Assembly: GCA_031411295.1 (NCBI GenBank)
Contig: JANOAV010000035.1
Location: 68,926 to 132,925 of the forward strand
Length of the DNA: 64,000 nt
Direction of reading: 5' to 3'
DNA from: Verrucomicrobiales bacterium
Lineage (GTDB): Bacteria; Verrucomicrobiota; Verrucomicrobiia; Verrucomicrobiales; V1-33
Positions within the stretch are counted from its first letter, which is position 1. Each line of letters starts with the position of its first letter. A program made the translations under genes and the position numbers. The notes below the pieces were generated by a model, which was not told the DNA's origin, searched no databases, and saw only the letters and a program-made list of their open reading frames with translations. Below, piece by piece: positions 1-64,000 of this stretch.

Positions 1-1105
1 TCATTTTCCCGCTGGGAAATTGATTGAGGAAAAAGCAGCCTTGCCATGCGGATCCCAAGGCCGTGCCGGGATTATAGGCAAAGCCGGCGGGGCCATCATG
101 GCTGCTGGCCAGCGGCGGCGTGAGGAAGGCGGGTTGCCCGGCCGTGGCTGGTTTCCAGCGATCCTCGTCCATCCAGGGGCAGAAATTTTTCTGATATTGA
201 AACCCGCAACGCCAGCCGCTATCGCTTTGCTCGGTGATATAAACGAAGCGTTCTTTTTCCCCAGGCTTATCGGCATCATTGTCCACGCCGAAGAGGTTGC
301 CGAATTCATCGAAGGCGATCTCCTGCACGTTGCGCAAGCCGTGCGCAAAAATTTCAAATCCTGAGCCGTCCGGCTCGCAGCGCAGCACGCAGCCTTGATT
401 CGGCTGGGCCACCGCCGGGTGGCGCTTGTATTTCACGTGCACCCCTTTGTCGCCAATCGTCCAATAAATGCGACCGTCCGGTCCCACGGTTAGGCCGTGC
501 ATATCGTGGCCGGCGTAGGCAATGTGATGACCGAAGCCATGCGCGATGGATTTGCCGATGTCGGATTTCCCATCATCATCCAAATCTTCCAGGCTCCATA
601 AATCGGGTGCCACCGTTAGGTAAACGCTGCCATCGAAAGCCAGGACGCCCGCCGCAATGCCGCTGACTTCAGTGTTGTAGCCTTCGCTGAAGAGTAGTTT
701 CTCGTCCGCCACGCCATCGCCATCGGTGTCCGCAACCCGCCAGACGCGTTCTTTGGGCACGGTCAGATCCTGCCAATCGACGGATCCATCTTTGTTCTGA
801 TCAATCAGGCTGCCGCTCGGCCCCTTGAGTTTTCCAGGGGCGAGGACGTCGTGATAGAAAGCGATTTTGTCATCGATATGTTGGAGTTTCTGATCCGCCA
901 CGATCCAGTCCGCGTGCTCGCGGATGTCCAGATCCGCCACCTTGCGACGCGTTGTTTCCGTGACAAAGACGCGCCCGTGATCGTCCACGCTGCAGGCGAC
1001 CGGGTCCGCCAAGTTTAACGTGCCGGACCATTTGGTGGCCACTAACTTGGCGGGTTCCGCCATGGCCACGCTCGTCAAGAGAGCCCAACCAAGGAGGAAT
1101 TTCAT
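1..1105 (-). CDS. Secreted beta-propeller protein, N-terminal part of a PVC-type membrane-bound-dehydrogenase-domain (DUF7133/TIGR02604-like) protein; 3' end lies off the window
   Basis: Own translation from the ATG at 1105..1103: MKFLLGWALLTSVAMAEPAKLVATKWSG..VDDHGRVFVTE..DTDGDGVADE..GHDMHGLTVGPDGRIYWTIGDKG..FAHGLRNVQEIAFDEFGNLFGVDNDAD. The frame is open down to position 2. It is missing from the ORF track because it has no in-window stop. Its ATG overlaps the stop of the upstream gene (ATGA at 1102..1105). Confidence 0.6.
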   Translation of the reverse strand, partial: MKFLLGWALLTSVAMAEPAKLVATKWSGTLNLADPVACSVDDHGRVFVTETTRRKVADLDIREHADWIVADQKLQHIDDKIAFYHDVLAPGKLKGPSGSLIDQNKDGSVDWQDLTVPKERVWRVADTDGDGVADEKLLFSEGYNTEVSGIAAGVLAFDGSVYLTVAPDLWSLEDLDDDGKSDIGKSIAHGFGHHIAYAGHDMHGLTVGPDGRIYWTIGDKGVHVKYKRHPAVAQPNQGCVLRCEPDGSGFEIFAHGLRNVQEIAFDEFGNLFGVDNDADKPGEKERFVYITEQSDSGWRCGFQYQKNFCPWMDEDRWKPATAGQPAFLTPPLASSHDGPAGFAYNPGTALGSAWQGCFFLNQFPSGKM

Positions 1106-1923
1106 AGTTTGGACTTCACCAACTTCAGCAATTCCACATGATCTTTCACAATGTATTCCGCGCGCACTTTAACGGCCTTTTCGCTCAGAAAACGCACGGC
1201 GGTGCCGACGCGGGCGTTGCGGGCCAATTCGATATCCCGATCGTGATCGCCAATGAGCCAACTGCCAGCCACGTCTAAATTATGTTCATCCCGGGCGGCC
1301 AGAATCATTCCCGGAGCAGGTTTGCGCATGGGCGAGTTCTCGGACTTCAGGGCGGTGCAGGCATAAATGGCATCGAAGCTGGCCTTGGGCCCCAGCTCGG
1401 TTTGCATCCGCTCATGAATGGCGTCGAGCTGGGCTTGGTTGATGATGCCCTTGCCCACGCATTGCTGATTGGTGACCAGCACCAGGAAATAGCCTTTGGT
1501 CTTCAGATAGGCCAGCACTTTCTCCACGCCGGGCAGGAAATAGAAATCCCACCAACTCAGGACATAGCTGCCCTCGCCCGGGGATTCATTGACCACGCCA
1601 TCGCGATCAAAGAAGATAGCCTTGCGAGGGGCGGGCGGCTTCACGGCTTTGGCCGCCTTGGGCGCAGGGGTGGGTTTGGCTTTGGCTGGAGGAGCGACCT
1701 TCTTCGCCCCCACCTTCTTGGCTGCCACTTTCTTGGCTGCCACCGGTTTGGCCGCGACTTTCTTGGCGATCACCTTTTTGGGAGCGGCCGGTTTCGCGAC
1801 TGCTTTCTTAGCCGCCCCTTGCTTGGCGACAGCCTTTTTGGCGACAGTTTTGCGAGCCACAGCCTTCGCAGGGGCTTTGGCAGAGGAAGATTTGGCGATG
1901 GGAGATTTCGGAGCACGACTCAT
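1102..1923 (-). CDS. gmhB: HAD-IIIA phosphatase (D,D-heptose-1,7-bisphosphate phosphatase-like) with a ~100-aa Lys/Ala/Pro-repeat N-terminal extension
   Basis: HAD motifs FFDRDGVVNE, VTNQ, RKPAPGM and IGDHDRDIELA. The N-terminus is built of AKKVAAKP-type repeats. An in-frame GTG at 1644 (VKPPAPRKAIFFDRDG) is a possible alternative start that would remove the repeat region. Confidence 0.7.
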   Translation of the reverse strand: MSRAPKSPIAKSSSAKAPAKAVARKTVAKKAVAKQGAAKKAVAKPAAPKKVIAKKVAAKPVAAKKVAAKKVGAKKVAPPAKAKPTPAPKAAKAVKPPAPRKAIFFDRDGVVNESPGEGSYVLSWWDFYFLPGVEKVLAYLKTKGYFLVLVTNQQCVGKGIINQAQLDAIHERMQTELGPKASFDAIYACTALKSENSPMRKPAPGMILAARDEHNLDVAGSWLIGDHDRDIELARNARVGTAVRFLSEKAVKVRAEYIVKDHVELLKLVKSKL

Positions 1924-1980
1924 ACGCAGTCCCCATAAACCAACTTCCCAATTCCGCCAAATGCTTTATCTCAGGATGCT

Positions 1981-3018
1981 TCAAGATTGGCCCCGGCCAT
2001 AAACCAGCTTCACATCCCCGCCCAGCGTCCGCAGGTCACGAAGTTCCAAAGCGACGGTGGCCCCGCCGGCAAACGCGGTGGTATCCACCGCCAGCTTCCC
2101 GGTGCCGCAAATCAGCGGGGCGAGATAGACGTGGAATTCGTCCACCAAATCCCCCGCAAATGCTTCCGCAAAGACCTGTCCACCGCCTTCGACGAGCAAT
2201 CCGACGACTCCCAGTTTACCTAACTCCACCAGCACCTCTGATAAATTTTTCCCCGGCCACACCAAAGTGCGATCATCGAAACTGTCGGAGAAAATTTTGC
2301 TCTCTTCCGGCAATTTCCCCGAGCGGGTCAGCACTACCCGCCACGGTTGGAGCTTCCAAGCGGCCGCCGGGCCCCGCACCGTGAGGGCGGGATCGTCCTG
2401 GCGCACCGTTTCCGCGCCCACTAAAATGGCGTCCGCCCAGACCCGGAGTTCCATGGCGTCCGCCCGAGACTCGACATTAGTTAGCCACTGACCTTCACCC
2501 GCCCGCCGGGCGATGCGACCATCAATACTCATGCCCACCTTGGCGATCACGTAGGGCCTTCCGGTGCGGATAAAATGAGTCCACGGAGCCAGCAACCGCC
2601 GCGCTGAGGCTGCTTGCACGCCCACGGTGACCCGGACTCCCGCTGCCTCCAGAATGGCTCGGGCCCGCCCGGCATGAGCGGGGTTGGGATCATCCAGAGC
2701 ATAAACTACACGACGAATGCCGCTGCGCAAAATGGCCTCCGTGCAAGGGGGGGTCTTTCCCTGAGTGCAGCAGGGTTCCAGCGTGACATACAACGTGGAC
2801 GCTGGCAGCAACTGGCGTTGCGCGTCCGACAGCAGCGTCAGCGCAGCGACCTCCGCGTGCGGCCCGCCCGCCTGCAAATGAGCGCCCGCCGCCAGGAGTT
2901 CGCCTGTTTCCGCTACAATCACGGCTCCGACCGGTGGGTTCGGACTCGTGCGTCCCCGTCCCGCAGCGGCCGTTTCCAGCGCCAATTTCATCCAATGATC
3001 ATCATCATGTCCGCTCAT
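1981..3018 (-). CDS. ribD: Bifunctional riboflavin biosynthesis deaminase/reductase
   Basis: 345 aa. Cytidine-deaminase zinc motifs HAEVAAL and TLEPCCTQGKTPPC are followed by a RibD C-terminal reductase-like domain. Confidence 0.9.
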   Translation of the reverse strand: MSGHDDDHWMKLALETAAAGRGRTSPNPPVGAVIVAETGELLAAGAHLQAGGPHAEVAALTLLSDAQRQLLPASTLYVTLEPCCTQGKTPPCTEAILRSGIRRVVYALDDPNPAHAGRARAILEAAGVRVTVGVQAASARRLLAPWTHFIRTGRPYVIAKVGMSIDGRIARRAGEGQWLTNVESRADAMELRVWADAILVGAETVRQDDPALTVRGPAAAWKLQPWRVVLTRSGKLPEESKIFSDSFDDRTLVWPGKNLSEVLVELGKLGVVGLLVEGGGQVFAEAFAGDLVDEFHVYLAPLICGTGKLAVDTTAFAGGATVALELRDLRTLGGDVKLVYGRGQS

Positions 3019-3150
3019 AGCGTAATCGTATGTGCAAAAAATGGCTCCTGCAAGTGATGTCCCTGATGCGGGGAGGCCACCTGCCTGCCGTCTAGAGGAG
3101 CTTGGTTTTGGCGAATCCCACGGTGGTATTCACCTTGGAAAGCTGGTTGC

Positions 3151-3411
3151 CTAAGAGCCGTGTTCCCAGCTTGCGCAAGTAAACGCGGAGGCGGCGTTTG
3201 CGATTGGGGGGCCCACTGGTCGGCTACCGCAGCCCACACCCAACAGCTCCGCCAGGCGTCGGAGCAGCGTGGTCGTCTGAGCCGGATTGACGAGGTCTGA
3301 AAACTCAAATAGCTGCGTCGGTCGCCCCTGCCAGAATTCCAGATATTCTTGCAGGGTAGAAGCGACCTCGCTCTTGCGTTTTAGATCCGTCATCCGTTGA
3401 TAGGAGCGCAC
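3151..3411 (-). CDS. Hypothetical small protein (weak call)
   Basis: 86-aa ORF between the MFS gene and ribD. The N-terminal half looks helical (MTDLKRKSEVASTLQEYLEFWQ). No recognisable motif. Confidence 0.25.
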   Translation of the reverse strand: MRSYQRMTDLKRKSEVASTLQEYLEFWQGRPTQLFEFSDLVNPAQTTTLLRRLAELLGVGCGSRPVGPPIANAASAFTCASWEHGS

Positions 3412-3557
3412 GATCTGGTCATGGGCACGCCGGGGGCTTAGAAGGGTGGTCTCCTTCTAGACGAGAGCAACACGCATTGTTTATAAATGTGTAACGATTT
3501 TTCGTAACATTCTCAAGAAATACCAAACCGAATTCCTCGGAACTTCTCCTTGGAGAA

Positions 3558-4943
3558 CTAGTGCGGAGGTGCCGCCCCACCCAGATTCTTGGGAGCCCCA
3601 GCGCTGGGAGGATGGAAGAGCAAGGCGAGTAACACCGCCGCTGCCAAGGCCGCACCGCAGGGAATGAGGAAGAGTTTGTTCCATTCCACCACCTTGTCAG
3701 CATTCGTGTAATGCTTCAGCAGCATGGGGCCAAAGTAGTAACTGGCCAGAGGACCGCCGCCAAATACCAGCATGTTGAAGAGTCCCTGCGCACTGGTGCG
3801 GATGTCTTTGGGTAAATATTCGTCGATGAAAATATACAGCGTGGCAAAGAAGAACGCGTAGCAAATGCCATGAAGAATCTGCACCGCCACGATGGCCGAC
3901 TGGTGATCCGCAAAGAAAGCATACACCCCAAAGCGGGCCGCATGACCAAGAATCCCGATAATCATGGTCATCCGCCAGCCGAGTTTCGCCAAGACTGCGC
4001 CCAGCACTCCCATCGTTAGCAGCTCAGCAACCTGACCAATCGTCATCGTTGGCATGATCCAATTTCCGGCAATCCCGACGCCTCCCACTTCCTTGGCCGC
4101 GCCCAAGAAGGAACCGGTCCACGCAAAATACAAATTATGCACAAAGGCATCCAGGAAAGTAACCAGAAAGAGCACGAGGACGAATGGTTTGGCCAGCAGG
4201 CCAAACGCCTCCAACCAAGCCTGCGACTGACCTTCCTTCGGTTTCGGGGGGGTGTGTGGCAGTGTCAGGCTAAACACGGAGAGCGCCAGGGAAATGATCG
4301 CGCTGACAAGCAGCGTGGTCCGCACCCCAGCCTGCAATTCGGGACCAGTCAGGCCGTTGGCGAAGATGGCACCGAACCAATCCTTCAGCGAAGAGGAGGA
4401 AAGTGCTGGCACCTTGGCCCAGTCCACCAGAATGAATACAAAAGGCCAAGCGACCAAGATCCAGCCCAGCGTGCCTCCCATGCGCACGATGCCAAAATCT
4501 TTCTTAGCGTCGCTCAGGTGAGAGAAGGCAATGGTATTGGCAATCGACAGCGTGGGCACGTAGAACAAGCAATGCAGCAACATCAGCCCAAAGAACGGCA
4601 CGAAGAGTGGGTTCCCAACGGTGCCTGCGGACATCGCTTTCAATTGATCAGCGTCCACCGCAGCATCATGCTTCAGGAAAAACAGCCCGAGCATCGCCAA
4701 GCCGCCAATCAAGTGACTGAAGGACATAAACTTCTCCGCCGCAAATTTCCGATCCGCGAACTGATTACTGAAGAACATGGCCACGATGGCTCCGATGGCG
4801 AAGGCATTCAGAATCCACGATTGCTGGCCATCCGTAAATCCCAGACTTGGCAAATAGCCAAAGATGAGTGGTAACCAAGCTCCCCAGATGGCGATTTCGA
4901 GAATCATCATCACAAATAGTTTATTGCGCACAGCGGTATTCAT
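3558..4943 (-). CDS. MFS transporter, nucleoside:H+ symporter (NupG/YegT)-like
   Basis: 12-TM-like hydrophobic profile. The N-terminus MNTAVRNKLFVMMILEIAIWGAWLPL resembles the F..F.IWGAW start of the NHS family. The start was moved to the internal ATG at 4943; the track ORF begins at 4988. Confidence 0.7.
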   Translation of the reverse strand: MNTAVRNKLFVMMILEIAIWGAWLPLIFGYLPSLGFTDGQQSWILNAFAIGAIVAMFFSNQFADRKFAAEKFMSFSHLIGGLAMLGLFFLKHDAAVDADQLKAMSAGTVGNPLFVPFFGLMLLHCLFYVPTLSIANTIAFSHLSDAKKDFGIVRMGGTLGWILVAWPFVFILVDWAKVPALSSSSLKDWFGAIFANGLTGPELQAGVRTTLLVSAIISLALSVFSLTLPHTPPKPKEGQSQAWLEAFGLLAKPFVLVLFLVTFLDAFVHNLYFAWTGSFLGAAKEVGGVGIAGNWIMPTMTIGQVAELLTMGVLGAVLAKLGWRMTMIIGILGHAARFGVYAFFADHQSAIVAVQILHGICYAFFFATLYIFIDEYLPKDIRTSAQGLFNMLVFGGGPLASYYFGPMLLKHYTNADKVVEWNKLFLIPCGAALAAAVLLALLFHPPSAGAPKNLGGAAPPH

Positions 4944-5149
4944 AATCGGGGCGATCCTAGGGAGTTCCCCGCAGGGTGGCAAGCACATAAGTCACGCAAC
5001 CGAGGACGATTCTGTATGGTGAATTGAGTGAAACATCAGAATCCGTGGGACGGGCCTGCCTTCATTGCCCTCGGTGGGCCGTTTCGTCGTCGAAGCCAGC
5101 GGCTCCGACTCCTCGCGATTCACCGATTTCTCTCTATAAATGGTCTGCG

Positions 5150-6298
5150 TTATTTGCTGAAGAAGCGCTTGGCTTTCTGGAGGAAACCTTCCTCCAGCGG
5201 GGCATTGTGCTGGCCGACGGATTCTGCAAAGGCTTGCAATTTGGCGCGCTGATCCGAGTTCAGGTTGGTCGGAATTTCCACGTTAGCGCGCACGAGGAGA
5301 TCCCCGTGAGCGTTGCGATTCAGTATCGGCATGCCTTTGCCACGCAGGCGGAAGAGTTCTCCACTCTGCGTGCCGGCGGGGATTTTGACACTGGCTTTGC
5401 CGCCCAGAGTGGGCACCATCAGTTCTCCGCCTAACGCGGCGGTGGCCAGCGGCACTGGGGCTTCACAGTAGAGGTCGTTATCGTGCCGTTGGAAAATATC
5501 ATGTTCCTTCAAGTGCATCACCACATAGAGATCTCCCGCCGGACCACCGCGGAAGCCCGCCTCGCCATTACCGCTGGAACGCAGTCGCGAGCCCTCAGAG
5601 ATGCCCGGAGGGATGCGCAGGGTGATGCGAGAGGTCTTCTCGATGCGACCATCGCCATGGCAATCGGAACACGGATCTGAGATGATCTTGCCCGTGCCCT
5701 GACAATCGGGACAGGCTTGTTGGACTTGGAAAAAACCCCGACTGGAAATGACCTGGCCCGCTCCACGACAGGTGGGGCACGTCTTTAAGCCTTTGCCGGT
5801 GGACGAACCGGTGCCGTGGCACTTTTCACATTCCATGGCGCGCTCCAGTTCCAATTTTTTTTCCACGCCATTGGCGGCCTCTTCCAGGGTGATTTGCAAA
5901 TTATACTGCAGATCATCGCCCCGCATTCTGCCGCTGGGATCACGCCGTGATCCGCCGAGGAATTCCTCGAAAATACCGCCAGCCCCACCACCGCCACCAC
6001 CGCCGCCAAAGACTTGGCGGAAGAGATCAAAGGGATCCACGCTGGCGGCTTGGGCTGCGCCTGCTCCGGGGGCAAATGCTTGATGCCCGAAGCGATCGTA
6101 GGCCGCCCGTTTCTGGTCGTCGCTCAGCACTCCATAGGCTTCGCTGAGTTCTTTGAATTTCTCCTCTGCTACCTTGTCGCCAGGGTTGCGGTCGGGGTGA
6201 AACTTCATCGCCATCTTGCGGTAAGCCTTTTTGATGTCCTCCTCCGAGGCATTTTTGGATACTCCAATCACCTCGTAAAAATCGCGTTTTGCAGCCAT
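5150..6298 (-). CDS. dnaJ: Molecular chaperone DnaJ
   Basis: J domain with HPDRNPGD, a Gly-rich linker, and four CxxCxGxG zinc-finger repeats ([32 protein letters not shown]). Confidence 0.95.
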
Positions 6299-6337
6299 AG
6301 TTTTCGTCTTAAAAAATGTTTGTTGGCAAACCCGAAG

Positions 6338-6892
6338 TTAGGCCTGGGGAGCGGCGGCCACGACGACCGAGGCCGGCCGCAGCAGGCGATCCCTGAGACG
6401 ATAGCCCCGACGGAGTTGCGTCAGGATCATGCCTTCGGCAGCATCTGCGGTGGGTTGGGAGGAAACGGCCTCGTGCAGGTTGGGATCGAATTTCTGTCCG
6501 ACGGTGGGAATTTCATCCACGCCATTTTCTTTCAGGAAATCGGTGATTTGCTTCTGCACCATGGACATGCCCATGAGCACCGGAGAATTTTCTCCTTCGA
6601 CGCGCGCGGCCTGCAGGCCGAACTCGAAATTATCAATCACAGGCAGCAAGGTTTCCAGCAGGGAACCATTTGCATACTTGACGGCATCCATGCGCTCCTT
6701 GGCGGCCCGCTTCCGGAAATTATCCAACTCCGCGGCAGAACGCAGGGCCAGTTCCTTCCAATGCTGGGCGTCTGCCTGAGCTTGTTCCAGCGGGCTGAGC
6801 GGCGGGCCAGGTTCCGCCCCCTCGTCTGCGATGGGGATTTCAGTAATGGGTTCGAGGTCTTCGAATGGATTGGGTTCGGTGGCTTGGGACAT
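6338..6892 (-). CDS. grpE: Nucleotide exchange factor GrpE
   Basis: GrpE-like LLETLLPVIDNFEFGL and FDPNLHEAVS. It lies immediately upstream of dnaJ on the same strand. The start is taken at MSQATEPNPFEDLEP; the track ORF extends to 7000. Confidence 0.85.
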   Translation of the reverse strand: MSQATEPNPFEDLEPITEIPIADEGAEPGPPLSPLEQAQADAQHWKELALRSAAELDNFRKRAAKERMDAVKYANGSLLETLLPVIDNFEFGLQAARVEGENSPVLMGMSMVQKQITDFLKENGVDEIPTVGQKFDPNLHEAVSSQPTADAAEGMILTQLRRGYRLRDRLLRPASVVVAAAPQA

Positions 6893-7162
6893 GGTTAAAA
6901 CAGGAAAATTTGATAGGGGGAGAAATGTAGGGGGACAATTTACCGCATTTTCCAAGGCCGCAAGTGGGCATCCGTTGCGACAATTTGACGCGATTGGCAT
7001 GTCTGAAACATCCTGAAGTGGGGTCCCGCTAGCTTTAAGTAGTCAGGGGCTTTAGCCCGCAGACATGTCCCGGGCGGATTCAGACGCCTGATCCACGGGG
7101 GAGAGTTCGACGGGCTGAAGCCCGCTGAAGTGGGGTCACGCTGGCGTTGACAGCGGAGCGGA

Positions 7163-7996
7163 GTGATTCATGCTATGGCCATGATTGCGCTCGAAGACTC
7201 CTATCAAGATATAATGACTAAGGCCATGCGTGGATACGGCCTCAGCGTGGATGCCGTGGCCAGCCAGGCGGGGCTGGGGGTGGATGAGGTGAATGCATTT
7301 CGCGATGGCGGATTCTCGGCCGCGGTGGCGGAGCGCATTGCGACTGTGCTGAAGCTGCACCCAGCTTCTTTTGTGGCGGCGGGTGAGGGCGCGTGGCAGC
7401 CAGCGGAGGTGGCGGTGCCAGGCGTTTATGCGTTTCGCAATGAGGAGGGGATGGCCCCAAATTTCTTCCTGATTTTCCATGCGCCCAGTCGAACCACGGT
7501 GGCGTTCGACACAGGTGATGATGCTCGGGAAATGTTGGCTGCGATTGAGTCGCTGGGGTGTGGGTTGGCGGCCGTTTGCCTCACGCACACCCATCGGGAT
7601 CACATCGCGGCCCTGGGCTCCCTTCAAGCACGCTATCCCCACGCCACCGTTTATATCGGTGAAAAGGAACCGCTGCCGGCGGCAGAATTAGTGGAGTCCG
7701 GGCAGCAATTGGAGATCGGAGGATTGACCATTGAATGCCGCCTGACGCATGGACATTCTGTCGGTGGAATTACCTATGTTATCGGCGGGCTGGAGCGGCC
7801 GGTGGCGGTGGTAGGTGATGCGATCTTTGCCGGTTCCATGGGGGGCGGGATGGTTTCGTGGGCCGATGCGTTGGCGACCAATCGGTCGGAAATTTTCACC
7901 CTGCCAGAGGCCACGGTGCTCTGCCCGGGGCATGGTCCCATGACGACCGTTGGCGAGGAAAAGCGCCACAATCCGTTTTACCCTGAGTTTAAATGA
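7163..7996 (+). CDS. MBL-fold metallo-hydrolase with an N-terminal helical domain
   Basis: Metallo-beta-lactamase motif LTHTHRDH, downstream H/D ligands (GHSVGG, CPGHGP), 277 aa. Confidence 0.75.
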   Translation: MIHAMAMIALEDSYQDIMTKAMRGYGLSVDAVASQAGLGVDEVNAFRDGGFSAAVAERIATVLKLHPASFVAAGEGAWQPAEVAVPGVYAFRNEEGMAPNFFLIFHAPSRTTVAFDTGDDAREMLAAIESLGCGLAAVCLTHTHRDHIAALGSLQARYPHATVYIGEKEPLPAAELVESGQQLEIGGLTIECRLTHGHSVGGITYVIGGLERPVAVVGDAIFAGSMGGGMVSWADALATNRSEIFTLPEATVLCPGHGPMTTVGEEKRHNPFYPEFK

Positions 7997-8016
7997 GTTT
8001 TGCTTAATCTACTGCT

Positions 8017-8904
8017 ATGAAAGAAAAAATTGCCTTCGTTGGAGTCGGTCGCATGGGCGCGAATATGGCGCGTCGCCTGCATGAAATTGGGTATGCGGTG
8101 ACTGCAGTTTATGATGTAAACCGTGCGGTGGCGGAAGCGCTGGCCCAGGAGATCGGAGCCACGGCCTGCACCTCGCTAGGGGCGGTCACGGAGGCCGCTG
8201 ACGTTATTTTTACGGTAGTGACAAATGATGCGGCCACACGGGCCTTGTTCTTCCCGCAGGAGGATAATTTACTGATGCAGGCGCAGGGGAAGACGTTTGT
8301 GAATTGCGCCACGCTCTCTCCGGCATTGCACGTGGAGCTGGAAGCAGCCTGCGAGGCGGCTGGAGCCAGCAGCATTGAGGGCTGCATGGCCAGCTCGATC
8401 ACGCAGGCGCGGCAGGGCACGCTGCAGTTAATGATCGGTGGCAAGCGGGAGGTCTTCCACAAAATGGAGCCACTGTTGCAATCCATGAGCGCGGTGCTGA
8501 CCTATGTGGGTCCGGCCGGAAAGGCGGCGGAGGTGAAGGCGCTGGTAAATATGGTGATGAACATCAACACCGCAGCGCTGGCGGAAGGCCTGGGCTTGGG
8601 GGCGGCCTTGGGCTTGGATTTGAAGATGCTGTGCGAGGTCTTCGCGGTCACTGGCGCCAACAGTCGGGTCCTGCAAACGGATGCGGAAGATATGCTAAAC
8701 CGGGAGCACGACTGTTTCTTCAGCGCAGAACATGCCGCCAAGGACAGTCACATCGCGCTGGATTTGGCCACTGCGAAAGGCTTGCATTTACCCTTGGCTG
8801 CGGCCACCGCCCAGCAGTTCGATCGGATGGTGACCGCGGGGCTAGGACAATTGGACAAGTCGGGCGTGGCGGAACTGACGTTCCCGGGCCGCGGTCAGTC
8901 GTAG
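8017..8904 (+). CDS. NAD(P)-dependent oxidoreductase, 3-hydroxyisobutyrate/6-phosphogluconate dehydrogenase family
   Basis: N-terminal Rossmann motif KIAFVGVGRMGANMARRL. Length and C-terminal helical domain are typical of the HIBADH family. Confidence 0.8.
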   Translation: MKEKIAFVGVGRMGANMARRLHEIGYAVTAVYDVNRAVAEALAQEIGATACTSLGAVTEAADVIFTVVTNDAATRALFFPQEDNLLMQAQGKTFVNCATLSPALHVELEAACEAAGASSIEGCMASSITQARQGTLQLMIGGKREVFHKMEPLLQSMSAVLTYVGPAGKAAEVKALVNMVMNINTAALAEGLGLGAALGLDLKMLCEVFAVTGANSRVLQTDAEDMLNREHDCFFSAEHAAKDSHIALDLATAKGLHLPLAAATAQQFDRMVTAGLGQLDKSGVAELTFPGRGQS

Positions 8905-8970
8905 GGAACAGAAAACCCGATTCCGCGCAGATGGCGAAATCGGGTTCTCCAGATTTAGCGAGGCGGGGCG

Positions 8971-9339
8971 TTACTTGCCGAGGGCCTTGGCGATGTATTT
9001 GTCAGGATCAGCAGAGAACTTAGCGACACATTTGCGGCAGCAAACACCCACTGTAGCTTTGAACTCGGAAGTGATTTTAGGATCGACCTTGCGGGCGCAC
9101 ATCGGGCATTTGCCGTCTTTGGCTTGGAAGGCAGCAATCTTGGTGACTTGGAGCTTCGGGTTCTTGTCGAACTCCTCTTTACATTTGCTGGTGGCGAAGG
9201 TGATGGTCTTCTTGTATTCGACAGGCATGCTGGTGCCCTTGCCGGTAACAGGGCAATCTTTGGTCATTTCAGCCTGGGCAGAGCCAAAGGCGGTCATGAA
9301 CGTAACGAGGGCCGTGAAGAGGGAGAGGAGTGATTTCAT
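8971..9339 (-). CDS. Small secreted Cys-rich protein
   Basis: Signal peptide MKSLLSLFTALVTFMTAFGSAQA. Cys pairs CP..C..CPMC..CCRKC suggest metal binding. Confidence 0.6.
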   Translation of the reverse strand: MKSLLSLFTALVTFMTAFGSAQAEMTKDCPVTGKGTSMPVEYKKTITFATSKCKEEFDKNPKLQVTKIAAFQAKDGKCPMCARKVDPKITSEFKATVGVCCRKCVAKFSADPDKYIAKALGK

Positions 9340-9541
9340 GGGATGGATCTAGCGTTTTGGGTTTAGTTATGAAGCTTGGGGCACGCCTTGGCGCCTCCTT
9401 TAGGAAGCGGCTTGAGCGCACGTTGACTGAATGTGGCTTAGATTTCGCGACTTGCCAATTACTGATTGGCGGAGGGGAAAAATATTTATTGGGGCCGTCA
9501 AAGCGCACCTGCCGCTCGTGGAAATATCTCCCCAACTCCTT

Positions 9542-9569
9542 TTGACAACGGGAAATCGGCTCTTATAAT
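9542..9569 (+). promoter_or_regulatory. Consensus sigma-70-type promoter upstream of rplY
   Basis: TTGACA (9542..9547), a 16-nt spacer, then TATAAT (9564..9569), about 127 nt upstream of the rplY ATG. This implies a leader of roughly 120 nt. Confidence 0.55.
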
Positions 9570-9695
9570 GGCCGCCCTTCCGCCCTGGCGGAAATCGTAT
9601 ATCCCATACACACCCTGCCCGATGTCCACCTTCCGGTCCCAGCGAATACAGGGGTTCACCTTCGGTTCAACACCCATCCAAAACCAAAATATATT

Positions 9696-10379
9696 ATGGC
9701 CAAGCCAACCCCACTTACCGCTCACACCCGCAAACGTTCCGGCACTGGTGCCCTCAAGCGTCTGCGTAAAGAAGGACTCATCCCCGCCGTCGTTTACGGC
9801 AAAGGCCACCCCGCCAAGATGATCCGCCTGGATCGCAAGGCCGTTCTCGCCCTGCTCTCCCGCAGCGTGAGCGAACAAATTCTCGTCCAACTTGAAATCG
9901 AAGACACCAAGGAAAATCAATTGGCGTTGATCCAGGAAGTGACCCATAACGCGCTGACTGGCGGAATTCTTCACATGGACTTCCATGCAGTGAAGGAAAA
10001 TGAGCCAATGCATGCGCACGTGTCCATCAACCTCGTCGGTGATGCCGCAGGGGTCAAAGCTGGTGGTCTGCTGGAGTTCCTCCTGCATTCCCTCAACGTC
10101 ACCTGTTTGCCGCTGGATCTGCCAGAGACCATCGACCTCGACGTCACCAATCTGGGCCTCGGTGGTGCGCTCCACGTGAGCGATCTGCAATTGCCCTCAG
10201 GGGTGAAGGCGGAAGTTGACGGTCACGTCGTCGTTGCCATCATCGCTGAACTCAAGGGCAACCAAGAGCCTGCCCCAGCCGCCGATGCCGCCCCTGCGGC
10301 CAAGAAAGGTGCCGCCAAGAAAGCCGCCGCTGCTCCTGCTGCTGCCGCCCCAGCCGCCAAAAAGGCCGCCAAGAAATAG
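9696..10379 (+). CDS. rplY: 50S ribosomal protein L25 / general stress protein Ctc, with an Ala/Lys-rich C-terminal tail
   Basis: N-terminus MAKPTPLTAHTRKRSGTGALKRLRKEGLIPAVVYGKG is typical of L25/Ctc. The tail reads PAAKKGAAKKAAAAPAAAAPAAKKAAKK. Confidence 0.9.
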   Translation: MAKPTPLTAHTRKRSGTGALKRLRKEGLIPAVVYGKGHPAKMIRLDRKAVLALLSRSVSEQILVQLEIEDTKENQLALIQEVTHNALTGGILHMDFHAVKENEPMHAHVSINLVGDAAGVKAGGLLEFLLHSLNVTCLPLDLPETIDLDVTNLGLGGALHVSDLQLPSGVKAEVDGHVVVAIIAELKGNQEPAPAADAAPAAKKGAAKKAAAAPAAAAPAAKKAAKK

Positions 10380-10408
10380 TTCTCACTCGCAGAACCGTTA
10401 TTTACCAA

Positions 10409-10438
10409 CCGCCGCACGGGCCACCGTGCGGCGGTTTT
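10409..10438 (+). terminator. Rho-independent terminator after rplY
   Basis: 11-bp GC-rich stem CCGCCGCACGG / CCGTGCGGCGG with a 4-nt loop, followed by TTTT. Confidence 0.8.
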
Positions 10439-10605
10439 GCTTTGGCGAATATTCAGTAGCGTAAAGGGATCGCTTCCAGCAATGGAACGAAGGTGGTAGG
10501 AGCCCGTGGAACGGAAGGAGTATTGCGGGAAACCCACAGCAGATGGAGGATGCCTAACACTCGGAACACCGGTGTTTCCAGGTTCCATCCTAACTCCTAA
10601 TCATC

Positions 10606-12471
10606 ATGCACCACCTTGTTAAACTCCTCTGCGCCACCCTCCTGGGTTCCACCCCTTGCCTCGCGTCCACCCTGCGCGTGTGGATTGAATCCGCGCCCTC
10701 ACCCGCCGGTCCGTGGACCACGGTGGAGATTGATAAAGCGGCCGTCAACGCGGCCGGACAACTTGTCCTCCCCAAGCCGACCGCAGGGGCCGGATTCTTC
10801 CGCACCGCCATTGATCTGGATCCGCTCGGAGCTCCCGGAACCATCATTCCACTATCCGAAATTCCTGCTAACGTGCGGGCGATTGCGGAACAGCATCTGT
10901 TGGACTGCACCAGTATCACAGACCCCCGCGGCAATCTTCTCCCGAGCCCCTGGGAGGGGGCCGTCATGGCGGAAGCCCGCCCGGTCTATGACGTCGGCAT
11001 TGACGGAGGCGCCCTCCCAGCATTTATGGAGCTGAAGATCGTGCGACCGGTGGTGGGCGGTGCCGCCACGCCAGTCCCGCCCCAGCAGGATGCTGGTTTT
11101 ATGCTGGTATCGTTGACGACTGGGGAGAAACCCGTGGTGTGCTTCTCGCAGGATGGACGCACGCCATCCGAGGATCTGGAATTTGCGGCGGGGCGGCGGG
11201 CGACCAAAGTGTTCCGCTATGGTCCTGCCTATTTGGCGGCTGAAGATGCCAGTGGAAATCTAATCCAAGGCCTCGGCTCCTTGCCGCTGCGGTTGGAATT
11301 GGGCAATCTACCCACGGCGGACACGAGTTTCGGTTTCGCGGCCGCCGGCAGCGACGTGGCGTTTAATCCCCAGCCCGATCCTCCCGGTTTGCCGGTCGCG
11401 ACTCCTTTCGCAAGCTACGCGGAACTTAAAACATGGTGGCAGACCAACCCGCTGCAAATCCAGTTGCGGAAACGCCGGGCAGCCTTCGCGCAACTGCGCT
11501 GGGATTTGGACGCCGGCCGCATGCCCGCTGTGATCAACTTACATATTGGTGAGACCCGAGCGTTGGTGGACGCGACCGAGCATATCGTTAGTTACCGGGT
11601 GGATGCGGACACGGAGGCCGAAGGTTTCGTGCGCGTGGTTACCGGAAATGGTGCTGGAGGCGCGGCGGTAACTGGCATGAGTATCGGTTCAGCTCCGATT
11701 TATTTAATTGATGATCACGATCAGGTGAAACCATTCGTCATCGTCGTCGGAGCGGCTCCGGCGTTGGCGAGGAAACCAAACAACAGTCCGCTGGTGCCCC
11801 TGAATTTCAAACCCGGCTGGCAGCCCATTCAAGAATGGAGCGCGCTGAACTACAGTGCCCAGCCCAGGTGGAAACAATTCCAGCTCTCGAAGTATTGCGC
11901 CATCGGGAGCGGCTATGTCGGTTGCGGCCCCGTCGCATGGACCATGCTCCTGGGTTGGTTCGAGCACCAAGGCGTGCCCGCCGCTCTGGGCAATCCACTC
12001 AATGTGGATAGCGTTTTGCAGCAGAACACGGTCGTCGTCAATGATACGGCGGATAGCCTGCACACTTTATGCGATACCCATTGTGTGCCCTTCACTGGCG
12101 AGGGCGCTACCTTTCCCTGGGACATGGACGGCGGCTTGACTCTGGTCGATACCATCAAACAACAGGGCTTCGTCAACTGGAGCGCCAACTTCCAGTGGGA
12201 AACGTCTCCAGACAGCTACAACCCATCAGCCAAGACAGGCGTCAATGCGCTCAAAGCCGGCCGCCCTGCCCTGTTAGGCCTCTGGGGTATGATGCATTAT
12301 GCGGTGGCTTACAGCTACTGGGAACAACTCTTTCAGATTACGCCCGGAGGCCCTTCCTTCAAGAGCATGCGCTGGTTCAGTTGCAACATGGGGGGCGGCT
12401 CCAAGGGAGGCGCACTCTACCCAGCGGATGACATTTTCTATGGTCTAAACTTGAATCTCACCAAGCAGTAA
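10606..12471 (+). CDS. Secreted protein with a C-terminal papain-fold (C39-like/C10-like) cysteine-peptidase-like domain
   Basis: Signal peptide MHHLVKLLCATLLGSTPCLAS. Candidate nucleophile in YVGCGPVAWTMLLGWF (Cys codon 11923..11925) and candidate His in GMMHYAVAYSYW (12295..12297), in Cys-then-His order. Confidence 0.6.
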   Translation: MHHLVKLLCATLLGSTPCLASTLRVWIESAPSPAGPWTTVEIDKAAVNAAGQLVLPKPTAGAGFFRTAIDLDPLGAPGTIIPLSEIPANVRAIAEQHLLDCTSITDPRGNLLPSPWEGAVMAEARPVYDVGIDGGALPAFMELKIVRPVVGGAATPVPPQQDAGFMLVSLTTGEKPVVCFSQDGRTPSEDLEFAAGRRATKVFRYGPAYLAAEDASGNLIQGLGSLPLRLELGNLPTADTSFGFAAAGSDVAFNPQPDPPGLPVATPFASYAELKTWWQTNPLQIQLRKRRAAFAQLRWDLDAGRMPAVINLHIGETRALVDATEHIVSYRVDADTEAEGFVRVVTGNGAGGAAVTGMSIGSAPIYLIDDHDQVKPFVIVVGAAPALARKPNNSPLVPLNFKPGWQPIQEWSALNYSAQPRWKQFQLSKYCAIGSGYVGCGPVAWTMLLGWFEHQGVPAALGNPLNVDSVLQQNTVVVNDTADSLHTLCDTHCVPFTGEGATFPWDMDGGLTLVDTIKQQGFVNWSANFQWETSPDSYNPSAKTGVNALKAGRPALLGLWGMMHYAVAYSYWEQLFQITPGGPSFKSMRWFSCNMGGGSKGGALYPADDIFYGLNLNLTKQ

Positions 12472-12509
12472 TCGCCCCCAGCCTCCCTTGCCATGGTCCA
12501 GCCCTGCAA

Positions 12510-13142
12510 CTACTTCGCCAGCAGTTCCAGCGCCCGGACCGTGGCACTGGTGCGGCCTTCGACCCCGAGCTTCTCGAAGATGTGGTTCGTATGTTTCTTT
12601 ACTGTGCCCAGGCTGATACCGCAAATGCTGGCAATGTCTCCGTTACTTTTCCCCTGCGCCATCCAGAGCAGGATCTCCGCCTCCCGCGGAGAGATTCCCA
12701 GTTGCTCCAAGGGTCGGGCGTCATCGAAGCAAGGCACAAACGAGCGCTGTTGGGCATGACGCTGCAGGCGACTGCGCACCGCCTCCAACAGATCCACGCG
12801 TGCTACCGGCTTGGCCAGGTAATCATCCGCTCCCAATGCCATTCCCAATCGCAAGTCTGGCATCTCCCCTTTTGCGGTCAAAAATATAAACGGCACGGCC
12901 GCCATGGCGCTGTCTGCGCGCACTTGCTCCAGCACTTGGTAGCCATCCAGCCCCGGCATCATAATGTCGCACAAAATCAAATCCGGCTGCATGACCCGCA
13001 GCTGTGCCAAGCCTTCCAGGCCGTTCGCAGCACAGCACACGCGGAATCCTTCCAGATCCAGGATTTGTTCCAGGTTGCGACGCAGGCTCGCGTTGTCTTC
13101 AATAAGCAAAATTGTCGTCATGGCTTGAAACGGAGAAATCAT
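12510..13142 (-). CDS. Response regulator, NarL/FixJ (REC + LuxR-type HTH) family
   Basis: REC domain (ILLIEDN, DLILCDIMMPGLDG, LTAKG) plus a C-terminal LuxR HTH (SPREAEILLWMAQGKSNGDIASICGISLGTVKKH). Its ATG overlaps the stop of the upstream kinase (ATGA at 13139..13142). Confidence 0.9.
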   Translation of the reverse strand: MISPFQAMTTILLIEDNASLRRNLEQILDLEGFRVCCAANGLEGLAQLRVMQPDLILCDIMMPGLDGYQVLEQVRADSAMAAVPFIFLTAKGEMPDLRLGMALGADDYLAKPVARVDLLEAVRSRLQRHAQQRSFVPCFDDARPLEQLGISPREAEILLWMAQGKSNGDIASICGISLGTVKKHTNHIFEKLGVEGRTSATVRALELLAK

Positions 13143-14674
13143 GAAATTGCAGGCAGCACCAGGACCGCCGTCGTCCCCTTCCCTTCCGCACTCTCGAAAC
13201 TCAGCGTGCCTCCATGCAAGCGGGCGCAGCGTTGCGCAATCGCCAACCCGAGCCCGGATCCCGGCACCTCACCAACATTTCCGCAGCGATGAAACGGCAC
13301 TCCCAGTCGGCTCAACTCCGCTTGGGGAATCCCGATCCCATGATCGCTCACGGTAAATTTAATGGTGTTTGGTGCTAATTCGACCGCCAGGTTCACTGGT
13401 TCTCCTGGAGCGGAATATTTGACCGCGTTGGCGAGCACATTATCCAGCATGCTCTGCAGCAATCCCGCATCCAAGCTTCGTTCCACCGCGGGCGCATCCA
13501 CGTTGATCGGGTTCCGCTGGTTGCTTGCAGAACTCACTTGGCGTGCCATCCCCTGACAGAATTCTGCCAGATTAATCGGCTTCGGTTCGCACGCCAGACG
13601 GCTCGAATCAATTTTTCCCAGCAACAACACCCGCTCAATCATCTCCGTCATATGATGCGTGTTGTGCTTGATCTCCTCCAGCAACTCGCTGCGGCGTTTC
13701 GGTGTGAGTTGCTCCGCATAGGTCTCCAACAATTCTGCGGCCGATAAAATGATCCCCAAGGGCGTGCGAAACTCGTGCGAGACGCTCTGCGTAAAGAATC
13801 GTTGCTGCCGCAACACCTCGCGTTCCGCCGTTAACGCCGCATCCGCCTGCGCTGCCCGGCTGGCCAACATCGCCAGGCCCAGCAACGGCAACGCGCTCAA
13901 CCCTGCGGCAATAAACGCCAACCACGGCGTGGGCGGTCCCACATGCCTGCTGAAATTTGGTCCGCGGGAAATGCTGACCGCCCACTCCAGTCGATCCTCC
14001 GCGACCTGCCAACGTTGTGCCCCATTTGCGGCTAGTTCGTTCTCCGCCAACGGAACCGCCGTCAGCACCTGCTTCCGCACCAACTCCACCGCCTCATCCT
14101 GACAAATCGCGTCCAAATCGACCCACCCCACGATGTAACCCCGAATCGGATTCCCCGTCGTCGTGAGGAATACCGGAGCCAAGATCAGCCATTGGTGTCG
14201 ATCCAGCAATACCGCATGACTGGCCAATCGCTGCTCCGCCGGGATCGTATCCAGCAACTTGGCCACCCTGAGGTCATCGCGTAGATTGCTGCCCAGCTCA
14301 CGCCCCGCCGAGCGCCCCTCGCTTTTCCACCGCAGAAGCAATTGCTGCGCCACCACCTCCGCATACCCCAAGGCTGCCAGCGGCCGCACCTGCTTCTGCC
14401 ATCCCGGAATGGCTGAAGCTAGTTGCCCCCGAGCCAACGCCGCCTCGTTCAGATTCCGGGCTTGCGTGCCCAGAACCTCGAGCAGGTAGTCACAACGCCC
14501 GGTGCTTTGCCGCAACTGCTGCACCAGCACCTCACTCGTCGTTTCGAAGAGCCGCGCCTCTTTCTCCCTGGCCTCATGATACGAAACCCAGGCCACCCAA
14601 ACCGGCACCGCCGCAAAGACGAGTGCCAGCAGGGCCAGCCATCGAGGTTGCTTGATCCAGCGAAATATTTTCAT
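13139..14674 (-). CDS. Sensor histidine kinase (two TM segments, extracytoplasmic sensor, HisKA + HATPase_c)
   Basis: H-box SHEFRTPLGIILSAAELL, N/G boxes (NAVKYS, DHGIGIP, GSGLGLAI). Translationally coupled to the response regulator. Confidence 0.9.
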   Translation of the reverse strand: MKIFRWIKQPRWLALLALVFAAVPVWVAWVSYHEAREKEARLFETTSEVLVQQLRQSTGRCDYLLEVLGTQARNLNEAALARGQLASAIPGWQKQVRPLAALGYAEVVAQQLLLRWKSEGRSAGRELGSNLRDDLRVAKLLDTIPAEQRLASHAVLLDRHQWLILAPVFLTTTGNPIRGYIVGWVDLDAICQDEAVELVRKQVLTAVPLAENELAANGAQRWQVAEDRLEWAVSISRGPNFSRHVGPPTPWLAFIAAGLSALPLLGLAMLASRAAQADAALTAEREVLRQQRFFTQSVSHEFRTPLGIILSAAELLETYAEQLTPKRRSELLEEIKHNTHHMTEMIERVLLLGKIDSSRLACEPKPINLAEFCQGMARQVSSASNQRNPINVDAPAVERSLDAGLLQSMLDNVLANAVKYSAPGEPVNLAVELAPNTIKFTVSDHGIGIPQAELSRLGVPFHRCGNVGEVPGSGLGLAIAQRCARLHGGTLSFESAEGKGTTAVLVLPAIS

Positions 14675-14747
14675 TGGGACACCCTACACGCTATTTCCCC
14701 GCAAAGCCAATACCACCAAGGGAGTATCCATTTTCACCCGGAGGCAA

Positions 14748-15854
14748 CTACGGCCCAATCTCATCCCACGCCTCATCCAGAATCAATTCCCGGTAAGAAA
14801 TGGCTTGGTGGGCGGCACAGATGGCCGCTCCGAAAATGGTTAGCTCATCGGCCACCCGGGAAACGTGAGCCGCAGGACGGGCCAAGCCTAGCAACAGTTG
14901 GCCGTAGCACTCGGCTCCGCTGATGTGCTGCAGGATTTTGAAAGCAATGTGGCTGGAATTGAGATCTGGGAAGACCAGGACATTGGCCCGCCCCGCCACC
15001 AGGCTTTGGGGAGATTTGCGCTCTGCTGCGGCCGGCACGATGGCGGCATCTAGTTGCAACTCACCATCCACATCCATCGCCACCTGTCGTTGACTCGCAC
15101 GCAGCCGCGCCATTTGCGTGGCTGCTTGCATCTTGTCGGTGGTTAAATTTCGCGCAGAGCCCTTGGTGGAGAAACTGAGCATGGCCACGCGGGGACGATC
15201 ATGCAGCAGCGGGCCAGCCACTTTCGATGTTTCCACCGCAATGTCCGCCAACTGCCCCACCGTGGGTGTGGGGATCACCGCACAATCTGCCAGAAACAAC
15301 ACGCCCCCATTTCCCAGATCCGCTCGGTGCGGCAGGCGCACCGCCATGCAACTGGTGACACTATCCAAATGGGGCTGGCGTTTGATGAGATGAAACAACG
15401 CTCGGAAGAATGCGGCGGGAATCACTTTATTACCGCCCACGACCGCATCCGCTGCGCCATATTGCACCATCATGGCTGCGAAGTAGTGCGGCAGCGCCAT
15501 CGTTTCCTCTGGAGCGCGAATGATCCGTCGGCGCAACCGCTCGGTGCGACGATACCGTTCGCAATAAGCTTGGAAATCACTGCTGTCCTCCGGCTGCACC
15601 ACGCCGATAAATTCCATGCTGACGCCCAGACCCGCCGCAGTGCGTTCAATTTCCCGTCGATTCCCAATCAGAATGGGGGACACACACTCCAGTCGCACTA
15701 ACTCCTGTGCCACCCGCAGGATGCGCGGATCATTGCCTTCCGGGAAGACCACCCGCTTGGGGTGCTTGCTCAGGCCGGCCACGAGTGGCTGCAGGAAGGA
15801 ATTGGTGGAATCGAAACGAAACGGTCGCTCGTGAGCGGGGGAGGTGGAATTCAT
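14748..15854 (-). CDS. pta: Phosphate acetyltransferase (PTA_PTB family)
   Basis: KRVVFPEGNDPRILRVAQEL, ADAVVGG, and SFSTKGSA..VDGELQLDAA are typical of phosphotransacetylase. Confidence 0.8.
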   Translation of the reverse strand: MNSTSPAHERPFRFDSTNSFLQPLVAGLSKHPKRVVFPEGNDPRILRVAQELVRLECVSPILIGNRREIERTAAGLGVSMEFIGVVQPEDSSDFQAYCERYRRTERLRRRIIRAPEETMALPHYFAAMMVQYGAADAVVGGNKVIPAAFFRALFHLIKRQPHLDSVTSCMAVRLPHRADLGNGGVLFLADCAVIPTPTVGQLADIAVETSKVAGPLLHDRPRVAMLSFSTKGSARNLTTDKMQAATQMARLRASQRQVAMDVDGELQLDAAIVPAAAERKSPQSLVAGRANVLVFPDLNSSHIAFKILQHISGAECYGQLLLGLARPAAHVSRVADELTIFGAAICAAHQAISYRELILDEAWDEIGP

Positions 15855-16003
15855 GGAGATCGAAGGAACGCCGTAGCAATCGGTCCGGATGCGCGCTTTG
15901 ACAAACTGAAATTACACCCGCTTGAATCCGAGCACGTGCGTGATTGCAGCAACACCCAGATGAGCATTGAATCCATGTATGCGGCATCTTTCTGCTTCAA
16001 CTC

Positions 16004-18736
16004 GTGCCATCCCGGAACTATGACGCAGCCATGTTGCGTCATCCGATTCTCTTCATCGCTGCCTTTGGTATCCTCACCTTCCTGATGTCCCGCCTGCGCA
16101 CTCCCCAGGTGCTTTTGGAAACCGAACCCGACTTCGCCCGCACACTGGCGTTGGTGGGGCCGGATCCTGAGACTGGTCAGGCTCGGGTGATCACACCGGA
16201 CAATCATTTGCTCACACCAGCTGGGCAACAAATCTCGCTGCCTGGGATGCGTCCCCAAGCCCTGGCACTGAGCCCGAATGGGAAAATCCTCGTGGCGGCG
16301 GGCAAGATCTCCGGCATCACCCTCATCAACCCGGCCACAGGCGAAGTTAAAGGCCGCGTTGAGTTGCCAGGAGACTCTGAGGAAGCACCGAACCCTGTTT
16401 CCGGAAACATCCTCAAGCCGGATCGCAGTGGTCAGTTGAGTTTCACCGGGCTGATTTTTTCCGCCACTGGCGAACGACTCTATCTCTCCAACGTCAATGG
16501 CAGCATCAAAGAGTTTTCCGTTAGTGAAGCAGGTGAAATCAAGCCGCTGCGCAATCTCCCGCTGCCGCCAGCGAACGCTCCCAACCGCAAGAACGAGATC
16601 CCTTCCGGGCTGACGCTTTCAGCGGATAATCGCAAACTCTACATCGCCCTGAACCTCAGTAACCGCGTGGCGGAAATGGACGTGGCGTCCGGCACCGTCC
16701 TGCGAACATGGGACTGCGGGGTGGCTCCTTATGATGTGAAGGTGCTGGGGAATAAATTATACGTTAGCAATTGGGGCGGTCGTCGCCCGGATGGATCCAG
16801 CCCCGAAGCCCATGCCGGACGCGGGATGACGGTGCGGGTGGAGGCCAGAACCCAGGTCGCCAGCGAGGGATCGCTTTCCGTGATTGATCTCGTCGGCAAC
16901 CAACCGCCCAAGGAGTTGGTCACTGGTCGGCATGCCAGCGGACTAGCCGTTTCGCCCGATGGAAAGTTCCTCTGCGTGGCGTGTGCCACCAGTGATTATG
17001 TGGAGGTGTTGGATGTGGCTAGTGAGACCTGGCGAGGGCACTTCTTTCCCAAGCAAACCCCCGCCGACCTCTTCGGAGCCGGGCCGAACGCGCTGACGTT
17101 TGATCCCGCCGGGAAGCACTTATATGTCTGCAATGGCACCCAAAACGCCATGGCAGTGCTGGAGTGGGAAGACGGCACGGCTGAATTTCAAGGCTTGCTG
17201 CCGACTGGTTGGTATCCCGGTGCGGTCGTGGTGGATGCGGCTAGGCAACAACTCTGTGTTGGCAACGTGAAAGGTATCGGCCCTGAGCCGGCGAAGAACA
17301 GGGGCTTCAACACCCACCAATATTTCGGCACCGTGAGTCTGATTCCGCTGCCCCAGGATAAGTCTGCGCTAGCCGCCCACACTAAGACCGTGACCGTGAA
17401 TAATCGGGTTCCGTTGCTGCCCCTGGCCATGGCCCCGCCTCGTCCGAGCGCACTGCCCCGCCCCCTCCCCAGCCGCGTGGGAGAGCCCAGTGTCTTCAAG
17501 CATGTGCTCTATATCATTAAGGAAAATCGCACTTACGACCAAGTCCTGGGCGACCTGAAAGAAGGCAACGGAGATCCCAAACTCTGCATCTTTGGCGAGC
17601 AAATCACGCCGAACCAACATCAGTTCTGTCGGGATTTCGTTTTGCTAGACAACACCTACTGTTCCGGCATCCTCAGTGCCGACGGGCACAACTGGTCCTG
17701 TAGCGCCTTCACCACGGACTATATGGAGAAACAATTTGCCGGCTTCCCCCGGAGCTATCCGGACGGCTCGGAAGCGGCCAACGCCGACGCCTTGGCGTGG
17801 TCCCCCGGCGGCTTTATTTGGGATCATGCTCTGGCGAAGGGCCTGCCGATTCGGATCTACGGTGAGTTCGCCACGGTGCGGCGGGCCTGGAAAGACCCCG
17901 AGCGACCTGGCAAGCCATTGTTTCCAGAGATCTGGCAGGACTGGTTGACCCATCATGGTGGGGCAGATAGTGAAGTTTCTCTGGGCGCTAAGGCCAACAT
18001 CTCCACCGTGCAGCCGCACCTGAATGAGGATTTTGCCGCCTTTGATAACGACATCCCTGACGTCATCCGCGCCCAAGTGTTTCTCAAGGAGTTGGCGCAG
18101 TGGGAAACCACCGGGAAGATGCCCGCCCTCAGCATCATGAGTCTCGGCGGAGACCACACCAGCGGCACCAAGCCCGGCAAGCCCACCCCGCGCGCCCAAG
18201 TGGCAGACAACGATCTGGCGTTCGGTCAAATGGTGGAAGCCCTCAGCAAGAGTCGCTTCTGGAAAGACACCTGCATCATCGCCATTGAAGATGATCCACA
18301 GAACGGATGGGATCACGTCAGCGGCTATCGCACCACGGCCTACGTCCTCAGCGCCTGGTCCCGCGGGCGCGGCACGGTTTCCACGCAATACAATCAGACC
18401 AGCGTGCTGCGCACTATCGAACTCATGCTAGGGTTGCCTCCCATGAACGAACTGGACGCCACCGCCACCCCCATGTTCGATTGCTTTGGCGACGAACCGG
18501 ACTTCACCCCATACATCGCCCAGAAGCCTCGCTGGCCGCTGGATGACATGAATCCCACCCCTGCCAAAATCACCGATGCCACCTTGCGCAAGGATGCCGA
18601 GGTCTCAGCTACGCTGCCATTTGAGGAAATGGACCAATGCCCGGAGGACATCCTCAACGAGATCCTCTGGCGTGCCGTCAAAGGCCCGCAAGTGCCCTTC
18701 CCCCATTGGGCCGTAGCCTTGCAGGAGGAGGATTAG
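16004..18736 (+). CDS. Bifunctional YncE-like beta-propeller / phosphoesterase (PlcC/AcpA-type alkaline phosphatase superfamily) protein
   Basis: The N-terminal half has YVTN/lactonase-like repeats (LYLSNVNGSI, LYVSNWGG, LYVCNGTQNAM). The C-terminal half starts with FKHVLYIIKENRTYDQVLGDL, typical of the phosphoesterase family. Confidence 0.8.
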   Translation: MPSRNYDAAMLRHPILFIAAFGILTFLMSRLRTPQVLLETEPDFARTLALVGPDPETGQARVITPDNHLLTPAGQQISLPGMRPQALALSPNGKILVAAGKISGITLINPATGEVKGRVELPGDSEEAPNPVSGNILKPDRSGQLSFTGLIFSATGERLYLSNVNGSIKEFSVSEAGEIKPLRNLPLPPANAPNRKNEIPSGLTLSADNRKLYIALNLSNRVAEMDVASGTVLRTWDCGVAPYDVKVLGNKLYVSNWGGRRPDGSSPEAHAGRGMTVRVEARTQVASEGSLSVIDLVGNQPPKELVTGRHASGLAVSPDGKFLCVACATSDYVEVLDVASETWRGHFFPKQTPADLFGAGPNALTFDPAGKHLYVCNGTQNAMAVLEWEDGTAEFQGLLPTGWYPGAVVVDAARQQLCVGNVKGIGPEPAKNRGFNTHQYFGTVSLIPLPQDKSALAAHTKTVTVNNRVPLLPLAMAPPRPSALPRPLPSRVGEPSVFKHVLYIIKENRTYDQVLGDLKEGNGDPKLCIFGEQITPNQHQFCRDFVLLDNTYCSGILSADGHNWSCSAFTTDYMEKQFAGFPRSYPDGSEAANADALAWSPGGFIWDHALAKGLPIRIYGEFATVRRAWKDPERPGKPLFPEIWQDWLTHHGGADSEVSLGAKANISTVQPHLNEDFAAFDNDIPDVIRAQVFLKELAQWETTGKMPALSIMSLGGDHTSGTKPGKPTPRAQVADNDLAFGQMVEALSKSRFWKDTCIIAIEDDPQNGWDHVSGYRTTAYVLSAWSRGRGTVSTQYNQTSVLRTIELMLGLPPMNELDATATPMFDCFGDEPDFTPYIAQKPRWPLDDMNPTPAKITDATLRKDAEVSATLPFEEMDQCPEDILNEILWRAVKGPQVPFPHWAVALQEED

Positions 18737-18927
18737 CCCCACTGCTAAATCGCTTGCTTGGATGCGCAGGTCGCCCAAAGCTGGCTGCGTAACGACCTGC
18801 CAAAATAATACTTCATTCCATTCGTCTCCTGGCATGGATTCACCGTGGTGGACAGCGGTTGCACGGTGCCAATCAACACCGAGTTGCGCAGCCGCAGCAG
18901 ATGGGGCGAGGGAAATCGTGCTGGTCA

Positions 18928-18983
18928 TCACGCGGAGCGATGATGACTACTTTCTGGATAGTAGCCGTCATCGCTCCGCGTGA
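18928..18983. other. Perfect 16-bp inverted repeat (long hairpin) in the 630-bp gap upstream of acs
   Basis: TCACGCGGAGCGATGA (18928..18943) pairs with TCATCGCTCCGCGTGA (18968..18983) across a 24-nt spacer. There is no T-tract on either side. Confidence 0.5.
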
Positions 18984-19368
18984 CGGCAGTCGTTGGCAGG
19001 CGTAAGCGAGTTCGAAGCACGCCCGACTAGCGCGGCCTGGCAGGCCAACTTGCGGGGCCATTTGTCTGGCAGTGGCGCGAGCGGGGGGGGGTGATTCAGG
19101 GCTTGGATGGGGCAGGCAAGGCGGCCCACCCAAAAGCGAGGCAGCGCATCAGCCGCAGCCGGCGCGTGGGATTAGGAGTCGTCTTGATCTTCATGTGGCA
19201 ATTGGTTTGGGATTAGCTTGCCCTACGCACCTCAAAATTTCCCCGCTTTCTACGTTGCCAGTCTGCGGGTGGTTGGTTAATCTCCGCGCCCGGAGGTGCG
19301 CCTTGAAGTGCGTTCACGGTTTGTTTTCCTCCTGTTTGAATTTCCGATAAACCCTAGTCCATCTTGCC

Positions 19369-21336
19369 ATGAGCCACGAAACCATCGAATCCCATCTTGT
19401 TGAAAATCGCGTCTTTGCTCCGCCAGCGGCGTTTGCCCGGGGGGCTCGGGTGACTTCCATGGAGGACTATCAGGAACGCTATACGGCTTCCATCAAGGAC
19501 CCTGCGGCCTTCTGGGCCAGTGAGGCGGCGGAGTTGGATTGGCAGGCTCCATGGGCGGAAACACTGCGTTGGGAGGTCCCTTTCGCGCAGTGGTTTGTGG
19601 GTGGGAAAATCAACCTGTGCGAGAACTGTGTGGATCGGCACGCCAATAATCCCGATCGCAAATACAAGGCCGCCATCATCTTCGAAGGCGAACCGGGCGA
19701 CACCCGCACGATCACTTATGGCGAACTGCAGCACGAAGTGGCCCGCACTGCGAATATGTTCCTTGCGCAGGGCATTAAGTCTGGTGATCGCGTGATTGTT
19801 TACATGCCGATGATTCCCGAGGCGGCCATTACGATGCTGGCTTGTGCCCGCATTGGAGCCGTGCACAGCGTCATTTTCGGTGGGTTCAGCGCCAGTGCGA
19901 TTTATGATCGGGTGCTGGATAGCGGTGCCACGCACATCATCACTGCGGACGGCGGTTGGCGGCGGGGGAAGACGGTGCCGCTGAAGGACAATGTGGACGC
20001 CGCCCTGGCCATGGGCACGACGCCGGTAAAAAGCGTGGTGGTGTTCCAACGCACCAAGCAGGCGGTGGCGATGGAAGCGGGACGGGATGTCTGGTGGCAT
20101 GAGGCGATTGCAGGGGCCAGCACGGATTGTCCGCCAGTGGGATTGGATTCGGAACATCCGTTGTTCATTCTCTACACCAGCGGATCGACCGGGAAACCGA
20201 AGGGCATCCTGCACACCACCGGTGGGTATGCGGTGGGAACTCACGCCACCACCAAATACATTTTCGACCTGCAGGAAAAGGACGTTTACTGGTGCACGGC
20301 AGATGTGGGTTGGATCACGGGGCATAGTTACATTGTCTATGGACCACTGGCCAATGGGGCCACGGTGCTGATGTATGAAGGCGCGCCCGATACGCCGCAC
20401 TTCGGCCGCTTCTGGGAGATCGTGGAGAAATACAAGGTGAGCATTCTCTACACCGCCCCCACCGCCATCCGTGCCTTCATTAAGTGGGGGGACGAGCATG
20501 TCACGAAATATGATCTCTCCAGCCTTCGATTGTTAGGCTCGGTGGGGGAACCAATCAATCCGGAGGCCTGGATGTGGTATCACAAAATGATCGGTGGCAG
20601 CCGCTGTCCGATAGTGGATACTTGGTGGCAGACGGAAACGGGAGCCATCCTGATTTCTCCCATGCCCGGAGCCACGCCCACCAAACCCGGCACCGCCACG
20701 TTGCCCTTCTTCGGCATTGATGCCGCCATTGTCGATGAGACCGGTCAAGAGTGCGGCCCCAATGAAGGTGGTCGCCTCGTGGTGCGTCATCCCTGGCCCT
20801 CCATGCTGCGCACGCTCTGGGGCGATGCCGAGCGCTATGCCGCCACTTACTGGGCAGAGTATCCCGGATGGTATCTGACAGGCGACGGGGCGCGTCGTGA
20901 CGAAGATGGCTATTTCTGGATCGTGGGTCGCTTGGACGACGTGCTGAATGTTTCCGGCCATCGCTTGGGCACGGCGGAATTGGAAAGTGCGCTGGCCAGC
21001 CATCCAGCAGTAGCGGAAGCCGCCGTCGTGGGTCGCCCGGACGAAATCAAAGGTCAGGCACCCGTGGCATTTGTGACGTTGAAGACTGGATTTGAAGCTT
21101 CCCATGATTTGGCGAAAGCCCTAAAGGCCCACGTGGCCAAGGAAATTGGGGCCATCGCGCGCCCGGATGATATTCGTTTCACGGCCTCGTTGCCGAAGAC
21201 ACGCTCCGGCAAAATCATGCGGCGCTTGCTGAAGGAAATTTGCGCGGGCGGACAAATCAAGGGTGATACCACGACCTTGGATGACCTCAGCGTGCTGGCG
21301 AGCCTATCCGCTGCCGCCAAGGCCGATGATGAGTAG
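19369..21336 (+). CDS. acs: Acetyl-CoA synthetase
   Basis: 655 aa. AMP-binding signature [18 protein letters not shown], and a C-terminal [12 protein letters not shown]. Confidence 0.95.
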
Positions 21337-21360
21337 AGTTGCTGCTCTGAATCGAGTGTG

Positions 21361-21383
21361 ACCGCAGTCCGCCGGACTGCGGT
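21361..21383. terminator. Hairpin between the convergent acs and mazG genes (possible bidirectional terminator)
   Basis: ACCGCAGTCC-GCC-GGACTGCGGT, a 10-bp stem with no clear T-tract. Confidence 0.4.
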
Positions 21384-21391
21384 GGCACGCG

Positions 21392-22186
21392 TTAGGATTT
21401 CATTTTAGCGGCTTGCCAATGGGCCTCCATGGTTGCGACGTCCGCTACGCCCAAGGGCGTGGTCGTGGTTTGGAGGCTGGTTTCCATTTGATGGAAACGA
21501 TCCGTGAATTTGGTGTTCGTCGCACTGAGCAGGACCTCGGGGTCGTGGCCCAGTTTGCGGGCCAGATTGACGACGCTGAAGAGGAGATCGCCAATTTCTT
21601 CTGCGGTGGCCACGGGATCGCCCTTGGCTAGTTCCACCTCGGTTTCGGCTAGTTCTTCGCGAATTTTCTCGATGATGCCGACAGTGTCTGGCCAGTCGAA
21701 CCCTACTTTGGCCGCCTTCTTCTGGAGTTTAGCGGCTCGGGTTAGGCTGGGGAGGGCTTTGGTGATGCCTTCCAGAAAGGCCTGCGGTCGATTCCCCTTT
21801 TCAGCTTTTTTGATTTCATCCCATTGCTTCAAGACGGCGGAGGTATCGCTAACATCACTGGAGCCATAGACGTGAGGATGGCGGCGGATGAGCTTTTCAG
21901 AAATGCCGTGAGCAATGGTGTCGAGGTTGAAGCGATCGGTCTCGGAGGCGATTTCGCCATGCAGGACGACTTGGAGGAGGAGGTCGCCCAACTCTTCGCG
22001 CATGTGTTCAGTGTCGTCGGACTGGATGGCTTCCAGCGTTTCGTAAGCTTCTTCCAGTAAATTTGTGCCCAAGGAAAGGTGCGTTTGCTCCTGATCCCAG
22101 GGACAGCCCCCCGGGCTGCGCAGATCATGCACAATTTGCTTCAAGCGCGTGAGGCCGTCGGGATGGATTGGGGTGGGGAGGGGCAT
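21392..22186 (-). CDS. mazG: Nucleoside triphosphate pyrophosphohydrolase MazG
   Basis: Tandem MazG domains (CPWDQEQTH..EEAYE..ELGDLLLQV and FDWPD..EELAE..EIGDLLF). The start is taken at MPLPTPIHPDG (ATG at 22186); the 408-aa track ORF is an upstream extension. Confidence 0.85.
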   Translation of the reverse strand: MPLPTPIHPDGLTRLKQIVHDLRSPGGCPWDQEQTHLSLGTNLLEEAYETLEAIQSDDTEHMREELGDLLLQVVLHGEIASETDRFNLDTIAHGISEKLIRRHPHVYGSSDVSDTSAVLKQWDEIKKAEKGNRPQAFLEGITKALPSLTRAAKLQKKAAKVGFDWPDTVGIIEKIREELAETEVELAKGDPVATAEEIGDLLFSVVNLARKLGHDPEVLLSATNTKFTDRFHQMETSLQTTTTPLGVADVATMEAHWQAAKMKS

Positions 22187-22283
22187 GATAAGTAACGGAG
22201 CAGGAGAATTGGAGCGAGGAGTGGCGGCAGGACAAACGCGGGCCCCTCCGAGCGGTGCGCTAAATTTCCCCCACTGGCAAGAG

Positions 22284-22463
22284 CTAATCGCCCAGTCCCA
22301 GCGCCTCCGCCCAGACTTCATCATCCGCTTCATCGAAGCGAATGAGCATGGGGCGACAGCAGACTTCGCAATCGTAATCGACCTCACACGGGACCTCGTC
22401 CAGGGACGGGGCCAGCACGGAGAATTCCTCGAAGCAGGATGGGCAAGTGACAGGGCAGAGCAT
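22284..22463 (-). CDS. CPXCG-motif cysteine-rich small protein
   Basis: 59 aa: MLCPVTCPSCFEEFSVLAPSLDEVPCEVDYDCEVCCRPMLIRFDEADDEV. It matches the CPxC..DC.VCCRP pattern of this family. The longer track ORF is an N-terminal extension. Confidence 0.65.
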   Translation of the reverse strand: MLCPVTCPSCFEEFSVLAPSLDEVPCEVDYDCEVCCRPMLIRFDEADDEVWAEALGLGD

Positions 22464-22680
22464 CGCGCAACATGGACCAAAATGCGATCGGTCGCAAGTT
22501 CCGCGTAATCCAGAACCAATGCGCGTGTGGTGCGTAATGCTGCGATGGACCATGCTGCTATCCACCGATGGCATTGTCGTGTGTCGGTTCGGAAGAAAAA
22601 CCATTTTCTTTCCGCCAATCGCTGCTATTCTCCGCGCTCCCGCACCGACCCATTTTCTCCTTTTTCCATTCCCTCCGGCC

Positions 22681-25600
22681 ATGACCAGCGCTCAAATTCG
22701 CCAATCCTTCCTCGATTTCTTCAAGTCCAAGCAACACACCATCGTGCCCAGCGACAACGTGGGTTACACGAGCCGTGATGGCGCGCGGATCTTTACCAAT
22801 GCAGGGATGAATCAGTTCGTGCCCATCTTCCTGGGCGAGCGCACCGCCGATGTGGACACCTGGCCGGGCGTGCTCAGCAAGGGCCTGCCCACGCGGGCAG
22901 CGGACACGCAGAAGTGCATTCGCGCAGGCGGGAAACACAACGATTTGGAGGATGTGGGCCTGGACACTTACCACCACACGTTCTTCGAAATGTTGGGGAA
23001 CTGGAGTTTTGGCGACTATTTCAAAAAGGAAGCCATCGCTTGGGCGTGGGAACTGGTGATCGAGAAATGGAAATTTCCACCCACCCGCGTCTTCGCCACC
23101 ATTTACCAACCCGGCCCCGGGGATCCAGCGGATCGCGACCAGGAGGCCTGGGACATCTGGGCGGAGAAATTCCGCAGCGTGGGCTTGGACCCGGACATTC
23201 ACATCGTGAACGGCAACAAGAAGGACAACTTCTGGATGATGGCCGACACCGGTCCGTGCGGTCCGTGCACAGAAGTGCATATCGACCTAACACCCGGCCC
23301 GATTGCCTTGGATGAAGATCGCCAACGCGCTGGTGCAAAGCTGGTGAATGGATCGGACGCGAGCTGTATTGAGATCTGGAACAATGTGTTCATTCAATAC
23401 AATGCCAATCCCGATGGCACCTTCGTGCCGCTGCCCGCCCAACACGTCGATACCGGCATGGGCTTCGAGCGCGTGTGTTCGATCATCCAAGGCACGAAAA
23501 ATTTCACCGACTTCGAGACTGCGAAGATCAGCAATTATGACACGGATGTCTTCAAGCCGATCTTCGATGAACTAACTAAACTCAGCGGCAAGCACTACAA
23601 GAGCACGCTCCCGAAAGCCAACGAGCAAGGAAACGTAGTCCCTGTGACCGAGCAGGAGAAAATCGACGTGGCCTTCCGCGTCATTGCCGACCATTTGCGC
23701 ACCCTGAGTTTCTCCATTGCGGACGGCATTCAGCCGGGGAACTCGGATCGGAATTACACCCTGCGCCGGATCCTGCGTCGGGCGGTAAAATACGGCCGCA
23801 CCCTGGAATTCCAGGAGCCGTTCTTCTACAAACTGGTGGACGTGCTGGCCGAACACATGGGCGATGTCTTCCCGGAGATTCGTGTGAAGCGTGAGCAGGT
23901 GAAGGCGGTGCTGAAGGTCGAAGAGGAGAGCTTTAATCGGACGCTGGATAAGGGCATCGTGCTATTCGAGAGCGAAGCGAATCGATTGCTAGGCACCGCA
24001 GGTGCCGCCCCGGGTAGGGCGGGTGTCTCACCCGCCGGGGTCGGCGTCCCGCCGACCTCTCAGGGCGTCTCGCCCTCTTCTGGTGCGTCTCGCACCAAAC
24101 GCAGAACGCTGCCCCATTTCGAAAAACCTTGGGCCATTTACAACCTCACGGTCACCACGCGTGATCGTCGTTTCCTAACTCCCGAGGCAAGAACCATTAC
24201 GCTGGACGCCATCAAACATTTTGATGGCAAGCGTTTCGAGCTATTTGCAGCTTGTGTGATGCCGGACCATTTTCACATGCTCCTACAACCTTGGCCGAAG
24301 GAAAACGATGGAACCTCCGTGTTCTGGACGTTGGGCGAGATTATGCATTCCGTAAAGAGTTTTACTGCAAAGGAGATTAACAAGCAGGAAGGGACTACTG
24401 GCTCGGTGTGGAATGAGGAACGGTTTGATCGCTATATTCGGTCAGATGCTGATTTGGAGGAGAAGTATAACTATATTTTAGATAACCCTCGCAGGGCTGA
24501 AATTGTCTCCATGGTTGGGGAGTATCAGTGGACTTGGACGCACGATGACAGGCTGGGCGAGACGCCCGAAGGAAGCGAGACGCTTCGTGCGTTTGGCGAG
24601 ACGCCAAACGCGGCGGGCGGGACGCCCGCCCTACCCGTGCCTTGCGATGCCTCCGGCATCGTCCCATCTGGCGCAACTTGCGCCGATTCCTCAGGTAGGG
24701 CGGGTGTCCCGCCCCTTTCCGCAGACTTCGCCTTCCGCCTTTACGACGAACAAGGCTTCCCACTAGACCTCACAGAACTCCTAGCGCGCGAACGCGGCCT
24801 AACGGTAGACACCGCTGGCTTTGAAAAACTAATGGATGAACAAAAGGCTCGCGCTCGTGCGGCTGGCCAAAAGAACAAACAGATCGTTTCCGTCAGTGAA
24901 ATCGAGACCAAGGAACCGACGAAATTTATCGGTTACGATGCATTGGAAGCCGATGCCAAGGTGCTGGAAGTCGTTTCCATGAAGGATAAGACAGCGGTGG
25001 TCTTGGACACATCCACTTGCTATGCCGAAATGGGCGGTCAGGTGGGTGATGCCGGTAATTTCATCATCGGGGCCAACAATTTCCCCATCGTTTCCACCAC
25101 CAAGGTCGGCAACACATGGCTGCATTTCCTGGAAGGCGAAGACGCCCCGGCGGTTGGTTCCACGGTGCGACTCGCAGTGGATGCGGAGCGTCGTCACGCC
25201 ATCGAGCGGCACCATACCGTGACCCATATTCTGCATTGGGCACTGCATGAGGTCGTCAACAAAGACGCCACCCAGAAGGGCTCCAACGTGACTCCAGAGA
25301 AACTCACCTTCGATTTCAACAGCGCAGCCCTAACGCCGAACCAATTGGCCGACATCGAGCGTCTGGTGAACGAACGCATCGTGGCGAACGAATCCGTTTC
25401 CTGGAGCGAAGTGCCCTACGCCGACATCAAATCCAACCCCGGCATCATGGCTCTCTTTGGCGAGAAATATGGCGATCTGGTCCGCGTGGTGCAGATCGGC
25501 GGGAAGCCTCATGCGCTCAACGGTTACAGCATGGAACTCTGCGGCGGCACCCACACCCGCGGCACGGGTGAAATCGGACTCTTCAAACTGGTCAGCGAAA

Positions 25601-26151
25601 GCGCAGTAGCCGCAGGCGTCCGCCGTATCGAAGCCATTGCCGGCCTCGAAGCCTACCACACCGCCCGCAGCGAAACCGAACTCCTCCGCACCCTGGCCGG
25701 GAAACTCAGCGCTCAAGGCACCGCTGACTTGGAAAAGAAATTGGACGCTATGCTGGAACACACCAAGTCACTAGAACGCACTATTAAAGCCGCCCAGCAG
25801 CGCGAAGCCTCCGGCAAAGCCAAGGAACTTCTCGCCAGCGCCAAGGAAAACATCATCATCGCCAACCTGGGCGATGTGGATGCCGACTACCTCGTAGCCG
25901 TGACTGATGTGCTCAAAGTGCAACTGAACGGCGTGGTCGTCCTCGGCGGCACCGGCGGCGGAAACGTCGCGTTAGTGGCCAGCGTGGGTAAAGATTGGCA
26001 AGCCCGCGTGCAGGCAGGCAAAATCATCTCCGCCATCGCCCCCATCGTCGGCGGCAAAGGCGGCGGCAAACCCGACTTCGCCCGCGGCGGCGGCAAGGAC
26101 AGCAGCAAAGTGGACCAAGCCCTGACTGAGGCACGGAAGTTGATTGGATAG
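22681..26151 (+). CDS. alaS: Alanine--tRNA ligase carrying a ~240-aa in-frame insertion
   Basis: Starts MTSAQIRQSFLDFFKSKQHTIVPS. Class II core, FRLYDEQGFPLDLT, editing-site HHTVTHILHWALH and CGGTH, and a C-terminal GGKGGGKPDFARGGG. It is 1156 aa versus 876 aa in E. coli. The track ORF start at 22447 is an upstream extension. Confidence 0.95.
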   Translation: MTSAQIRQSFLDFFKSKQHTIVPSDNVGYTSRDGARIFTNAGMNQFVPIFLGERTADVDTWPGVLSKGLPTRAADTQKCIRAGGKHNDLEDVGLDTYHHTFFEMLGNWSFGDYFKKEAIAWAWELVIEKWKFPPTRVFATIYQPGPGDPADRDQEAWDIWAEKFRSVGLDPDIHIVNGNKKDNFWMMADTGPCGPCTEVHIDLTPGPIALDEDRQRAGAKLVNGSDASCIEIWNNVFIQYNANPDGTFVPLPAQHVDTGMGFERVCSIIQGTKNFTDFETAKISNYDTDVFKPIFDELTKLSGKHYKSTLPKANEQGNVVPVTEQEKIDVAFRVIADHLRTLSFSIADGIQPGNSDRNYTLRRILRRAVKYGRTLEFQEPFFYKLVDVLAEHMGDVFPEIRVKREQVKAVLKVEEESFNRTLDKGIVLFESEANRLLGTAGAAPGRAGVSPAGVGVPPTSQGVSPSSGASRTKRRTLPHFEKPWAIYNLTVTTRDRRFLTPEARTITLDAIKHFDGKRFELFAACVMPDHFHMLLQPWPKENDGTSVFWTLGEIMHSVKSFTAKEINKQEGTTGSVWNEERFDRYIRSDADLEEKYNYILDNPRRAEIVSMVGEYQWTWTHDDRLGETPEGSETLRAFGETPNAAGGTPALPVPCDASGIVPSGATCADSSGRAGVPPLSADFAFRLYDEQGFPLDLTELLARERGLTVDTAGFEKLMDEQKARARAAGQKNKQIVSVSEIETKEPTKFIGYDALEADAKVLEVVSMKDKTAVVLDTSTCYAEMGGQVGDAGNFIIGANNFPIVSTTKVGNTWLHFLEGEDAPAVGSTVRLAVDAERRHAIERHHTVTHILHWALHEVVNKDATQKGSNVTPEKLTFDFNSAALTPNQLADIERLVNERIVANESVSWSEVPYADIKSNPGIMALFGEKYGDLVRVVQIGGKPHALNGYSMELCGGTHTRGTGEIGLFKLVSESAVAAGVRRIEAIAGLEAYHTARSETELLRTLAGKLSAQGTADLEKKLDAMLEHTKSLERTIKAAQQREASGKAKELLASAKENIIIANLGDVDADYLVAVTDVLKVQLNGVVVLGGTGGGNVALVASVGKDWQARVQAGKIISAIAPIVGGKGGGKPDFARGGGKDSSKVDQALTEARKLIG
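23995..24715 (+). mobile_element. REP-flanked HUH/Y1 tyrosine-transposase (RAYT / IS200-like) module inserted in frame within alaS
   Basis: The encoded segment RRTLPHFEKPWAIYNLTVTTRD..FAACVMPDHFHMLLQP..MHSVKSFTAKEINK..GSVWNEERFDRYIRSD..KYNYILDNPRRAEIV..YQWTW has an HUH motif (CAT TTT CAC, 24268..24276) and a Tyr in Y-I-x-x-N-P (24472..24474). Flanking hairpins lie at 24018..24036, 24615..24635 (inverted) and 24698..24714. A 15-bp direct repeat GGTAGGGCGGGTGTC occurs at 24013 and 24694, 681 bp (227 codons) apart. Confidence 0.8.
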
Positions 26152-26400
26152 GCTGTGACGGCTACTGAACTCACCGCTCATTTGACAGCGCCCCCTGACT
26201 TGCCTGAAATGAGGAACACCGAACCCTACCTTGCTTCCGAGGCCATGCGGCACAACGTTCGTGGCATTCGTCAGAAAATCATGAAGCGCAGTCCAGACGT
26301 CATGTGCGCGCTCGACGACTATCCACCCACTTCATGGGCGCCGAATGGGGCGCGGTTAAGCCCAAGTTGACAAGCCCCCGCTCGTCCCGCATGTTGCTCC

Positions 26401-27234
26401 ATGGCCCAGCGGTATCTAGACCCGAAAAACGCCATCGTGTTCAAGCGCATATTTGGCGAGCATCCGCTGATTCTGCGCTCGTTTCTCAATGCGTTATTGC
26501 CATTGCCGGAGGATGGTCCGATCGTTTCACTCGAGTATCTCAATCCCGAGCAAGTGCCGCAGTTGCCGCTGCTGAAAAACTCCATCGTGGATGTTCGCTG
26601 TCGAGATCAACAGGGACGGCAATTTATCGTGGAAATGCAAATGAACTGGACCAGTGCGTTTTTGCAACGGGTGCTCTTCAATGCCAGCAAAGCCTACGTT
26701 AGACAGCTGGAACGCGGGGAGCAATACGAACTGCTGCAGCCAGTGATGGGCCTGTCCTTGCTGGATGATATCTTTGACCGCAAGAGCGACGAATATTATC
26801 ATCACTATCAATTGGTAAACACCGGTCAGCCTGAACGCGTGATTAAGGATTTACAGTTAGTGTTCGTCGAGTTACCCAAGTTCAAGCCCTCGCGAGCCAT
26901 GGCTCCGCTTAAACGGGCGTGGATTCGCTTCCTGCGGGAAACGGGCGATGCGTCCACCAGTGAGGCCCAGGCTGTATTGAAATCAGAAGTAGCCAGCCAG
27001 GCCCCAGAGATTCAAAATGCGCTGGAGTTGTCAGGCGAAGCCGGTTTCAGCCGAGGCGAATTGGAAGCCTATGACCGCTACTGGGACGCAGTGAGTTCCG
27101 AGCGCACCCTTATTTCAGGAAAATTTTCCGAAGGAAAGGCCGAAGGAAAGGCCGAAACAGAACTGGCTTTGGTAGCCAAACTTGTGGCCGGAGGCATGAG
27201 CGAAGCAGAGGCCAAACGATTGGTTCACGATTAA
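26401..27234 (+). CDS. Rpn-family recombination-promoting nuclease / PD-(D/E)XK putative transposase
   Basis: MAQRYLDPKNAIVFKRIFGE..LLNALL..DVRCRDQQGRQFIVEMQ is typical of the PD-(D/E)XK Rpn/YhgA-like family. The C-terminus has a tandem EGKA repeat. Confidence 0.75.
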   Translation: MAQRYLDPKNAIVFKRIFGEHPLILRSFLNALLPLPEDGPIVSLEYLNPEQVPQLPLLKNSIVDVRCRDQQGRQFIVEMQMNWTSAFLQRVLFNASKAYVRQLERGEQYELLQPVMGLSLLDDIFDRKSDEYYHHYQLVNTGQPERVIKDLQLVFVELPKFKPSRAMAPLKRAWIRFLRETGDASTSEAQAVLKSEVASQAPEIQNALELSGEAGFSRGELEAYDRYWDAVSSERTLISGKFSEGKAEGKAETELALVAKLVAGGMSEAEAKRLVHD

Positions 27235-27254
27235 GGGCATTGCACGTAGAAAAA

Positions 27255-27283
27255 GCCGCTTGGGGGCACCAAGCGGTTTTTTG
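27255..27283. terminator. Rho-independent (bidirectional-looking) terminator after the rpn-like gene
   Basis: Stem CCGCTTGG / CCAAGCGG with a 5-nt loop, flanked by AAAAA upstream and TTTTTT downstream. Confidence 0.75.
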
Positions 27284-27776
27284 ATTTGGGGAATGCGGGT
27301 CTGGTCGCGCATTTGTTTAAGAAGCTTTCGGGAAAAACTTAAGTCTGCTTCCTCCAGATCCACCCTCACGCTCGAAATCGACGCATCCTTGGACCGGTCC
27401 ATGGAGCTTCCCCAGAGCAGGCGGCCATCGCTGAGACGGTGGTCGTCGTCATAGAAGGAGTTCGTCTCCATGACTTCCCTTGGTAGCGCCCAAGTTCGTT
27501 TCAACGCTTAATATCAGTCATAAGAGCGTTCATGCTTACTTCCGGACGCTTTCGTCATTTCCACCACTGACAGTGTGGAATTTACAGACAATCTGCTGGA
27601 GGGATGCCGCTTTTAGCGGCTCGGCTGCTGTTGTCTGGTGGCTTGGCAGGGAATGAGACGGGCTGAAAAGAAATTTTTAGTCGGCAATCATTTCTTGCGC
27701 AAATCACAAAAACATCGCAGAACTACCCCGGCTAATTCCCCCCGAACCCCAAAATTTTCGATCTACCCTAATTCCC

Positions 27777-29336
27777 ATGATTCTGACTACCTGTATTCAA
27801 AGTATCGCATTCGCAGCCTTTCTTGTTTTCCCCGAAGGGGACAGCAAGGGCCTCCAAGGAGAACTCAAGACCGCTTATGAAGCGCTGCAGACCAATGACT
27901 ACGCCAAGGCGTTGAAGGGTTTCAAGGGCTTGGCTGACAAAAATGACAAGAAAGCACTGCTGGCCATGGGACGGATTTATCAACAAGGCCTGCCTGGCAA
28001 GGATGGCGTCCAGCCGGATCTCAAAGCAGCCGAGGGATACTATCGGAAGGCCAGCGCTGCCGGAGAAGAAGCTGCCGGGTTGGAATTGGCGGTAATCCTG
28101 CTGGGCGATGCGGCCGACGCCAAGCGCCAGAAGGAAGGTCAGGACCTGCTGAAAACGGCGGCGGAGAAATCCTCCAAAGCCATGCTTCTGCTAGGACAAC
28201 TGCAAGCCAACGGTCAGGGTTTCACCCAGGACCTGTCGGCGGCACGGGAAAATTTCGAGAAAGCCGCCTCCAAAGGCGAAGGCGAGGCCTACAATTTCCT
28301 GGCCCAGATGTATGAATCTGGCAAAGGCGTGAAACAAAGCCTGCAGGACGCAGTGGACAACTATGAGAATGCCGCCAAGCTCGATTCGGTTACTTCGATG
28401 CTCAAGCTGGGCAACATTTACGCGAATGGCGTTAAGGATGGCGACAAGGAATTGATCAAGCCAGATCTGGCCAAGGCCAAATCTTATCTCCAAACCGCTG
28501 CCGCCAAGGAAGATGACAAAAAGCACGGCACCACCGGCACCATGAACCTGGCCGCCTTCTATGAACTCTATGAGAAGAAGCCGGAAGACGCCTTGGCCGC
28601 TTACAAGAAGGCCGCGGAGATCGGTGATTACAACGCCATGGTCAAGGTGGGCAACATGCTGACGGACGGCCAAGGCACGGCCAAGAATCCCGAGAGCGCT
28701 TTCAAATCCTATCTCGCATCGACTGCGGAGACCGAATCTGGTAAACTCAGCGGCAGTCCTGCGGGCATGATGGCCGTTTCCATCTCGTATGAAAAGGGCA
28801 CTGGGGTGAAGGCAGATCCGGCCAAGGCCAAACAATGGCTGATGTATTCCGCGATCGGCGGATATGCTCCCGCCATGCGGCAACTCGGCGTTAATTACAA
28901 GGACGGCAAAAGTGCCCTCAAGGACATCGTGGCCTCCATCACTTGGCTGCAAAAAGCCTTGGCGGCGGGCGATGCGGAATCTGCCATGATCCTCTCCGAA
29001 ATGCTGGAAAAGGGGGAAAGCGATCTGCCGCAAGATTTCCGTCAAAGCAACGCCCTGCTGACCAAGGTGGCCGAAGCGGGATCCCCCGAAGCGCAACTCC
29101 GCCTCGCCAACAACAACTACGAAGGCAAAGGGACCTCCAAGGATGTCATCCGCGCCTATGCTTTATTGCTGGCCGCTGGTGATTACGAGCCCGCCAAGAA
29201 AAAGCGCGAGGAAGTGGTTAAAACACTGACCAAGGAACAAATCGCAGAAGCCAACAAGGAAGTGGACCGCATGCGCAACAAGCCATCTGCCGCAGTGGCC
29301 CCAGCTGACGCCAAAGGGGCTGATAAAGCCAAATAA
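27777..29336 (+). CDS. Sel1-repeat (TPR-like) secreted protein
   Basis: Numerous Sel1 units (A..W..KAA..G...A...LG.MY..G.GV..D), for example LAQMYESGKGVKQSLQDAVDNYENAA. Confidence 0.85.
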   Translation: MILTTCIQSIAFAAFLVFPEGDSKGLQGELKTAYEALQTNDYAKALKGFKGLADKNDKKALLAMGRIYQQGLPGKDGVQPDLKAAEGYYRKASAAGEEAAGLELAVILLGDAADAKRQKEGQDLLKTAAEKSSKAMLLLGQLQANGQGFTQDLSAARENFEKAASKGEGEAYNFLAQMYESGKGVKQSLQDAVDNYENAAKLDSVTSMLKLGNIYANGVKDGDKELIKPDLAKAKSYLQTAAAKEDDKKHGTTGTMNLAAFYELYEKKPEDALAAYKKAAEIGDYNAMVKVGNMLTDGQGTAKNPESAFKSYLASTAETESGKLSGSPAGMMAVSISYEKGTGVKADPAKAKQWLMYSAIGGYAPAMRQLGVNYKDGKSALKDIVASITWLQKALAAGDAESAMILSEMLEKGESDLPQDFRQSNALLTKVAEAGSPEAQLRLANNNYEGKGTSKDVIRAYALLLAAGDYEPAKKKREEVVKTLTKEQIAEANKEVDRMRNKPSAAVAPADAKGADKAK

Positions 29337-29359
29337 CTCAAGAGTTCAAATCCAAATCC

Positions 29360-29402
29360 GCAAACGGGCTGATCCTAACCAGGGTCAGCTCGTTTGCTTT
29401 TC
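29360..29402 (+). terminator. Rho-independent terminator after the Sel1 gene
   Basis: GCAAACGGGCTGA..TCAGCTCGTTTGC stem with one mismatch, followed by TTTT. Confidence 0.65.
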
Positions 29403-29690
29403 CCAGGGACTGGGGCCTTGGAAGAGGAGGCAGCGCGACCCGATGACCAAGCCAAACGGTAGAATGTGAGGCAGCCCGCTGGGCTGATCTACACTGATTA
29501 TTCCACAGCCGCCACTGGGAGAGGTGTGCTTCCAATAAAGGGCTTCGCCTGTGGAATAAACCCTCCTACCAGGCGCTCCTCCGTGAAAATTATTCCTTGC
29601 CACCCGGGCCAGCGAGCAGGATGCGAAACCCTGCTGATTGCCAATTTACGTCAACTGAGCACCAGCATCCCCCCTCCAATCTGATTTTCC

Positions 29691-31421
29691 ATGCAACTAT
29701 CCCGCATCCTTGCCTACGTCCGGCGTTATCCCAACATGATCGTGCTGCAACTGCTCAGCGCCATCGGGGGGGCCTTGATTGTGTGGGTGCCGCCGTGGGC
29801 CATTCAACAAATTGTCGATGGCGTGAACAAGCACATCGGCACCACTGCCCTGCTCCCCATGGCCGGGTTGGCTGCGCTGGCTTACTTCGGACGGGATTTC
29901 CTGAACGGGACCCGAATCATGCTGAATAATACGTTAGAGCAAAAGGTCATTCGCGACATCCGCAGCGATCTCTACGAACGCTTGCAGCGTCTCCCGCTCC
30001 CATGGTTCGACAGCAAACCCACAGGCGATCTCATGACCACCGTGGCCGAGGACGTGCCCAGTATGGAACGCATGTTGATCGATGGGGTGGAGCAGGGGCT
30101 CGTAGCCGTGCTGCAAATCCTGGCCGTGGGAGCGTATTTATTTCACATTAACCATCAGTTAGCATTGATGACGCTGGTGCCCATTCCGCTGCTAGCCATC
30201 GGGGCTTTGCTTTACACACTGACGGCCAAGGGCCGCTACAAAGCCATGCGCACCGCCACCAGCGAAATGAATTCGCTGCTGCACGATAACATTTCCGGCA
30301 TTCGGCAAATCAAGGCCTACGGCATGGAGAAGGATGAACATGACCGCTTCAACAGCTATAGCAATCGGCTGCGCCTGGCCACCCTGAAAGTCATGCGCAC
30401 TTGGGCGGTCTATAATCCCACCATGAGCTTCCTGGGCTCCATGGGCGTGGTGCTCGTGTTGCTGAGCGTTGGCTTCAACTGGGTAACGGTCACTCCGAGC
30501 CCGGGCGAACTAACCGGTCTGCTCTGGAGCCTGGTTCTGTTCTATGAACCCGTGGGCCGACTCCATTCGCTTAATCAAATTTTCCAAGCGGGCCGGGCCG
30601 CCTCCGAGCGCGTCTTCGGTATCCTGGATGCCGCAGAAGAGCCTCACGTCAGCGATGGGGCGACGCTGAAAATCTCGTCCGCGCATGTGAAATTCGACAA
30701 CGTGGTCTTCACCTATAGCGGTAAAAACGCCACCCTGCGTGGGGTTAGTCTGGAAGCGAAGCCCGGCCAGACCATCGCCCTCGTCGGGCCGACGGGAGCC
30801 GGGAAATCCACTGCGATCAATCTACTAACACGCTTCTACGAGGCGGAATCCGGCACCATCACGATCGACGACCAAAACATCCAAACTCTCTCCAAGCCCA
30901 GTCTGCGGGCCGCCATCGGCTATGTGACCCAGGAAAGTTTCCTCTTCAATGGCACCGTGCGCGACAACCTTGTCATCGCCAAGCGGGATGCCACCGACGA
31001 AGATCTCTGGCGCGTGCTGGAAGCCGCCAACGCCAAAGCCTTCGTCGAGCGCCTGCCGGAACTCTTGGATACCCAAGTGGGCGAACGCGGGGTGCGCCTC
31101 AGCGTGGGAGAGAAACAACGCATTTCCATTGCTCGCGCCTTGCTGAAGAACCCGCCCATCCTGCTGCTGGATGAAGCCACTGCCAGTGTGGACACAGAAA
31201 CGGAACGCCTCATCCAGGAAGCGTTGGAGCGCCTCATGGTCAACCGCACCAGCCTCGTCATCGCCCACCGCCTCAGCACCGTGCGCCACGCAGATCGCAT
31301 CTACGTGTTCGATCAAGGACAGATCGTAGAACAAGGCACCCATGAAGAACTGCTAGCCGAAAACGGCCTCTACGCCGACCTCTGCCGCAAATCCCTCATG
31401 GCCGAGCCAGCCGCAGTCTAG
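29691..31421 (+). CDS. ABC transporter, fused permease/ATP-binding exporter (MsbA-like type)
   Basis: Six-TM N-terminal domain, then Walker A GPTGAGKST, signature LSVGEKQR, and Walker B ILLLDEATASVD. Confidence 0.9.
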   Translation: MQLSRILAYVRRYPNMIVLQLLSAIGGALIVWVPPWAIQQIVDGVNKHIGTTALLPMAGLAALAYFGRDFLNGTRIMLNNTLEQKVIRDIRSDLYERLQRLPLPWFDSKPTGDLMTTVAEDVPSMERMLIDGVEQGLVAVLQILAVGAYLFHINHQLALMTLVPIPLLAIGALLYTLTAKGRYKAMRTATSEMNSLLHDNISGIRQIKAYGMEKDEHDRFNSYSNRLRLATLKVMRTWAVYNPTMSFLGSMGVVLVLLSVGFNWVTVTPSPGELTGLLWSLVLFYEPVGRLHSLNQIFQAGRAASERVFGILDAAEEPHVSDGATLKISSAHVKFDNVVFTYSGKNATLRGVSLEAKPGQTIALVGPTGAGKSTAINLLTRFYEAESGTITIDDQNIQTLSKPSLRAAIGYVTQESFLFNGTVRDNLVIAKRDATDEDLWRVLEAANAKAFVERLPELLDTQVGERGVRLSVGEKQRISIARALLKNPPILLLDEATASVDTETERLIQEALERLMVNRTSLVIAHRLSTVRHADRIYVFDQGQIVEQGTHEELLAENGLYADLCRKSLMAEPAAV

Positions 31422-31524
31422 CCCGCATTTCTCACCAGATTCAGCTGCGGCCCCCACGCAGCACTTGGGCACTAACCGTGTTTATGGGATTGCAAGAGCC
31501 CCTGCCCGGTATGATTGTGCGAAC

Positions 31525-32415
31525 ATGAGAAATTTTCTTAATTCAGCAAGGTTGTGCTGGGGCGTGATGTGCTTCTGGCTGACTGGGCCGCCACTCGTCT
31601 GCGCACGTGAATTTACCAACGCTGAGGGGAAGCAGCTTGAGGGAACGATTGTCTCCGCTACGAAGGATAATTTTGTCATTGAAACACCAGAACGGAAACG
31701 CCTGACCATTCCCCTGAATAAAGTGGTGGCTGCTGACCGGGAATTTGTGGTGCAGTGGCGGAAGGTCAATCCTGAGATCAAACTAACGGTGTCGGCCATG
31801 AAATAGCGATCCGAAAAAGGAACCCCGTCCGCGAGTGGGAGGATTGATCAAGGGCATTGGAAAATCACGATCAAAAACAACACCCCGGAGCCGGTGGAAA
31901 ACCTCAAGCTATACTACCTGCAGGTTAAGGAACTGAAGGACGAGATGGAAACGGAGCGGAGCAAGATGCTCAAGATTTTCAAAGAAGCCGGTTCGATGGA
32001 CTTGGAACCGCTGCCGGCTTTCGGTTCTATCGTGATGAACACGAATGATCTAACGGTGGGAAACTTTTACGGCACGAACACCGCCGGTTACGTCGAGAAG
32101 TGGACCTCTGATCTGAACGCCCTGAATGTCGAAATCCTCTGGGGCAAACGACCAGTGTCCACTACGACTATTGGGAATTATGCCGGTCTGGGGTCAGGGC
32201 AGGCGGAAGTTGAGAAGCTAGCGAAGGATGGCGAACTCTCCGAGGAAGATCGCACCAAGGCGCGGGAGGAACGGAAGCAAAAGCGTCTGGACGCCCAAGT
32301 CGATCGGGATGGCGAGAAAGTAAATCCAACTGCGACGGAGGACACGGAGAAGGTTGGCGGCTCTGCGACGGAGCGGGACGGAGAATCGGTGCAGACCAAG
32401 CTCAAGCAAAAATAG
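31525..32415 (+). pseudogene. SHD1-domain secreted protein interrupted by a single in-frame TAG (31804..31806)
   Basis: ORFs 31525..31806 and 31894..32415 share one frame, and the 87 nt between them have no other stop: ..IKLTVSAMK*RSEKGTPSASGRIDQGHWKITIKNNTPEPVENLKLYYLQV... The N-terminus has a signal peptide and an SHD1-like REFTNAEGKQLEGTIVSATKDNFVIE..IPLNKVVAADREFV. Confidence 0.5.
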
Positions 32416-32472
32416 TCGGCGGATTACTAATCAACTAAGGAGGGTGGACATACGGTCCCGGTTGCGGGCAGA

Positions 32473-33396
32473 CTAACCTTTCATCGGGAAGCAAACTTTC
32501 GTCCGGAGTTCCGCCTCTGGTGTGCTCTGCGGGCTGTTTTCATAAATCTCGAAGGGGTGGATCGACTTGTTGGAGCGAAACAATTTCGCCCTGCCATGAC
32601 TCATGCCCGCGCTCCAGGCATTGCCGAGATGACGATAGGCACCCACATGCAGAATGGTATAGACGGGACCAGCAGGCAGGTTTCCGCTGACAAATTCGGC
32701 CGTTACTTGCGGCAGCGAGGCCACGGGAATGCCAACGGTATATTCCACGAAATTCTTCATGGGATTCCAGCGATGATACTGGGCGAAGGGGCTCCCAGTG
32801 GGCTCCAGGCCGCTTTGCTGGAACCACGATTCCAGTTTCCGGAGTGCGCGCTCCATCTCTGGACCAATGTCAGGAATGGCGCAGCGGGATTTCACTCCGA
32901 TGTAGTTGCATCCGGCAAAATTATCCGCGCCCAAAAACTCCAGACGGGATGGGGCCGAGCCTTTTTCCACCACGTCTTTCAAGAGCTTGAGTCCGCGGTC
33001 ATAGCCCATGCCTACGAACGTCTCCATCATCCGTTTGAGGAAGAACATGAAGAAGGGCAGGGAGCCATCCATGCTCCAATGGACCTGCGTCCCACCGGCT
33101 TGGGGAACAAGTTCGAAGCTCACGGAGGCCACCGATTTCCAAGGCTTGAGAAAGGTGAGGCGGCAATCCATCCGATGCGCGGGATCTTCCTCGAGGAGTT
33201 CCATTTGCCCACTGCCGATGATCTTGCCATCCCACTGATAGCTCCGGCCATCCGCAGCATACGTCATGCTGCAACCGGGCTCAATCAAGTTTCAAGGGGA
33301 CCAAGCGGGCCATTGCTGAAAGTTCCGCAGCGCTGGATAAATTTGCTCTGGGGTGGCTTGGATCACAATCGATTTTCGGATGGTAAGCTTAGGCAT
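32473..33396 (-). pseudogene. SRPBCC (START-like) + GyrI-like effector-binding protein with an in-frame TGA (33292..33294)
   Basis: Minus-strand reading from the ATG at 33396: MPKLTIRKSIVIQATPEQIYPALRNFQQWPAWSP*NLIEPGCSMTY.., continuing into the 271-aa track ORF. The TGA sits where SRPBCC proteins of this type usually have Trp (W..WSPW). Confidence 0.55.
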
Positions 33397-33513
33397 AAGA
33401 CAAATGGTGGTTGGATGCCGTTGCATTGGAGCACGGTTAGCAACTGAGAGCAAGCCAGAACTGTTTCCTGAAGCCGGACGTTAGAGGGAATGTTCCACAG
33501 GAAAGTTGCTTAC

Positions 33514-33878
33514 GGGGGTGTTCAAAATCAGACTTCTAACCAATGATGTATTACTGCGTTAGTTAAGACTGTATTGTCCCCGGCAGGGGACGCAGAGCTT
33601 AGCCGGGGGTTGAGCGCAGCGATACCCCCGGTAACCTTACAAAATGACCGCATCCCGGCAGGGATGCCAGAAAAGGAGCAGGCTGGGAACATGTCAGGCT
33701 CACAATCCGATCAGATTGCCGATCTGGCATCCCTACCGGGATGCAACTCTTTAGGGATCTGTCCGGGGGTATCGCTACGCTCAACCCCGGCTAAGCACTG
33801 CGGCCCCTGCCGGGGACAATCCCGGCTTAGATAAGGCAGGATTTATGTCCCGGTTAGGAGCCGTCTTTTGAACACCCC
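33514..33878. repeat. 365-bp imperfect palindrome (MITE-like element or large structured RNA)
   Basis: Outer arms GGGGGTGTTCAAAATCAGACTTCTAACC (33514..) and GGTTAGGAGCCGTCTTTTGAACACCCC (..33878). Inner ~57-nt arms at 33574..33630 and 33761..33819 are nearly perfectly complementary. Nested local hairpins include CCCCGGCAGGGG and GCATCCCGGCAGGGATGC. Confidence 0.7.
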
Positions 33879-34133
33879 AGTCCCTTACCTCTACGGTGTC
33901 ATTTGGATCGGCGTTGGGTTACTGCGCCTGCGTGCCAGGTTCCTTGCTAGACCACAACTTCGAAATGAAAAGTAGAGTTACAAGCGACGCGCGTCCCGCC
34001 GTCGTCATTATGCCGAGCAGATTTAACGTGTGACGGGAACGCGGCCAGCGTCGGCGGCTGGAAGCACGCCGCCCCCAGCGAAGCCTGCGGAATAATCAGT
34101 CCTAGCCGGACGCCAGAGCGAATGGAGCCGTCA

Positions 34134-35405
34134 CTACTGAATGACGGCCGCCCCAAAATAGGGCTGGAGCACTGCCGGAAGGTGAATGCTTCCATCCGGT
34201 TGCTGATACGTTTCCAGCAGGGCCACATACAAACGGGCTAGGGCCGTGCCGGAGCCGTTGAGGGTGTGCACAAAGACGTTTTTCTTCGTCTCTGGATCTT
34301 TGTATCGACAACGCAAACGCCGTGCTTGGTAGTCACCGAAATTGGAGCAACTGGAAACCTCCAAGTAGGCTCCCTGACCTGGAGCCCAGACTTCGATGTC
34401 GTAGGTTTTACAGGCGCTGAAGCCAATATCTCCAGTGCACAGTTCAATGACGCGATAGTGCAATCCCAGCAACTGCAGCACCTTCTCGGCCTCGGCCGTG
34501 AGCGATTCCAGCTCCGCCATGGAATCCTCCGGACGGACCAGTTTCACCAATTCCACTTTGTCGAATTGATGCATTCGAATCAGGCCCCGCGTTCCCACCC
34601 CGGCAGCCCCGGCCTCGCGACGGAAGCACGGGGTGTAAGCAGTGTAACGAATCGGCAGTTGCTCGGCGGTAAGGATGTCATCCCGATGGATGTTCGTGAC
34701 GGGGACTTCCGCCGTGGGAGCCAGGAACAGATCGTCCGTCTCACAGTGGTATTGTTGATCGGCAAACTTGGGCAACTGACCCGTTCCGAGGAGTGAATCC
34801 CGATTCACCAGATAGGGCGGCAAAATTTCCTCGTAACCATGTTCCCGTGTATGGAGGTCGAGCAGGAAATTAATCAACGCCCGCTCCAGGCGAGCGCCCT
34901 GGCCGCGATAGAGTGGGAAGGCACTGCCTGCGATCTTGGTGCCCAATTCGAAGTCGAATAAATTCAGGGTTTTGCCCAGCGTAACATGATCCTTAGGATC
35001 AGCCACATCCGGTTTGGTGCCCCAGACGCGGACCTCGGGATTGGCCTCCGCATCGGCCCCCACAGGGCACTCGGCGTGGGGTAGATTAGGGATGGACAGC
35101 AGCAACTCCTCCTGCCGCGCTTCCGCCGCCGCACTGGTCTTGTTTAGTTCGTCGATGGTATGGCCAATCCCCCGCATCTCAGCCTCGATGGAGGTCGTAT
35201 CCTGCCCCTGCTTCTTGGCTATTCCGATGTCCTTACTGACTCGATTGCGGTCACTCTGGAGTTGTTGCTTCTCGGTCTCGGCAGAACGGCGTGCTTCATC
35301 GCAGGCTAACACGTCATCAAGGAGTTTCCACACGTCCCCACCCCGCTGTTGCAGGCGGCGTTTGACGTCATCAGTTTGTTCACGAATTTGGCGGATATCT
35401 AGCAT
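34134..35405 (-). CDS. serS: Serine--tRNA ligase
   Basis: N-terminal coiled-coil MLDIRQIREQ.. and a class II core (FRREAG, GSGTALARL). Confidence 0.95.
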   Translation of the reverse strand: MLDIRQIREQTDDVKRRLQQRGGDVWKLLDDVLACDEARRSAETEKQQLQSDRNRVSKDIGIAKKQGQDTTSIEAEMRGIGHTIDELNKTSAAAEARQEELLLSIPNLPHAECPVGADAEANPEVRVWGTKPDVADPKDHVTLGKTLNLFDFELGTKIAGSAFPLYRGQGARLERALINFLLDLHTREHGYEEILPPYLVNRDSLLGTGQLPKFADQQYHCETDDLFLAPTAEVPVTNIHRDDILTAEQLPIRYTAYTPCFRREAGAAGVGTRGLIRMHQFDKVELVKLVRPEDSMAELESLTAEAEKVLQLLGLHYRVIELCTGDIGFSACKTYDIEVWAPGQGAYLEVSSCSNFGDYQARRLRCRYKDPETKKNVFVHTLNGSGTALARLYVALLETYQQPDGSIHLPAVLQPYFGAAVIQ

Positions 35406-35564
35406 AGGGCGGGTATTGTGGCGGAAATCAGACGCTGGGCAAGCGGATTCAAGACCTTCGAGTTCCCGCTCTGGCTGGAGAAAGTCACTGGCTATCCGTT
35501 TGCCGCCGCCATTGCCAAAGAGTTGGCAGGGGGAACAGAAGGCTAATTAAGCTACGAGCGAGCA

Positions 35565-38231
35565 CTAATTCATGAACAATGGTATGCTAACCGTGAAGGT
35601 AGTTCCGTGACCGACGATGGAATTGATGTGCAGGGTGCCTCCGTGGAGATCTACGCAGCGCTTCACAATGACGAGACCGAGGCCAGTGCCAGGAATATCT
35701 CCTACGTTGCTGCCGCGTTGGAAGGCTTCGAAAAGATTTTTCTGATCCTCAGGCGGGATCCCGATACCTTGGTCGATCACTTGAAAAACCGCTAAATTCC
35801 CCTCACGTTTGCTGGTGAACTGGACCGCTCCTCCGTCCGGTGAGTATTTCACAGCGTTGTGGATGAGGTTGGAAAAAATATGCCGCAACAGCGCTTCATC
35901 AGCCTGAGCGTTACTCAGCAAGCCTTCGGTCACGCAGGTGATGGTGCATTTACGATTCGTGGCGGAGAGGCATTCATCGGTGAGTTTGCCTGCCAGAGTT
36001 TCCAGATCGCAGGAGGCTAGTTTACACGACACAGCTCCCGCTTCGACCCGGCCCAACACGAGCATTTGTTCCATCAGTCCGGCCATGTGACGCGTGGAGG
36101 AAAAGATGTCCTGTTGTAGTTCCGCGCGTTTATCGGCCGCTAGGCGTTCATCGTAATGGCGAATTAGCTCGATCGCGCTCATGATGATCCCTAACGGCGT
36201 GCGGAATTCATGGCTCACCATGGTGACGAAGCGGGATTTCAATTCGCCCAGCTCACGTTCCTTTTCCAATGCCAGGGTGAGTTCCGCCTGGGTCTGCTTC
36301 AATTCGGCGGTGCGTTGATTGACGCGCTGCTCCAGCGTTTGATTCAAGGCCAGCATGGCTTCCTCAGCCGCTTTTGTTTCCGTAATATCATTGTGCACCG
36401 TGACCACCTCAATGATCTGACCGGCTTCATTTTTCAAAGGATAGAGCACCCCGCCGATCCAGCGGTAGGTGGGTGGATCTTGGCTAACGGGGTAAGGAAC
36501 CGGCGGCACTTGAATGGCCTGCCCTGCGAAGGCTTGGCGAATGAGGTTGACGGCACCGGAGGCGTTGAGGTCGGGATCTTGCAGCACGTTAAAAGCCAAC
36601 CCCTGCTCCTCGGTGAGCCGGAAGAGTTTCATCCAGGCAGCGTTGACGCGTTTGGTCTGACCATCAGGCGCGAAAATTTGCACACTGAGCGGGCTTTGCT
36701 CAAAGAGCAGTTTCCAGCGCAACTCGCTCTCCCGGGCGGCCGCGGTGATGGACTTCAACTCCGCCGCAGCCTTCGCGTGCCTGCGGGTGGTGCGGCGCAG
36801 GATGGCGATCCAGCCTAGCAAGAGCGCCAACAACGTCAGGGCACTACCCGCCCAGAGCCAGAGTTGGCGGGAGCGCGCATGGGAGGAAACACCCAAGGAT
36901 TGCACGTCGCTCAGGGATGAAAGTCGCAATTGGATCGGTTCCTGCGGAGTGATGCGCTCTACCAGAACGTTGGCTAGCAGCTCATCATCCACCTTCAGAT
37001 TCGCAAAAGCGGTGCGACCAGCGGTTTGGTAGCTCAGAGGCACGGAAACGCCCTCATCTTCCAACAGCATGACGGTGCGCCACTCGCCACCGCCTACAGG
37101 TAATGAATGCAACAGCGTGAGGCGGCCGTGCACTTGCACGAGATCATGCGTCCATTTGCCCGCAGAGATTTCGCGCAGAGTGGTGGGGATGGGCTTTGGT
37201 GCAGGCTGGTGCCCAAGGACGCGGACGTGGCAGTAGCAGAGCGCAAATTTCTGTAACTCAGGCTCTGCGGTGTCCGCCATCGGCGTGCCCACCATCTCTA
37301 CCACATCGCCCGGCTGCAACTGTGGCAAGGATCCCGCATCGGCATATTCTTCATCACTGGCTACCCGCGGCCAGGCGGTCGCCAGGAGATTGCATTGCGC
37401 GCCCTCATGACTTGCCATGCCGCGCAGATAGATCATGCGTTCGCCAAAACGTGCCAGGACCGTGCCGGAAACCTTGACCCGAGAGCCAGGGACCGTGCGC
37501 TGGGCCGCCACTTCCGGCAAGGAAACCGCTGGGGCCTCGAAGGGGTCGGCGTGGCCAGGTTGGAGAATTTCAATTTGCGCGACGCTGGGAACCGTCATCG
37601 CGCCAAAGGCATCGTGGCTGGTCTCACTGGCATTGACGCCTGTTAGGCGAAGTTTCGCCCCCATGAGAAGGGTGGCGATCGGTGGACGGCTCTCCACCCG
37701 CACTGCCACCGTGGTCCAGCCGTCAGCGCCCACCAAGACGATCATTAGCTCGTTCGTGTGGCTCCGGAATTTCCAGCGCAGCACATGCCCTTCCACGCTG
37801 ACCCATTGGTCGAAGTTCTCGAATCGATTTAGCGCCCTAATGGAAATGGGTTTCGGAGGCGGGAGGTGGCCTTGCTCATGAACCTGAATTTCACGGGCTC
37901 GCACTCTGGGATGCGAGTGGCCTGCGATCACATGGGTGAAGGTTTCGCCCGTCACCTCCAGGGACACTCCAACCTTGGGACAAACCATGTTTCCCGGCAA
38001 ATGCACTCCCACGCTGCGAGTGCCATCATGCAGCGTGAGAGCATGATCCACCGGGCTGGCATCGATCACCACCCCGTTCAACTTCACCGGGGAAGCGGGC
38101 TCCCCTGGCTCCCGCCGTGTGACTTGGTCAATGCTCGTCTGTTCCTGCGCACGCATTACCCCGCCTGTAATGCTGGAAAGGATTGCGATGATGAAGAGCT
38201 GAAAACGAGGAGCGCGCATAAAACTCGGCAA
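35565..38231 (-). CDS. Orphan sensor histidine kinase HK1 (large extracytoplasmic domain, TM, PAS, HisKA, HATPase_c)
   Basis: Signal/TM at the N-terminus, TM segment LWLWAGSALTLLALLLGWIAIL, a PAS region, H-box SHEFRTPLGIIMSAIELIRHYDERL, and G boxes DQGIGIP and GTGLGLVI. No adjacent response regulator. Confidence 0.9.
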   Translation of the reverse strand: MPSFMRAPRFQLFIIAILSSITGGVMRAQEQTSIDQVTRREPGEPASPVKLNGVVIDASPVDHALTLHDGTRSVGVHLPGNMVCPKVGVSLEVTGETFTHVIAGHSHPRVRAREIQVHEQGHLPPPKPISIRALNRFENFDQWVSVEGHVLRWKFRSHTNELMIVLVGADGWTTVAVRVESRPPIATLLMGAKLRLTGVNASETSHDAFGAMTVPSVAQIEILQPGHADPFEAPAVSLPEVAAQRTVPGSRVKVSGTVLARFGERMIYLRGMASHEGAQCNLLATAWPRVASDEEYADAGSLPQLQPGDVVEMVGTPMADTAEPELQKFALCYCHVRVLGHQPAPKPIPTTLREISAGKWTHDLVQVHGRLTLLHSLPVGGGEWRTVMLLEDEGVSVPLSYQTAGRTAFANLKVDDELLANVLVERITPQEPIQLRLSSLSDVQSLGVSSHARSRQLWLWAGSALTLLALLLGWIAILRRTTRRHAKAAAELKSITAAARESELRWKLLFEQSPLSVQIFAPDGQTKRVNAAWMKLFRLTEEQGLAFNVLQDPDLNASGAVNLIRQAFAGQAIQVPPVPYPVSQDPPTYRWIGGVLYPLKNEAGQIIEVVTVHNDITETKAAEEAMLALNQTLEQRVNQRTAELKQTQAELTLALEKERELGELKSRFVTMVSHEFRTPLGIIMSAIELIRHYDERLAADKRAELQQDIFSSTRHMAGLMEQMLVLGRVEAGAVSCKLASCDLETLAGKLTDECLSATNRKCTITCVTEGLLSNAQADEALLRHIFSNLIHNAVKYSPDGGAVQFTSKREGNLAVFQVIDQGIGIPPEDQKNLFEAFQRGSNVGDIPGTGLGLVIVKRCVDLHGGTLHINSIVGHGTTFTVSIPLFMN

Positions 38232-38258
38232 CGATTACCATGAAGTCGCCACCTCCGA

Positions 38259-38278
38259 TATCCGACTAAAGTCGGATA
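38259..38278. promoter_or_regulatory. Perfect dyad TATCCGAC-TAAA-GTCGGATA upstream of HK1
   Basis: 20-bp palindrome centred about 37 nt upstream of the HK1 ATG (38231). It is a member of the recurrent motif family. Confidence 0.6.
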
Positions 38279-38361
38279 AAGACAAGGTGAGAATTTACGT
38301 TAGACCAACCCCTAGCCCACCATGCCGCGCAGCGAAGACCCGGGGCTTCCAACCACCCGAA

Positions 38362-38402
38362 GCACAAAAGGGAGGACAGGCGCAGCAGGCCCGCCTCCCT
38401 TT
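38362..38402 (-). terminator. Rho-independent terminator of the 38454..39038 gene
   Basis: On the minus strand: AAAGGGAGG, an 18-nt loop, CCTCCCTTT, then TGTGCTT. It lies about 50 nt past the stop. Confidence 0.6.
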
Positions 38403-38453
38403 GTTTGAGGGGAAATTTCATGATGCAGAGGAGGACCATAGCTCCGCGAAGCA

Positions 38454-39038
38454 TCAAGCGGCGTGGGGCCGCAGGACTCGGAGCTGGCGCGTTAGGAACC
38501 GCAGCATGGCCAGGGTGGAGCCGATGAGGTAGAGCCAGGAGAACAAAGCGAAGAGACCGCAGAATCCCAATCCGAATTTCCAATTGGGGAGCGTGAACAT
38601 CCACACGTGCTGCTGGGTGGTGTCATTGAGAAACGCCTGCACCTTCGTCCTAGCAGCATCAGAGCTGGCTGGGGAGATGGACACGGTTAAGTTTCCATTC
38701 CGCCCCAGCAGACTCAATTCATCCTCTCCATCCTGGTGAATGTAACCTTTGTCAGGACGGCTGTAGCTGCCAGATCTACGGCTTACGGACCGATCACTCC
38801 GGATGGTCTTGGCCTCCACCTCCGTCACTTCCGCCACGCGCTGAGTGCGCCAGGGAATGCAGAAGAGCACGCAGGTGCGGGCCGTGGCGGACACGCGGCC
38901 ATCCGCGCCCCGCTCCAGGGTGATCCATGATGCCGGAAGCATGGCCGTCACCAGCACGGGGACGATGATGAAGAGCACAACGCAGATCAACTGAGTGATG
39001 AGTTTTTTGCGGATGGGATGATCGGATGGTAAAGGCAT
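38454..39038 (-). CDS. Hypothetical membrane protein
   Basis: 194 aa with hydrophobic segments near both termini (LICVVLFIIVPVLVTAML and FGLGFCGLFALFSWLYLIGSTLAML). Confidence 0.55.
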   Translation of the reverse strand: MPLPSDHPIRKKLITQLICVVLFIIVPVLVTAMLPASWITLERGADGRVSATARTCVLFCIPWRTQRVAEVTEVEAKTIRSDRSVSRRSGSYSRPDKGYIHQDGEDELSLLGRNGNLTVSISPASSDAARTKVQAFLNDTTQQHVWMFTLPNWKFGLGFCGLFALFSWLYLIGSTLAMLRFLTRQLRVLRPHAA

Positions 39039-39071
39039 GACTTCTGATTGGCTGAAGTTTGTCTGTGTAGC

Positions 39072-39296
39072 TCAGCGCGGGGCTGCAGTGATCAGAACCG
39101 CCGAAGCGGGTGCTGGGTTGGCTCCCGCGTCCGACCACTTGTGGGTGCCAGCCTGTAGTGATCCGGCAGCGAAGCCCAGCATGGTCAGGCCTAGCAGGCG
39201 CAGCCACACGGAACGGACCGAGCGACGTGGTGCGGCCATGGACGGACCACCGAGGCGGTGGATGATGACTTTGGGATAGGAGGCGTTTTGTTTCAT
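39072..39296 (-). CDS. Small secreted ORF, possibly a remnant N-terminus of a larger surface protein
   Basis: MKQNASYPKVIIHRLGGPSMAAPRRSVRSVWLRLLGLTMLGFAAGSLQAGTHKWSDAGANP.. (74 aa from the internal ATG). It sits downstream of a partial copy of the motif array and leader. Confidence 0.35.
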   Translation of the reverse strand: MKQNASYPKVIIHRLGGPSMAAPRRSVRSVWLRLLGLTMLGFAAGSLQAGTHKWSDAGANPAPASAVLITAAPR

Positions 39297-39427
39297 ATGA
39301 GTTTCGCAGTTTGCGGTGATTGAGAGTGAGTGAAGTGGTTCCAGGGCTGTGAGGGCAGAAAGTGCAGCGTCAGGCCGGGCCACTCATTTGGTGTGAGTGC
39401 AGTTTCTCATGATTTGAGAAATGCGGT

Positions 39428-39490
39428 ATTGGACCTCAGTCGGATGCGTTGCTGTTCATTAGCTGTTAGAATATCCGACTTTGGTCGGAT
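39428..39490 (-). promoter_or_regulatory. Two-site dyad array (site 3 at 39428..39445, site 2 at 39473..39490)
   Basis: Minus-strand reading: ATCCGACCAAAGTCGGAT, 27 nt, then ATCCGACTGAGGTCCAATACC. Centre spacing is 45 bp and there is no site 1. Confidence 0.55.
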
Positions 39491-39532
39491 GGAGGACAGG
39501 ATCATGTAGGAAAGAATCATCCTGCAAAATAG

Positions 39533-39640
39533 GTAGAGAGCGAGGTAACGAGACCAGCCCCACGCCCCACAGTAAAAGCGCCACATGGTGCTGGTCTCCT
39601 GACGTCGCCCTCCACATAACCCGTAGCAGGCGAGGTAACC
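39533..39640 (+). repeat. Hairpin repeat family R2, copy A
   Basis: GTAGAGAGCGAGGTAACGAGACCAGC..GCTGGTCTCCTGACGTCGCCCTCCAC plus a partial second unit CCGTAGCAGGCGAGGTAACC. It lies downstream of the FG-GAP gene stop. Confidence 0.6.
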
Positions 39641-39656
39641 ATTTCCTCAATGAAAT

Positions 39657-39687
39657 CACCCGCCGAAGCCAGTGCTCGCGGCGGGTG
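39657..39687 (-). terminator. Candidate terminator of the FG-GAP gene
   Basis: 9-bp GC stem CACCCGCCG / CGGCGGGTG with a 13-nt loop. It is followed on the minus strand by ATTTCATT. Confidence 0.4.
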
Positions 39688-39738
39688 AAAATTTAGATCG
39701 GAGGCAAGAAGCTGAATCCTAGCGACAACCATTTGTCC

Positions 39739-42700
39739 TCACGGCACTTCCTCCACCAGCATCCTCACAAAAAATCTCGGCATCGTCTGCGGCGTATGGC
39801 CCGTGGCGAAAGTTAAAAACGTCCGCCCGCCGACAACCTGAATGGTCGGGTTGCCGCGAGTCCAAACGCCGCCAGTCTCGCTGGCGAAATTATTCCAGAT
39901 CGGCATCTGGGAACCGTCCTCAATCCTCATCCGCACCCGTGGATTGGCCAGTGCCGCATTACTGGCGGTAACCCTGACGTTCACGGGCGACTGCGCAGTA
40001 GGCATCGGTAGCACGGTCAGACGCGCAGCGGCGTTGAGCGATGGCTCTGCCACTGTGGGATTCGTGCCCAGAAAATACTCCAAAAGATTGTAAACACCGT
40101 CGCCATCGGAGTCAGCATAGTTGGCTGCGGTGCCGGTGCCGTCATACTGACCCCAGTTGGTGAAGCGCCAGTTTTCCAGAGTCCCAGTGACGACGAGGCG
40201 CACTAACGCTTCGTCCGTGAGCATGGGATCCAGACGGAAGTCGAGCGTTGGCACTCCCGTGTGCGCTACCAAGGTGCCTGCCGTGGTCGGGTCAGTGACG
40301 TGCTGGATGAAGCAGCCGCGCAACGCGGAGGCATCGGCATTGGCCGTCATACGAATGCGGACCCACAGACGCACGGTCTGGCCGGGGGCAAAATTGATAC
40401 CCGTTGCTGGTGTAACCGTTAGGTAGCCGGTTGAAGTAACGGACCCCACGCTGCCAACCAAGGGATCAATCCCAGACTCGAAATTCATTGGCTCACCGAG
40501 GTCGTTATAGATCTCCACGGCACTAATGAGGGCAGACGCTTGGGCTGTCGTGAGGCCTGCACCCGGATTTAAGCTATTGCCGTAGTTCACGGCCGACAGG
40601 AGTCGAAAGCGCAGACTGCGGATCGCGGCGGAGGCATCCCCGGTGCGTCCGGCATGGGTAAAACTAAGCAACATGGCCACAGGGGCGGCTGAAGGCGTGA
40701 CCGGGATAACGTCGCCCATCCCCAGTTCCATCAGATCAAACTGACCGCAGTTGTTGTAAACGAGTTGCACCTCGTTCCCAGCGGTATCCAGCAACAAAAT
40801 GTCCATGTCTCCATCATGCTCCACATCATACACGACCATGCGATTCAAGGCGGCACCGGAAGCTGAAAAAATGACGTTGGCGGCCCCGAAAGTCCCGTCC
40901 CCTTTCCCTAAGACTAGCACCGCCACGCCACCCCCAGCGGCCACGAGATCCAGCACTCCGTCATTGTTAAAGTCTGCTGCTTCTGCGCAGCGCAGGCCCG
41001 CAGGCAGCCCAAGAATCGGCTTCGGCGTGCCCAAGGTCAAGCTCGTGATCGTGGAAGGCGCGCAATTCACGGTGCCAGTGACAGCATAGAACACATCGGA
41101 GGCTTGGTCCCGATTCGCATCGCCCGTGGCCAACAGACCGGAGGCGCTGTCCCCTTCCCACAGTGGCGTTGGATTGAGCCAAAAGCCAAAGGCCGAGCTC
41201 CAGGCATAACGATAGATGCGGCTGCGGACCGGACTAGTCTCCGTGGTCATGGCCATTAGTTCCAGCCGACCGGAGCCATTGATTTGCACCGGGCAAATCT
41301 TCGTCACGGGTCCTATATTGCTGACCACAATTTCCGTAGTCCAACTGGGAGTATATGCGCCACCTCTGCGCAGCAACGTGATTCCAGTGGCATGACCGAT
41401 GATGATATCGTTGTGGCCATCCTGATCCACATCCGCCACCATCAATTCAGTGGTGCCGGGCGGCAGGGGCGCGACGTTTGTTACCACCCACGTCGAGGCT
41501 GCGCGTGAGACCAACTGCAATTGCCCAATGCCTTCAGCAGCGGTCACCACATCGTCACGACCATCATGGGTGAGGTCGCCCACGGCCAGCACACTAGCTC
41601 CAGCAATGGAGGTGGATATCACCTGCGAATTACCCAGCGCAGGCCCGACGTCGGTATACCGATGCCCACTTTCCCATTTCACCGTATTAAGGGAGGGAAT
41701 GGACCACACCAGATCTCCCTCGCCATCATTGTCCATGTCCCCAGGACAAATATCTCCAATGGGGGCGGACGCATGGATGACCTGTTGGGAGCTAAACTCA
41801 GCGCTGCGGTGAATGGCCGTGTTCCGCAACCAAAAGATACTGCCGATAGCGCTATAAACGAGGTCCGGGTCACCATCACCATCCACATCACCGGAGTAGA
41901 TTTCCGCAGCTTCGTTACCAGCCAGCAGCACCTTGGGAACTAGAAAACTCCCCCCACTGTTCTCCGCCCACAAAATCTGGTGCGAGCCCTGATTACTGTT
42001 GTCCACGTAGAACGCCTGATCTCCGAACACGGCATCCAGATCGCCATCTTCATCCACGTCAACGAGGTGGGTGCCACGCACCCGGCCCGTCGTGTGATTT
42101 TGGATGGAGCTTGGCGCATCGAATCCAGCCCCGTTCCAACGGCACCATGAACTCCGCTGAGCCAAGCCAGCGGTGCCACTAGTCAACACCAGATCGGGGT
42201 AACCGTCACGATCAATGTCCCCACTTTCCATGTGGGTAATGGATCCAGTAAACGTGATATCCGGCCAGGATTGAAAAATGCCGGACGGGGTGCCGCCCAG
42301 GGAGGCAACATTGGTCGCTCCCATCGTCAGATCCATGAAACCATCTTGATCGAAATCTTCCGTCAGCGCTTCGAGCCAATAGGTGGCTGTGACATTCTGC
42401 GTCATTGGTGGCTGGAGCGTGAAGACTCCCGCATTATTTGCCGCCCAAGCAATGCGCCGCACCGATTCCCCGGTCACGGTGTGAAACAATCCTGCATCAA
42501 GGTCCCCATCGCTGTCGTAATCACCCACAATCGCTCCTGCTTGCAGCGCGGCATCAGGAACCGCAACCTCCAGCACTTTCGTAAAAACAAAGTTTGCGTC
42601 ATTGCGCAGCACGACGAGTTGCGAGGGGCTCAAGGTATTGAGGACCACATCCGTGTCACCATCGCCATCCATGTCCCGAGTTACCACCCGGCCCAGCGAG

Positions 42701-42996
42701 GCAGCCGGCCAGGAAAGCGTGGCCACCTGAGTGAACGAGGTTCCGGTGGTGTAACGCATCCATACCAAATTATGCGTGGAGGCTGTCAGCACCTCCTCCT
42801 GACCATCCCGATTGAAATCCGCCACTCCCACCACTTTGCCGAAACTAGTTTGGATCGTCGTCGGCCCAGTAAAAGGATAGGCCATCGCGCGAGGAAGCAA
42901 TGCCGCGAGCATCATGACAGTGCAGAAGATGAGCTTCACTGCGGGACCAGCGAAGCGACGGGTGATGACTTTGGAAAGGGACGGGGTGAATTTCAT
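39739..42996 (-). CDS. Giant secreted FG-GAP/VCBS-repeat (integrin-alpha-like propeller) protein
   Basis: At least 12 Ca-binding-type repeats (DMDGDGDTDVV, GDYDSDGDLDAG, DFDQDGFMDL, GDIDRDGYPDLV, DVDEDGDLDAV, GDVDGDGDPDLV and others), a C-terminal DSDGDGVYNLLEYFLGTNP, and a signal peptide. Confidence 0.9.
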   Translation of the reverse strand: MKFTPSLSKVITRRFAGPAVKLIFCTVMMLAALLPRAMAYPFTGPTTIQTSFGKVVGVADFNRDGQEEVLTASTHNLVWMRYTTGTSFTQVATLSWPAASLGRVVTRDMDGDGDTDVVLNTLSPSQLVVLRNDANFVFTKVLEVAVPDAALQAGAIVGDYDSDGDLDAGLFHTVTGESVRRIAWAANNAGVFTLQPPMTQNVTATYWLEALTEDFDQDGFMDLTMGATNVASLGGTPSGIFQSWPDITFTGSITHMESGDIDRDGYPDLVLTSGTAGLAQRSSWCRWNGAGFDAPSSIQNHTTGRVRGTHLVDVDEDGDLDAVFGDQAFYVDNSNQGSHQILWAENSGGSFLVPKVLLAGNEAAEIYSGDVDGDGDPDLVYSAIGSIFWLRNTAIHRSAEFSSQQVIHASAPIGDICPGDMDNDGEGDLVWSIPSLNTVKWESGHRYTDVGPALGNSQVISTSIAGASVLAVGDLTHDGRDDVVTAAEGIGQLQLVSRAASTWVVTNVAPLPPGTTELMVADVDQDGHNDIIIGHATGITLLRRGGAYTPSWTTEIVVSNIGPVTKICPVQINGSGRLELMAMTTETSPVRSRIYRYAWSSAFGFWLNPTPLWEGDSASGLLATGDANRDQASDVFYAVTGTVNCAPSTITSLTLGTPKPILGLPAGLRCAEAADFNNDGVLDLVAAGGGVAVLVLGKGDGTFGAANVIFSASGAALNRMVVYDVEHDGDMDILLLDTAGNEVQLVYNNCGQFDLMELGMGDVIPVTPSAAPVAMLLSFTHAGRTGDASAAIRSLRFRLLSAVNYGNSLNPGAGLTTAQASALISAVEIYNDLGEPMNFESGIDPLVGSVGSVTSTGYLTVTPATGINFAPGQTVRLWVRIRMTANADASALRGCFIQHVTDPTTAGTLVAHTGVPTLDFRLDPMLTDEALVRLVVTGTLENWRFTNWGQYDGTGTAANYADSDGDGVYNLLEYFLGTNPTVAEPSLNAAARLTVLPMPTAQSPVNVRVTASNAALANPRVRMRIEDGSQMPIWNNFASETGGVWTRGNPTIQVVGGRTFLTFATGHTPQTMPRFFVRMLVEEVP

Positions 42997-43040
42997 GAGA
43001 TTTTGGAAGTTAGATTGAGATGGGTTAAAATATTTCCAAC

Positions 43041-43229
43041 GTTGTGTCGCGACCTGGCACTGTTACTTTCCGTGATTCCCCGGCTCCCTCACACGAGGGA
43101 ACCCGGCGTGGCGCGGGTTACTGATGCCCACCAAGGCTGAATCAGGTCCGCGCAGTTCTCCGCCTAGAGGTTAGGCAGAAAGAGCAGCGCCAGGCCGCGA
43201 CACTCATTTGGTGTGAGGGTAGTTTCCCA
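43041..43229 (-). promoter_or_regulatory. Conserved ~190-nt leader, copy 1 (upstream of the FG-GAP gene)
   Basis: By eye it aligns with 45962..46149 at roughly nine identical positions in ten, with one 1-nt indel. The 45-70 nt next to each ATG and the coding regions are unrelated. Confidence 0.6.
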
Positions 43230-43247
43230 TGTTTTGAGAAATGCGGT

Positions 43248-43341
43248 ATTGGACCTCGGTCGGATGAGTTGCTGTTGAATAGCTGTTAGAATATCCGACT
43301 TTAGTCTTAGAAATGGCTGACAAGTCCGACGTTGGTCGGAT
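43248..43341 (-). promoter_or_regulatory. Three-site dyad array upstream of the FG-GAP gene
   Basis: Site 3 at 43248..43265, site 2 at 43293..43310, site 1 at 43324..43341. Centre spacings are 45 and 31 bp. Confidence 0.6.
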
Positions 43342-43343
43342 GG

Positions 43344-43421
43344 GTAGAGGACAAAGCTCGAGACCAGCACCTCGCAGTCTTTCTCCTGCGAGGCGTGGGT
43401 CTCGTTACCTCGCCCGCTACG
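43344..43421 (-). repeat. Hairpin repeat family R2, copy B (inverted orientation)
   Basis: GAGACCAGCACCTCGCAG..CTGCGAGGCGTGGGTCTCGTTACCTCGCCCGCTACGGG. It lies just downstream of the NHL gene stop. Confidence 0.55.
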
Positions 43422-43499
43422 GGATCATGCAAAACACCCGCCGGAGTTTCCTCCTGCGGGTGTTGGCTGCGTCGGTTCAAACTTTACCGACTGCTCATG

Positions 43500-45890
43500 T
43501 CACCGCCCTTGAAGGCGATAGAATTTCTTCGGCCCTGAGGGAGGGGCGGTGGCGGTCCAGGTCAGGATGCCACCAGCGGGCATGGTGTCAGTGCGCTCGA
43601 TGGTGCTCCAGTCGAGCAGGTCGGTGGAGGAGCGGATGTCGTATTGTTCGCCCTGGGGACCGCTGATGGTGAGGGTGAAGCGATTCTGAGGATTGAAGCC
43701 GAACGCGGTGATCCTGCTGGAGAGGCCGGGACTGAAGCGCAGGAGGTTCCCGTTAGCCACCCAGATGTGACCAGCACTGTCCAGCGCCACGCGGGAGGCG
43801 CCCTGATAGGTGCCATAGACTTTTGCGGGATCACCGAAGGAGCCGTCGGGCACGACGGTGGCAGGCTGGGTGTGGGCACTTTGATACCATGCGATGTCCT
43901 TCTGATCATAGCGGGAAAGGTAAAGGGTGTCGCTGGCACCGAGGCCCAGGCCGGAGACGAGCGTGCCAGTGGCCGCGTTGTTGGTGGTGAAGTTCGGTTG
44001 CAGCAGCACTCCGTCGGCGTTGCCGTTGTTCGGTTTATTCACCGCAGCTTCAAAACGCAGCACTCGCTCATTGCCCGTGTCTGCGACCCAGAGGCGGCCA
44101 GTGATGAAGTCCACTGCGAGGCATCCAGGAAAATAAAGACCGCTGGCACTGAGCGGATGCGTGCCGGCGGTGGTGAGATTGGACGCGCCTAACACGCCGG
44201 AGGCTGCCCCGCCGTTGCCGAGAGTGATCGGGCTGTCGAAGCGCAGCACGCGATGGTTGTTGCGGTCGGAAACCCACAACCGGCGGACGACGGTCTGGAA
44301 GGTCGCATTAAATCCCCATTCCACCGCCAGCCCGGACGGAGTGTTGAGGCGGGACGCGCCCAGTCCGCTGCCAGCGGCAGTGAAGGTTGCCTGGCCGAGC
44401 ACTTGGCTGGCCGCAGTGCCGCTGGCAATCGTGGTGGCATTGGCAAAGCGGAGCACACGATGATTGCGGGCGTCAGCGACCCAAAGGTTGCCGAGTCCAT
44501 CGTAAGCCAGACTGCCCGGGCCGTCCATCTTCGAGGCCGTGGTGCCGCCAGTTGTGGTATTGAAATCAGGCTGCCCTAGCACGGCCTCGGGCACACTATC
44601 GGCTGTGAGTGATGGTGCCGCAGGGAAGCGGAGCACGCGGTTTCCAGAGGCATCGGACATAAAGAGTTTCCCACTGACGGACTCAACGAGCACCTCGTTG
44701 GCCCCAAGGAACGTGGGGCGTGCGAAGGACTTCCTTCCCAACACGCCGTCCGCATCCGTGCCGTTGCCTTTGGTAGCTGCATTGTCGTGGCGCACGACGC
44801 GGTTGGTGGTGTCACCAATCCAAAGGCGTCCGGCAAAGGCCGCAATGCTGGTCGGAAGCGTGAGGCCGCCCGCGCTTTCGGACATGCTGGCGGAGTTGAA
44901 GTCAATCTGTCCCAGCACGAGATCGGCATTGGCTCCGATCGCCTTGCTGCCTGCAGCCGTGAAATAGAGCGCACGATGATTATTGAAGTCCGCAACCCAC
45001 AGGCCGCCGTTGTCCATCGCAGCCTTGTAAGGCCGGTTGAGACGACTCGGGCCGCCCGCACCAGGAGTCGCGCCATAGACCGACTGACCCAACAGCTTGT
45101 CGCTCGGAGCCCCATTGATTTTGGCCCCGGGATTGTTGAATCCAAGCACACGGTTGTTATACCAATCCACTACCCACAGGCGCACTGTGGTGCCGCCGGA
45201 ATTTTCCACCGCTAGACCAGTGGGTGTATTGAACTCAGTTTCGGTTCCGCCGCTGAATCCACCCGTCATGGAGGTCTGGCCCAACACCCCGTCGGCATTC
45301 ACCCCACTGCTGCGGCTGGCGGCATTGTCAAAACGCAACACGCGGCTGTTTGAGGAATCCGCCACCCACAGCCGGCCAGCGGCATCCATTTCCACATCTT
45401 GCGGTGACTTCATGCGGTTGGCCGCCGTGCCGAAGTCTGTGGAAGTAAAATTTGGCTGCCCCAGAACTACGGAAGCTGCCGCACCGCTGCTGGCGGTGAG
45501 TGCATTATCAAAGCGGAGCACCCGGCTGTTTCCCGTATCCGCCACCCAGAGTCTGCCGCCAGCGTCCACACAGATACCCGAGGGATCATTCAATTGATTC
45601 GTCCCCGCCCCAGGCAGCAACTCATCCATGTCGGCGGCCCCAAACACCGCCTCCGCCAACCCGCCGTTCTGCAGCGATGCCGCCGAACTGAAGCGCAGCA
45701 CACGGTGCCGCGCACCATCGGCCACAAACACTTTCTGCTGCACGGGATCCACTGCGATGTCCTTCGCAGAAAAGAGCCCTGCGGCTTCCATGCCGCCGAT
45801 GACAAGGTCCGGGGTCTGACCGGAAGTGAAACCCGCCTGCGCAGTCGCAGTGGTAAGGAGTAAGGCGATAAGCAATGCGAGTCTGTTCAT
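43500..45890 (-). CDS. Secreted NHL-repeat beta-propeller protein
   Basis: Signal peptide MNRLALLIALLLTTATAQA. At least 10 NHL-type units end in N(H/S)RVLRF (ARHRVLRFSS, GNSRVLRFDN, RNHRVLRFAN and others). Confidence 0.9.
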   Translation of the reverse strand: MNRLALLIALLLTTATAQAGFTSGQTPDLVIGGMEAAGLFSAKDIAVDPVQQKVFVADGARHRVLRFSSAASLQNGGLAEAVFGAADMDELLPGAGTNQLNDPSGICVDAGGRLWVADTGNSRVLRFDNALTASSGAAASVVLGQPNFTSTDFGTAANRMKSPQDVEMDAAGRLWVADSSNSRVLRFDNAASRSSGVNADGVLGQTSMTGGFSGGTETEFNTPTGLAVENSGGTTVRLWVVDWYNNRVLGFNNPGAKINGAPSDKLLGQSVYGATPGAGGPSRLNRPYKAAMDNGGLWVADFNNHRALYFTAAGSKAIGANADLVLGQIDFNSASMSESAGGLTLPTSIAAFAGRLWIGDTTNRVVRHDNAATKGNGTDADGVLGRKSFARPTFLGANEVLVESVSGKLFMSDASGNRVLRFPAAPSLTADSVPEAVLGQPDFNTTTGGTTASKMDGPGSLAYDGLGNLWVADARNHRVLRFANATTIASGTAASQVLGQATFTAAGSGLGASRLNTPSGLAVEWGFNATFQTVVRRLWVSDRNNHRVLRFDSPITLGNGGAASGVLGASNLTTAGTHPLSASGLYFPGCLAVDFITGRLWVADTGNERVLRFEAAVNKPNNGNADGVLLQPNFTTNNAATGTLVSGLGLGASDTLYLSRYDQKDIAWYQSAHTQPATVVPDGSFGDPAKVYGTYQGASRVALDSAGHIWVANGNLLRFSPGLSSRITAFGFNPQNRFTLTISGPQGEQYDIRSSTDLLDWSTIERTDTMPAGGILTWTATAPPSGPKKFYRLQGR

Positions 45891-45961
45891 GGTATGAATG
45901 AAGTTGCAGGAATTCTCCTGTTGGTTTGGGTTTTGCAGTGATTGAAGAAATGGAATCCAAA

Positions 45962-46149
45962 GTGATGTCGCGGCCTGGCACTGTTACTTTCCGTGGTTCC
46001 CCGGATCCCTCACACGAGGGCTCCCGGCGTGGCGCGGATTGCTGATGCCCACCAAGGTTAATCAGGTCCGCGCAATTCTCCGCCTAGAGGTTAGGCAGAA
46101 AGTGCAGCGCCAGGCCGCGACACTCAGTTGGTGTAAGGCTAGCTTCCCA
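45962..46149 (-). promoter_or_regulatory. Conserved ~190-nt leader, copy 2 (upstream of the NHL gene)
   Basis: See 43041..43229. A shorter third copy of the distal ~75 nt lies at 39352..39427. Confidence 0.6.
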
Positions 46150-46168
46150 CACCTGGCAGAAAACGGGT

Positions 46169-46262
46169 ATCGGACCTCAGTCGGATACGTTGCTGCTGAT
46201 TAGCTGTTAGATCATCCGACTTTAGTCCTAGAAGCCCGTGTCAATTCCGACCTTGGTCGGAG
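46169..46262 (-). promoter_or_regulatory. Three-site dyad array upstream of the NHL gene
   Basis: Site 3 at 46169..46186, site 2 at 46214..46231, site 1 at 46245..46262. Centre spacings are 45 and 31 bp. Confidence 0.6.
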
Positions 46263-46328
46263 CAGCCAGCCTGACCAGTCCGGTGCCAGTGACTCCGAAT
46301 AAAGTCCTTTTTCACCTTAGCCAGACTA

Positions 46329-46586
46329 ATGCAGGATGTGACCTCCAATGCGATGCGGCAGCGCGTTGCCAAAGCCATAGATCTTGCGGCCCTGCCACAC
46401 GTGCTTCGAGCCGTGCTGGATGCTGAACTCGCTGCTGGCAATGCACTGGTGGCGGTGGAGCACGGCTTCCCGGCAGCCCCGTGTGGCGCGGTGTTTAAGC
46501 TCGCTTCCCCACTGCGCTCCAGAGCACACAGTTCAGGCGGTGGCATCAGCTATCGCGAACTCTGCCCCCTCATTGGCGAAAGTTAG
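46329..46586 (+). CDS. Hypothetical small protein (weak call)
   Basis: 85-aa ORF with GC-rich third positions. It is divergent from the NHL promoter region and convergent with 46603..47148. Confidence 0.3.
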   Translation: MQDVTSNAMRQRVAKAIDLAALPHVLRAVLDAELAAGNALVAVEHGFPAAPCGAVFKLASPLRSRAHSSGGGISYRELCPLIGES

Positions 46587-46602
46587 CGAGCGTGCGTGCG
46601 GC

Positions 46603-47148
46603 TTAGGCACGACCAAGATAAACCGAGCGGATGAGCGGTTGGCTCGGCTTGGAATCCAAGAGGACCACCTGAGTCCCATGATTTTTGGCCAGGCCAAAAA
46701 CAAAGCCGGAGGAAGGAAGCCGGAGGCGCACCGTCCGTTGCGCGCCTTGGTAGGTGTAACGGATCCACGCATAGTAGGAATGGCCAACCGTTCGACTAAT
46801 CGGAGAATCCTCAACTTCACGTCGCACCTCCACTGCCTCCAGATCATCCACCATTGCACGGATGATATTTCCCTGCGTTAGAATGCGCTTCACCAGCAAA
46901 TAACGCCGCACCAAAAGGATCAGTCCCAGAAAAATCATTCCGCTCGCTGCCAGCGTAGCATAGTGCGTTAAGGACATATCAAAGTCCCGATCGGCTGACG
47001 CGGGAGCCGCTGCGATGGATGGTGAGATCCACTTCATCCCAGCGGCCAGGACTACTCCGGCCAGGCATAGTTTCCCGGACCGTCGCAGGGGAAGATCTAC
47101 GAAATACAGGGATTTAAAACTGGGGAGGGACTGGGTTTCAGGGTTCAT
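46603..47148 (-). CDS. Membrane protein, DUF3592-like
   Basis: The start was moved to MNPETQSLPSF (ATG at 47148) because the motif array lies inside the longer track ORF. Two TM segments flank a beta-rich segment (GNIIRAMVDDLEAVEV..YAWIRYTYQG). Confidence 0.55.
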   Translation of the reverse strand: MNPETQSLPSFKSLYFVDLPLRRSGKLCLAGVVLAAGMKWISPSIAAAPASADRDFDMSLTHYATLAASGMIFLGLILLVRRYLLVKRILTQGNIIRAMVDDLEAVEVRREVEDSPISRTVGHSYYAWIRYTYQGAQRTVRLRLPSSGFVFGLAKNHGTQVVLLDSKPSQPLIRSVYLGRA

Positions 47149-47205
47149 GGCTATGGAAGCTCTTGGTGGCGTGGGTAATCTTTCCACCACCGGACCAAAT
47201 AGGGT

Positions 47206-47266
47206 ATCGGACTTCAGTCGGATAAAGCAACGTTCTGCGGTATCGGGCATCCGACTAATGGCGGAT
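47206..47266 (-). promoter_or_regulatory. Two-site dyad array upstream of 46603..47148
   Basis: Site 3 at 47206..47223 (minus strand ATCCGACTGAAGTCCGATACC). A degenerate site 2 at 47249..47266 (ATCCGACTAATGGCGGAT). Centre spacing is 43 bp. Confidence 0.45.
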
Positions 47267-47316
47267 GCTACCCAATTGTTCCCATCCCAAAGCGCAACGG
47301 CCAAGCGTTGGATCCT

Positions 47317-50300
47317 TTAGTTCCATGCCGGAATCCGCACTGTGAAGGTGGTGCCTTCCCCAAGTTTGGAGTGCACTTCCAAGGTGCCACCATGTAGTTC
47401 CGTGCACCGCTTGCAGAGCACCAAACCGAGGCCAGTGCCGGCAATGTTACCGACGTTACTGGCTCGATGGAAGGCTTCGAAGAGCTCTGGCAGGTCGGCC
47501 TCCGGGATGCCGATGCCACTGTCCCGCACGGTAAATACCGCCATGCTGCCATCGCGTCGTGCGCTGAGATGCACTGCCGATCCTTCTGGAGAATATTTCA
47601 CCCCATTGCTAAGTAGATTGGTGAAAATATGGCGCAGCAGAGCCTCATCCGCCTGGGCTCCCGCAAGTTCACTTTCCGCAGTCCAGACAATGGGACACCT
47701 GCCGTTTGTCAGAGACCATTGCTCGTCAGTGACCTTGCGGGAGAAGGCATTCAGATCCAGCGGAACCGGCTTGGAACCGAGTTTGCCAGCATCCACCCGT
47801 CCCAAGACCAGCACCTGTTCCATGAGGCCAGCCATATTACGCGTGGAGGAATGGATGTCCTGGAGCAATTGTTTTTTCTCCTCCGGCGGAAGGCGATCCT
47901 CATAGTGTTGCAATAGTTCAACTGCGCTCATCGTGATGCCCAGCGGAGTGCGGAATTCGTGACTCACCGTGGTCACAAATCGATTTTTCAGCTCATTGAC
48001 CTCACGCTCTGCGGCAAGCTCGCGTTCCTTTGATGACGCCAGATCCACCGCTTCCACGAACTCGCTCGAGAGCCGCTTCTGGCGACGAAAGAGCGCCACC
48101 CCAAGCAAACTAGCAGCAGTAGCGGAAACGAGACCAAGGACAATGGGCAGCAGGCCGGAGTTACTGGTTTCTGATTTGTTGGTAAGATGATTTGCAATCG
48201 GTGAACCAGCCGTCCAATCCAGACCAAGTTCAGCCAGATGATCCCGTCGCAACGCGCCCAGATTGATGACGCGAGCATTTCCCCCCGGCCCCGTGGCGAA
48301 CATGCGTGAGGCATCGGCAGAGAAACGCAAGCCTGTTAGCGGGTAAAGTCCCGGCACTTGAAACGATGCCAGTGACTTGCCATTGCCAGCGCTGGCGATC
48401 TCCGCGCTGTCCAGATCGCCAGTCCATGCGAGCATGGTGCCATCTCCCGAAAATGCTGCGGCCCCGAGAAATCCTGCCAACGATGCCGGACGGGCCACGG
48501 ACCAGTTTTCCTGCCATGACCCCACCGACCACAGTTGCACGTTGCGGACGCCAATCGTCACCAGCGAACGGCTGTCCGGGCTGAAGCACACATGCGCCAC
48601 CGGACAAGGCAGGCGCGCTACTAGCTTGCCCGTGCCCGCATCCCAAATGGTGGGATCTCCCGAAACCGTGTCGCGTCCAGCCACGACCCATTTCCCATCC
48701 GGGCTGATCGCCAGCGCCCCGGAACCCAACGCACTAGCCGGCCCCGGCAAGTCCTGAGGAAAGCGCGTCCCTTGTTCCAGAGCCAAGGGCGCGGAAGGGT
48801 CCGCCATTTTCACGACATAGAGCTGGCCATCACTGCAGGCAATGGCCGCAACTTTTCCAAGATCGCTAAACGCTGCCATCACGGGAGTCAGACCAGCCGG
48901 CAATGGAATGCGACCGGCCTCCGGCAAACCTCCCTTCGGCAAGTTGGCAAGATCCGGCCATTCGTGAATCGTGAGCGCTCCCGGAGCGCTGAGCCAGATG
49001 CGATTGGTGCCAGGCAAAAATCCAGCGCAAACCTTGCGTCCAAGCGGCAGCAAGGCCTGCAGGGAACGATCCGGCTCAAAAAGCTCGAGGGAATGCGCCC
49101 CGGTCCAGATGGGCGGAGACCACAACGCGCGACGACCATCAGTTGAGAAATCCTGCTGCCAAATGGTGGCCCCGTCCGTGTAGCGTCCTTGCAGCAGCGT
49201 ATCTGATGAAGGTTGCGCCACGCGCCAAACGCCAACTTTCTGCTTCGGAATACCCCAGGCGATGCGATCCCCGCGTCTCGATATCACCACCCCGCGAGCC
49301 GCATTCGACTGACACAACAGCTTGGCGGTGGACACATCCCAGAGACTGGTTACTCCGTCCAACCCAGCCGTAAGCAGCAGTGAACCATCCTCATTGAAAC
49401 GCTGCACCCACGGCTGCACGGTGCGACCACCCAGCTGCAGTAACCGACCCGAGGCGGCCTCCATGAGGAAGAGCGTGGCATTCCCGCAACCAAATGCGAG
49501 ACGGTCCCCACGCTGATCCCAATCCAGCGTCTTCACAGAGGTCGGAGCTAGCGCCGTGTGTTTCACCGCACCCGAGACCGCATCCAAGAGAAAAACTTGC
49601 GCCCCTTGAAACCATGCCAGCAGATCTCCGCGTGGGCTCACCGCCACTTGATTCTGCGGGCCGGTATATTTCAAAAGATCCGGCATAGTGGCGGGCCGCC
49701 GTGGCTGTTTACTGGCGATATCATAGAGCACATCAGTTCCCTGGGAGCCGGAAAGGGTGATTCCCATCGTCAGATCATTCGCAGTAAAGGTAGGCGGCCA
49801 CGAGTAGTTTGCGGACTTCGCATCCATTCCTAAAATGCAGACCGTGCTCCCCTTATCACGCTCGAACAACACCAGCGGGCCCTTTTCATAACGCACTGCG
49901 AGATACTTCCCAGTGGAGGAAAACTGAAAGTCCATGGCTGCACATTCGGCCGGCACTTCCGGCGGGCGGGGAAAATCCCTAACCAGAGCATTATCTTCCA
50001 AGCGAAACATCGAAACCACGCCCAACTGGTAGCGCGTGACATAGTGCTCAAGCTCTGGATCGAACGCGAAGCCGCGGACATTTTCTTTCAAATCCCACGC
50101 CACCTCGGTTTCAAAATCCAGGGATCGCAACGCCGCGATCGCTTCGTTTCGTAACTCCACAGAAGGTCGGATGGCCGCCGCCGCCCGCACTGCGCCCAGC
50201 GCGGCCGCACGATGCCCTGCCTGCGGGTTGGTGCGCTCCGCGCTGGCCCGCGCCAGCGACACGCCCCAAAGCCGTTCGGTGGCCTCACTCTCCGCCTGCT

Positions 50301-50484
50301 CGGCTCGCAACTGATGCCGCCCACTGCGAATGGCGAAATACACTGCCAGGCACGCCAGGCCCAGCGCCACGAATAGCAGCAGCCCCAAAGCACGATTCGC
50401 GCGCAGCAGATCAGCCTGCACTTCATTGCGGCGTTTGGTCAAGAGTTTGGCTTCTCTTTGGTTGGCGGAACCTTTTATTTTCAT
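47317..50484 (-). CDS. Orphan sensor histidine kinase HK2 with a ~700-aa extracytoplasmic WD40-like beta-propeller sensor
   Basis: TM1 LLLFVALGLACLAVYF. WD40-like units (LLTAGLDGVTSLWDV, SPDGKWVVAGRD..PTIWDA, FSPDSRSLVTIG..VQLWSV). TM2 LLPIVLGLVSATAASLLGVALF. H-box SHEFRTPLGITMSAVELLQHYEDRL and an HATPase_c domain. Confidence 0.9.
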   Translation of the reverse strand: MKIKGSANQREAKLLTKRRNEVQADLLRANRALGLLLFVALGLACLAVYFAIRSGRHQLRAEQAESEATERLWGVSLARASAERTNPQAGHRAAALGAVRAAAAIRPSVELRNEAIAALRSLDFETEVAWDLKENVRGFAFDPELEHYVTRYQLGVVSMFRLEDNALVRDFPRPPEVPAECAAMDFQFSSTGKYLAVRYEKGPLVLFERDKGSTVCILGMDAKSANYSWPPTFTANDLTMGITLSGSQGTDVLYDIASKQPRRPATMPDLLKYTGPQNQVAVSPRGDLLAWFQGAQVFLLDAVSGAVKHTALAPTSVKTLDWDQRGDRLAFGCGNATLFLMEAASGRLLQLGGRTVQPWVQRFNEDGSLLLTAGLDGVTSLWDVSTAKLLCQSNAARGVVISRRGDRIAWGIPKQKVGVWRVAQPSSDTLLQGRYTDGATIWQQDFSTDGRRALWSPPIWTGAHSLELFEPDRSLQALLPLGRKVCAGFLPGTNRIWLSAPGALTIHEWPDLANLPKGGLPEAGRIPLPAGLTPVMAAFSDLGKVAAIACSDGQLYVVKMADPSAPLALEQGTRFPQDLPGPASALGSGALAISPDGKWVVAGRDTVSGDPTIWDAGTGKLVARLPCPVAHVCFSPDSRSLVTIGVRNVQLWSVGSWQENWSVARPASLAGFLGAAAFSGDGTMLAWTGDLDSAEIASAGNGKSLASFQVPGLYPLTGLRFSADASRMFATGPGGNARVINLGALRRDHLAELGLDWTAGSPIANHLTNKSETSNSGLLPIVLGLVSATAASLLGVALFRRQKRLSSEFVEAVDLASSKERELAAEREVNELKNRFVTTVSHEFRTPLGITMSAVELLQHYEDRLPPEEKKQLLQDIHSSTRNMAGLMEQVLVLGRVDAGKLGSKPVPLDLNAFSRKVTDEQWSLTNGRCPIVWTAESELAGAQADEALLRHIFTNLLSNGVKYSPEGSAVHLSARRDGSMAVFTVRDSGIGIPEADLPELFEAFHRASNVGNIAGTGLGLVLCKRCTELHGGTLEVHSKLGEGTTFTVRIPAWN

Positions 50485-50548
50485 GTGATTGAGATCTCAC
50501 GGTTAAGACCGGACCTTCAGAGCCTCAACTAGATTTATATCCTCTGCC

Positions 50549-50642
50549 ATCCGACTAAAGTCGGATACGGAACTGAAATGCAGGACCAAAGTCGGATGCT
50601 CCAGGCCCCTCTAGCAGATCCCTTATCCGACCATGGTCCAAT
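50549..50642 (+). promoter_or_regulatory. Three-site dyad array in the divergent HK2 / DUF4870 intergenic region
   Basis: Site 1 at 50549..50566 (ATCCGACTAAAGTCGGAT), site 2 at 50580..50597, site 3 at 50625..50642 (ATCCGACCATGGTCCAAT). Centre spacings are 31 and 45 bp. Confidence 0.6.
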
Positions 50643-50675
50643 ACCACAATCAGCAGAATTGTGGAAGGATGAAAC

Positions 50676-51170
50676 ATGCAGCAAAACACTCAGCTGCTAA
50701 CTCCGCGACTAACAAAGCGCAATTTCACTTCAACCATCAATAATCCTTACCATCATAACCTTATGAACCATACCACCATCGAAAACCAACTCGCCAAAGC
50801 CCGTCGTTTCCAACTGAATCTGGAGGAGGCACCTGCTTTCGGTGCGGGCTCCATGCCAGCCTCTGAAGAGCGCACCTTCGCCATGCTGGCGCATCTGTTC
50901 CCACTCATCGTGTGGCCTTGGAAACGCAAGTCCAGCTCGGCTGTGGATGCCCACGGCAAAGAAGCGCTGAATTTTGCGATTACCGCCCTGCTCATCATTT
51001 GGCCCATCGGATTCATCGCAGGCTTCTGCGGCGTGACCGTCGCCAAAATTGTGGCCCTGGGCACCAGCGTGCTGAGCCTAGGCCTCCTGGCATTGGTCGT
51101 CTGCGCCATGATTCAGGCCGGCAAAGGAAGGCTCCTCCGTTATCCCATCAACTTCCGCTTCATCAAATAA
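50676..51170 (+). CDS. DUF4870-family membrane protein
   Basis: ERTFAMLAHLFPLIVWPWKRKSSSAVDAHGKEALNFAIT matches the DUF4870 pattern. An alternative start is the ATG at 50763. Confidence 0.7.
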   Translation: MQQNTQLLTPRLTKRNFTSTINNPYHHNLMNHTTIENQLAKARRFQLNLEEAPAFGAGSMPASEERTFAMLAHLFPLIVWPWKRKSSSAVDAHGKEALNFAITALLIIWPIGFIAGFCGVTVAKIVALGTSVLSLGLLALVVCAMIQAGKGRLLRYPINFRFIK

Positions 51171-51222
51171 ATCAACTCACTCAACTAACCTATAAATCAA
51201 AACTCCTAACCTTCACCATCCT

Positions 51223-51738
51223 ATGAAAAACACTACTATTAAACACCCCCTCATCGCCCTCCTCAGCCTCTCCAGCATTACCGGGCTCACCAGTTGTTCC
51301 GAAAAGGCCACTGCTGCAAACGGTAAGGCTGCACCTACTGCCGACAAGGCTGCAGGCAACACGGAACAAACCTTTGTGGCCGCCTTCCGCACAGCTTTGG
51401 AGAAAAACGACAAGAAAACGCTGGATTCATTTCTCCTGAAGGATGGCACTCCCGCGGAGATCGTGGAATTCTTCACCATGATGATGGACCTGCCCGCGGG
51501 CATGAAGATTGAAAGCGTCGAATTGGTCACTCCAACTGCGGAAGAGGCAGCGAAATACAACAAGGCCATGGAAATGCCTGATGGCAAAAGCTACAAACTG
51601 CCCGTGACCCCCACGAAACAACTGGTGATTATCATGAAAGAGGAGGGAGCCAATGGCAGCGGCACCTCCAAGTCATCCCTGCCAGTGGCGGAGAAGGACG
51701 GTAAGATCGTCATCCCCCTGCCCGTGCCTGCCGCATAA
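51223..51738 (+). CDS. Lipoprotein, function unknown
   Basis: Lipobox LSSITGLTSC after a signal sequence; 171 aa. Confidence 0.65.
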   Translation: MKNTTIKHPLIALLSLSSITGLTSCSEKATAANGKAAPTADKAAGNTEQTFVAAFRTALEKNDKKTLDSFLLKDGTPAEIVEFFTMMMDLPAGMKIESVELVTPTAEEAAKYNKAMEMPDGKSYKLPVTPTKQLVIIMKEEGANGSGTSKSSLPVAEKDGKIVIPLPVPAA

Positions 51739-51847
51739 CGAATAACGGAATCCAACGAACGTCTTGCCAACCGTCGCCACCCTGCTCCCAGGGTGGCGGC
51801 GGCCACCGCTGGGATAAGCCACCTCATCACGAAAGCTCCGCTGATCT

Positions 51848-52339
51848 ATGAAAACCGCCACCCGCCAACAAACAATTTTTCGACGCATCATCGGCACGTG
51901 CCTGATTGCCTTCGCCCTTGTCGGCATTACCGCGCTTTGCCTGAAGGAAATCCCGCTGGCTTTCTTTGGGATGCACGCCACTGGTTTTGTGAAACAAGTG
52001 GAAGTCATCCAGACGAGCACGGCTTCAAAATGGCGCTACAGTCAACCGCAAAGCCGCAGTGGCTCCACCACGATCATGCACATGGTCCACACGACCACGG
52101 AGGGGAAACCGATTGAGAGCAAACACACCGCCACGTTCCACACCGAGGCCAAAGTAGGTGACGAGCACGAATTAATTTATCTCCCATGGCATCCGCAGCG
52201 CGCCATGATCTATAGCGCCAAGCAACTGTGGTTACCCATGACGACCGGAGTAATCTTTAGCACCATCTGCCTGTTTCTGGGCCTGCGGTGCTTCCGCGCC
52301 AAGCCCTTCTTCCCCACCCCGAAAGGATTCCAATCCTAA
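51848..52339 (+). CDS. DUF3592-like membrane protein
   Basis: An N-terminal TM, a beta-rich middle with AKVGDEHELIYLPWHPQRA, and a C-terminal TM. Confidence 0.6.
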   Translation: MKTATRQQTIFRRIIGTCLIAFALVGITALCLKEIPLAFFGMHATGFVKQVEVIQTSTASKWRYSQPQSRSGSTTIMHMVHTTTEGKPIESKHTATFHTEAKVGDEHELIYLPWHPQRAMIYSAKQLWLPMTTGVIFSTICLFLGLRCFRAKPFFPTPKGFQS

Positions 52340-52677
52340 TGATCAAGACCGGAACCATCCCACAGGTATCCAGCGCCACCGCTTTCACTCCCGCTCTTCC
52401 AGCAAAAGAAATCGTGACCGCGAAACAACACGCCGCCTTGTGGACCGTGATCCTCGTCCTGGTGGCCATCACCAGCGCCATGGGATGGCTGGTGCTGCGT
52501 GGTATCGAACGCGGTGAGACCGTCATGCCTTCCAAACACGCCTCACGTCAACGCCCCCTCATCCGAAATCAAGCACCAGCCTCCTTCTGGGGTGCGCTGA
52601 GTGTTTACACCTTAGTCGGCCTCAGCACTGGCGCTGGCAGCCTGTGGCTCATCCGCATGGCATGGCGGATCAAGTAA
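52339..52677 (+). CDS. Small membrane protein
   Basis: The start is taken at the ATG overlapping the previous stop (TAATG at 52337..52341). Two TM segments. Confidence 0.5.
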   Translation: MIKTGTIPQVSSATAFTPALPAKEIVTAKQHAALWTVILVLVAITSAMGWLVLRGIERGETVMPSKHASRQRPLIRNQAPASFWGALSVYTLVGLSTGAGSLWLIRMAWRIK

Positions 52678-52721
52678 ACAGGCAGTGATTCGCGAAGAAT
52701 TGCGGATGTTGGCGGCGGCGT

Positions 52722-52739
52722 ATCCGACTAAAGTCCTAG
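52722..52739. promoter_or_regulatory. Single dyad site upstream of HK3
   Basis: ATCCGACTAAAGTCCTAG, centred about 65 nt upstream of the proposed HK3 ATG at 52796. It lies inside the longer track ORF. Confidence 0.5.
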
Positions 52740-52795
52740 GTGCCGGGTGGGGGTTGGGCTTGCGGCGGGTGGGGGTCGCTGCGAAGTTATTGGCT

Positions 52796-55700
52796 ATGAA
52801 TCATGAAGGCCAGCAGACGGGTGAGACCGCTGAAACGGAGAATTTCGCGCAGCGTCGCGAGTTCGTCCGGCGTTCGGTGCTGCGGGCCAATCGGGCGGTG
52901 GGGTTGATTTTGGGGGTGGTGGTGCTACTGGGATTGGTGCTAGTAATTTTGGGACAGCAGGCACGGGAAAGCCAGCGGCGGGCGGAGCTGGCGGAACAGG
53001 GGGCGACAGACCGGCTCTGGAAGGCATCGCTGGAGCAGGCGCGGGCGCAAAATCTGGGCACAAAGGCGGGGCATCGGGAGGGCGCGCTGGAAGCGGTGCG
53101 CACGGCTGCGAAAATTCGCCCCTCAGTGGAGTTGCGCAACGAGGCCATCGCTGCGCTGTCCCAACGGGATCTGGTGCAAGAACGAGAATGGACCCTGCAA
53201 CCGAAGGCCTATGGGACGGTGTTTGATCCGGAACTGAAATACTATGTGGAGCGTTATCAGGACCGGGTGCTCTCACTCTTTCGGGTCGAGGATAACTCCC
53301 ATGTGCATAATTTTCCCATGCCGTTTTTCTATCCCAAGAATGCGAATGTGGGGGACTATGTCTTTTCCTCCACGGGGAAGTATTTAGTGATCCGCTATAA
53401 CGGCGGCGGGCTTACACTCTGGGATCCGCTCAAGGCGCAGATGCTGCGGGTATTGAATCTGGATCCCCGGGCGGCCCAATATTCCTGGCCGCCTTCGTTC
53501 AGCGCGGATGATCGACTGATGGGGTTGAGTATGAACGGAAGCGCAGGGTTCCAGATGGTGTATGATTTGGAAAAAGGGGAAGTGCGCCCACTGGGGGCCA
53601 CGCCTGGAAAGCTTGCCTACCGCGGCGGTTTCAACTTCGTCCGCGTCAGCCCGCGCGGTGATCTCATTGCCGCTTGGGACACAAATATGATTTATGTTTT
53701 CGATGCGGTCACTGGGGAACTGCGACATTCCGTGCAGGGACAATCAACCATTGAGGCGATCGCGTGGGACTATCAGGGAAAGCGGCTCTCGTTGGCCTGC
53801 GATGATTGGTCAGTGTCAATCTGGGAACCCTCCGGAGGTCAGATGATGCAATTGAATGGCAAGGCACACCGCGCGTGGTTCCAAGAGTTCAGCCGTGACG
53901 GCAATCTGCTAGTGGCCTCCGGCATAGATGGCATGACGCGGCTGTGGGATGCGGTTTCGGGAAGGCTCGTGTGCGAGCAGGGCGGCCTGCTGGCTGCGAG
54001 GGTCTCACCAGATGGTCAGCGGATCGCAGGTGGCCGGCACCGCCAGACGTCGGGCATCTGGCGCGTAGAACAACCGGTGGCGCTGAAGTTGTTTCGTGGC
54101 GCGTGGGCAAAGCGTGCCACGGCATGGATGATGGACCTGACTGGCGATGGTCGGCGGGGCGTCTGGTCGCCACCGTGGTGGGTGGGGCAGAATGGCTACG
54201 AGGTTTTCGATTTTGAAAAAGGCACCAGCATTGTGCGCGCGGACAAGGATCGGTTATTCGCTGGATTTCGTCCCGGGCATGATCAGCTCTGGACGACCAG
54301 TGGCGGGGCGCTAAAATTTTACGACCTGCCAGCAGAAGGCACGGTGCCCGAGGCGGCCGCGCTGACGATGGCGTTGCCGAAAGGGATCAACGGCATTGTC
54401 GCCAGCTTCAACGCGGACGGACGCTATGTGGCGCTCTCCGGGCCGCAGCGGGCGCTTGCCGTCATGGATCTCAATGCGCCGACGGCACCACCAGTCACAT
54501 TGGAACGAGCATTTACCAGTGCCGACAGTTCGCTGCCCGGCCCCGCCTCCACCACTGGCGGCGGCCCACTGGCCATGAGTCCCGACGCACGCTGGGTGGC
54601 TGCGGGAATGAATGTGGACGGCGGGCGTCCGGTGATTTGGGATGCTCATTCCGGCAGGATCGTGCAACGCTTGAATTGCGCATTGGGTTATGTGACCTTC
54701 AGTCCGGACGGACTTTATCTCACAGTCGTGAGTTCAGCTCGCTTGGTGTGCTTTGCCATGGATGGCTGGAAACTGCTCTGGGAGCGGGAACGGGATCTAC
54801 AGCAGAGTTATTGCGGCATAGCGGCGTTCAACGGAGATGGTTCACTGCTGGCGTGTTCGATGGGATCAGCGCGGGTCGTTTTCTACACGCTCCAGGGGGA
54901 CGCGGTAGCGGAGTGGGACTTCCGCGATCTGCTGTATGTGGCCAACCTGCGTTTCGCTGCGGATGGCAGTCGCCTCTTCGCTGGCGGGCTGGAGGGCCGC
55001 ATCGCCAGTGTGGACATGACCGCGCTGCGCCAAGTCTTGGCCACGCTGCAGCTCGACTGGCCATTGCGCGCCAGCACCACCACTCCAACCGTGACCACTA
55101 GCAGCGGCACCAATGCCTGGGGTCCTGCGCTGTTAGGATTAATCTCGGTCGGCGTCGCTGCGGCGTTAGGAGCCCTGGTGCTGCGGCGGCAGCGGAGGCT
55201 CACCGGAGAGTTTGTGGAAACAACAGAACTCGCAGCGCGTCGGACGCAGGAACTGGCTGCCGAGAAAGAGGTGAGCGAATTAAAGAGTCGCTTCGTGACC
55301 ACGGTCAGCCACGAATTCCGCACCCCGCTGGGCATCACCATGAGTGCCATCGAACTCCTGCGGCACTACGAAGATCGCCTGCCACCGACGGAGAAGAAGC
55401 AACTTTTCGAGGACATTCATTCCTCTACCAAAAACATGGCCGGCCTCATGGAACAGGTCTTGCTACTGGGCCGCGTGGATGCAGGCAAGTTGGCCTACAA
55501 GCCCGTGCCGGTGGACCTTGACGCCTTGGCACGCAAGCTTACCGATGAGTCGCTCTCCGCCACCAACCGCAAGTGTCCCATCACATGGCAGGCAGAAAAC
55601 GACCTCTCCGGGGCCCACGCGGACGAAGCACTGCTGCGGCATATTCTCACGAATCTGCTCAGCAACGCAGTGAAATATTCCCCTGCCGAAGCTCTGGTTC

Positions 55701-55954
55701 ATTTCCGCGCCCGACGCGAAGGACTCATGGCGGTATTTACCGTGCAGGACAGCGGCATTGGCATACCAGAGAAGGATCTGCCCCAGTTGTTCGAAGCCTT
55801 CCATCGCGCCAGCAACGTGGGGGAAATCCCCGGCACTGGCCTTGGTCTCGTGCTCAGCAAACGTTGCGCAGATCTCCACAACGGCAGCATCCAAGTGAAA
55901 TCCACCCCGGGCTCAGGCACCACATTCACCGTGCGCATTCCAGCGTGGGGGTGA
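52796..55954 (+). CDS. Orphan sensor histidine kinase HK3, paralogue of HK2 (WD40-like propeller sensor)
   Basis: Collinear with HK2 from the N-terminus (RANRAVGL..RLWKASLEQARAQ..IRPSVELRNEAIAAL) through the propeller, TM2 and H-box SHEFRTPLGITMSAIELLRHYEDRL. The start is moved to MNHEGQQ. Confidence 0.9.
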   Translation: MNHEGQQTGETAETENFAQRREFVRRSVLRANRAVGLILGVVVLLGLVLVILGQQARESQRRAELAEQGATDRLWKASLEQARAQNLGTKAGHREGALEAVRTAAKIRPSVELRNEAIAALSQRDLVQEREWTLQPKAYGTVFDPELKYYVERYQDRVLSLFRVEDNSHVHNFPMPFFYPKNANVGDYVFSSTGKYLVIRYNGGGLTLWDPLKAQMLRVLNLDPRAAQYSWPPSFSADDRLMGLSMNGSAGFQMVYDLEKGEVRPLGATPGKLAYRGGFNFVRVSPRGDLIAAWDTNMIYVFDAVTGELRHSVQGQSTIEAIAWDYQGKRLSLACDDWSVSIWEPSGGQMMQLNGKAHRAWFQEFSRDGNLLVASGIDGMTRLWDAVSGRLVCEQGGLLAARVSPDGQRIAGGRHRQTSGIWRVEQPVALKLFRGAWAKRATAWMMDLTGDGRRGVWSPPWWVGQNGYEVFDFEKGTSIVRADKDRLFAGFRPGHDQLWTTSGGALKFYDLPAEGTVPEAAALTMALPKGINGIVASFNADGRYVALSGPQRALAVMDLNAPTAPPVTLERAFTSADSSLPGPASTTGGGPLAMSPDARWVAAGMNVDGGRPVIWDAHSGRIVQRLNCALGYVTFSPDGLYLTVVSSARLVCFAMDGWKLLWERERDLQQSYCGIAAFNGDGSLLACSMGSARVVFYTLQGDAVAEWDFRDLLYVANLRFAADGSRLFAGGLEGRIASVDMTALRQVLATLQLDWPLRASTTTPTVTTSSGTNAWGPALLGLISVGVAAALGALVLRRQRRLTGEFVETTELAARRTQELAAEKEVSELKSRFVTTVSHEFRTPLGITMSAIELLRHYEDRLPPTEKKQLFEDIHSSTKNMAGLMEQVLLLGRVDAGKLAYKPVPVDLDALARKLTDESLSATNRKCPITWQAENDLSGAHADEALLRHILTNLLSNAVKYSPAEALVHFRARREGLMAVFTVQDSGIGIPEKDLPQLFEAFHRASNVGEIPGTGLGLVLSKRCADLHNGSIQVKSTPGSGTTFTVRIPAWG

Positions 55955-55981
55955 GCTGGCAAATCATCGTCCACCTGCGGG

Positions 55982-56043
55982 CTAAGACTAAAGTCGGATA
56001 AGATCGCACCATAAATACTCTCCTTATCCGACTGAGGTCCGAT
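55982..56043 (+). promoter_or_regulatory. Two-site dyad array upstream of the DUF4412 gene
   Basis: Site 2 at 55982..55999 (CTAAGACTAAAGTCGGAT), site 3 at 56026..56043 (ATCCGACTGAGGTCCGAT). Centre spacing is 44 bp. Confidence 0.55.
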
Positions 56044-56127
56044 ACCCAAGTGGATCAAGGTGTGGGAAAGGTATCTCACGCCACCCGGCACACCCCAATT
56101 CATCAAAACAACAAAACTTACAACACC

Positions 56128-56751
56128 ATGAAACACCAAATAGTCCTTACTCTCGTGGCCTTCTCTGGCCTGCTTCACATGGCCCAGGCGGATCTCGTGA
56201 TGGTCCAGGAAACCACCGTAGGCGAAATCAAGACACGCACCACGATGTCCCTCAAAGGCGAGCGCATGCGCACGGACAGCAGCACGGAAACATCCGTCAT
56301 CATCAACACCGCCACGGGCGATATGACGACCTTGGTGCATGAGCAAAAAATGGTCATGACCATGAATACTAAAACCCTGAATGAGCCACTGCCAGTCGGG
56401 GTAAAACCCATCGAGATCACGCCGCCCAAGGTAACCGCCACCGGCAAGAAAGAAAAAGTCGATGGCTATGAGTGCGAAATCTACACCCTTGAGTCGATGG
56501 GCACGGTGGTGAAAATGTGGATGACCAAAGACTATCCTAATTTGGAGAAACTCAAAAAGCAGTTGGAACCTCTCCAAAAGATGGGCACCCCAGGAGCCCC
56601 GAAGCCCCCTGAAATTCCCGGCATGATGATCAAGTCGGAAAATGAGCAGGCCGGCCTGAAGTTTACCACCCGCCTCGTCAGCCTGGAGGAGAAGCCCGTC
56701 AGTGAAGAGACGTTTAAAGTCCCTGCTGATTACAAAGCCCCTGGCGCCTAA
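56128..56751 (+). CDS. DUF4412-domain secreted protein
   Basis: Signal peptide MKHQIVLTLVAFSGLLHMAQA, then LVMVQETTVGEIKTRTTMSLKGERMRTD typical of DUF4412. The start is moved from 56050. Confidence 0.7.
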   Translation: MKHQIVLTLVAFSGLLHMAQADLVMVQETTVGEIKTRTTMSLKGERMRTDSSTETSVIINTATGDMTTLVHEQKMVMTMNTKTLNEPLPVGVKPIEITPPKVTATGKKEKVDGYECEIYTLESMGTVVKMWMTKDYPNLEKLKKQLEPLQKMGTPGAPKPPEIPGMMIKSENEQAGLKFTTRLVSLEEKPVSEETFKVPADYKAPGA

Positions 56752-56802
56752 TTCATTCAATTTCCATCAAACTAAAAACCGCTAACCACAACCTAACCTA
56801 CT

Positions 56803-57090
56803 ATGAAAACACTCCAACTCCTCATTCTGTCCGTCGCCCTCACCAGCTCTGTCTTGGCCGATGGCAAAGTTGATTTCAAACCCGACGACACCACCGCCAC
56901 GGTGCTCAAACGCCAAGAGGGCCAACGCGTCGAACTCCGCTTGAAATCAGGCGAAAAAATCAGCGGCAAAGTTGAAGCCCTCGGCCAAAAAGCCGTGCAT
57001 CTCTCCGGTCTCGTCGGCCAGGAAATGTTCGATGCCGTCATCGCTCTCGACGATATCTCCGCCGTGGTGATCCGCACCGCTTCGAAATAG
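56803..57090 (+). CDS. Small secreted protein
   Basis: Signal peptide MKTLQLLILSVALTSSVLA; 95 aa with a beta-rich profile. Confidence 0.55.
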   Translation: MKTLQLLILSVALTSSVLADGKVDFKPDDTTATVLKRQEGQRVELRLKSGEKISGKVEALGQKAVHLSGLVGQEMFDAVIALDDISAVVIRTASK

Positions 57091-57202
57091 TCGCCCCTCG
57101 CCCAAGCCGCCCCACACACAAGCGCCGACTGGCCTCCCGCTGGTCGGGGTTCTGTGCGTCCGACCTCTATTGACAATTGCAAAAGATTCGACAGCAAAAA
57201 CT

Positions 57203-57274
57203 GTAGACGTCGAGGTAACGAGACCTTCGCGAGGCCATGTAGAATAAGCGTTGCGTGGCGCTGGTCTCCTCACG
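57203..57274 (+). repeat. Hairpin repeat family R2, copy C
   Basis: GTAGACGTCGAGGTAACGAGACC..GCTGGTCTCCTCACGTCGCCCTCCAC, located between convergent genes. Confidence 0.6.
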
Positions 57275-57353
57275 TCGCCCTCCACGGTCAGGCCAGACCT
57301 TTTGCGAATGTCAATCTCGTGGGATTTCGTAACCGCAAGGTTCGTCTAAAGCA

Positions 57354-58613
57354 CTACAGCTTCACCCGTGGATCTTGCTTCCGGATCATTTCCACTGCAG
57401 CCGCATGATCTGCCACAATGCCCGCCTCCACCAACCAGGCCGCCAGGACCGTGGCTGAACGAAAAAGGCCCAACTGGCAATGCACGAGCACGGTGTGACT
57501 CTGATGATGGGTCCGGATAAACCCGATCGCCTCACGCACGGCAGCTTCCGGGGGCGGCACCAAATCGAGCAGCGGGACATTGCGATACGTTGCCCGTTCA
57601 CGAAAGGCGTGCGGGGCGTTTCCTTCAGCGGTTAGGTCCAACACCGCCAACGGCCCCCGAGCCACCAGTTCGTCGGCTTCACGCTGCGTGTGTCGTCTGC
57701 CGAGCAATAATCCCGGGGAGATTTCATGGGCGGATGGACCTCCCAGATGCGGATGCTGGACGGCCCGCGCGATCAGAATCCATGGGAGCAGACACCACTC
57801 AGCGGCTGGTGAGAGGGTTCCGTTTTCTTTTCCCAAGAGGCGAGCATCGCGTCGGAGGTAAGCCAGAGCCACGATGCCACAAGCAACTGCTGGCCAGCCA
57901 AACCAAAGCCACCCTCCGCCACACAGGGCGATGGCAGAAAATACCACGGCTAACGCACCTATCCGCAGAGCCATTCTGCGATGCGCGGGCGTGGCAGGTT
58001 CCACGCGACGTGGCGTTGCTGGAATAATCGCCTTGATCAGCCAGCCCATCAGGAAACCGCCTACGACATCGAGAAAGTGATGTTGCCACAGCAGCAGCGT
58101 GGAAATGCCGATGAGCACAAACCAAACTTTCACCACCGTCCGCAACCAGCCACGCAAGTGCCCTGCGTAAGCCACCCAGACGATGGAACGCAAACTGATG
58201 TGCAACGAAGGAGCGAGATTGAAGGGCAGGTCGTTGGCATACAGGGCGCGAAACAACGGAGCCGTCCAACCGCTCGGCTCCGGTCGTTCCCAGCCAAACT
58301 TCATGGGAAAGAGCAGAAAGAAAATGGCGGTGGCCAAGACCACGACAATCAGTCGCGTGGTTAGTAATCGAAGCTCTGCGCGGGTGGCGCAGAGGAAAAA
58401 CGCCCCACAGAAGAACAAATCCAGCGTCCAGTAGGGCACGACCAACCACGGGACGAATGGAAGGCTGCGCTCCCACGCGAAATAGCATGTGCCCACATCC
58501 GTGCGGGTGGCGGTAAATTGATTGCACCCGCCATACACTAGGATAAAAACCGCCCCTGCCAAGGCGAGAGAACCCAGCGCACGCCAAAATAGTCCAGGTT
58601 CTCGCGCACTCAT
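57354..58613 (-). CDS. PAP2-like membrane phosphatase fused to a dual-specificity (HCx5R) phosphatase domain
   Basis: A multi-TM N-terminal half with PAP2/IPC-synthase-like motifs (PSLH, WQHHFLDVVGG). The C-terminal half has VLVHCQLGLFRSATV (the HCxxGxxRS P-loop). Confidence 0.75.
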   Translation of the reverse strand: MSAREPGLFWRALGSLALAGAVFILVYGGCNQFTATRTDVGTCYFAWERSLPFVPWLVVPYWTLDLFFCGAFFLCATRAELRLLTTRLIVVVLATAIFFLLFPMKFGWERPEPSGWTAPLFRALYANDLPFNLAPSLHISLRSIVWVAYAGHLRGWLRTVVKVWFVLIGISTLLLWQHHFLDVVGGFLMGWLIKAIIPATPRRVEPATPAHRRMALRIGALAVVFSAIALCGGGWLWFGWPAVACGIVALAYLRRDARLLGKENGTLSPAAEWCLLPWILIARAVQHPHLGGPSAHEISPGLLLGRRHTQREADELVARGPLAVLDLTAEGNAPHAFRERATYRNVPLLDLVPPPEAAVREAIGFIRTHHQSHTVLVHCQLGLFRSATVLAAWLVEAGIVADHAAAVEMIRKQDPRVKL

Positions 58614-60349
58614 TTTTGTGCCATGGACACCGTGAAGATTCCGAAATCATCGGTCCATTGCCGCACCTTGCTGAAGCCAGGCTCGCGCACGAGCGCATCC
58701 ATTTCTCCCTGCGGCCGACGACGCATGATCCAGGGTTTTCCATCGCGATTCGTCAGCGTGCGGGCGATCATTTCCACTTGGGGATGCCAGGGTTGCCCCG
58801 TGTAAATGAGCCAGCCTCCGACGGGCAACGCAGCATAAATTCCACGCAGCGAACGCCGCAGCGGCTCGTTGTCAGGAAATAATTCGTAGAGACCGGAAAC
58901 CACCACCACCAAAGGCTGGGGACTCACCGTGGCCAGGGAGGACTCATTGAAGGCGTCGCCTCGCTCGTGCGTGATGCGATCGGCTAGTCCGCGTTCCGTG
59001 GCATTGGCGCGACCGGTCGCCAGGGCGGATTCGCTCCAGTCGCGACACAGTATCGTGAGGTCCGTTCCTTCGGTTTTATCATCCAATAAATCCAGCAAAT
59101 ACCGTCCTGCACCGCCCGCCACATCCATGAGCCGCACCGGCAGTCCAGCCTGCCGCACGGCCTGCATGCAAGAGCGGAGCGCTTCGTTCATGCACTGGCG
59201 TCGTTGCCGAATGCCCCGCCAGCCAATGGCGTCCAGATAACCCCGATCAATGAGTTTCCCCAGACCAAGCCCGCCCCGTGCTTCATTTTCGTAAACGTAG
59301 TCCAGCGATTCCCCTGAATCGAAGCCTGTGGCCAAGCCGACCCGAATCCCTTGGCTGAGTTTCCCCAGCGTTTTCATGGAGAGCCGCTGGGCGGCAAAAC
59401 TAAGATTTTTCAATGACATCGTGGGCAATGGACCCAGCAACGATTGATACTCGGCGTGGGTGGCTGGATGTGATAAATCATGCCGCAGCACGGGACGCGG
59501 AGCGATATCGAATCTCCGCAACGCAAAATCGCGAATGGCAGCCGTCACTTCATCGCGACACAAATCATGGAAGATCGCATGCCGCGCATCCTGCAAGGTG
59601 ATGTGCTCCTTCTCGGTGGATCCGTAGTTGGTGAAGAAGCGGTTCAGGGATGCCCGCGTCACGACCCGGTCGGCGGTGGCGGAGAAAAAGAGCAACGGAC
59701 GATCCATCACCATCGCATCGCTAATCACGCGTTGGGAGGCATCGAATAGATCCACCAAAATGCGGGCGGAGATGTCTTTGGAAATTTTAGTGTCCGCATC
59801 ATAAACCGCTGCGGCCACAGGGTCGCGCGTCAGCCAGTCACCTTGCACATAGCTTTTAATGATCGTGGCCGGCTTCAGCTTTAGCAGCAGTCGAATCGAA
59901 GCCAGCGCGCCTGGCACGATAAGATTGACATCGAAGGCCGGAGTAGCCAGCACCAAGCCCGCTAGTTGCGGTGCGTAGTCGTGCACCCAGGTCGCAGCAA
60001 TGACAGCTCCGACACTGTGTGCTACGAGCACGATCCTTTCCTCACCGATCCCGTGGGTGGTTTTGATATGCGCAAAAAACTCCGCCAAATCCCTGACATA
60101 TTGCATGAAGCAGGTCGCATGACCGCGCTTGCCATCGGAGTCACCATGCCCCCGGGCAGACCAAGCGAAGATGCTGGTGTCCCGCAGGACCAAGCCGGGC
60201 ACTACGGAATCCCAGCGATCCGCATGTTCATGACCACGGTGCAGCAGCACCAGCGCGCGCTTGGCTCCGCCTTCGGGAACCCATGATTTATAATGGATGG
60301 AGGCCCCATCACTGGCTTGGAACGTGAGTTGGTTTGGCGTAGGCGTCAT
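58610..60349 (-). CDS. Bifunctional alpha/beta hydrolase (lysophospholipase-like) / class I SAM-dependent methyltransferase
   Basis: GxSxG nucleophile elbow VAHSVGAV in the N-terminal half. SAM-binding DVAGGAGRYLLD in the C-terminal half. A 4-nt overlap with the downstream gene. Confidence 0.75.
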   Translation of the reverse strand: MTPTPNQLTFQASDGASIHYKSWVPEGGAKRALVLLHRGHEHADRWDSVVPGLVLRDTSIFAWSARGHGDSDGKRGHATCFMQYVRDLAEFFAHIKTTHGIGEERIVLVAHSVGAVIAATWVHDYAPQLAGLVLATPAFDVNLIVPGALASIRLLLKLKPATIIKSYVQGDWLTRDPVAAAVYDADTKISKDISARILVDLFDASQRVISDAMVMDRPLLFFSATADRVVTRASLNRFFTNYGSTEKEHITLQDARHAIFHDLCRDEVTAAIRDFALRRFDIAPRPVLRHDLSHPATHAEYQSLLGPLPTMSLKNLSFAAQRLSMKTLGKLSQGIRVGLATGFDSGESLDYVYENEARGGLGLGKLIDRGYLDAIGWRGIRQRRQCMNEALRSCMQAVRQAGLPVRLMDVAGGAGRYLLDLLDDKTEGTDLTILCRDWSESALATGRANATERGLADRITHERGDAFNESSLATVSPQPLVVVVSGLYELFPDNEPLRRSLRGIYAALPVGGWLIYTGQPWHPQVEMIARTLTNRDGKPWIMRRRPQGEMDALVREPGFSKVRQWTDDFGIFTVSMAQK

Positions 60350-60358
60350 TTTGCAATA

Positions 60359-61294
60359 TTAGGTAAAGTGGTAACGAACGAGGTGGAAGAACACAGGCGC
60401 AGCGAAGCATAGTGAATCCAGACGATCCATGATGCCGCCGTGGCCGGGAATCAGATCGCCATAGTCTTTAACGCCCCGGTCCCGCTTCACAGCGGACATC
60501 ACGAGGCCACCGAAGAATCCCATGGCCACAATCACAGCGGACATGCCAGCGGCCTGGAGTGGGGTAAATGGCGTGATCCACCAGAGTGAGGCGCCTGCGG
60601 CACAAGCGGACAACCCGCCTCCGATCAAGCCTCCCCACGTTTTGCTGGGACTGACCAGAGGTGCCACCTTGCGACGCCCGCAGAGTTTTCCCCAAGTGTA
60701 TTGCAGCACATCCGAGATCTGCACGACAAAGAAGAGAAAGAATATCAGGAAGGCATTGCGACCGGTATAGCCGGGAATTTCCAGCACATGCAAGGCGGGC
60801 GCGTAGCTGGCGAAATACACTGCCACCATGAGCCCCCATTGGATCTTGGTCGTGCGTTCCAGGAAATTTGCCGTATCTCCGGCCAGCGCACTTCGCATGG
60901 GAATGAAGAGAAAGGCATAGACGGGAATGAGCACCGTAAACAGACCATACCAATGGGTGGCCACCGTCCAATAGTGCAGCGGAGTGATGATGAAGAAGGC
61001 CCAGAAAAGCACGCGATGATCTCCCCGTCGCGTCGGTGTTAGGGTAATGAATTCCCGCAGGGCGAAGAATGATGCCAGGCCAAAGAGAATCAACGTGGCG
61101 CGCTCCCCGCCGAACAATGCGCCGCCAATGAAGACGCTCATGATCCACCAGGCATTGACGCGCGCGACGAGATTCGCCACCACGCGCTGACCTCCTTCGC
61201 TCTTTACGGTGCGTTTCATAATCTCCCCGACCAGCGATCCTACCAAGAGGATGCTGAGAACGATGATGACGAGTAATTTAGCGTCGTGATTCAT
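60359..61294 (-). CDS. cdsA: Phosphatidate cytidylyltransferase family protein
   Basis: Multi-TM protein with the CDS signature SAVKRDRGVKDYGDLIPGHGGIMDRLDS. Confidence 0.85.
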   Translation of the reverse strand: MNHDAKLLVIIVLSILLVGSLVGEIMKRTVKSEGGQRVVANLVARVNAWWIMSVFIGGALFGGERATLILFGLASFFALREFITLTPTRRGDHRVLFWAFFIITPLHYWTVATHWYGLFTVLIPVYAFLFIPMRSALAGDTANFLERTTKIQWGLMVAVYFASYAPALHVLEIPGYTGRNAFLIFFLFFVVQISDVLQYTWGKLCGRRKVAPLVSPSKTWGGLIGGGLSACAAGASLWWITPFTPLQAAGMSAVIVAMGFFGGLVMSAVKRDRGVKDYGDLIPGHGGIMDRLDSLCFAAPVFFHLVRYHFT

Positions 61295-61890
61295 TGGGGC
61301 CGAAGATTGTTGAGCGCTGCGCGAGCGCGATTGAGGAAGGTGGCCTTGGACTCCTCGGCATCGAACGCCACGGGGGCTCCGAAGTGCACGGAACAGAGCA
61401 TCGGCACCGGCAAAATTTCACCCTTGGGTAGGACTCGGTTCAAGTTATCGATGAACACCGGGATCAACTCCACGTCCGGCCGCGCTGCCGCCAAATAATG
61501 CAAGCCAGGCTTGAAGTCGCCCAAGTCACCTCCCGAAAGCCTAGTGCCTTCAGGAAAAATGATCAGCGATGATCCGGCGGCCAAGGCCTCCAGCATGGGT
61601 GTTAGCGGATTATTGGCCCGCGTGACGCGTTGGCGCTCGATGAGCACCGCCCGGAAAACGTGTTTCGCCAGATAGCCACGGAAGCGCGTGCTCCAGTAAT
61701 CCTTGGCACCCACGGGGCGCGTGGTCTTGCGCAGCACAGTTGGAAGCGCTGACCAGAGCAGCACGAAATCAAGATTGCTCGTGTGATTAGCAAAATAGAT
61801 GCGCTGACGTCGGTCCGGCAAGCATCCGTTCCAACGGGGCGTGCCGCCCGTAAGAAAACGCGTGGTGAATGCAAGGAGGCGTCCGATCAT
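61291..61890 (-). CDS. Lysophospholipid (1-acyl-glycerol-3-phosphate-type) acyltransferase
   Basis: HX4D motif FANHTSNLD and IFPEGTR. The start is moved to MIGRLLAF (ATG at 61890), which overlaps the upstream stop by ATGA. Confidence 0.8.
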   Translation of the reverse strand: MIGRLLAFTTRFLTGGTPRWNGCLPDRRQRIYFANHTSNLDFVLLWSALPTVLRKTTRPVGAKDYWSTRFRGYLAKHVFRAVLIERQRVTRANNPLTPMLEALAAGSSLIIFPEGTRLSGGDLGDFKPGLHYLAAARPDVELIPVFIDNLNRVLPKGEILPVPMLCSVHFGAPVAFDAEESKATFLNRARAALNNLRPQ

Positions 61891-62555
61891 GGTAGCTTGG
61901 TGTAAATGTGGCACACGCGGCGGGCCGCTGTGATGGCTGTCAGCACCGCAATGACTAGCAACGCAATCTGGAGTAACGGGACGTCTGTTTTGACTAACGA
62001 CGCCAGCAGACCGACCGTAAGGATAAACATCCGATGTGGTTTGGCGCAAGGGCCGCAGAAGTCCTGACCGAATCCCAGTGATGCGCCGAAGGCGCGAAAA
62101 TAGGCCGTCATAACCGCCAGCGTGGCACAACCCCACCCGAGCTGAGGATGCCCACAGGCAATGCCGGCTGCACCGAGCAGCAATACATCTTCCACGCGGT
62201 CCGGAGCTTCGTTAAAGAGATCTCCCGCCTTCGATTTCAAGCCGCCTTCCACCGCCACCAATCCGTCCAGCATATTACATAGCAGCCGGAGTTGCACCCC
62301 AACGGCCCCCAGCAATAAACCCGCCACAGGTGGCAGCCAACCTTGCGCCATGAGCACCAAAGCCGCCGCCCCCATCCCAGCAAAAACGATCCCCACGACC
62401 GAAATCGCATTGGGTGATAATTTCATCGCAATTAGCCCCCCAGAAAGCGCGCGCGCCCATCCCGTGGTGCGTGATTTAAGCGGGCGTCGAGCGGAGTCGT
62501 CGGGCGGAGTCATAGGATTACCGGGCGGGGTTGGAAGGTTGACCAGAGTTTGCAA
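61887..62555 (-). CDS. CDP-alcohol phosphatidyltransferase family protein
   Basis: Motif DGLVAVEGGLKSKAGDLFNEAPDRVED (DG..A..8..G..D..D) in a multi-TM protein. Confidence 0.85.
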   Translation of the reverse strand: MQTLVNLPTPPGNPMTPPDDSARRPLKSRTTGWARALSGGLIAMKLSPNAISVVGIVFAGMGAAALVLMAQGWLPPVAGLLLGAVGVQLRLLCNMLDGLVAVEGGLKSKAGDLFNEAPDRVEDVLLLGAAGIACGHPQLGWGCATLAVMTAYFRAFGASLGFGQDFCGPCAKPHRMFILTVGLLASLVKTDVPLLQIALLVIAVLTAITAARRVCHIYTKLP

Positions 62556-62663
62556 ACCAGCCTAGGCTTGGATTCCAAGGGGGCAACCCCTCAGTCATCG
62601 GAGACGGCTTCAGTAAAAAGTGTTTCATGGTCAACACAATGCTGCCACTCCACCAAGCCTGCC

Positions 62664-62681
62664 ATAAGACTTTAGTCGGAT
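62664..62681. promoter_or_regulatory. Isolated half-degenerate dyad site between the lipid operon and the esterase gene
   Basis: ATAAGACTTTAGTCGGAT has a site-2-type sequence. No partner sites were found at the expected spacing. Confidence 0.3.
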
Positions 62682-62854
62682 AGAGGTCAGATTGGCAGAA
62701 ACACTACTTCAGCTAAGAGAGCAGGAGCGGCCCGCTCCTTCATTGCTTCATCCGCTCTAAGTCACGCTCTCCCGCAGTGGGTGCCGCGTGCGGAAAGCCA
62801 TTGCCAATCCATTGTCCGCACTCTAGCTTCTCGGATTCAATCCACCAACGCCCG

Positions 62855-63694
62855 ATGAAATCCATGATCCGTTTATTGCTTTGCCTTCTCGTTGCCCCAC
62901 TGGACGCAGCGCCTTCCTATCCACCCACATTCAAAGGCGCGCGAGTCGAGACCTACCGAAAGATCGACTCCACGGAACTGAAGCTTTGGATCTTCGGGGA
63001 GTCGGATCCCAAAGCGCCGAAACCCGCGATAGTGTTCTTCTTTGGCGGTGGTTGGAATGGGGGATCACCAAATCAGTTCGAGCATCAGGCCCGGCATTTT
63101 GCGAAGCGCGGTATGATCGCCATCACCGCCGACTACCGCGTGAAGTCCCGGCAAGGCGTGCAAGTGGTGGAATGCGTGAAAGACGCCAAGGCGGCCATCG
63201 CCTGGGTCCGGGAAAACGCCCAGCGTCTCGGCATCGATCCCAACAAGATTGCCGCGTCTGGAGGCTCCGCCGGAGGTCACCTCGCGGCCAGCACCGGCAC
63301 CCTCAGCGGCTTCGGCAGCGACGAACGTCCGAACGCCATGATCCTTTTCAACCCAGCCTGCACGCTCGCTCCGATCGCGGACTGGCAACCCCCAGGGGCC
63401 ACGGCTGGGCTCAGCACTGAACGACTCGGCGTGGAGGCGCAGGTGCTCTCACCGGCCCATCACATCGGCCCGCACACGCCGCCAACGCTGATTCTCCATG
63501 GCAAGGCGGACACCACGGTGCCCTACGCTTCCGTCGTGGCTTTCGAGCGCGCGATGAAGCAAGCCGACCGGCCGTGCAAGCTGGTCGGCTATGAGGGTGC
63601 AGGCCACGGCTTCTTCAACCGCAATGAGGATTTCGCCAAGACCCTCGCTGAAGCCGACGGTTTCCTCGTGGATCTCGGCTGGCTCAAAAAGTGA
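62855..63694 (+). CDS. Secreted alpha/beta-hydrolase-fold esterase
   Basis: Signal peptide MKSMIRLLLCLLVAPLDA, oxyanion FFFGGGWNGG, nucleophile GGSAGGHLA, and HGKAD near the C-terminus. The start is moved from 62777. Confidence 0.8.
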   Translation: MKSMIRLLLCLLVAPLDAAPSYPPTFKGARVETYRKIDSTELKLWIFGESDPKAPKPAIVFFFGGGWNGGSPNQFEHQARHFAKRGMIAITADYRVKSRQGVQVVECVKDAKAAIAWVRENAQRLGIDPNKIAASGGSAGGHLAASTGTLSGFGSDERPNAMILFNPACTLAPIADWQPPGATAGLSTERLGVEAQVLSPAHHIGPHTPPTLILHGKADTTVPYASVVAFERAMKQADRPCKLVGYEGAGHGFFNRNEDFAKTLAEADGFLVDLGWLKK

Positions 63695-63918
63695 AGTATC
63701 ATTTCTGAATGGCCTTGCGAACTGCCCAGGATTCAGAAGCAAAGACCGATTGGCGGCTCCCAAGGAAACCGCTCAAGTCAAAGGTGGAGCCGCAGCAGCA
63801 AACCCCAAAAAAGCTCCGCCGGGGAAGCGATAAGTGGAACTTGCCAGATGGGGTTGTGGGTGTGATAAGTCACCAAAATCCCCCGTCCATCTCCTGATTT
63901 CACACTAACTTTCATCCC

Positions 63919-64000
63919 ATGCACGACTCCCGTCTCGATCAACTGGCCAAGCAACTCATTAAGAATTCTGTCACCTTGAAGAAGGGGGAGAAGATCCTAA
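63919..64000 (+). CDS. Aminopeptidase, M29 (AmpS/PepS) family, N-terminal fragment; continues off the window
   Basis: Own translation MHDSRLDQLAKQLIKNSVTLKKGEKIL matches the conserved M29 N-terminus (M.D.R...LA..L...SV.L.KGEKVL). Not in the ORF track because it has no in-window stop. Confidence 0.7.
   Translation, partial: MHDSRLDQLAKQLIKNSVTLKKGEKIL

Follow-up and report, generated by a model that had tools for sequence, protein, structure and literature searches.

A candidate structured leader domain on an exchangeable promoter cassette of a Verrucomicrobiales regulon

Related promoter and leader elements

Putative mobile promoters (PMPs; Matus-Garcia, Nijveen and van Passel 2012; commentary PMC3575422) are sequences at least 80% identical over at least 50 nt in the -150 to -50 zone of non-homologous genes within one genome. 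The same account adds that such promoters can carry RNA motifs along and that an Rfam match is lacking for most (PMC3575422). We analysed a 64,000-nt stretch of a Verrucomicrobiales contig (the window), in which two similar blocks, copies B and C, precede genes for two unrelated secreted proteins, one with FG-GAP and one with NHL repeats. This pair falls within that working definition, since its identity (91% over 189 nt) lies above the threshold and the downstream coding sequences, for FG-GAP and NHL domain proteins, are non-paralogous. It differs in two respects from PMPs as that account presents them, namely as a descriptive class without a mechanism: the repeat can be dissected into operators, a leader motif and a folded domain, and exchange is directly visible between near-identical alleles at two related loci, L022 and L023.

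Hundreds of copies of the Neisseria Correia elements (CREE/NEMIS), and likewise of ERIC elements, lie scattered over many contexts, and Correia elements have TA target duplications. In the descriptions drawn on here, both are ~100-160 nt long, have long terminal inverted repeats, lie between promoter and gene and are co-transcribed; their long hairpin can be bound by RNase III, with cleavage or protection as the outcome, and strains are polymorphic for their presence (PMC2649163; PMC3575422). The block shares with elements so described its terminal inverted repeats, with arms of 18-19 bp. Unlike them, it was found at one position of one regulon's leader only (181 kb searched) and forms a multi-hairpin junction rather than a simple hairpin, and the comparison implies no sequence similarity.

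Structural determinants of stability or processing in a 5' UTR include the 5' stem-loops of ompA and, for rnc and pnp, leader sites for RNase III; the put and EAR RNAs act in processive antitermination. The block is like these in having autonomous, stable helices in a long leader that leave the ribosome-binding region free, and it would likewise act in cis without ligand sensing. It has no sequence or Rfam relationship to them, however, and its function is read from anatomy and conservation pattern. Riboswitch aptamers share its size, its closing helix with several hairpins and its 5'-UTR location, but the block is conserved in stems rather than junctions and has neither an expression platform nor an Rfam match.

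Anatomy of the cassettes

The features of the locus, in window coordinates, are as follows.

39072..39296, 74-aa ORF downstream of copy A
39335..39383, minus strand, copy A, an internally deleted block remnant (alignment; repeat families D2/D3)
39384..39486, minus strand, cassette A: leader 5' segment and operator module (sites 3 and 2); operator part 92% identical to B
39739..42996, minus strand, FG-GAP repeat protein gene, 1085 aa, downstream of cassette B (Pfam FG-GAP_3, E = 1.3e-54)
42997..43043, minus strand, ATG-proximal C/A-rich leader of the FG-GAP gene; 45% identical to the C equivalent in a forced alignment
43044..43203, minus strand, block copy B, 160 nt, in the FG-GAP leader (MFE -104.3 kcal/mol, z -7.4; covariance model (CM) R1, 182.8 bits)
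43204..43244, minus strand, conserved 5' leader segment of B (…CAUGGGAAACUACCCUCACACCAAAUGAG), directly 5' of the block; motif common to 16 leaders
43245..43332, minus strand, operator/promoter module of cassette B (sites 3, 2, 1)
43355..43465, minus strand, pair of terminator-like hairpins separating the NHL stop codon from cassette B (-70.7 kcal/mol, z -7.1)
43500..45890, minus strand, NHL repeat protein gene, 796 aa, downstream of cassette C (Pfam NHL, E = 1.4e-49)
45891..45964, minus strand, ATG-proximal leader of the NHL gene, not common to copy B (alignment, leader fold)
45965..46123, minus strand, block copy C, 159 nt, in the NHL leader (MFE -104.5 kcal/mol, z -6.1; CM R1, 188.7 bits)
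46124..46165, minus strand, conserved 5' leader segment of C (…GGUGUGGGAAGCUAGCCUUACACCAACUGAG); same 16-leader motif (alignment)
46166..46262, minus strand, operator/promoter module of cassette C (sites 3, 2, 1); 77% identical to the B module
47203..47256, minus strand, operator-only promoter copy F, no block (operator pattern)
50590..50645, plus strand, operator-only promoter copy E, upstream of a DUF4870 gene; 31 nt from site 3 to ATG
55992..56046, plus strand, operator-only promoter copy D, upstream of a DUF4412 gene; leader motif present, block absent

A first-pass annotation of this DNA had noted that about 190 nt upstream of the two genes agree at nine positions in ten with a single indel. 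Global alignment of 43041-43229 with 45962-46149 bears this out, with 172 of 189 positions identical (91%) and one 1-nt gap, but the full homology is longer. It runs from 43035 to 43340 and from 45956 to 46261 (86% over 307 nt, E = 2e-98, BLASTN) and takes in the dyad operator sites. The shared unit is a cassette in which three dyad operators of the 7-4-7 type are followed by a conserved leader motif and then by a 160-nt domain. The block itself, 92.5% identical between B and C with ~12 differing positions, occupies -48 to -207 relative to the start codon in B and -75 to -233 in C. Both genes do lie downstream of the blocks, as annotated, although their orientation had to be corrected: they are on the minus strand, so that the block is upstream in the sense orientation when the window is read from right to left. 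At 1085 and 796 aa their products are large rather than giant.

The similarity stops on both sides. As had been noticed, the leader next to each ATG and the coding sequences are unrelated: forced alignments of the ATG-proximal 38-65 nt and of the first 100 nt of coding sequence gave 45-53% identity (53% for the FG-GAP versus NHL coding sequences). DNA beyond dyad site 1 is likewise unrelated between B and C, at 45-53% in forced alignment. The ATG-proximal leader of the FG-GAP gene has no obvious Shine-Dalgarno sequence. A third copy, A, had been described as ~75 nt; it is present but spans 133 nt (39354-39486) at 90% identity to copy B. Besides operator and leader it retains just the block's 5' arm, and the inner ~125 nt are missing. 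This 5' arm (GUGGCCCGGCCUGACGCUGCACUUUCUGCC) faces a degenerate 3' arm (CAGCCCUGGAACCAC) without hairpins P1-P3, and copy A scores just 11 bits with the CM and has a whole-leader MFE of just -22 kcal/mol.

The operator sites define a regulon within the window. The pattern AGTCGGAT-N24-30-ATCCGAC-N4-GTCCRATACC has six matches against zero expected, at A, B, C and three other promoters. Within cassette B, site 3 is ATCCGACCGAGGTCCAATACC with a -10-like ATACC end, site 2 is GACTAAAGTCGGAT and site 1 is TCCGACCAACGTCGGA. In the genome collection the pattern occurred at five loci of Prosthecobacter, Brevifollis and Verrucomicrobiaceae MAGs; each has the operator alone, and the CM search detected no block there. 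With regard to the regulator of ATCCGAC-N4-GTCGGAT, a NarL/GerE-type response regulator gene lies close to the orthologous locus in L011. The leader motif, common to 16 leaders from the window and related loci, ends in ACCAA(A/C)UGAG, and RNAalifold found no consensus hairpin in the motif 5' of the block in these 16 leaders. A sigma-54 or ECF-type reading of its TGGGAA..GCAC was set aside by eye, with spacing inconsistent across copies. Also by eye, a conserved upstream ORF of 5-8 codons ending at the UGA of ACCAAnUGAG was considered and left as unproven; it occurs in B, A, L022, L011 and L013 and is absent from the C, L023 and L020 leaders.

The block lies between the operator module, with dyad site 3, and the start codon, as first proposed, and the sequence places a probable promoter upstream of it. 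Transcription of the FG-GAP gene would start inside the cassette, because the terminator-like hairpins, the first directly followed by UUUUGC, stand just upstream of the operators. No sigma-70-like site was found on the minus strand between block and ATG. Copy E, with only 31 nt separating site 3 from ATG, offers further backing for this promoter placement.

Fold, homologues and distribution of the domain

The domain is predicted to fold into a closing helix of 18-19 bp plus a 5-bp extension around three hairpins (MFE ~-104 kcal/mol, z -6 to -7). In copy B the closing helix is GUGUCGCGGCCUGGCGCUG / CAGUGCCAGGUCGCGACAC, the extension is CUUUC/GGAAA, and the enclosed hairpins are P1, P2 and P3; the stem CCGG-TCCCTC-ACAC-GAGGGA-CCGG, singled out in the first-pass annotation, is P3. 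The closing helix is G+C-rich, and its arms have 100% of cells paired in four sequences. In silico, closing helix plus extension give a near-perfect helix of about two turns or more, such as an RNase III-processed leader calls for, in four of four sequences. When whole leaders are folded, the domain still forms a unit of its own and positions -25 to +12 are largely free, with unpaired probabilities of 0.58-0.81 (mean 0.72 in the FG-GAP leader). No U-tract follows the closing helix. The window had no match in Rfam 15 at the gathering threshold, the blocks in the window and in L022 had only noise matches at E up to 10, and ARAGORN reported no tRNA or tmRNA.

Homologues of the block were found in other metagenomes, complete at L022 and L023 and contig-truncated at L012 (3' part) and L020 (5' part). 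All six block occurrences are at one position of the regulon's operator/ACCAACUGAG leader. A CM search of 181 kb (the 64-kb window and 17 loci of ~117 kb) found no further copies. A metagenome scan with a 22-base block pattern conserved in A, B and C returned only chance or coding matches, for example in an MFS transporter; this pattern was too strict, since the L020, L022 and L023 copies differ within it.

We counted covariation in an alignment of the four complete sequences (B, C, L022 and L023) fitted to the model. Paired cells made up 97%, and compensatory double changes occurred in 8 of 50 predicted pairs, spread over four helices, compared with 0-2 pairs in shifted-register controls; with just four sequences from two lineages, these counts carry no formal significance. 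Between lineages, paired columns were 78-83% identical and unpaired columns 44-49%, where the proteins adjoining the block are 61% identical. Long inverted repeats can also gain compensatory changes by template-switch mutation, without selection on RNA. The first-pass annotation counted a lack of further homologues, or of covariation, against the leader idea; this objection fails because there are homologues in other lineages and compensatory changes.

The domain is not a constant part of these leaders. The closest FG-GAP orthologue (69% aa identity, L011) has a leader without the block, and no block lies upstream of six NHL orthologues (60-65% aa identity; L015/L016, L017, L018, L019, L020, L021), which have degenerate operators and short leaders. 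Where orthologous leaders are without the block (L011, L013 and, at L020, the NHL leader), a 4-6-bp hairpin occupies the site. Absent from L011 and from all NHL orthologues examined, and deleted in copy A, the domain is by this sequence distribution evidently dispensable.

Exchange of cassettes and competing explanations

Identity among the window copies is mosaic: B is like A in the operator part (92%) and like C in the block (92.5%), with B and C only 77% identical in the operator part. In L011, the nearest relative, the leaders of the orthologous genes are dissimilar. At L022 and L023 the FG-GAP alleles have coding sequences 99.94% identical and the last ~47 nt of the leader identical, while identity is 82% in the block and different genes lie upstream. 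Since near-identical alleles carry different cassettes, cassettes are exchanged by recombination, which accounts for near-identity in front of unrelated genes. Recent duplication had been raised as an alternative to a functional leader. Together, the mosaic, the dissimilar L011 leaders and the L022/L023 swap make recent intragenomic exchange of the whole cassette the best explanation of the 91% identity, and that alternative is to this extent partly right.

We put at roughly 0.5 the probability that this is the promoter-leader cassette of a dyad-operator regulon in a probable member of the Verrucomicrobiaceae, exchanged by recombination, with a co-transcribed structural 5'-UTR domain that has a processing or stability role. 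A cis-acting leader RNA specific to this regulon, as first suggested, is supported by the stable autonomous fold, the position between promoter and start codon, the homologues in the same leader and the compensatory changes, whereas the embedded small RNA offered alongside it is without evidence. For the FG-GAP gene and the NHL gene alike, the block would be co-transcribed within the 5' UTR, immediately following the invariant ACCAA(A/C)UGAG and apparently in place of the 4-6-bp hairpin of other lineages. There it would fold independently and leave the start-codon region unpaired. Because helices are conserved and junctions and loops are not, we interpret it as a cis structural module rather than a ligand sensor; most likely it is a duplex that governs processing or stability, either as a substrate of RNase III or by protecting the 5' end. 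Whole cassettes, comprising operators, leader and domain and ending ~12-25 nt past the closing helix, would be swapped among regulon genes by homologous recombination or gene conversion. Among possible structural roles, RNase III processing is not specifically favoured over others such as polymerase-binding antitermination or 5'-end protection.

An unlikely account sees in the block a selfish palindromic element, mobile but non-autonomous (MITE, Correia or REPIN-like), that inserted into, or targets, the small hairpin of the leader, with any effect on expression incidental. Its 19-bp terminal inverted repeats are indeed the most conserved part, loops and junctions evolve freely, and presence or absence at orthologous sites does not follow the protein tree. 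Moreover, the empty L013 site (GCGCCGCGGCGC) equals the filled L022 site minus a 146-nt segment with CCGCGG at both bounds. This apparent target duplication is uninformative, however, because CCGCGG belongs to the palindrome itself. The restriction of six of six occurrences to one regulon-leader position, with none elsewhere in the window or the related loci, also speaks against such an element, as do the break in copy A, which is not at the inverted-repeat ends, and the shared flanks of B and C, which mark these as cassette copies rather than independent insertions. Viral contigs (two-arm pattern) and plasmids (BLASTN) contained no block matches, and among non-Watson-Crick cells on the sense strand 15 G.U face 4 A.C, a modest bias in favour of the transcribed strand that is due in part to ascertainment. 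Distinctly less probable is a recent neutral duplication or gene conversion of the promoter region, the block having no function of its own and its fold being an accident of a G+C-rich palindrome. Cassette exchange clearly occurs, relatives can dispense with the block, which has decayed in copy A, and the ~12 differences between B and C give little information by themselves. Against this, all four helices are kept, with eight compensatory pairs, where the adjacent protein is 61% identical; neutral intergenic DNA at that distance should be unalignable, yet stems have kept far more identity than loops, and the fold z-scores are -6 to -7.

A junction of several helices, placed in a long 5' UTR and confined to one regulon, could also suggest the aptamer of a new riboswitch or of another ligand- or temperature-sensing leader, and the CUUUCUGCC segment of the window copies has two mutually exclusive pairings. 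This is highly improbable: L022 and L023 lack the alternative P1 pairing, conservation is lowest in junctions and loops, the opposite of aptamers, the domain is followed by no U-tract and does not sequester the start region, and no Rfam class matched even at E up to 10. In our best reading the domain is not a riboswitch. The least probable reading makes the block a DNA-level element (a cruciform or protein-binding palindrome) or the source of a discrete trans-acting small RNA released from the leader. In three of four copies the two strands have almost the same MFE, the strand being clear from MFE for copy B only (whose CM R1 score is 182.8 bits on the minus strand versus 37 bits on the plus strand). 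The arms, G+C-rich and strongly conserved, could serve as a binding site, and a stable 160-nt domain could persist as a processing product. The 15 to 4 ratio of G.U to A.C cells nevertheless points to RNA of the sense strand, no promoter or terminator brackets the block, and the dyad operators already account for regulator binding.

We therefore return to the structural leader domain, for which a new but unspectacular cis-acting leader RNA is a plausible description. Tentatively, and at somewhat under even odds, it may represent an undescribed family of cis-acting RNA of ~160 nt with four helices and no Rfam match. Such a family would be an optional leader plug-in of a Verrucomicrobiaceae regulon that has dyad operators, is of two-component type and serves secreted beta-propeller proteins; it would spread among genes and alleles on an exchangeable cassette and give selected members of the regulon a distinct post-transcriptional fate (processing, stabilisation or antitermination). 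Even a mere palindromic passenger would still be a useful marker of recombination among the regulon's promoters. The natural contrast between domain and short-hairpin variants in orthologous leaders offers a ready comparison for the effect of a large 5'-UTR helix on mRNA fate. Should the domain be functional, it would give a phylum in which RNA regulation has hardly been characterised a new structured leader RNA. It would further show cleanly, in nature, how cassette exchange can rewire regulation, with one operator, leader and RNA domain placed before unrelated genes and swapped between otherwise identical alleles.

Operator and leader modules upstream of the FG-GAP and NHL genes

The first-pass annotation had described two leader regions of about 190 nt, upstream of the FG-GAP and NHL protein genes, as roughly nine-tenths identical with one 1-nt indel, and their alignment matched at 172 of 189 positions (91%) with a single 1-nt gap. 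BLASTN placed them within a 307-nt homology (43035-43340 vs 45956-46261, 86% identity, E=2e-98). With both genes encoded on the minus strand, the repeat lies upstream of both in the sense orientation. As annotated, the coding sequences and the DNA beside each ATG (here 38-65 nt) showed no relationship; DNA past the distal end of the repeat is also unrelated between copies B (FG-GAP gene) and C (NHL gene). The third, shorter copy was likewise found. This copy, A (39354-39486, 133 nt, 90% identical to B), runs from the operator sites through the beginning of the leader into a folding RNA domain of ~160 nt, hereafter the block, of which it keeps the 5' arm alone; ~125 nt of the block interior is missing.

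Features of the repeat and its operators in the window
39739..42996, minus strand, FG-GAP protein gene (ORF map, Pfam)
43500..45890, minus strand, NHL protein gene (ORF map, Pfam)
43044-43203, minus strand, block, copy B
45965-46123, minus strand, block, copy C
39425-39480, minus strand, operator promoter, cassette A (composite pattern)
43245-43300, minus strand, operator promoter, cassette B (composite pattern)
46166-46221, minus strand, operator promoter, cassette C (composite pattern)
47203-47256, minus strand, operator promoter without block, before a 181-aa ORF with no Pfam match (composite pattern)
50590-50645, plus strand, operator promoter without block, before a DUF4870 gene (composite pattern)
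55992-56046, plus strand, operator promoter without block, before a DUF4412 gene (composite pattern)

Homology between A and B restarts at the N-terminus of the encoded proteins, since 39244-39311 and 42944-43011 are ~72% identical across the start codon and first ~17 codons (MKQNASYPKVIIHRLGGP.. in the 74-aa ORF beside copy A vs MKFTPSLSKVITRRFAGP.. in the FG-GAP gene). This suggests that the 74-aa ORF derives from an FG-GAP paralogue or has a signal region in common with one.

Each full cassette has three parts on the minus strand: an operator/promoter module, a leader motif and the block. The module comprises three 7-4-7 dyads of the type ATCCGAC-N4-GTCGGAT, numbered toward the gene, the third ending GTCC(A/G)ATACC. 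The pattern AGTCGGAT-N24-30-ATCCGAC-N4-GTCCRATACC matched six times in the window against 0 expected. It also occurs in Prosthecobacter, Brevifollis and Verrucomicrobiaceae MAGs (loci L001-L005), so the operator is the mark of a conserved regulon and the source probably belongs to the Verrucomicrobiaceae. In the window this regulon has six promoters in 64 kb, with a fixed two- or three-site arrangement ending GTCCnATACC, serving genes for two small proteins and for FG-GAP, NHL, DUF4870 and DUF4412 proteins. Histidine kinases of the WD40 and PAS types are encoded next to these genes, and a response regulator of the NarL/GerE type is encoded close to the orthologous locus L011 (12853-13500). The kinase genes 35565..38231 and 47317..50484 have an internal 77-nt stretch that is 81% identical (36037-36113 vs 47786-47862), reflecting paralogy of the kinase core at the coding level; 52685..55954 encodes a third WD40 kinase.

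The leader motif, ...TG(G/C)GA...CAC(A/G)CC AA(A/C)UGAG, is common to 16 leaders, for which RNAalifold found no consensus hairpin within it. Immediately 5' of the block, or of the short hairpin found in its place, the UGA within the invariant ACCAA(A/C)UGAG is the stop codon of a 5-8-codon ORF (43204-43226 and 39384-39406, minus strand; L022 2744-2761; L011 ~930-950; L013 ~126-150), encoding MGNYPHTK, MRNCTHTK, MPHTN, MLHTN and MKAAHPN. This ORF is perhaps a coincidence, because it is missing from the copy C, L023 and L020 leaders; if it is real, a terminating ribosome would occupy the 5' arm of the helix.

Fold and conservation of the block

The sense-strand RNA folds with minimum free energies of -104.3 (B) and -104.5 (C) kcal/mol (z -7.4 and -6.1), and no shuffled sequence folded this low. 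The consensus structure consists of an 18-19-bp G+C-rich closing helix with a 5-bp extension (CUUUC/GGAAA) and three internal hairpins, P1 to P3. In whole-leader folds the block domain is self-contained, and the start-codon region (-25 to +12) is mostly unpaired with or without it (0.58-0.83). Neither a U-tract after the closing helix nor a sigma-70-like site between block and ATG on the coding strand was found. A generic terminator scan marked 43186-43204 (minus strand; 5' arm of the closing helix, then UCUUUCUG) as terminator-like, which we rejected as a real attenuator because the scan had taken in just part of the larger helix.

A covariance model, the means proposed for detecting compensatory changes, was built from four complete copies in two lineages. 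In the model-fitted alignment, 97% of pair cells are standard pairs, and both sides changed in 8 of 50 pairs over four helices, although compensatory changes in inverted repeats can also come from template-switch mutation without selection. They include two U-A to C-G changes in the closing helix, one G-C to A-U at the P2 base and one U-A to A-U in P3. Shifted registers gave 0-2 such pairs, the observed count was reached in 2 of 500 column shuffles, and an independent MAFFT alignment analysed with RNAalifold yielded 7. The potential stem spelled out at first is P3, one hairpin of this larger and stable fold, whose four helices carry compensatory changes. Between lineages, identity is 78-83% in paired and 44-49% in unpaired columns. 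The proteins beside the block are only 61% identical, so the helices were kept where neutral intergenic DNA should be unalignable. Conserved stems with free junctions fit an element whose helices matter.

Three indirect observations locate the promoter no further downstream than dyad site 3, in which case the block would lie inside the transcript. Terminator-like hairpins of the upstream NHL gene are directly 5' of the cassette B operators; in operator copy E, which has no block, the start codon is only 31 nt from site 3; and non-Watson-Crick helix pairs on the sense strand comprise 15 G.U cells vs 4 A.C, a modest excess partly biased by the derivation of the structure. Sense and antisense folding energies differed clearly in copy B only.

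A second repeat family on the minus strand (39524-39615, 43355-43420, 57194-57285) forms long hairpins (arms GGAGGGCGACGU.AGGAGACC / GGUCUCGUUACCUCGCUCUCUAC; -37 to -53 kcal/mol) immediately downstream of gene stop codons, with a short U-run behind them. Its copies are 75% identical and look like terminator-like palindromic repeats. One (43359-43468) matched Rfam 'ar14' below threshold (20.6 bits vs a gathering score of 58.8).

Occurrence in other lineages and cassette exchange

The block itself matched no Rfam family at any threshold, and a strict 22-base pattern returned chance matches only from the metagenome collection. Orthologous proteins were the productive route to homologues beyond the window, for which the first-pass annotation had proposed a search. 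The FG-GAP protein has three orthologue groups (69%, 61% and 56% identity). The 61% group has the block, complete in L022 and L023 and as its 3' two-thirds in L012, at a contig end. L011 (69%) and L013 (56%) have homologous operators and leader motif, with a short hairpin instead of the block (CACUG-UAGCG-CAGUG and the palindrome GCGCCGCGGCGC, respectively). In a fourth lineage, L020, a short hairpin is all that the NHL orthologue leader carries; at the opposite contig end lie an operator, the leader motif and the first 34 nt of a block, with the gene beyond the contig. The remaining NHL orthologues (60-65%) are without the block, and the covariance model found no further copy in 181 kb (window and loci).

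Identity within the cassettes is mosaic. Copy B is 92% identical to A but only 77% to C in the operator part, and 92.5% identical to C in the block; the counterpart leaders of L011, the nearest relative, do not resemble one another. Together these patterns imply homogenisation of the three cassettes inside the source lineage. L022 and L023 have FG-GAP coding sequences 99.94% identical (identical proteins), with the downstream 287 nt and last ~47 nt of the leader also identical. Comparison of L022 2562-2959 with L023 1-390 shows the cassettes diverging from ~25 nt beyond the closing helix upward: the block retains 82% identity and the operator part visibly less. The upstream genes are not the same either: L022 has a WD40 histidine kinase with 75% identity to window gene 47317..50484, and L023 has an FG-GAP-like C-terminus. 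These differences indicate either recombination at the cassette or a recent tandem duplication in which the cassette was replaced. B/C homology stops ~12 nt past the helix, nearly coinciding with the L022/L023 boundary, and operator, leader and block therefore constitute an exchangeable cassette. It qualifies operationally as a putative mobile promoter, a class that its authors noted can carry RNA motifs (PMC3575422).

Interpretation as a candidate leader RNA

The two original readings, leader RNA and promoter duplication, are true at different levels, so the interpretation is partly supported: this is a candidate structured cis leader RNA on a putative mobile promoter, both known kinds. Purely neutral duplication is contradicted by the conservation of helices across lineages. 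The main rival is a selfish, MITE-like palindrome. It is favoured by the conservation of the terminal repeats, by a patchy distribution and by the empty site in L013 (equal to L022 minus a segment bounded by CCGCGG). However, every copy occupies a single position within one leader family, flanks are common to B and C, and the apparent duplication belongs to the palindrome. A riboswitch is disfavoured, as conserved stems with free junctions are the opposite of an aptamer and there is no expression platform, while a DNA-level element or trans-acting sRNA drew no specific support.

As a cis leader RNA, the block would be a co-transcribed, autonomous structural domain acting on its own mRNA, most likely as a double-stranded processing or stability determinant. 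RNase III binds substrates of the kind that the block's closing helix, about two turns long, forms with its extension. Functionally, the nearest analogue is the Correia/CREE element of Neisseria, which PMC2649163 describes as co-transcribed and either cleaved or protected by RNase III. The anatomy would be equally compatible with polymerase-binding antitermination or with simple protection of the 5' end. Other leaders have only a short hairpin at this position, which suggests that the block elaborates on an ordinary leader hairpin. The block is well delimited, open to testing and unsurprising in kind; its predicted function would give certain members of the regulon a different post-transcriptional fate.
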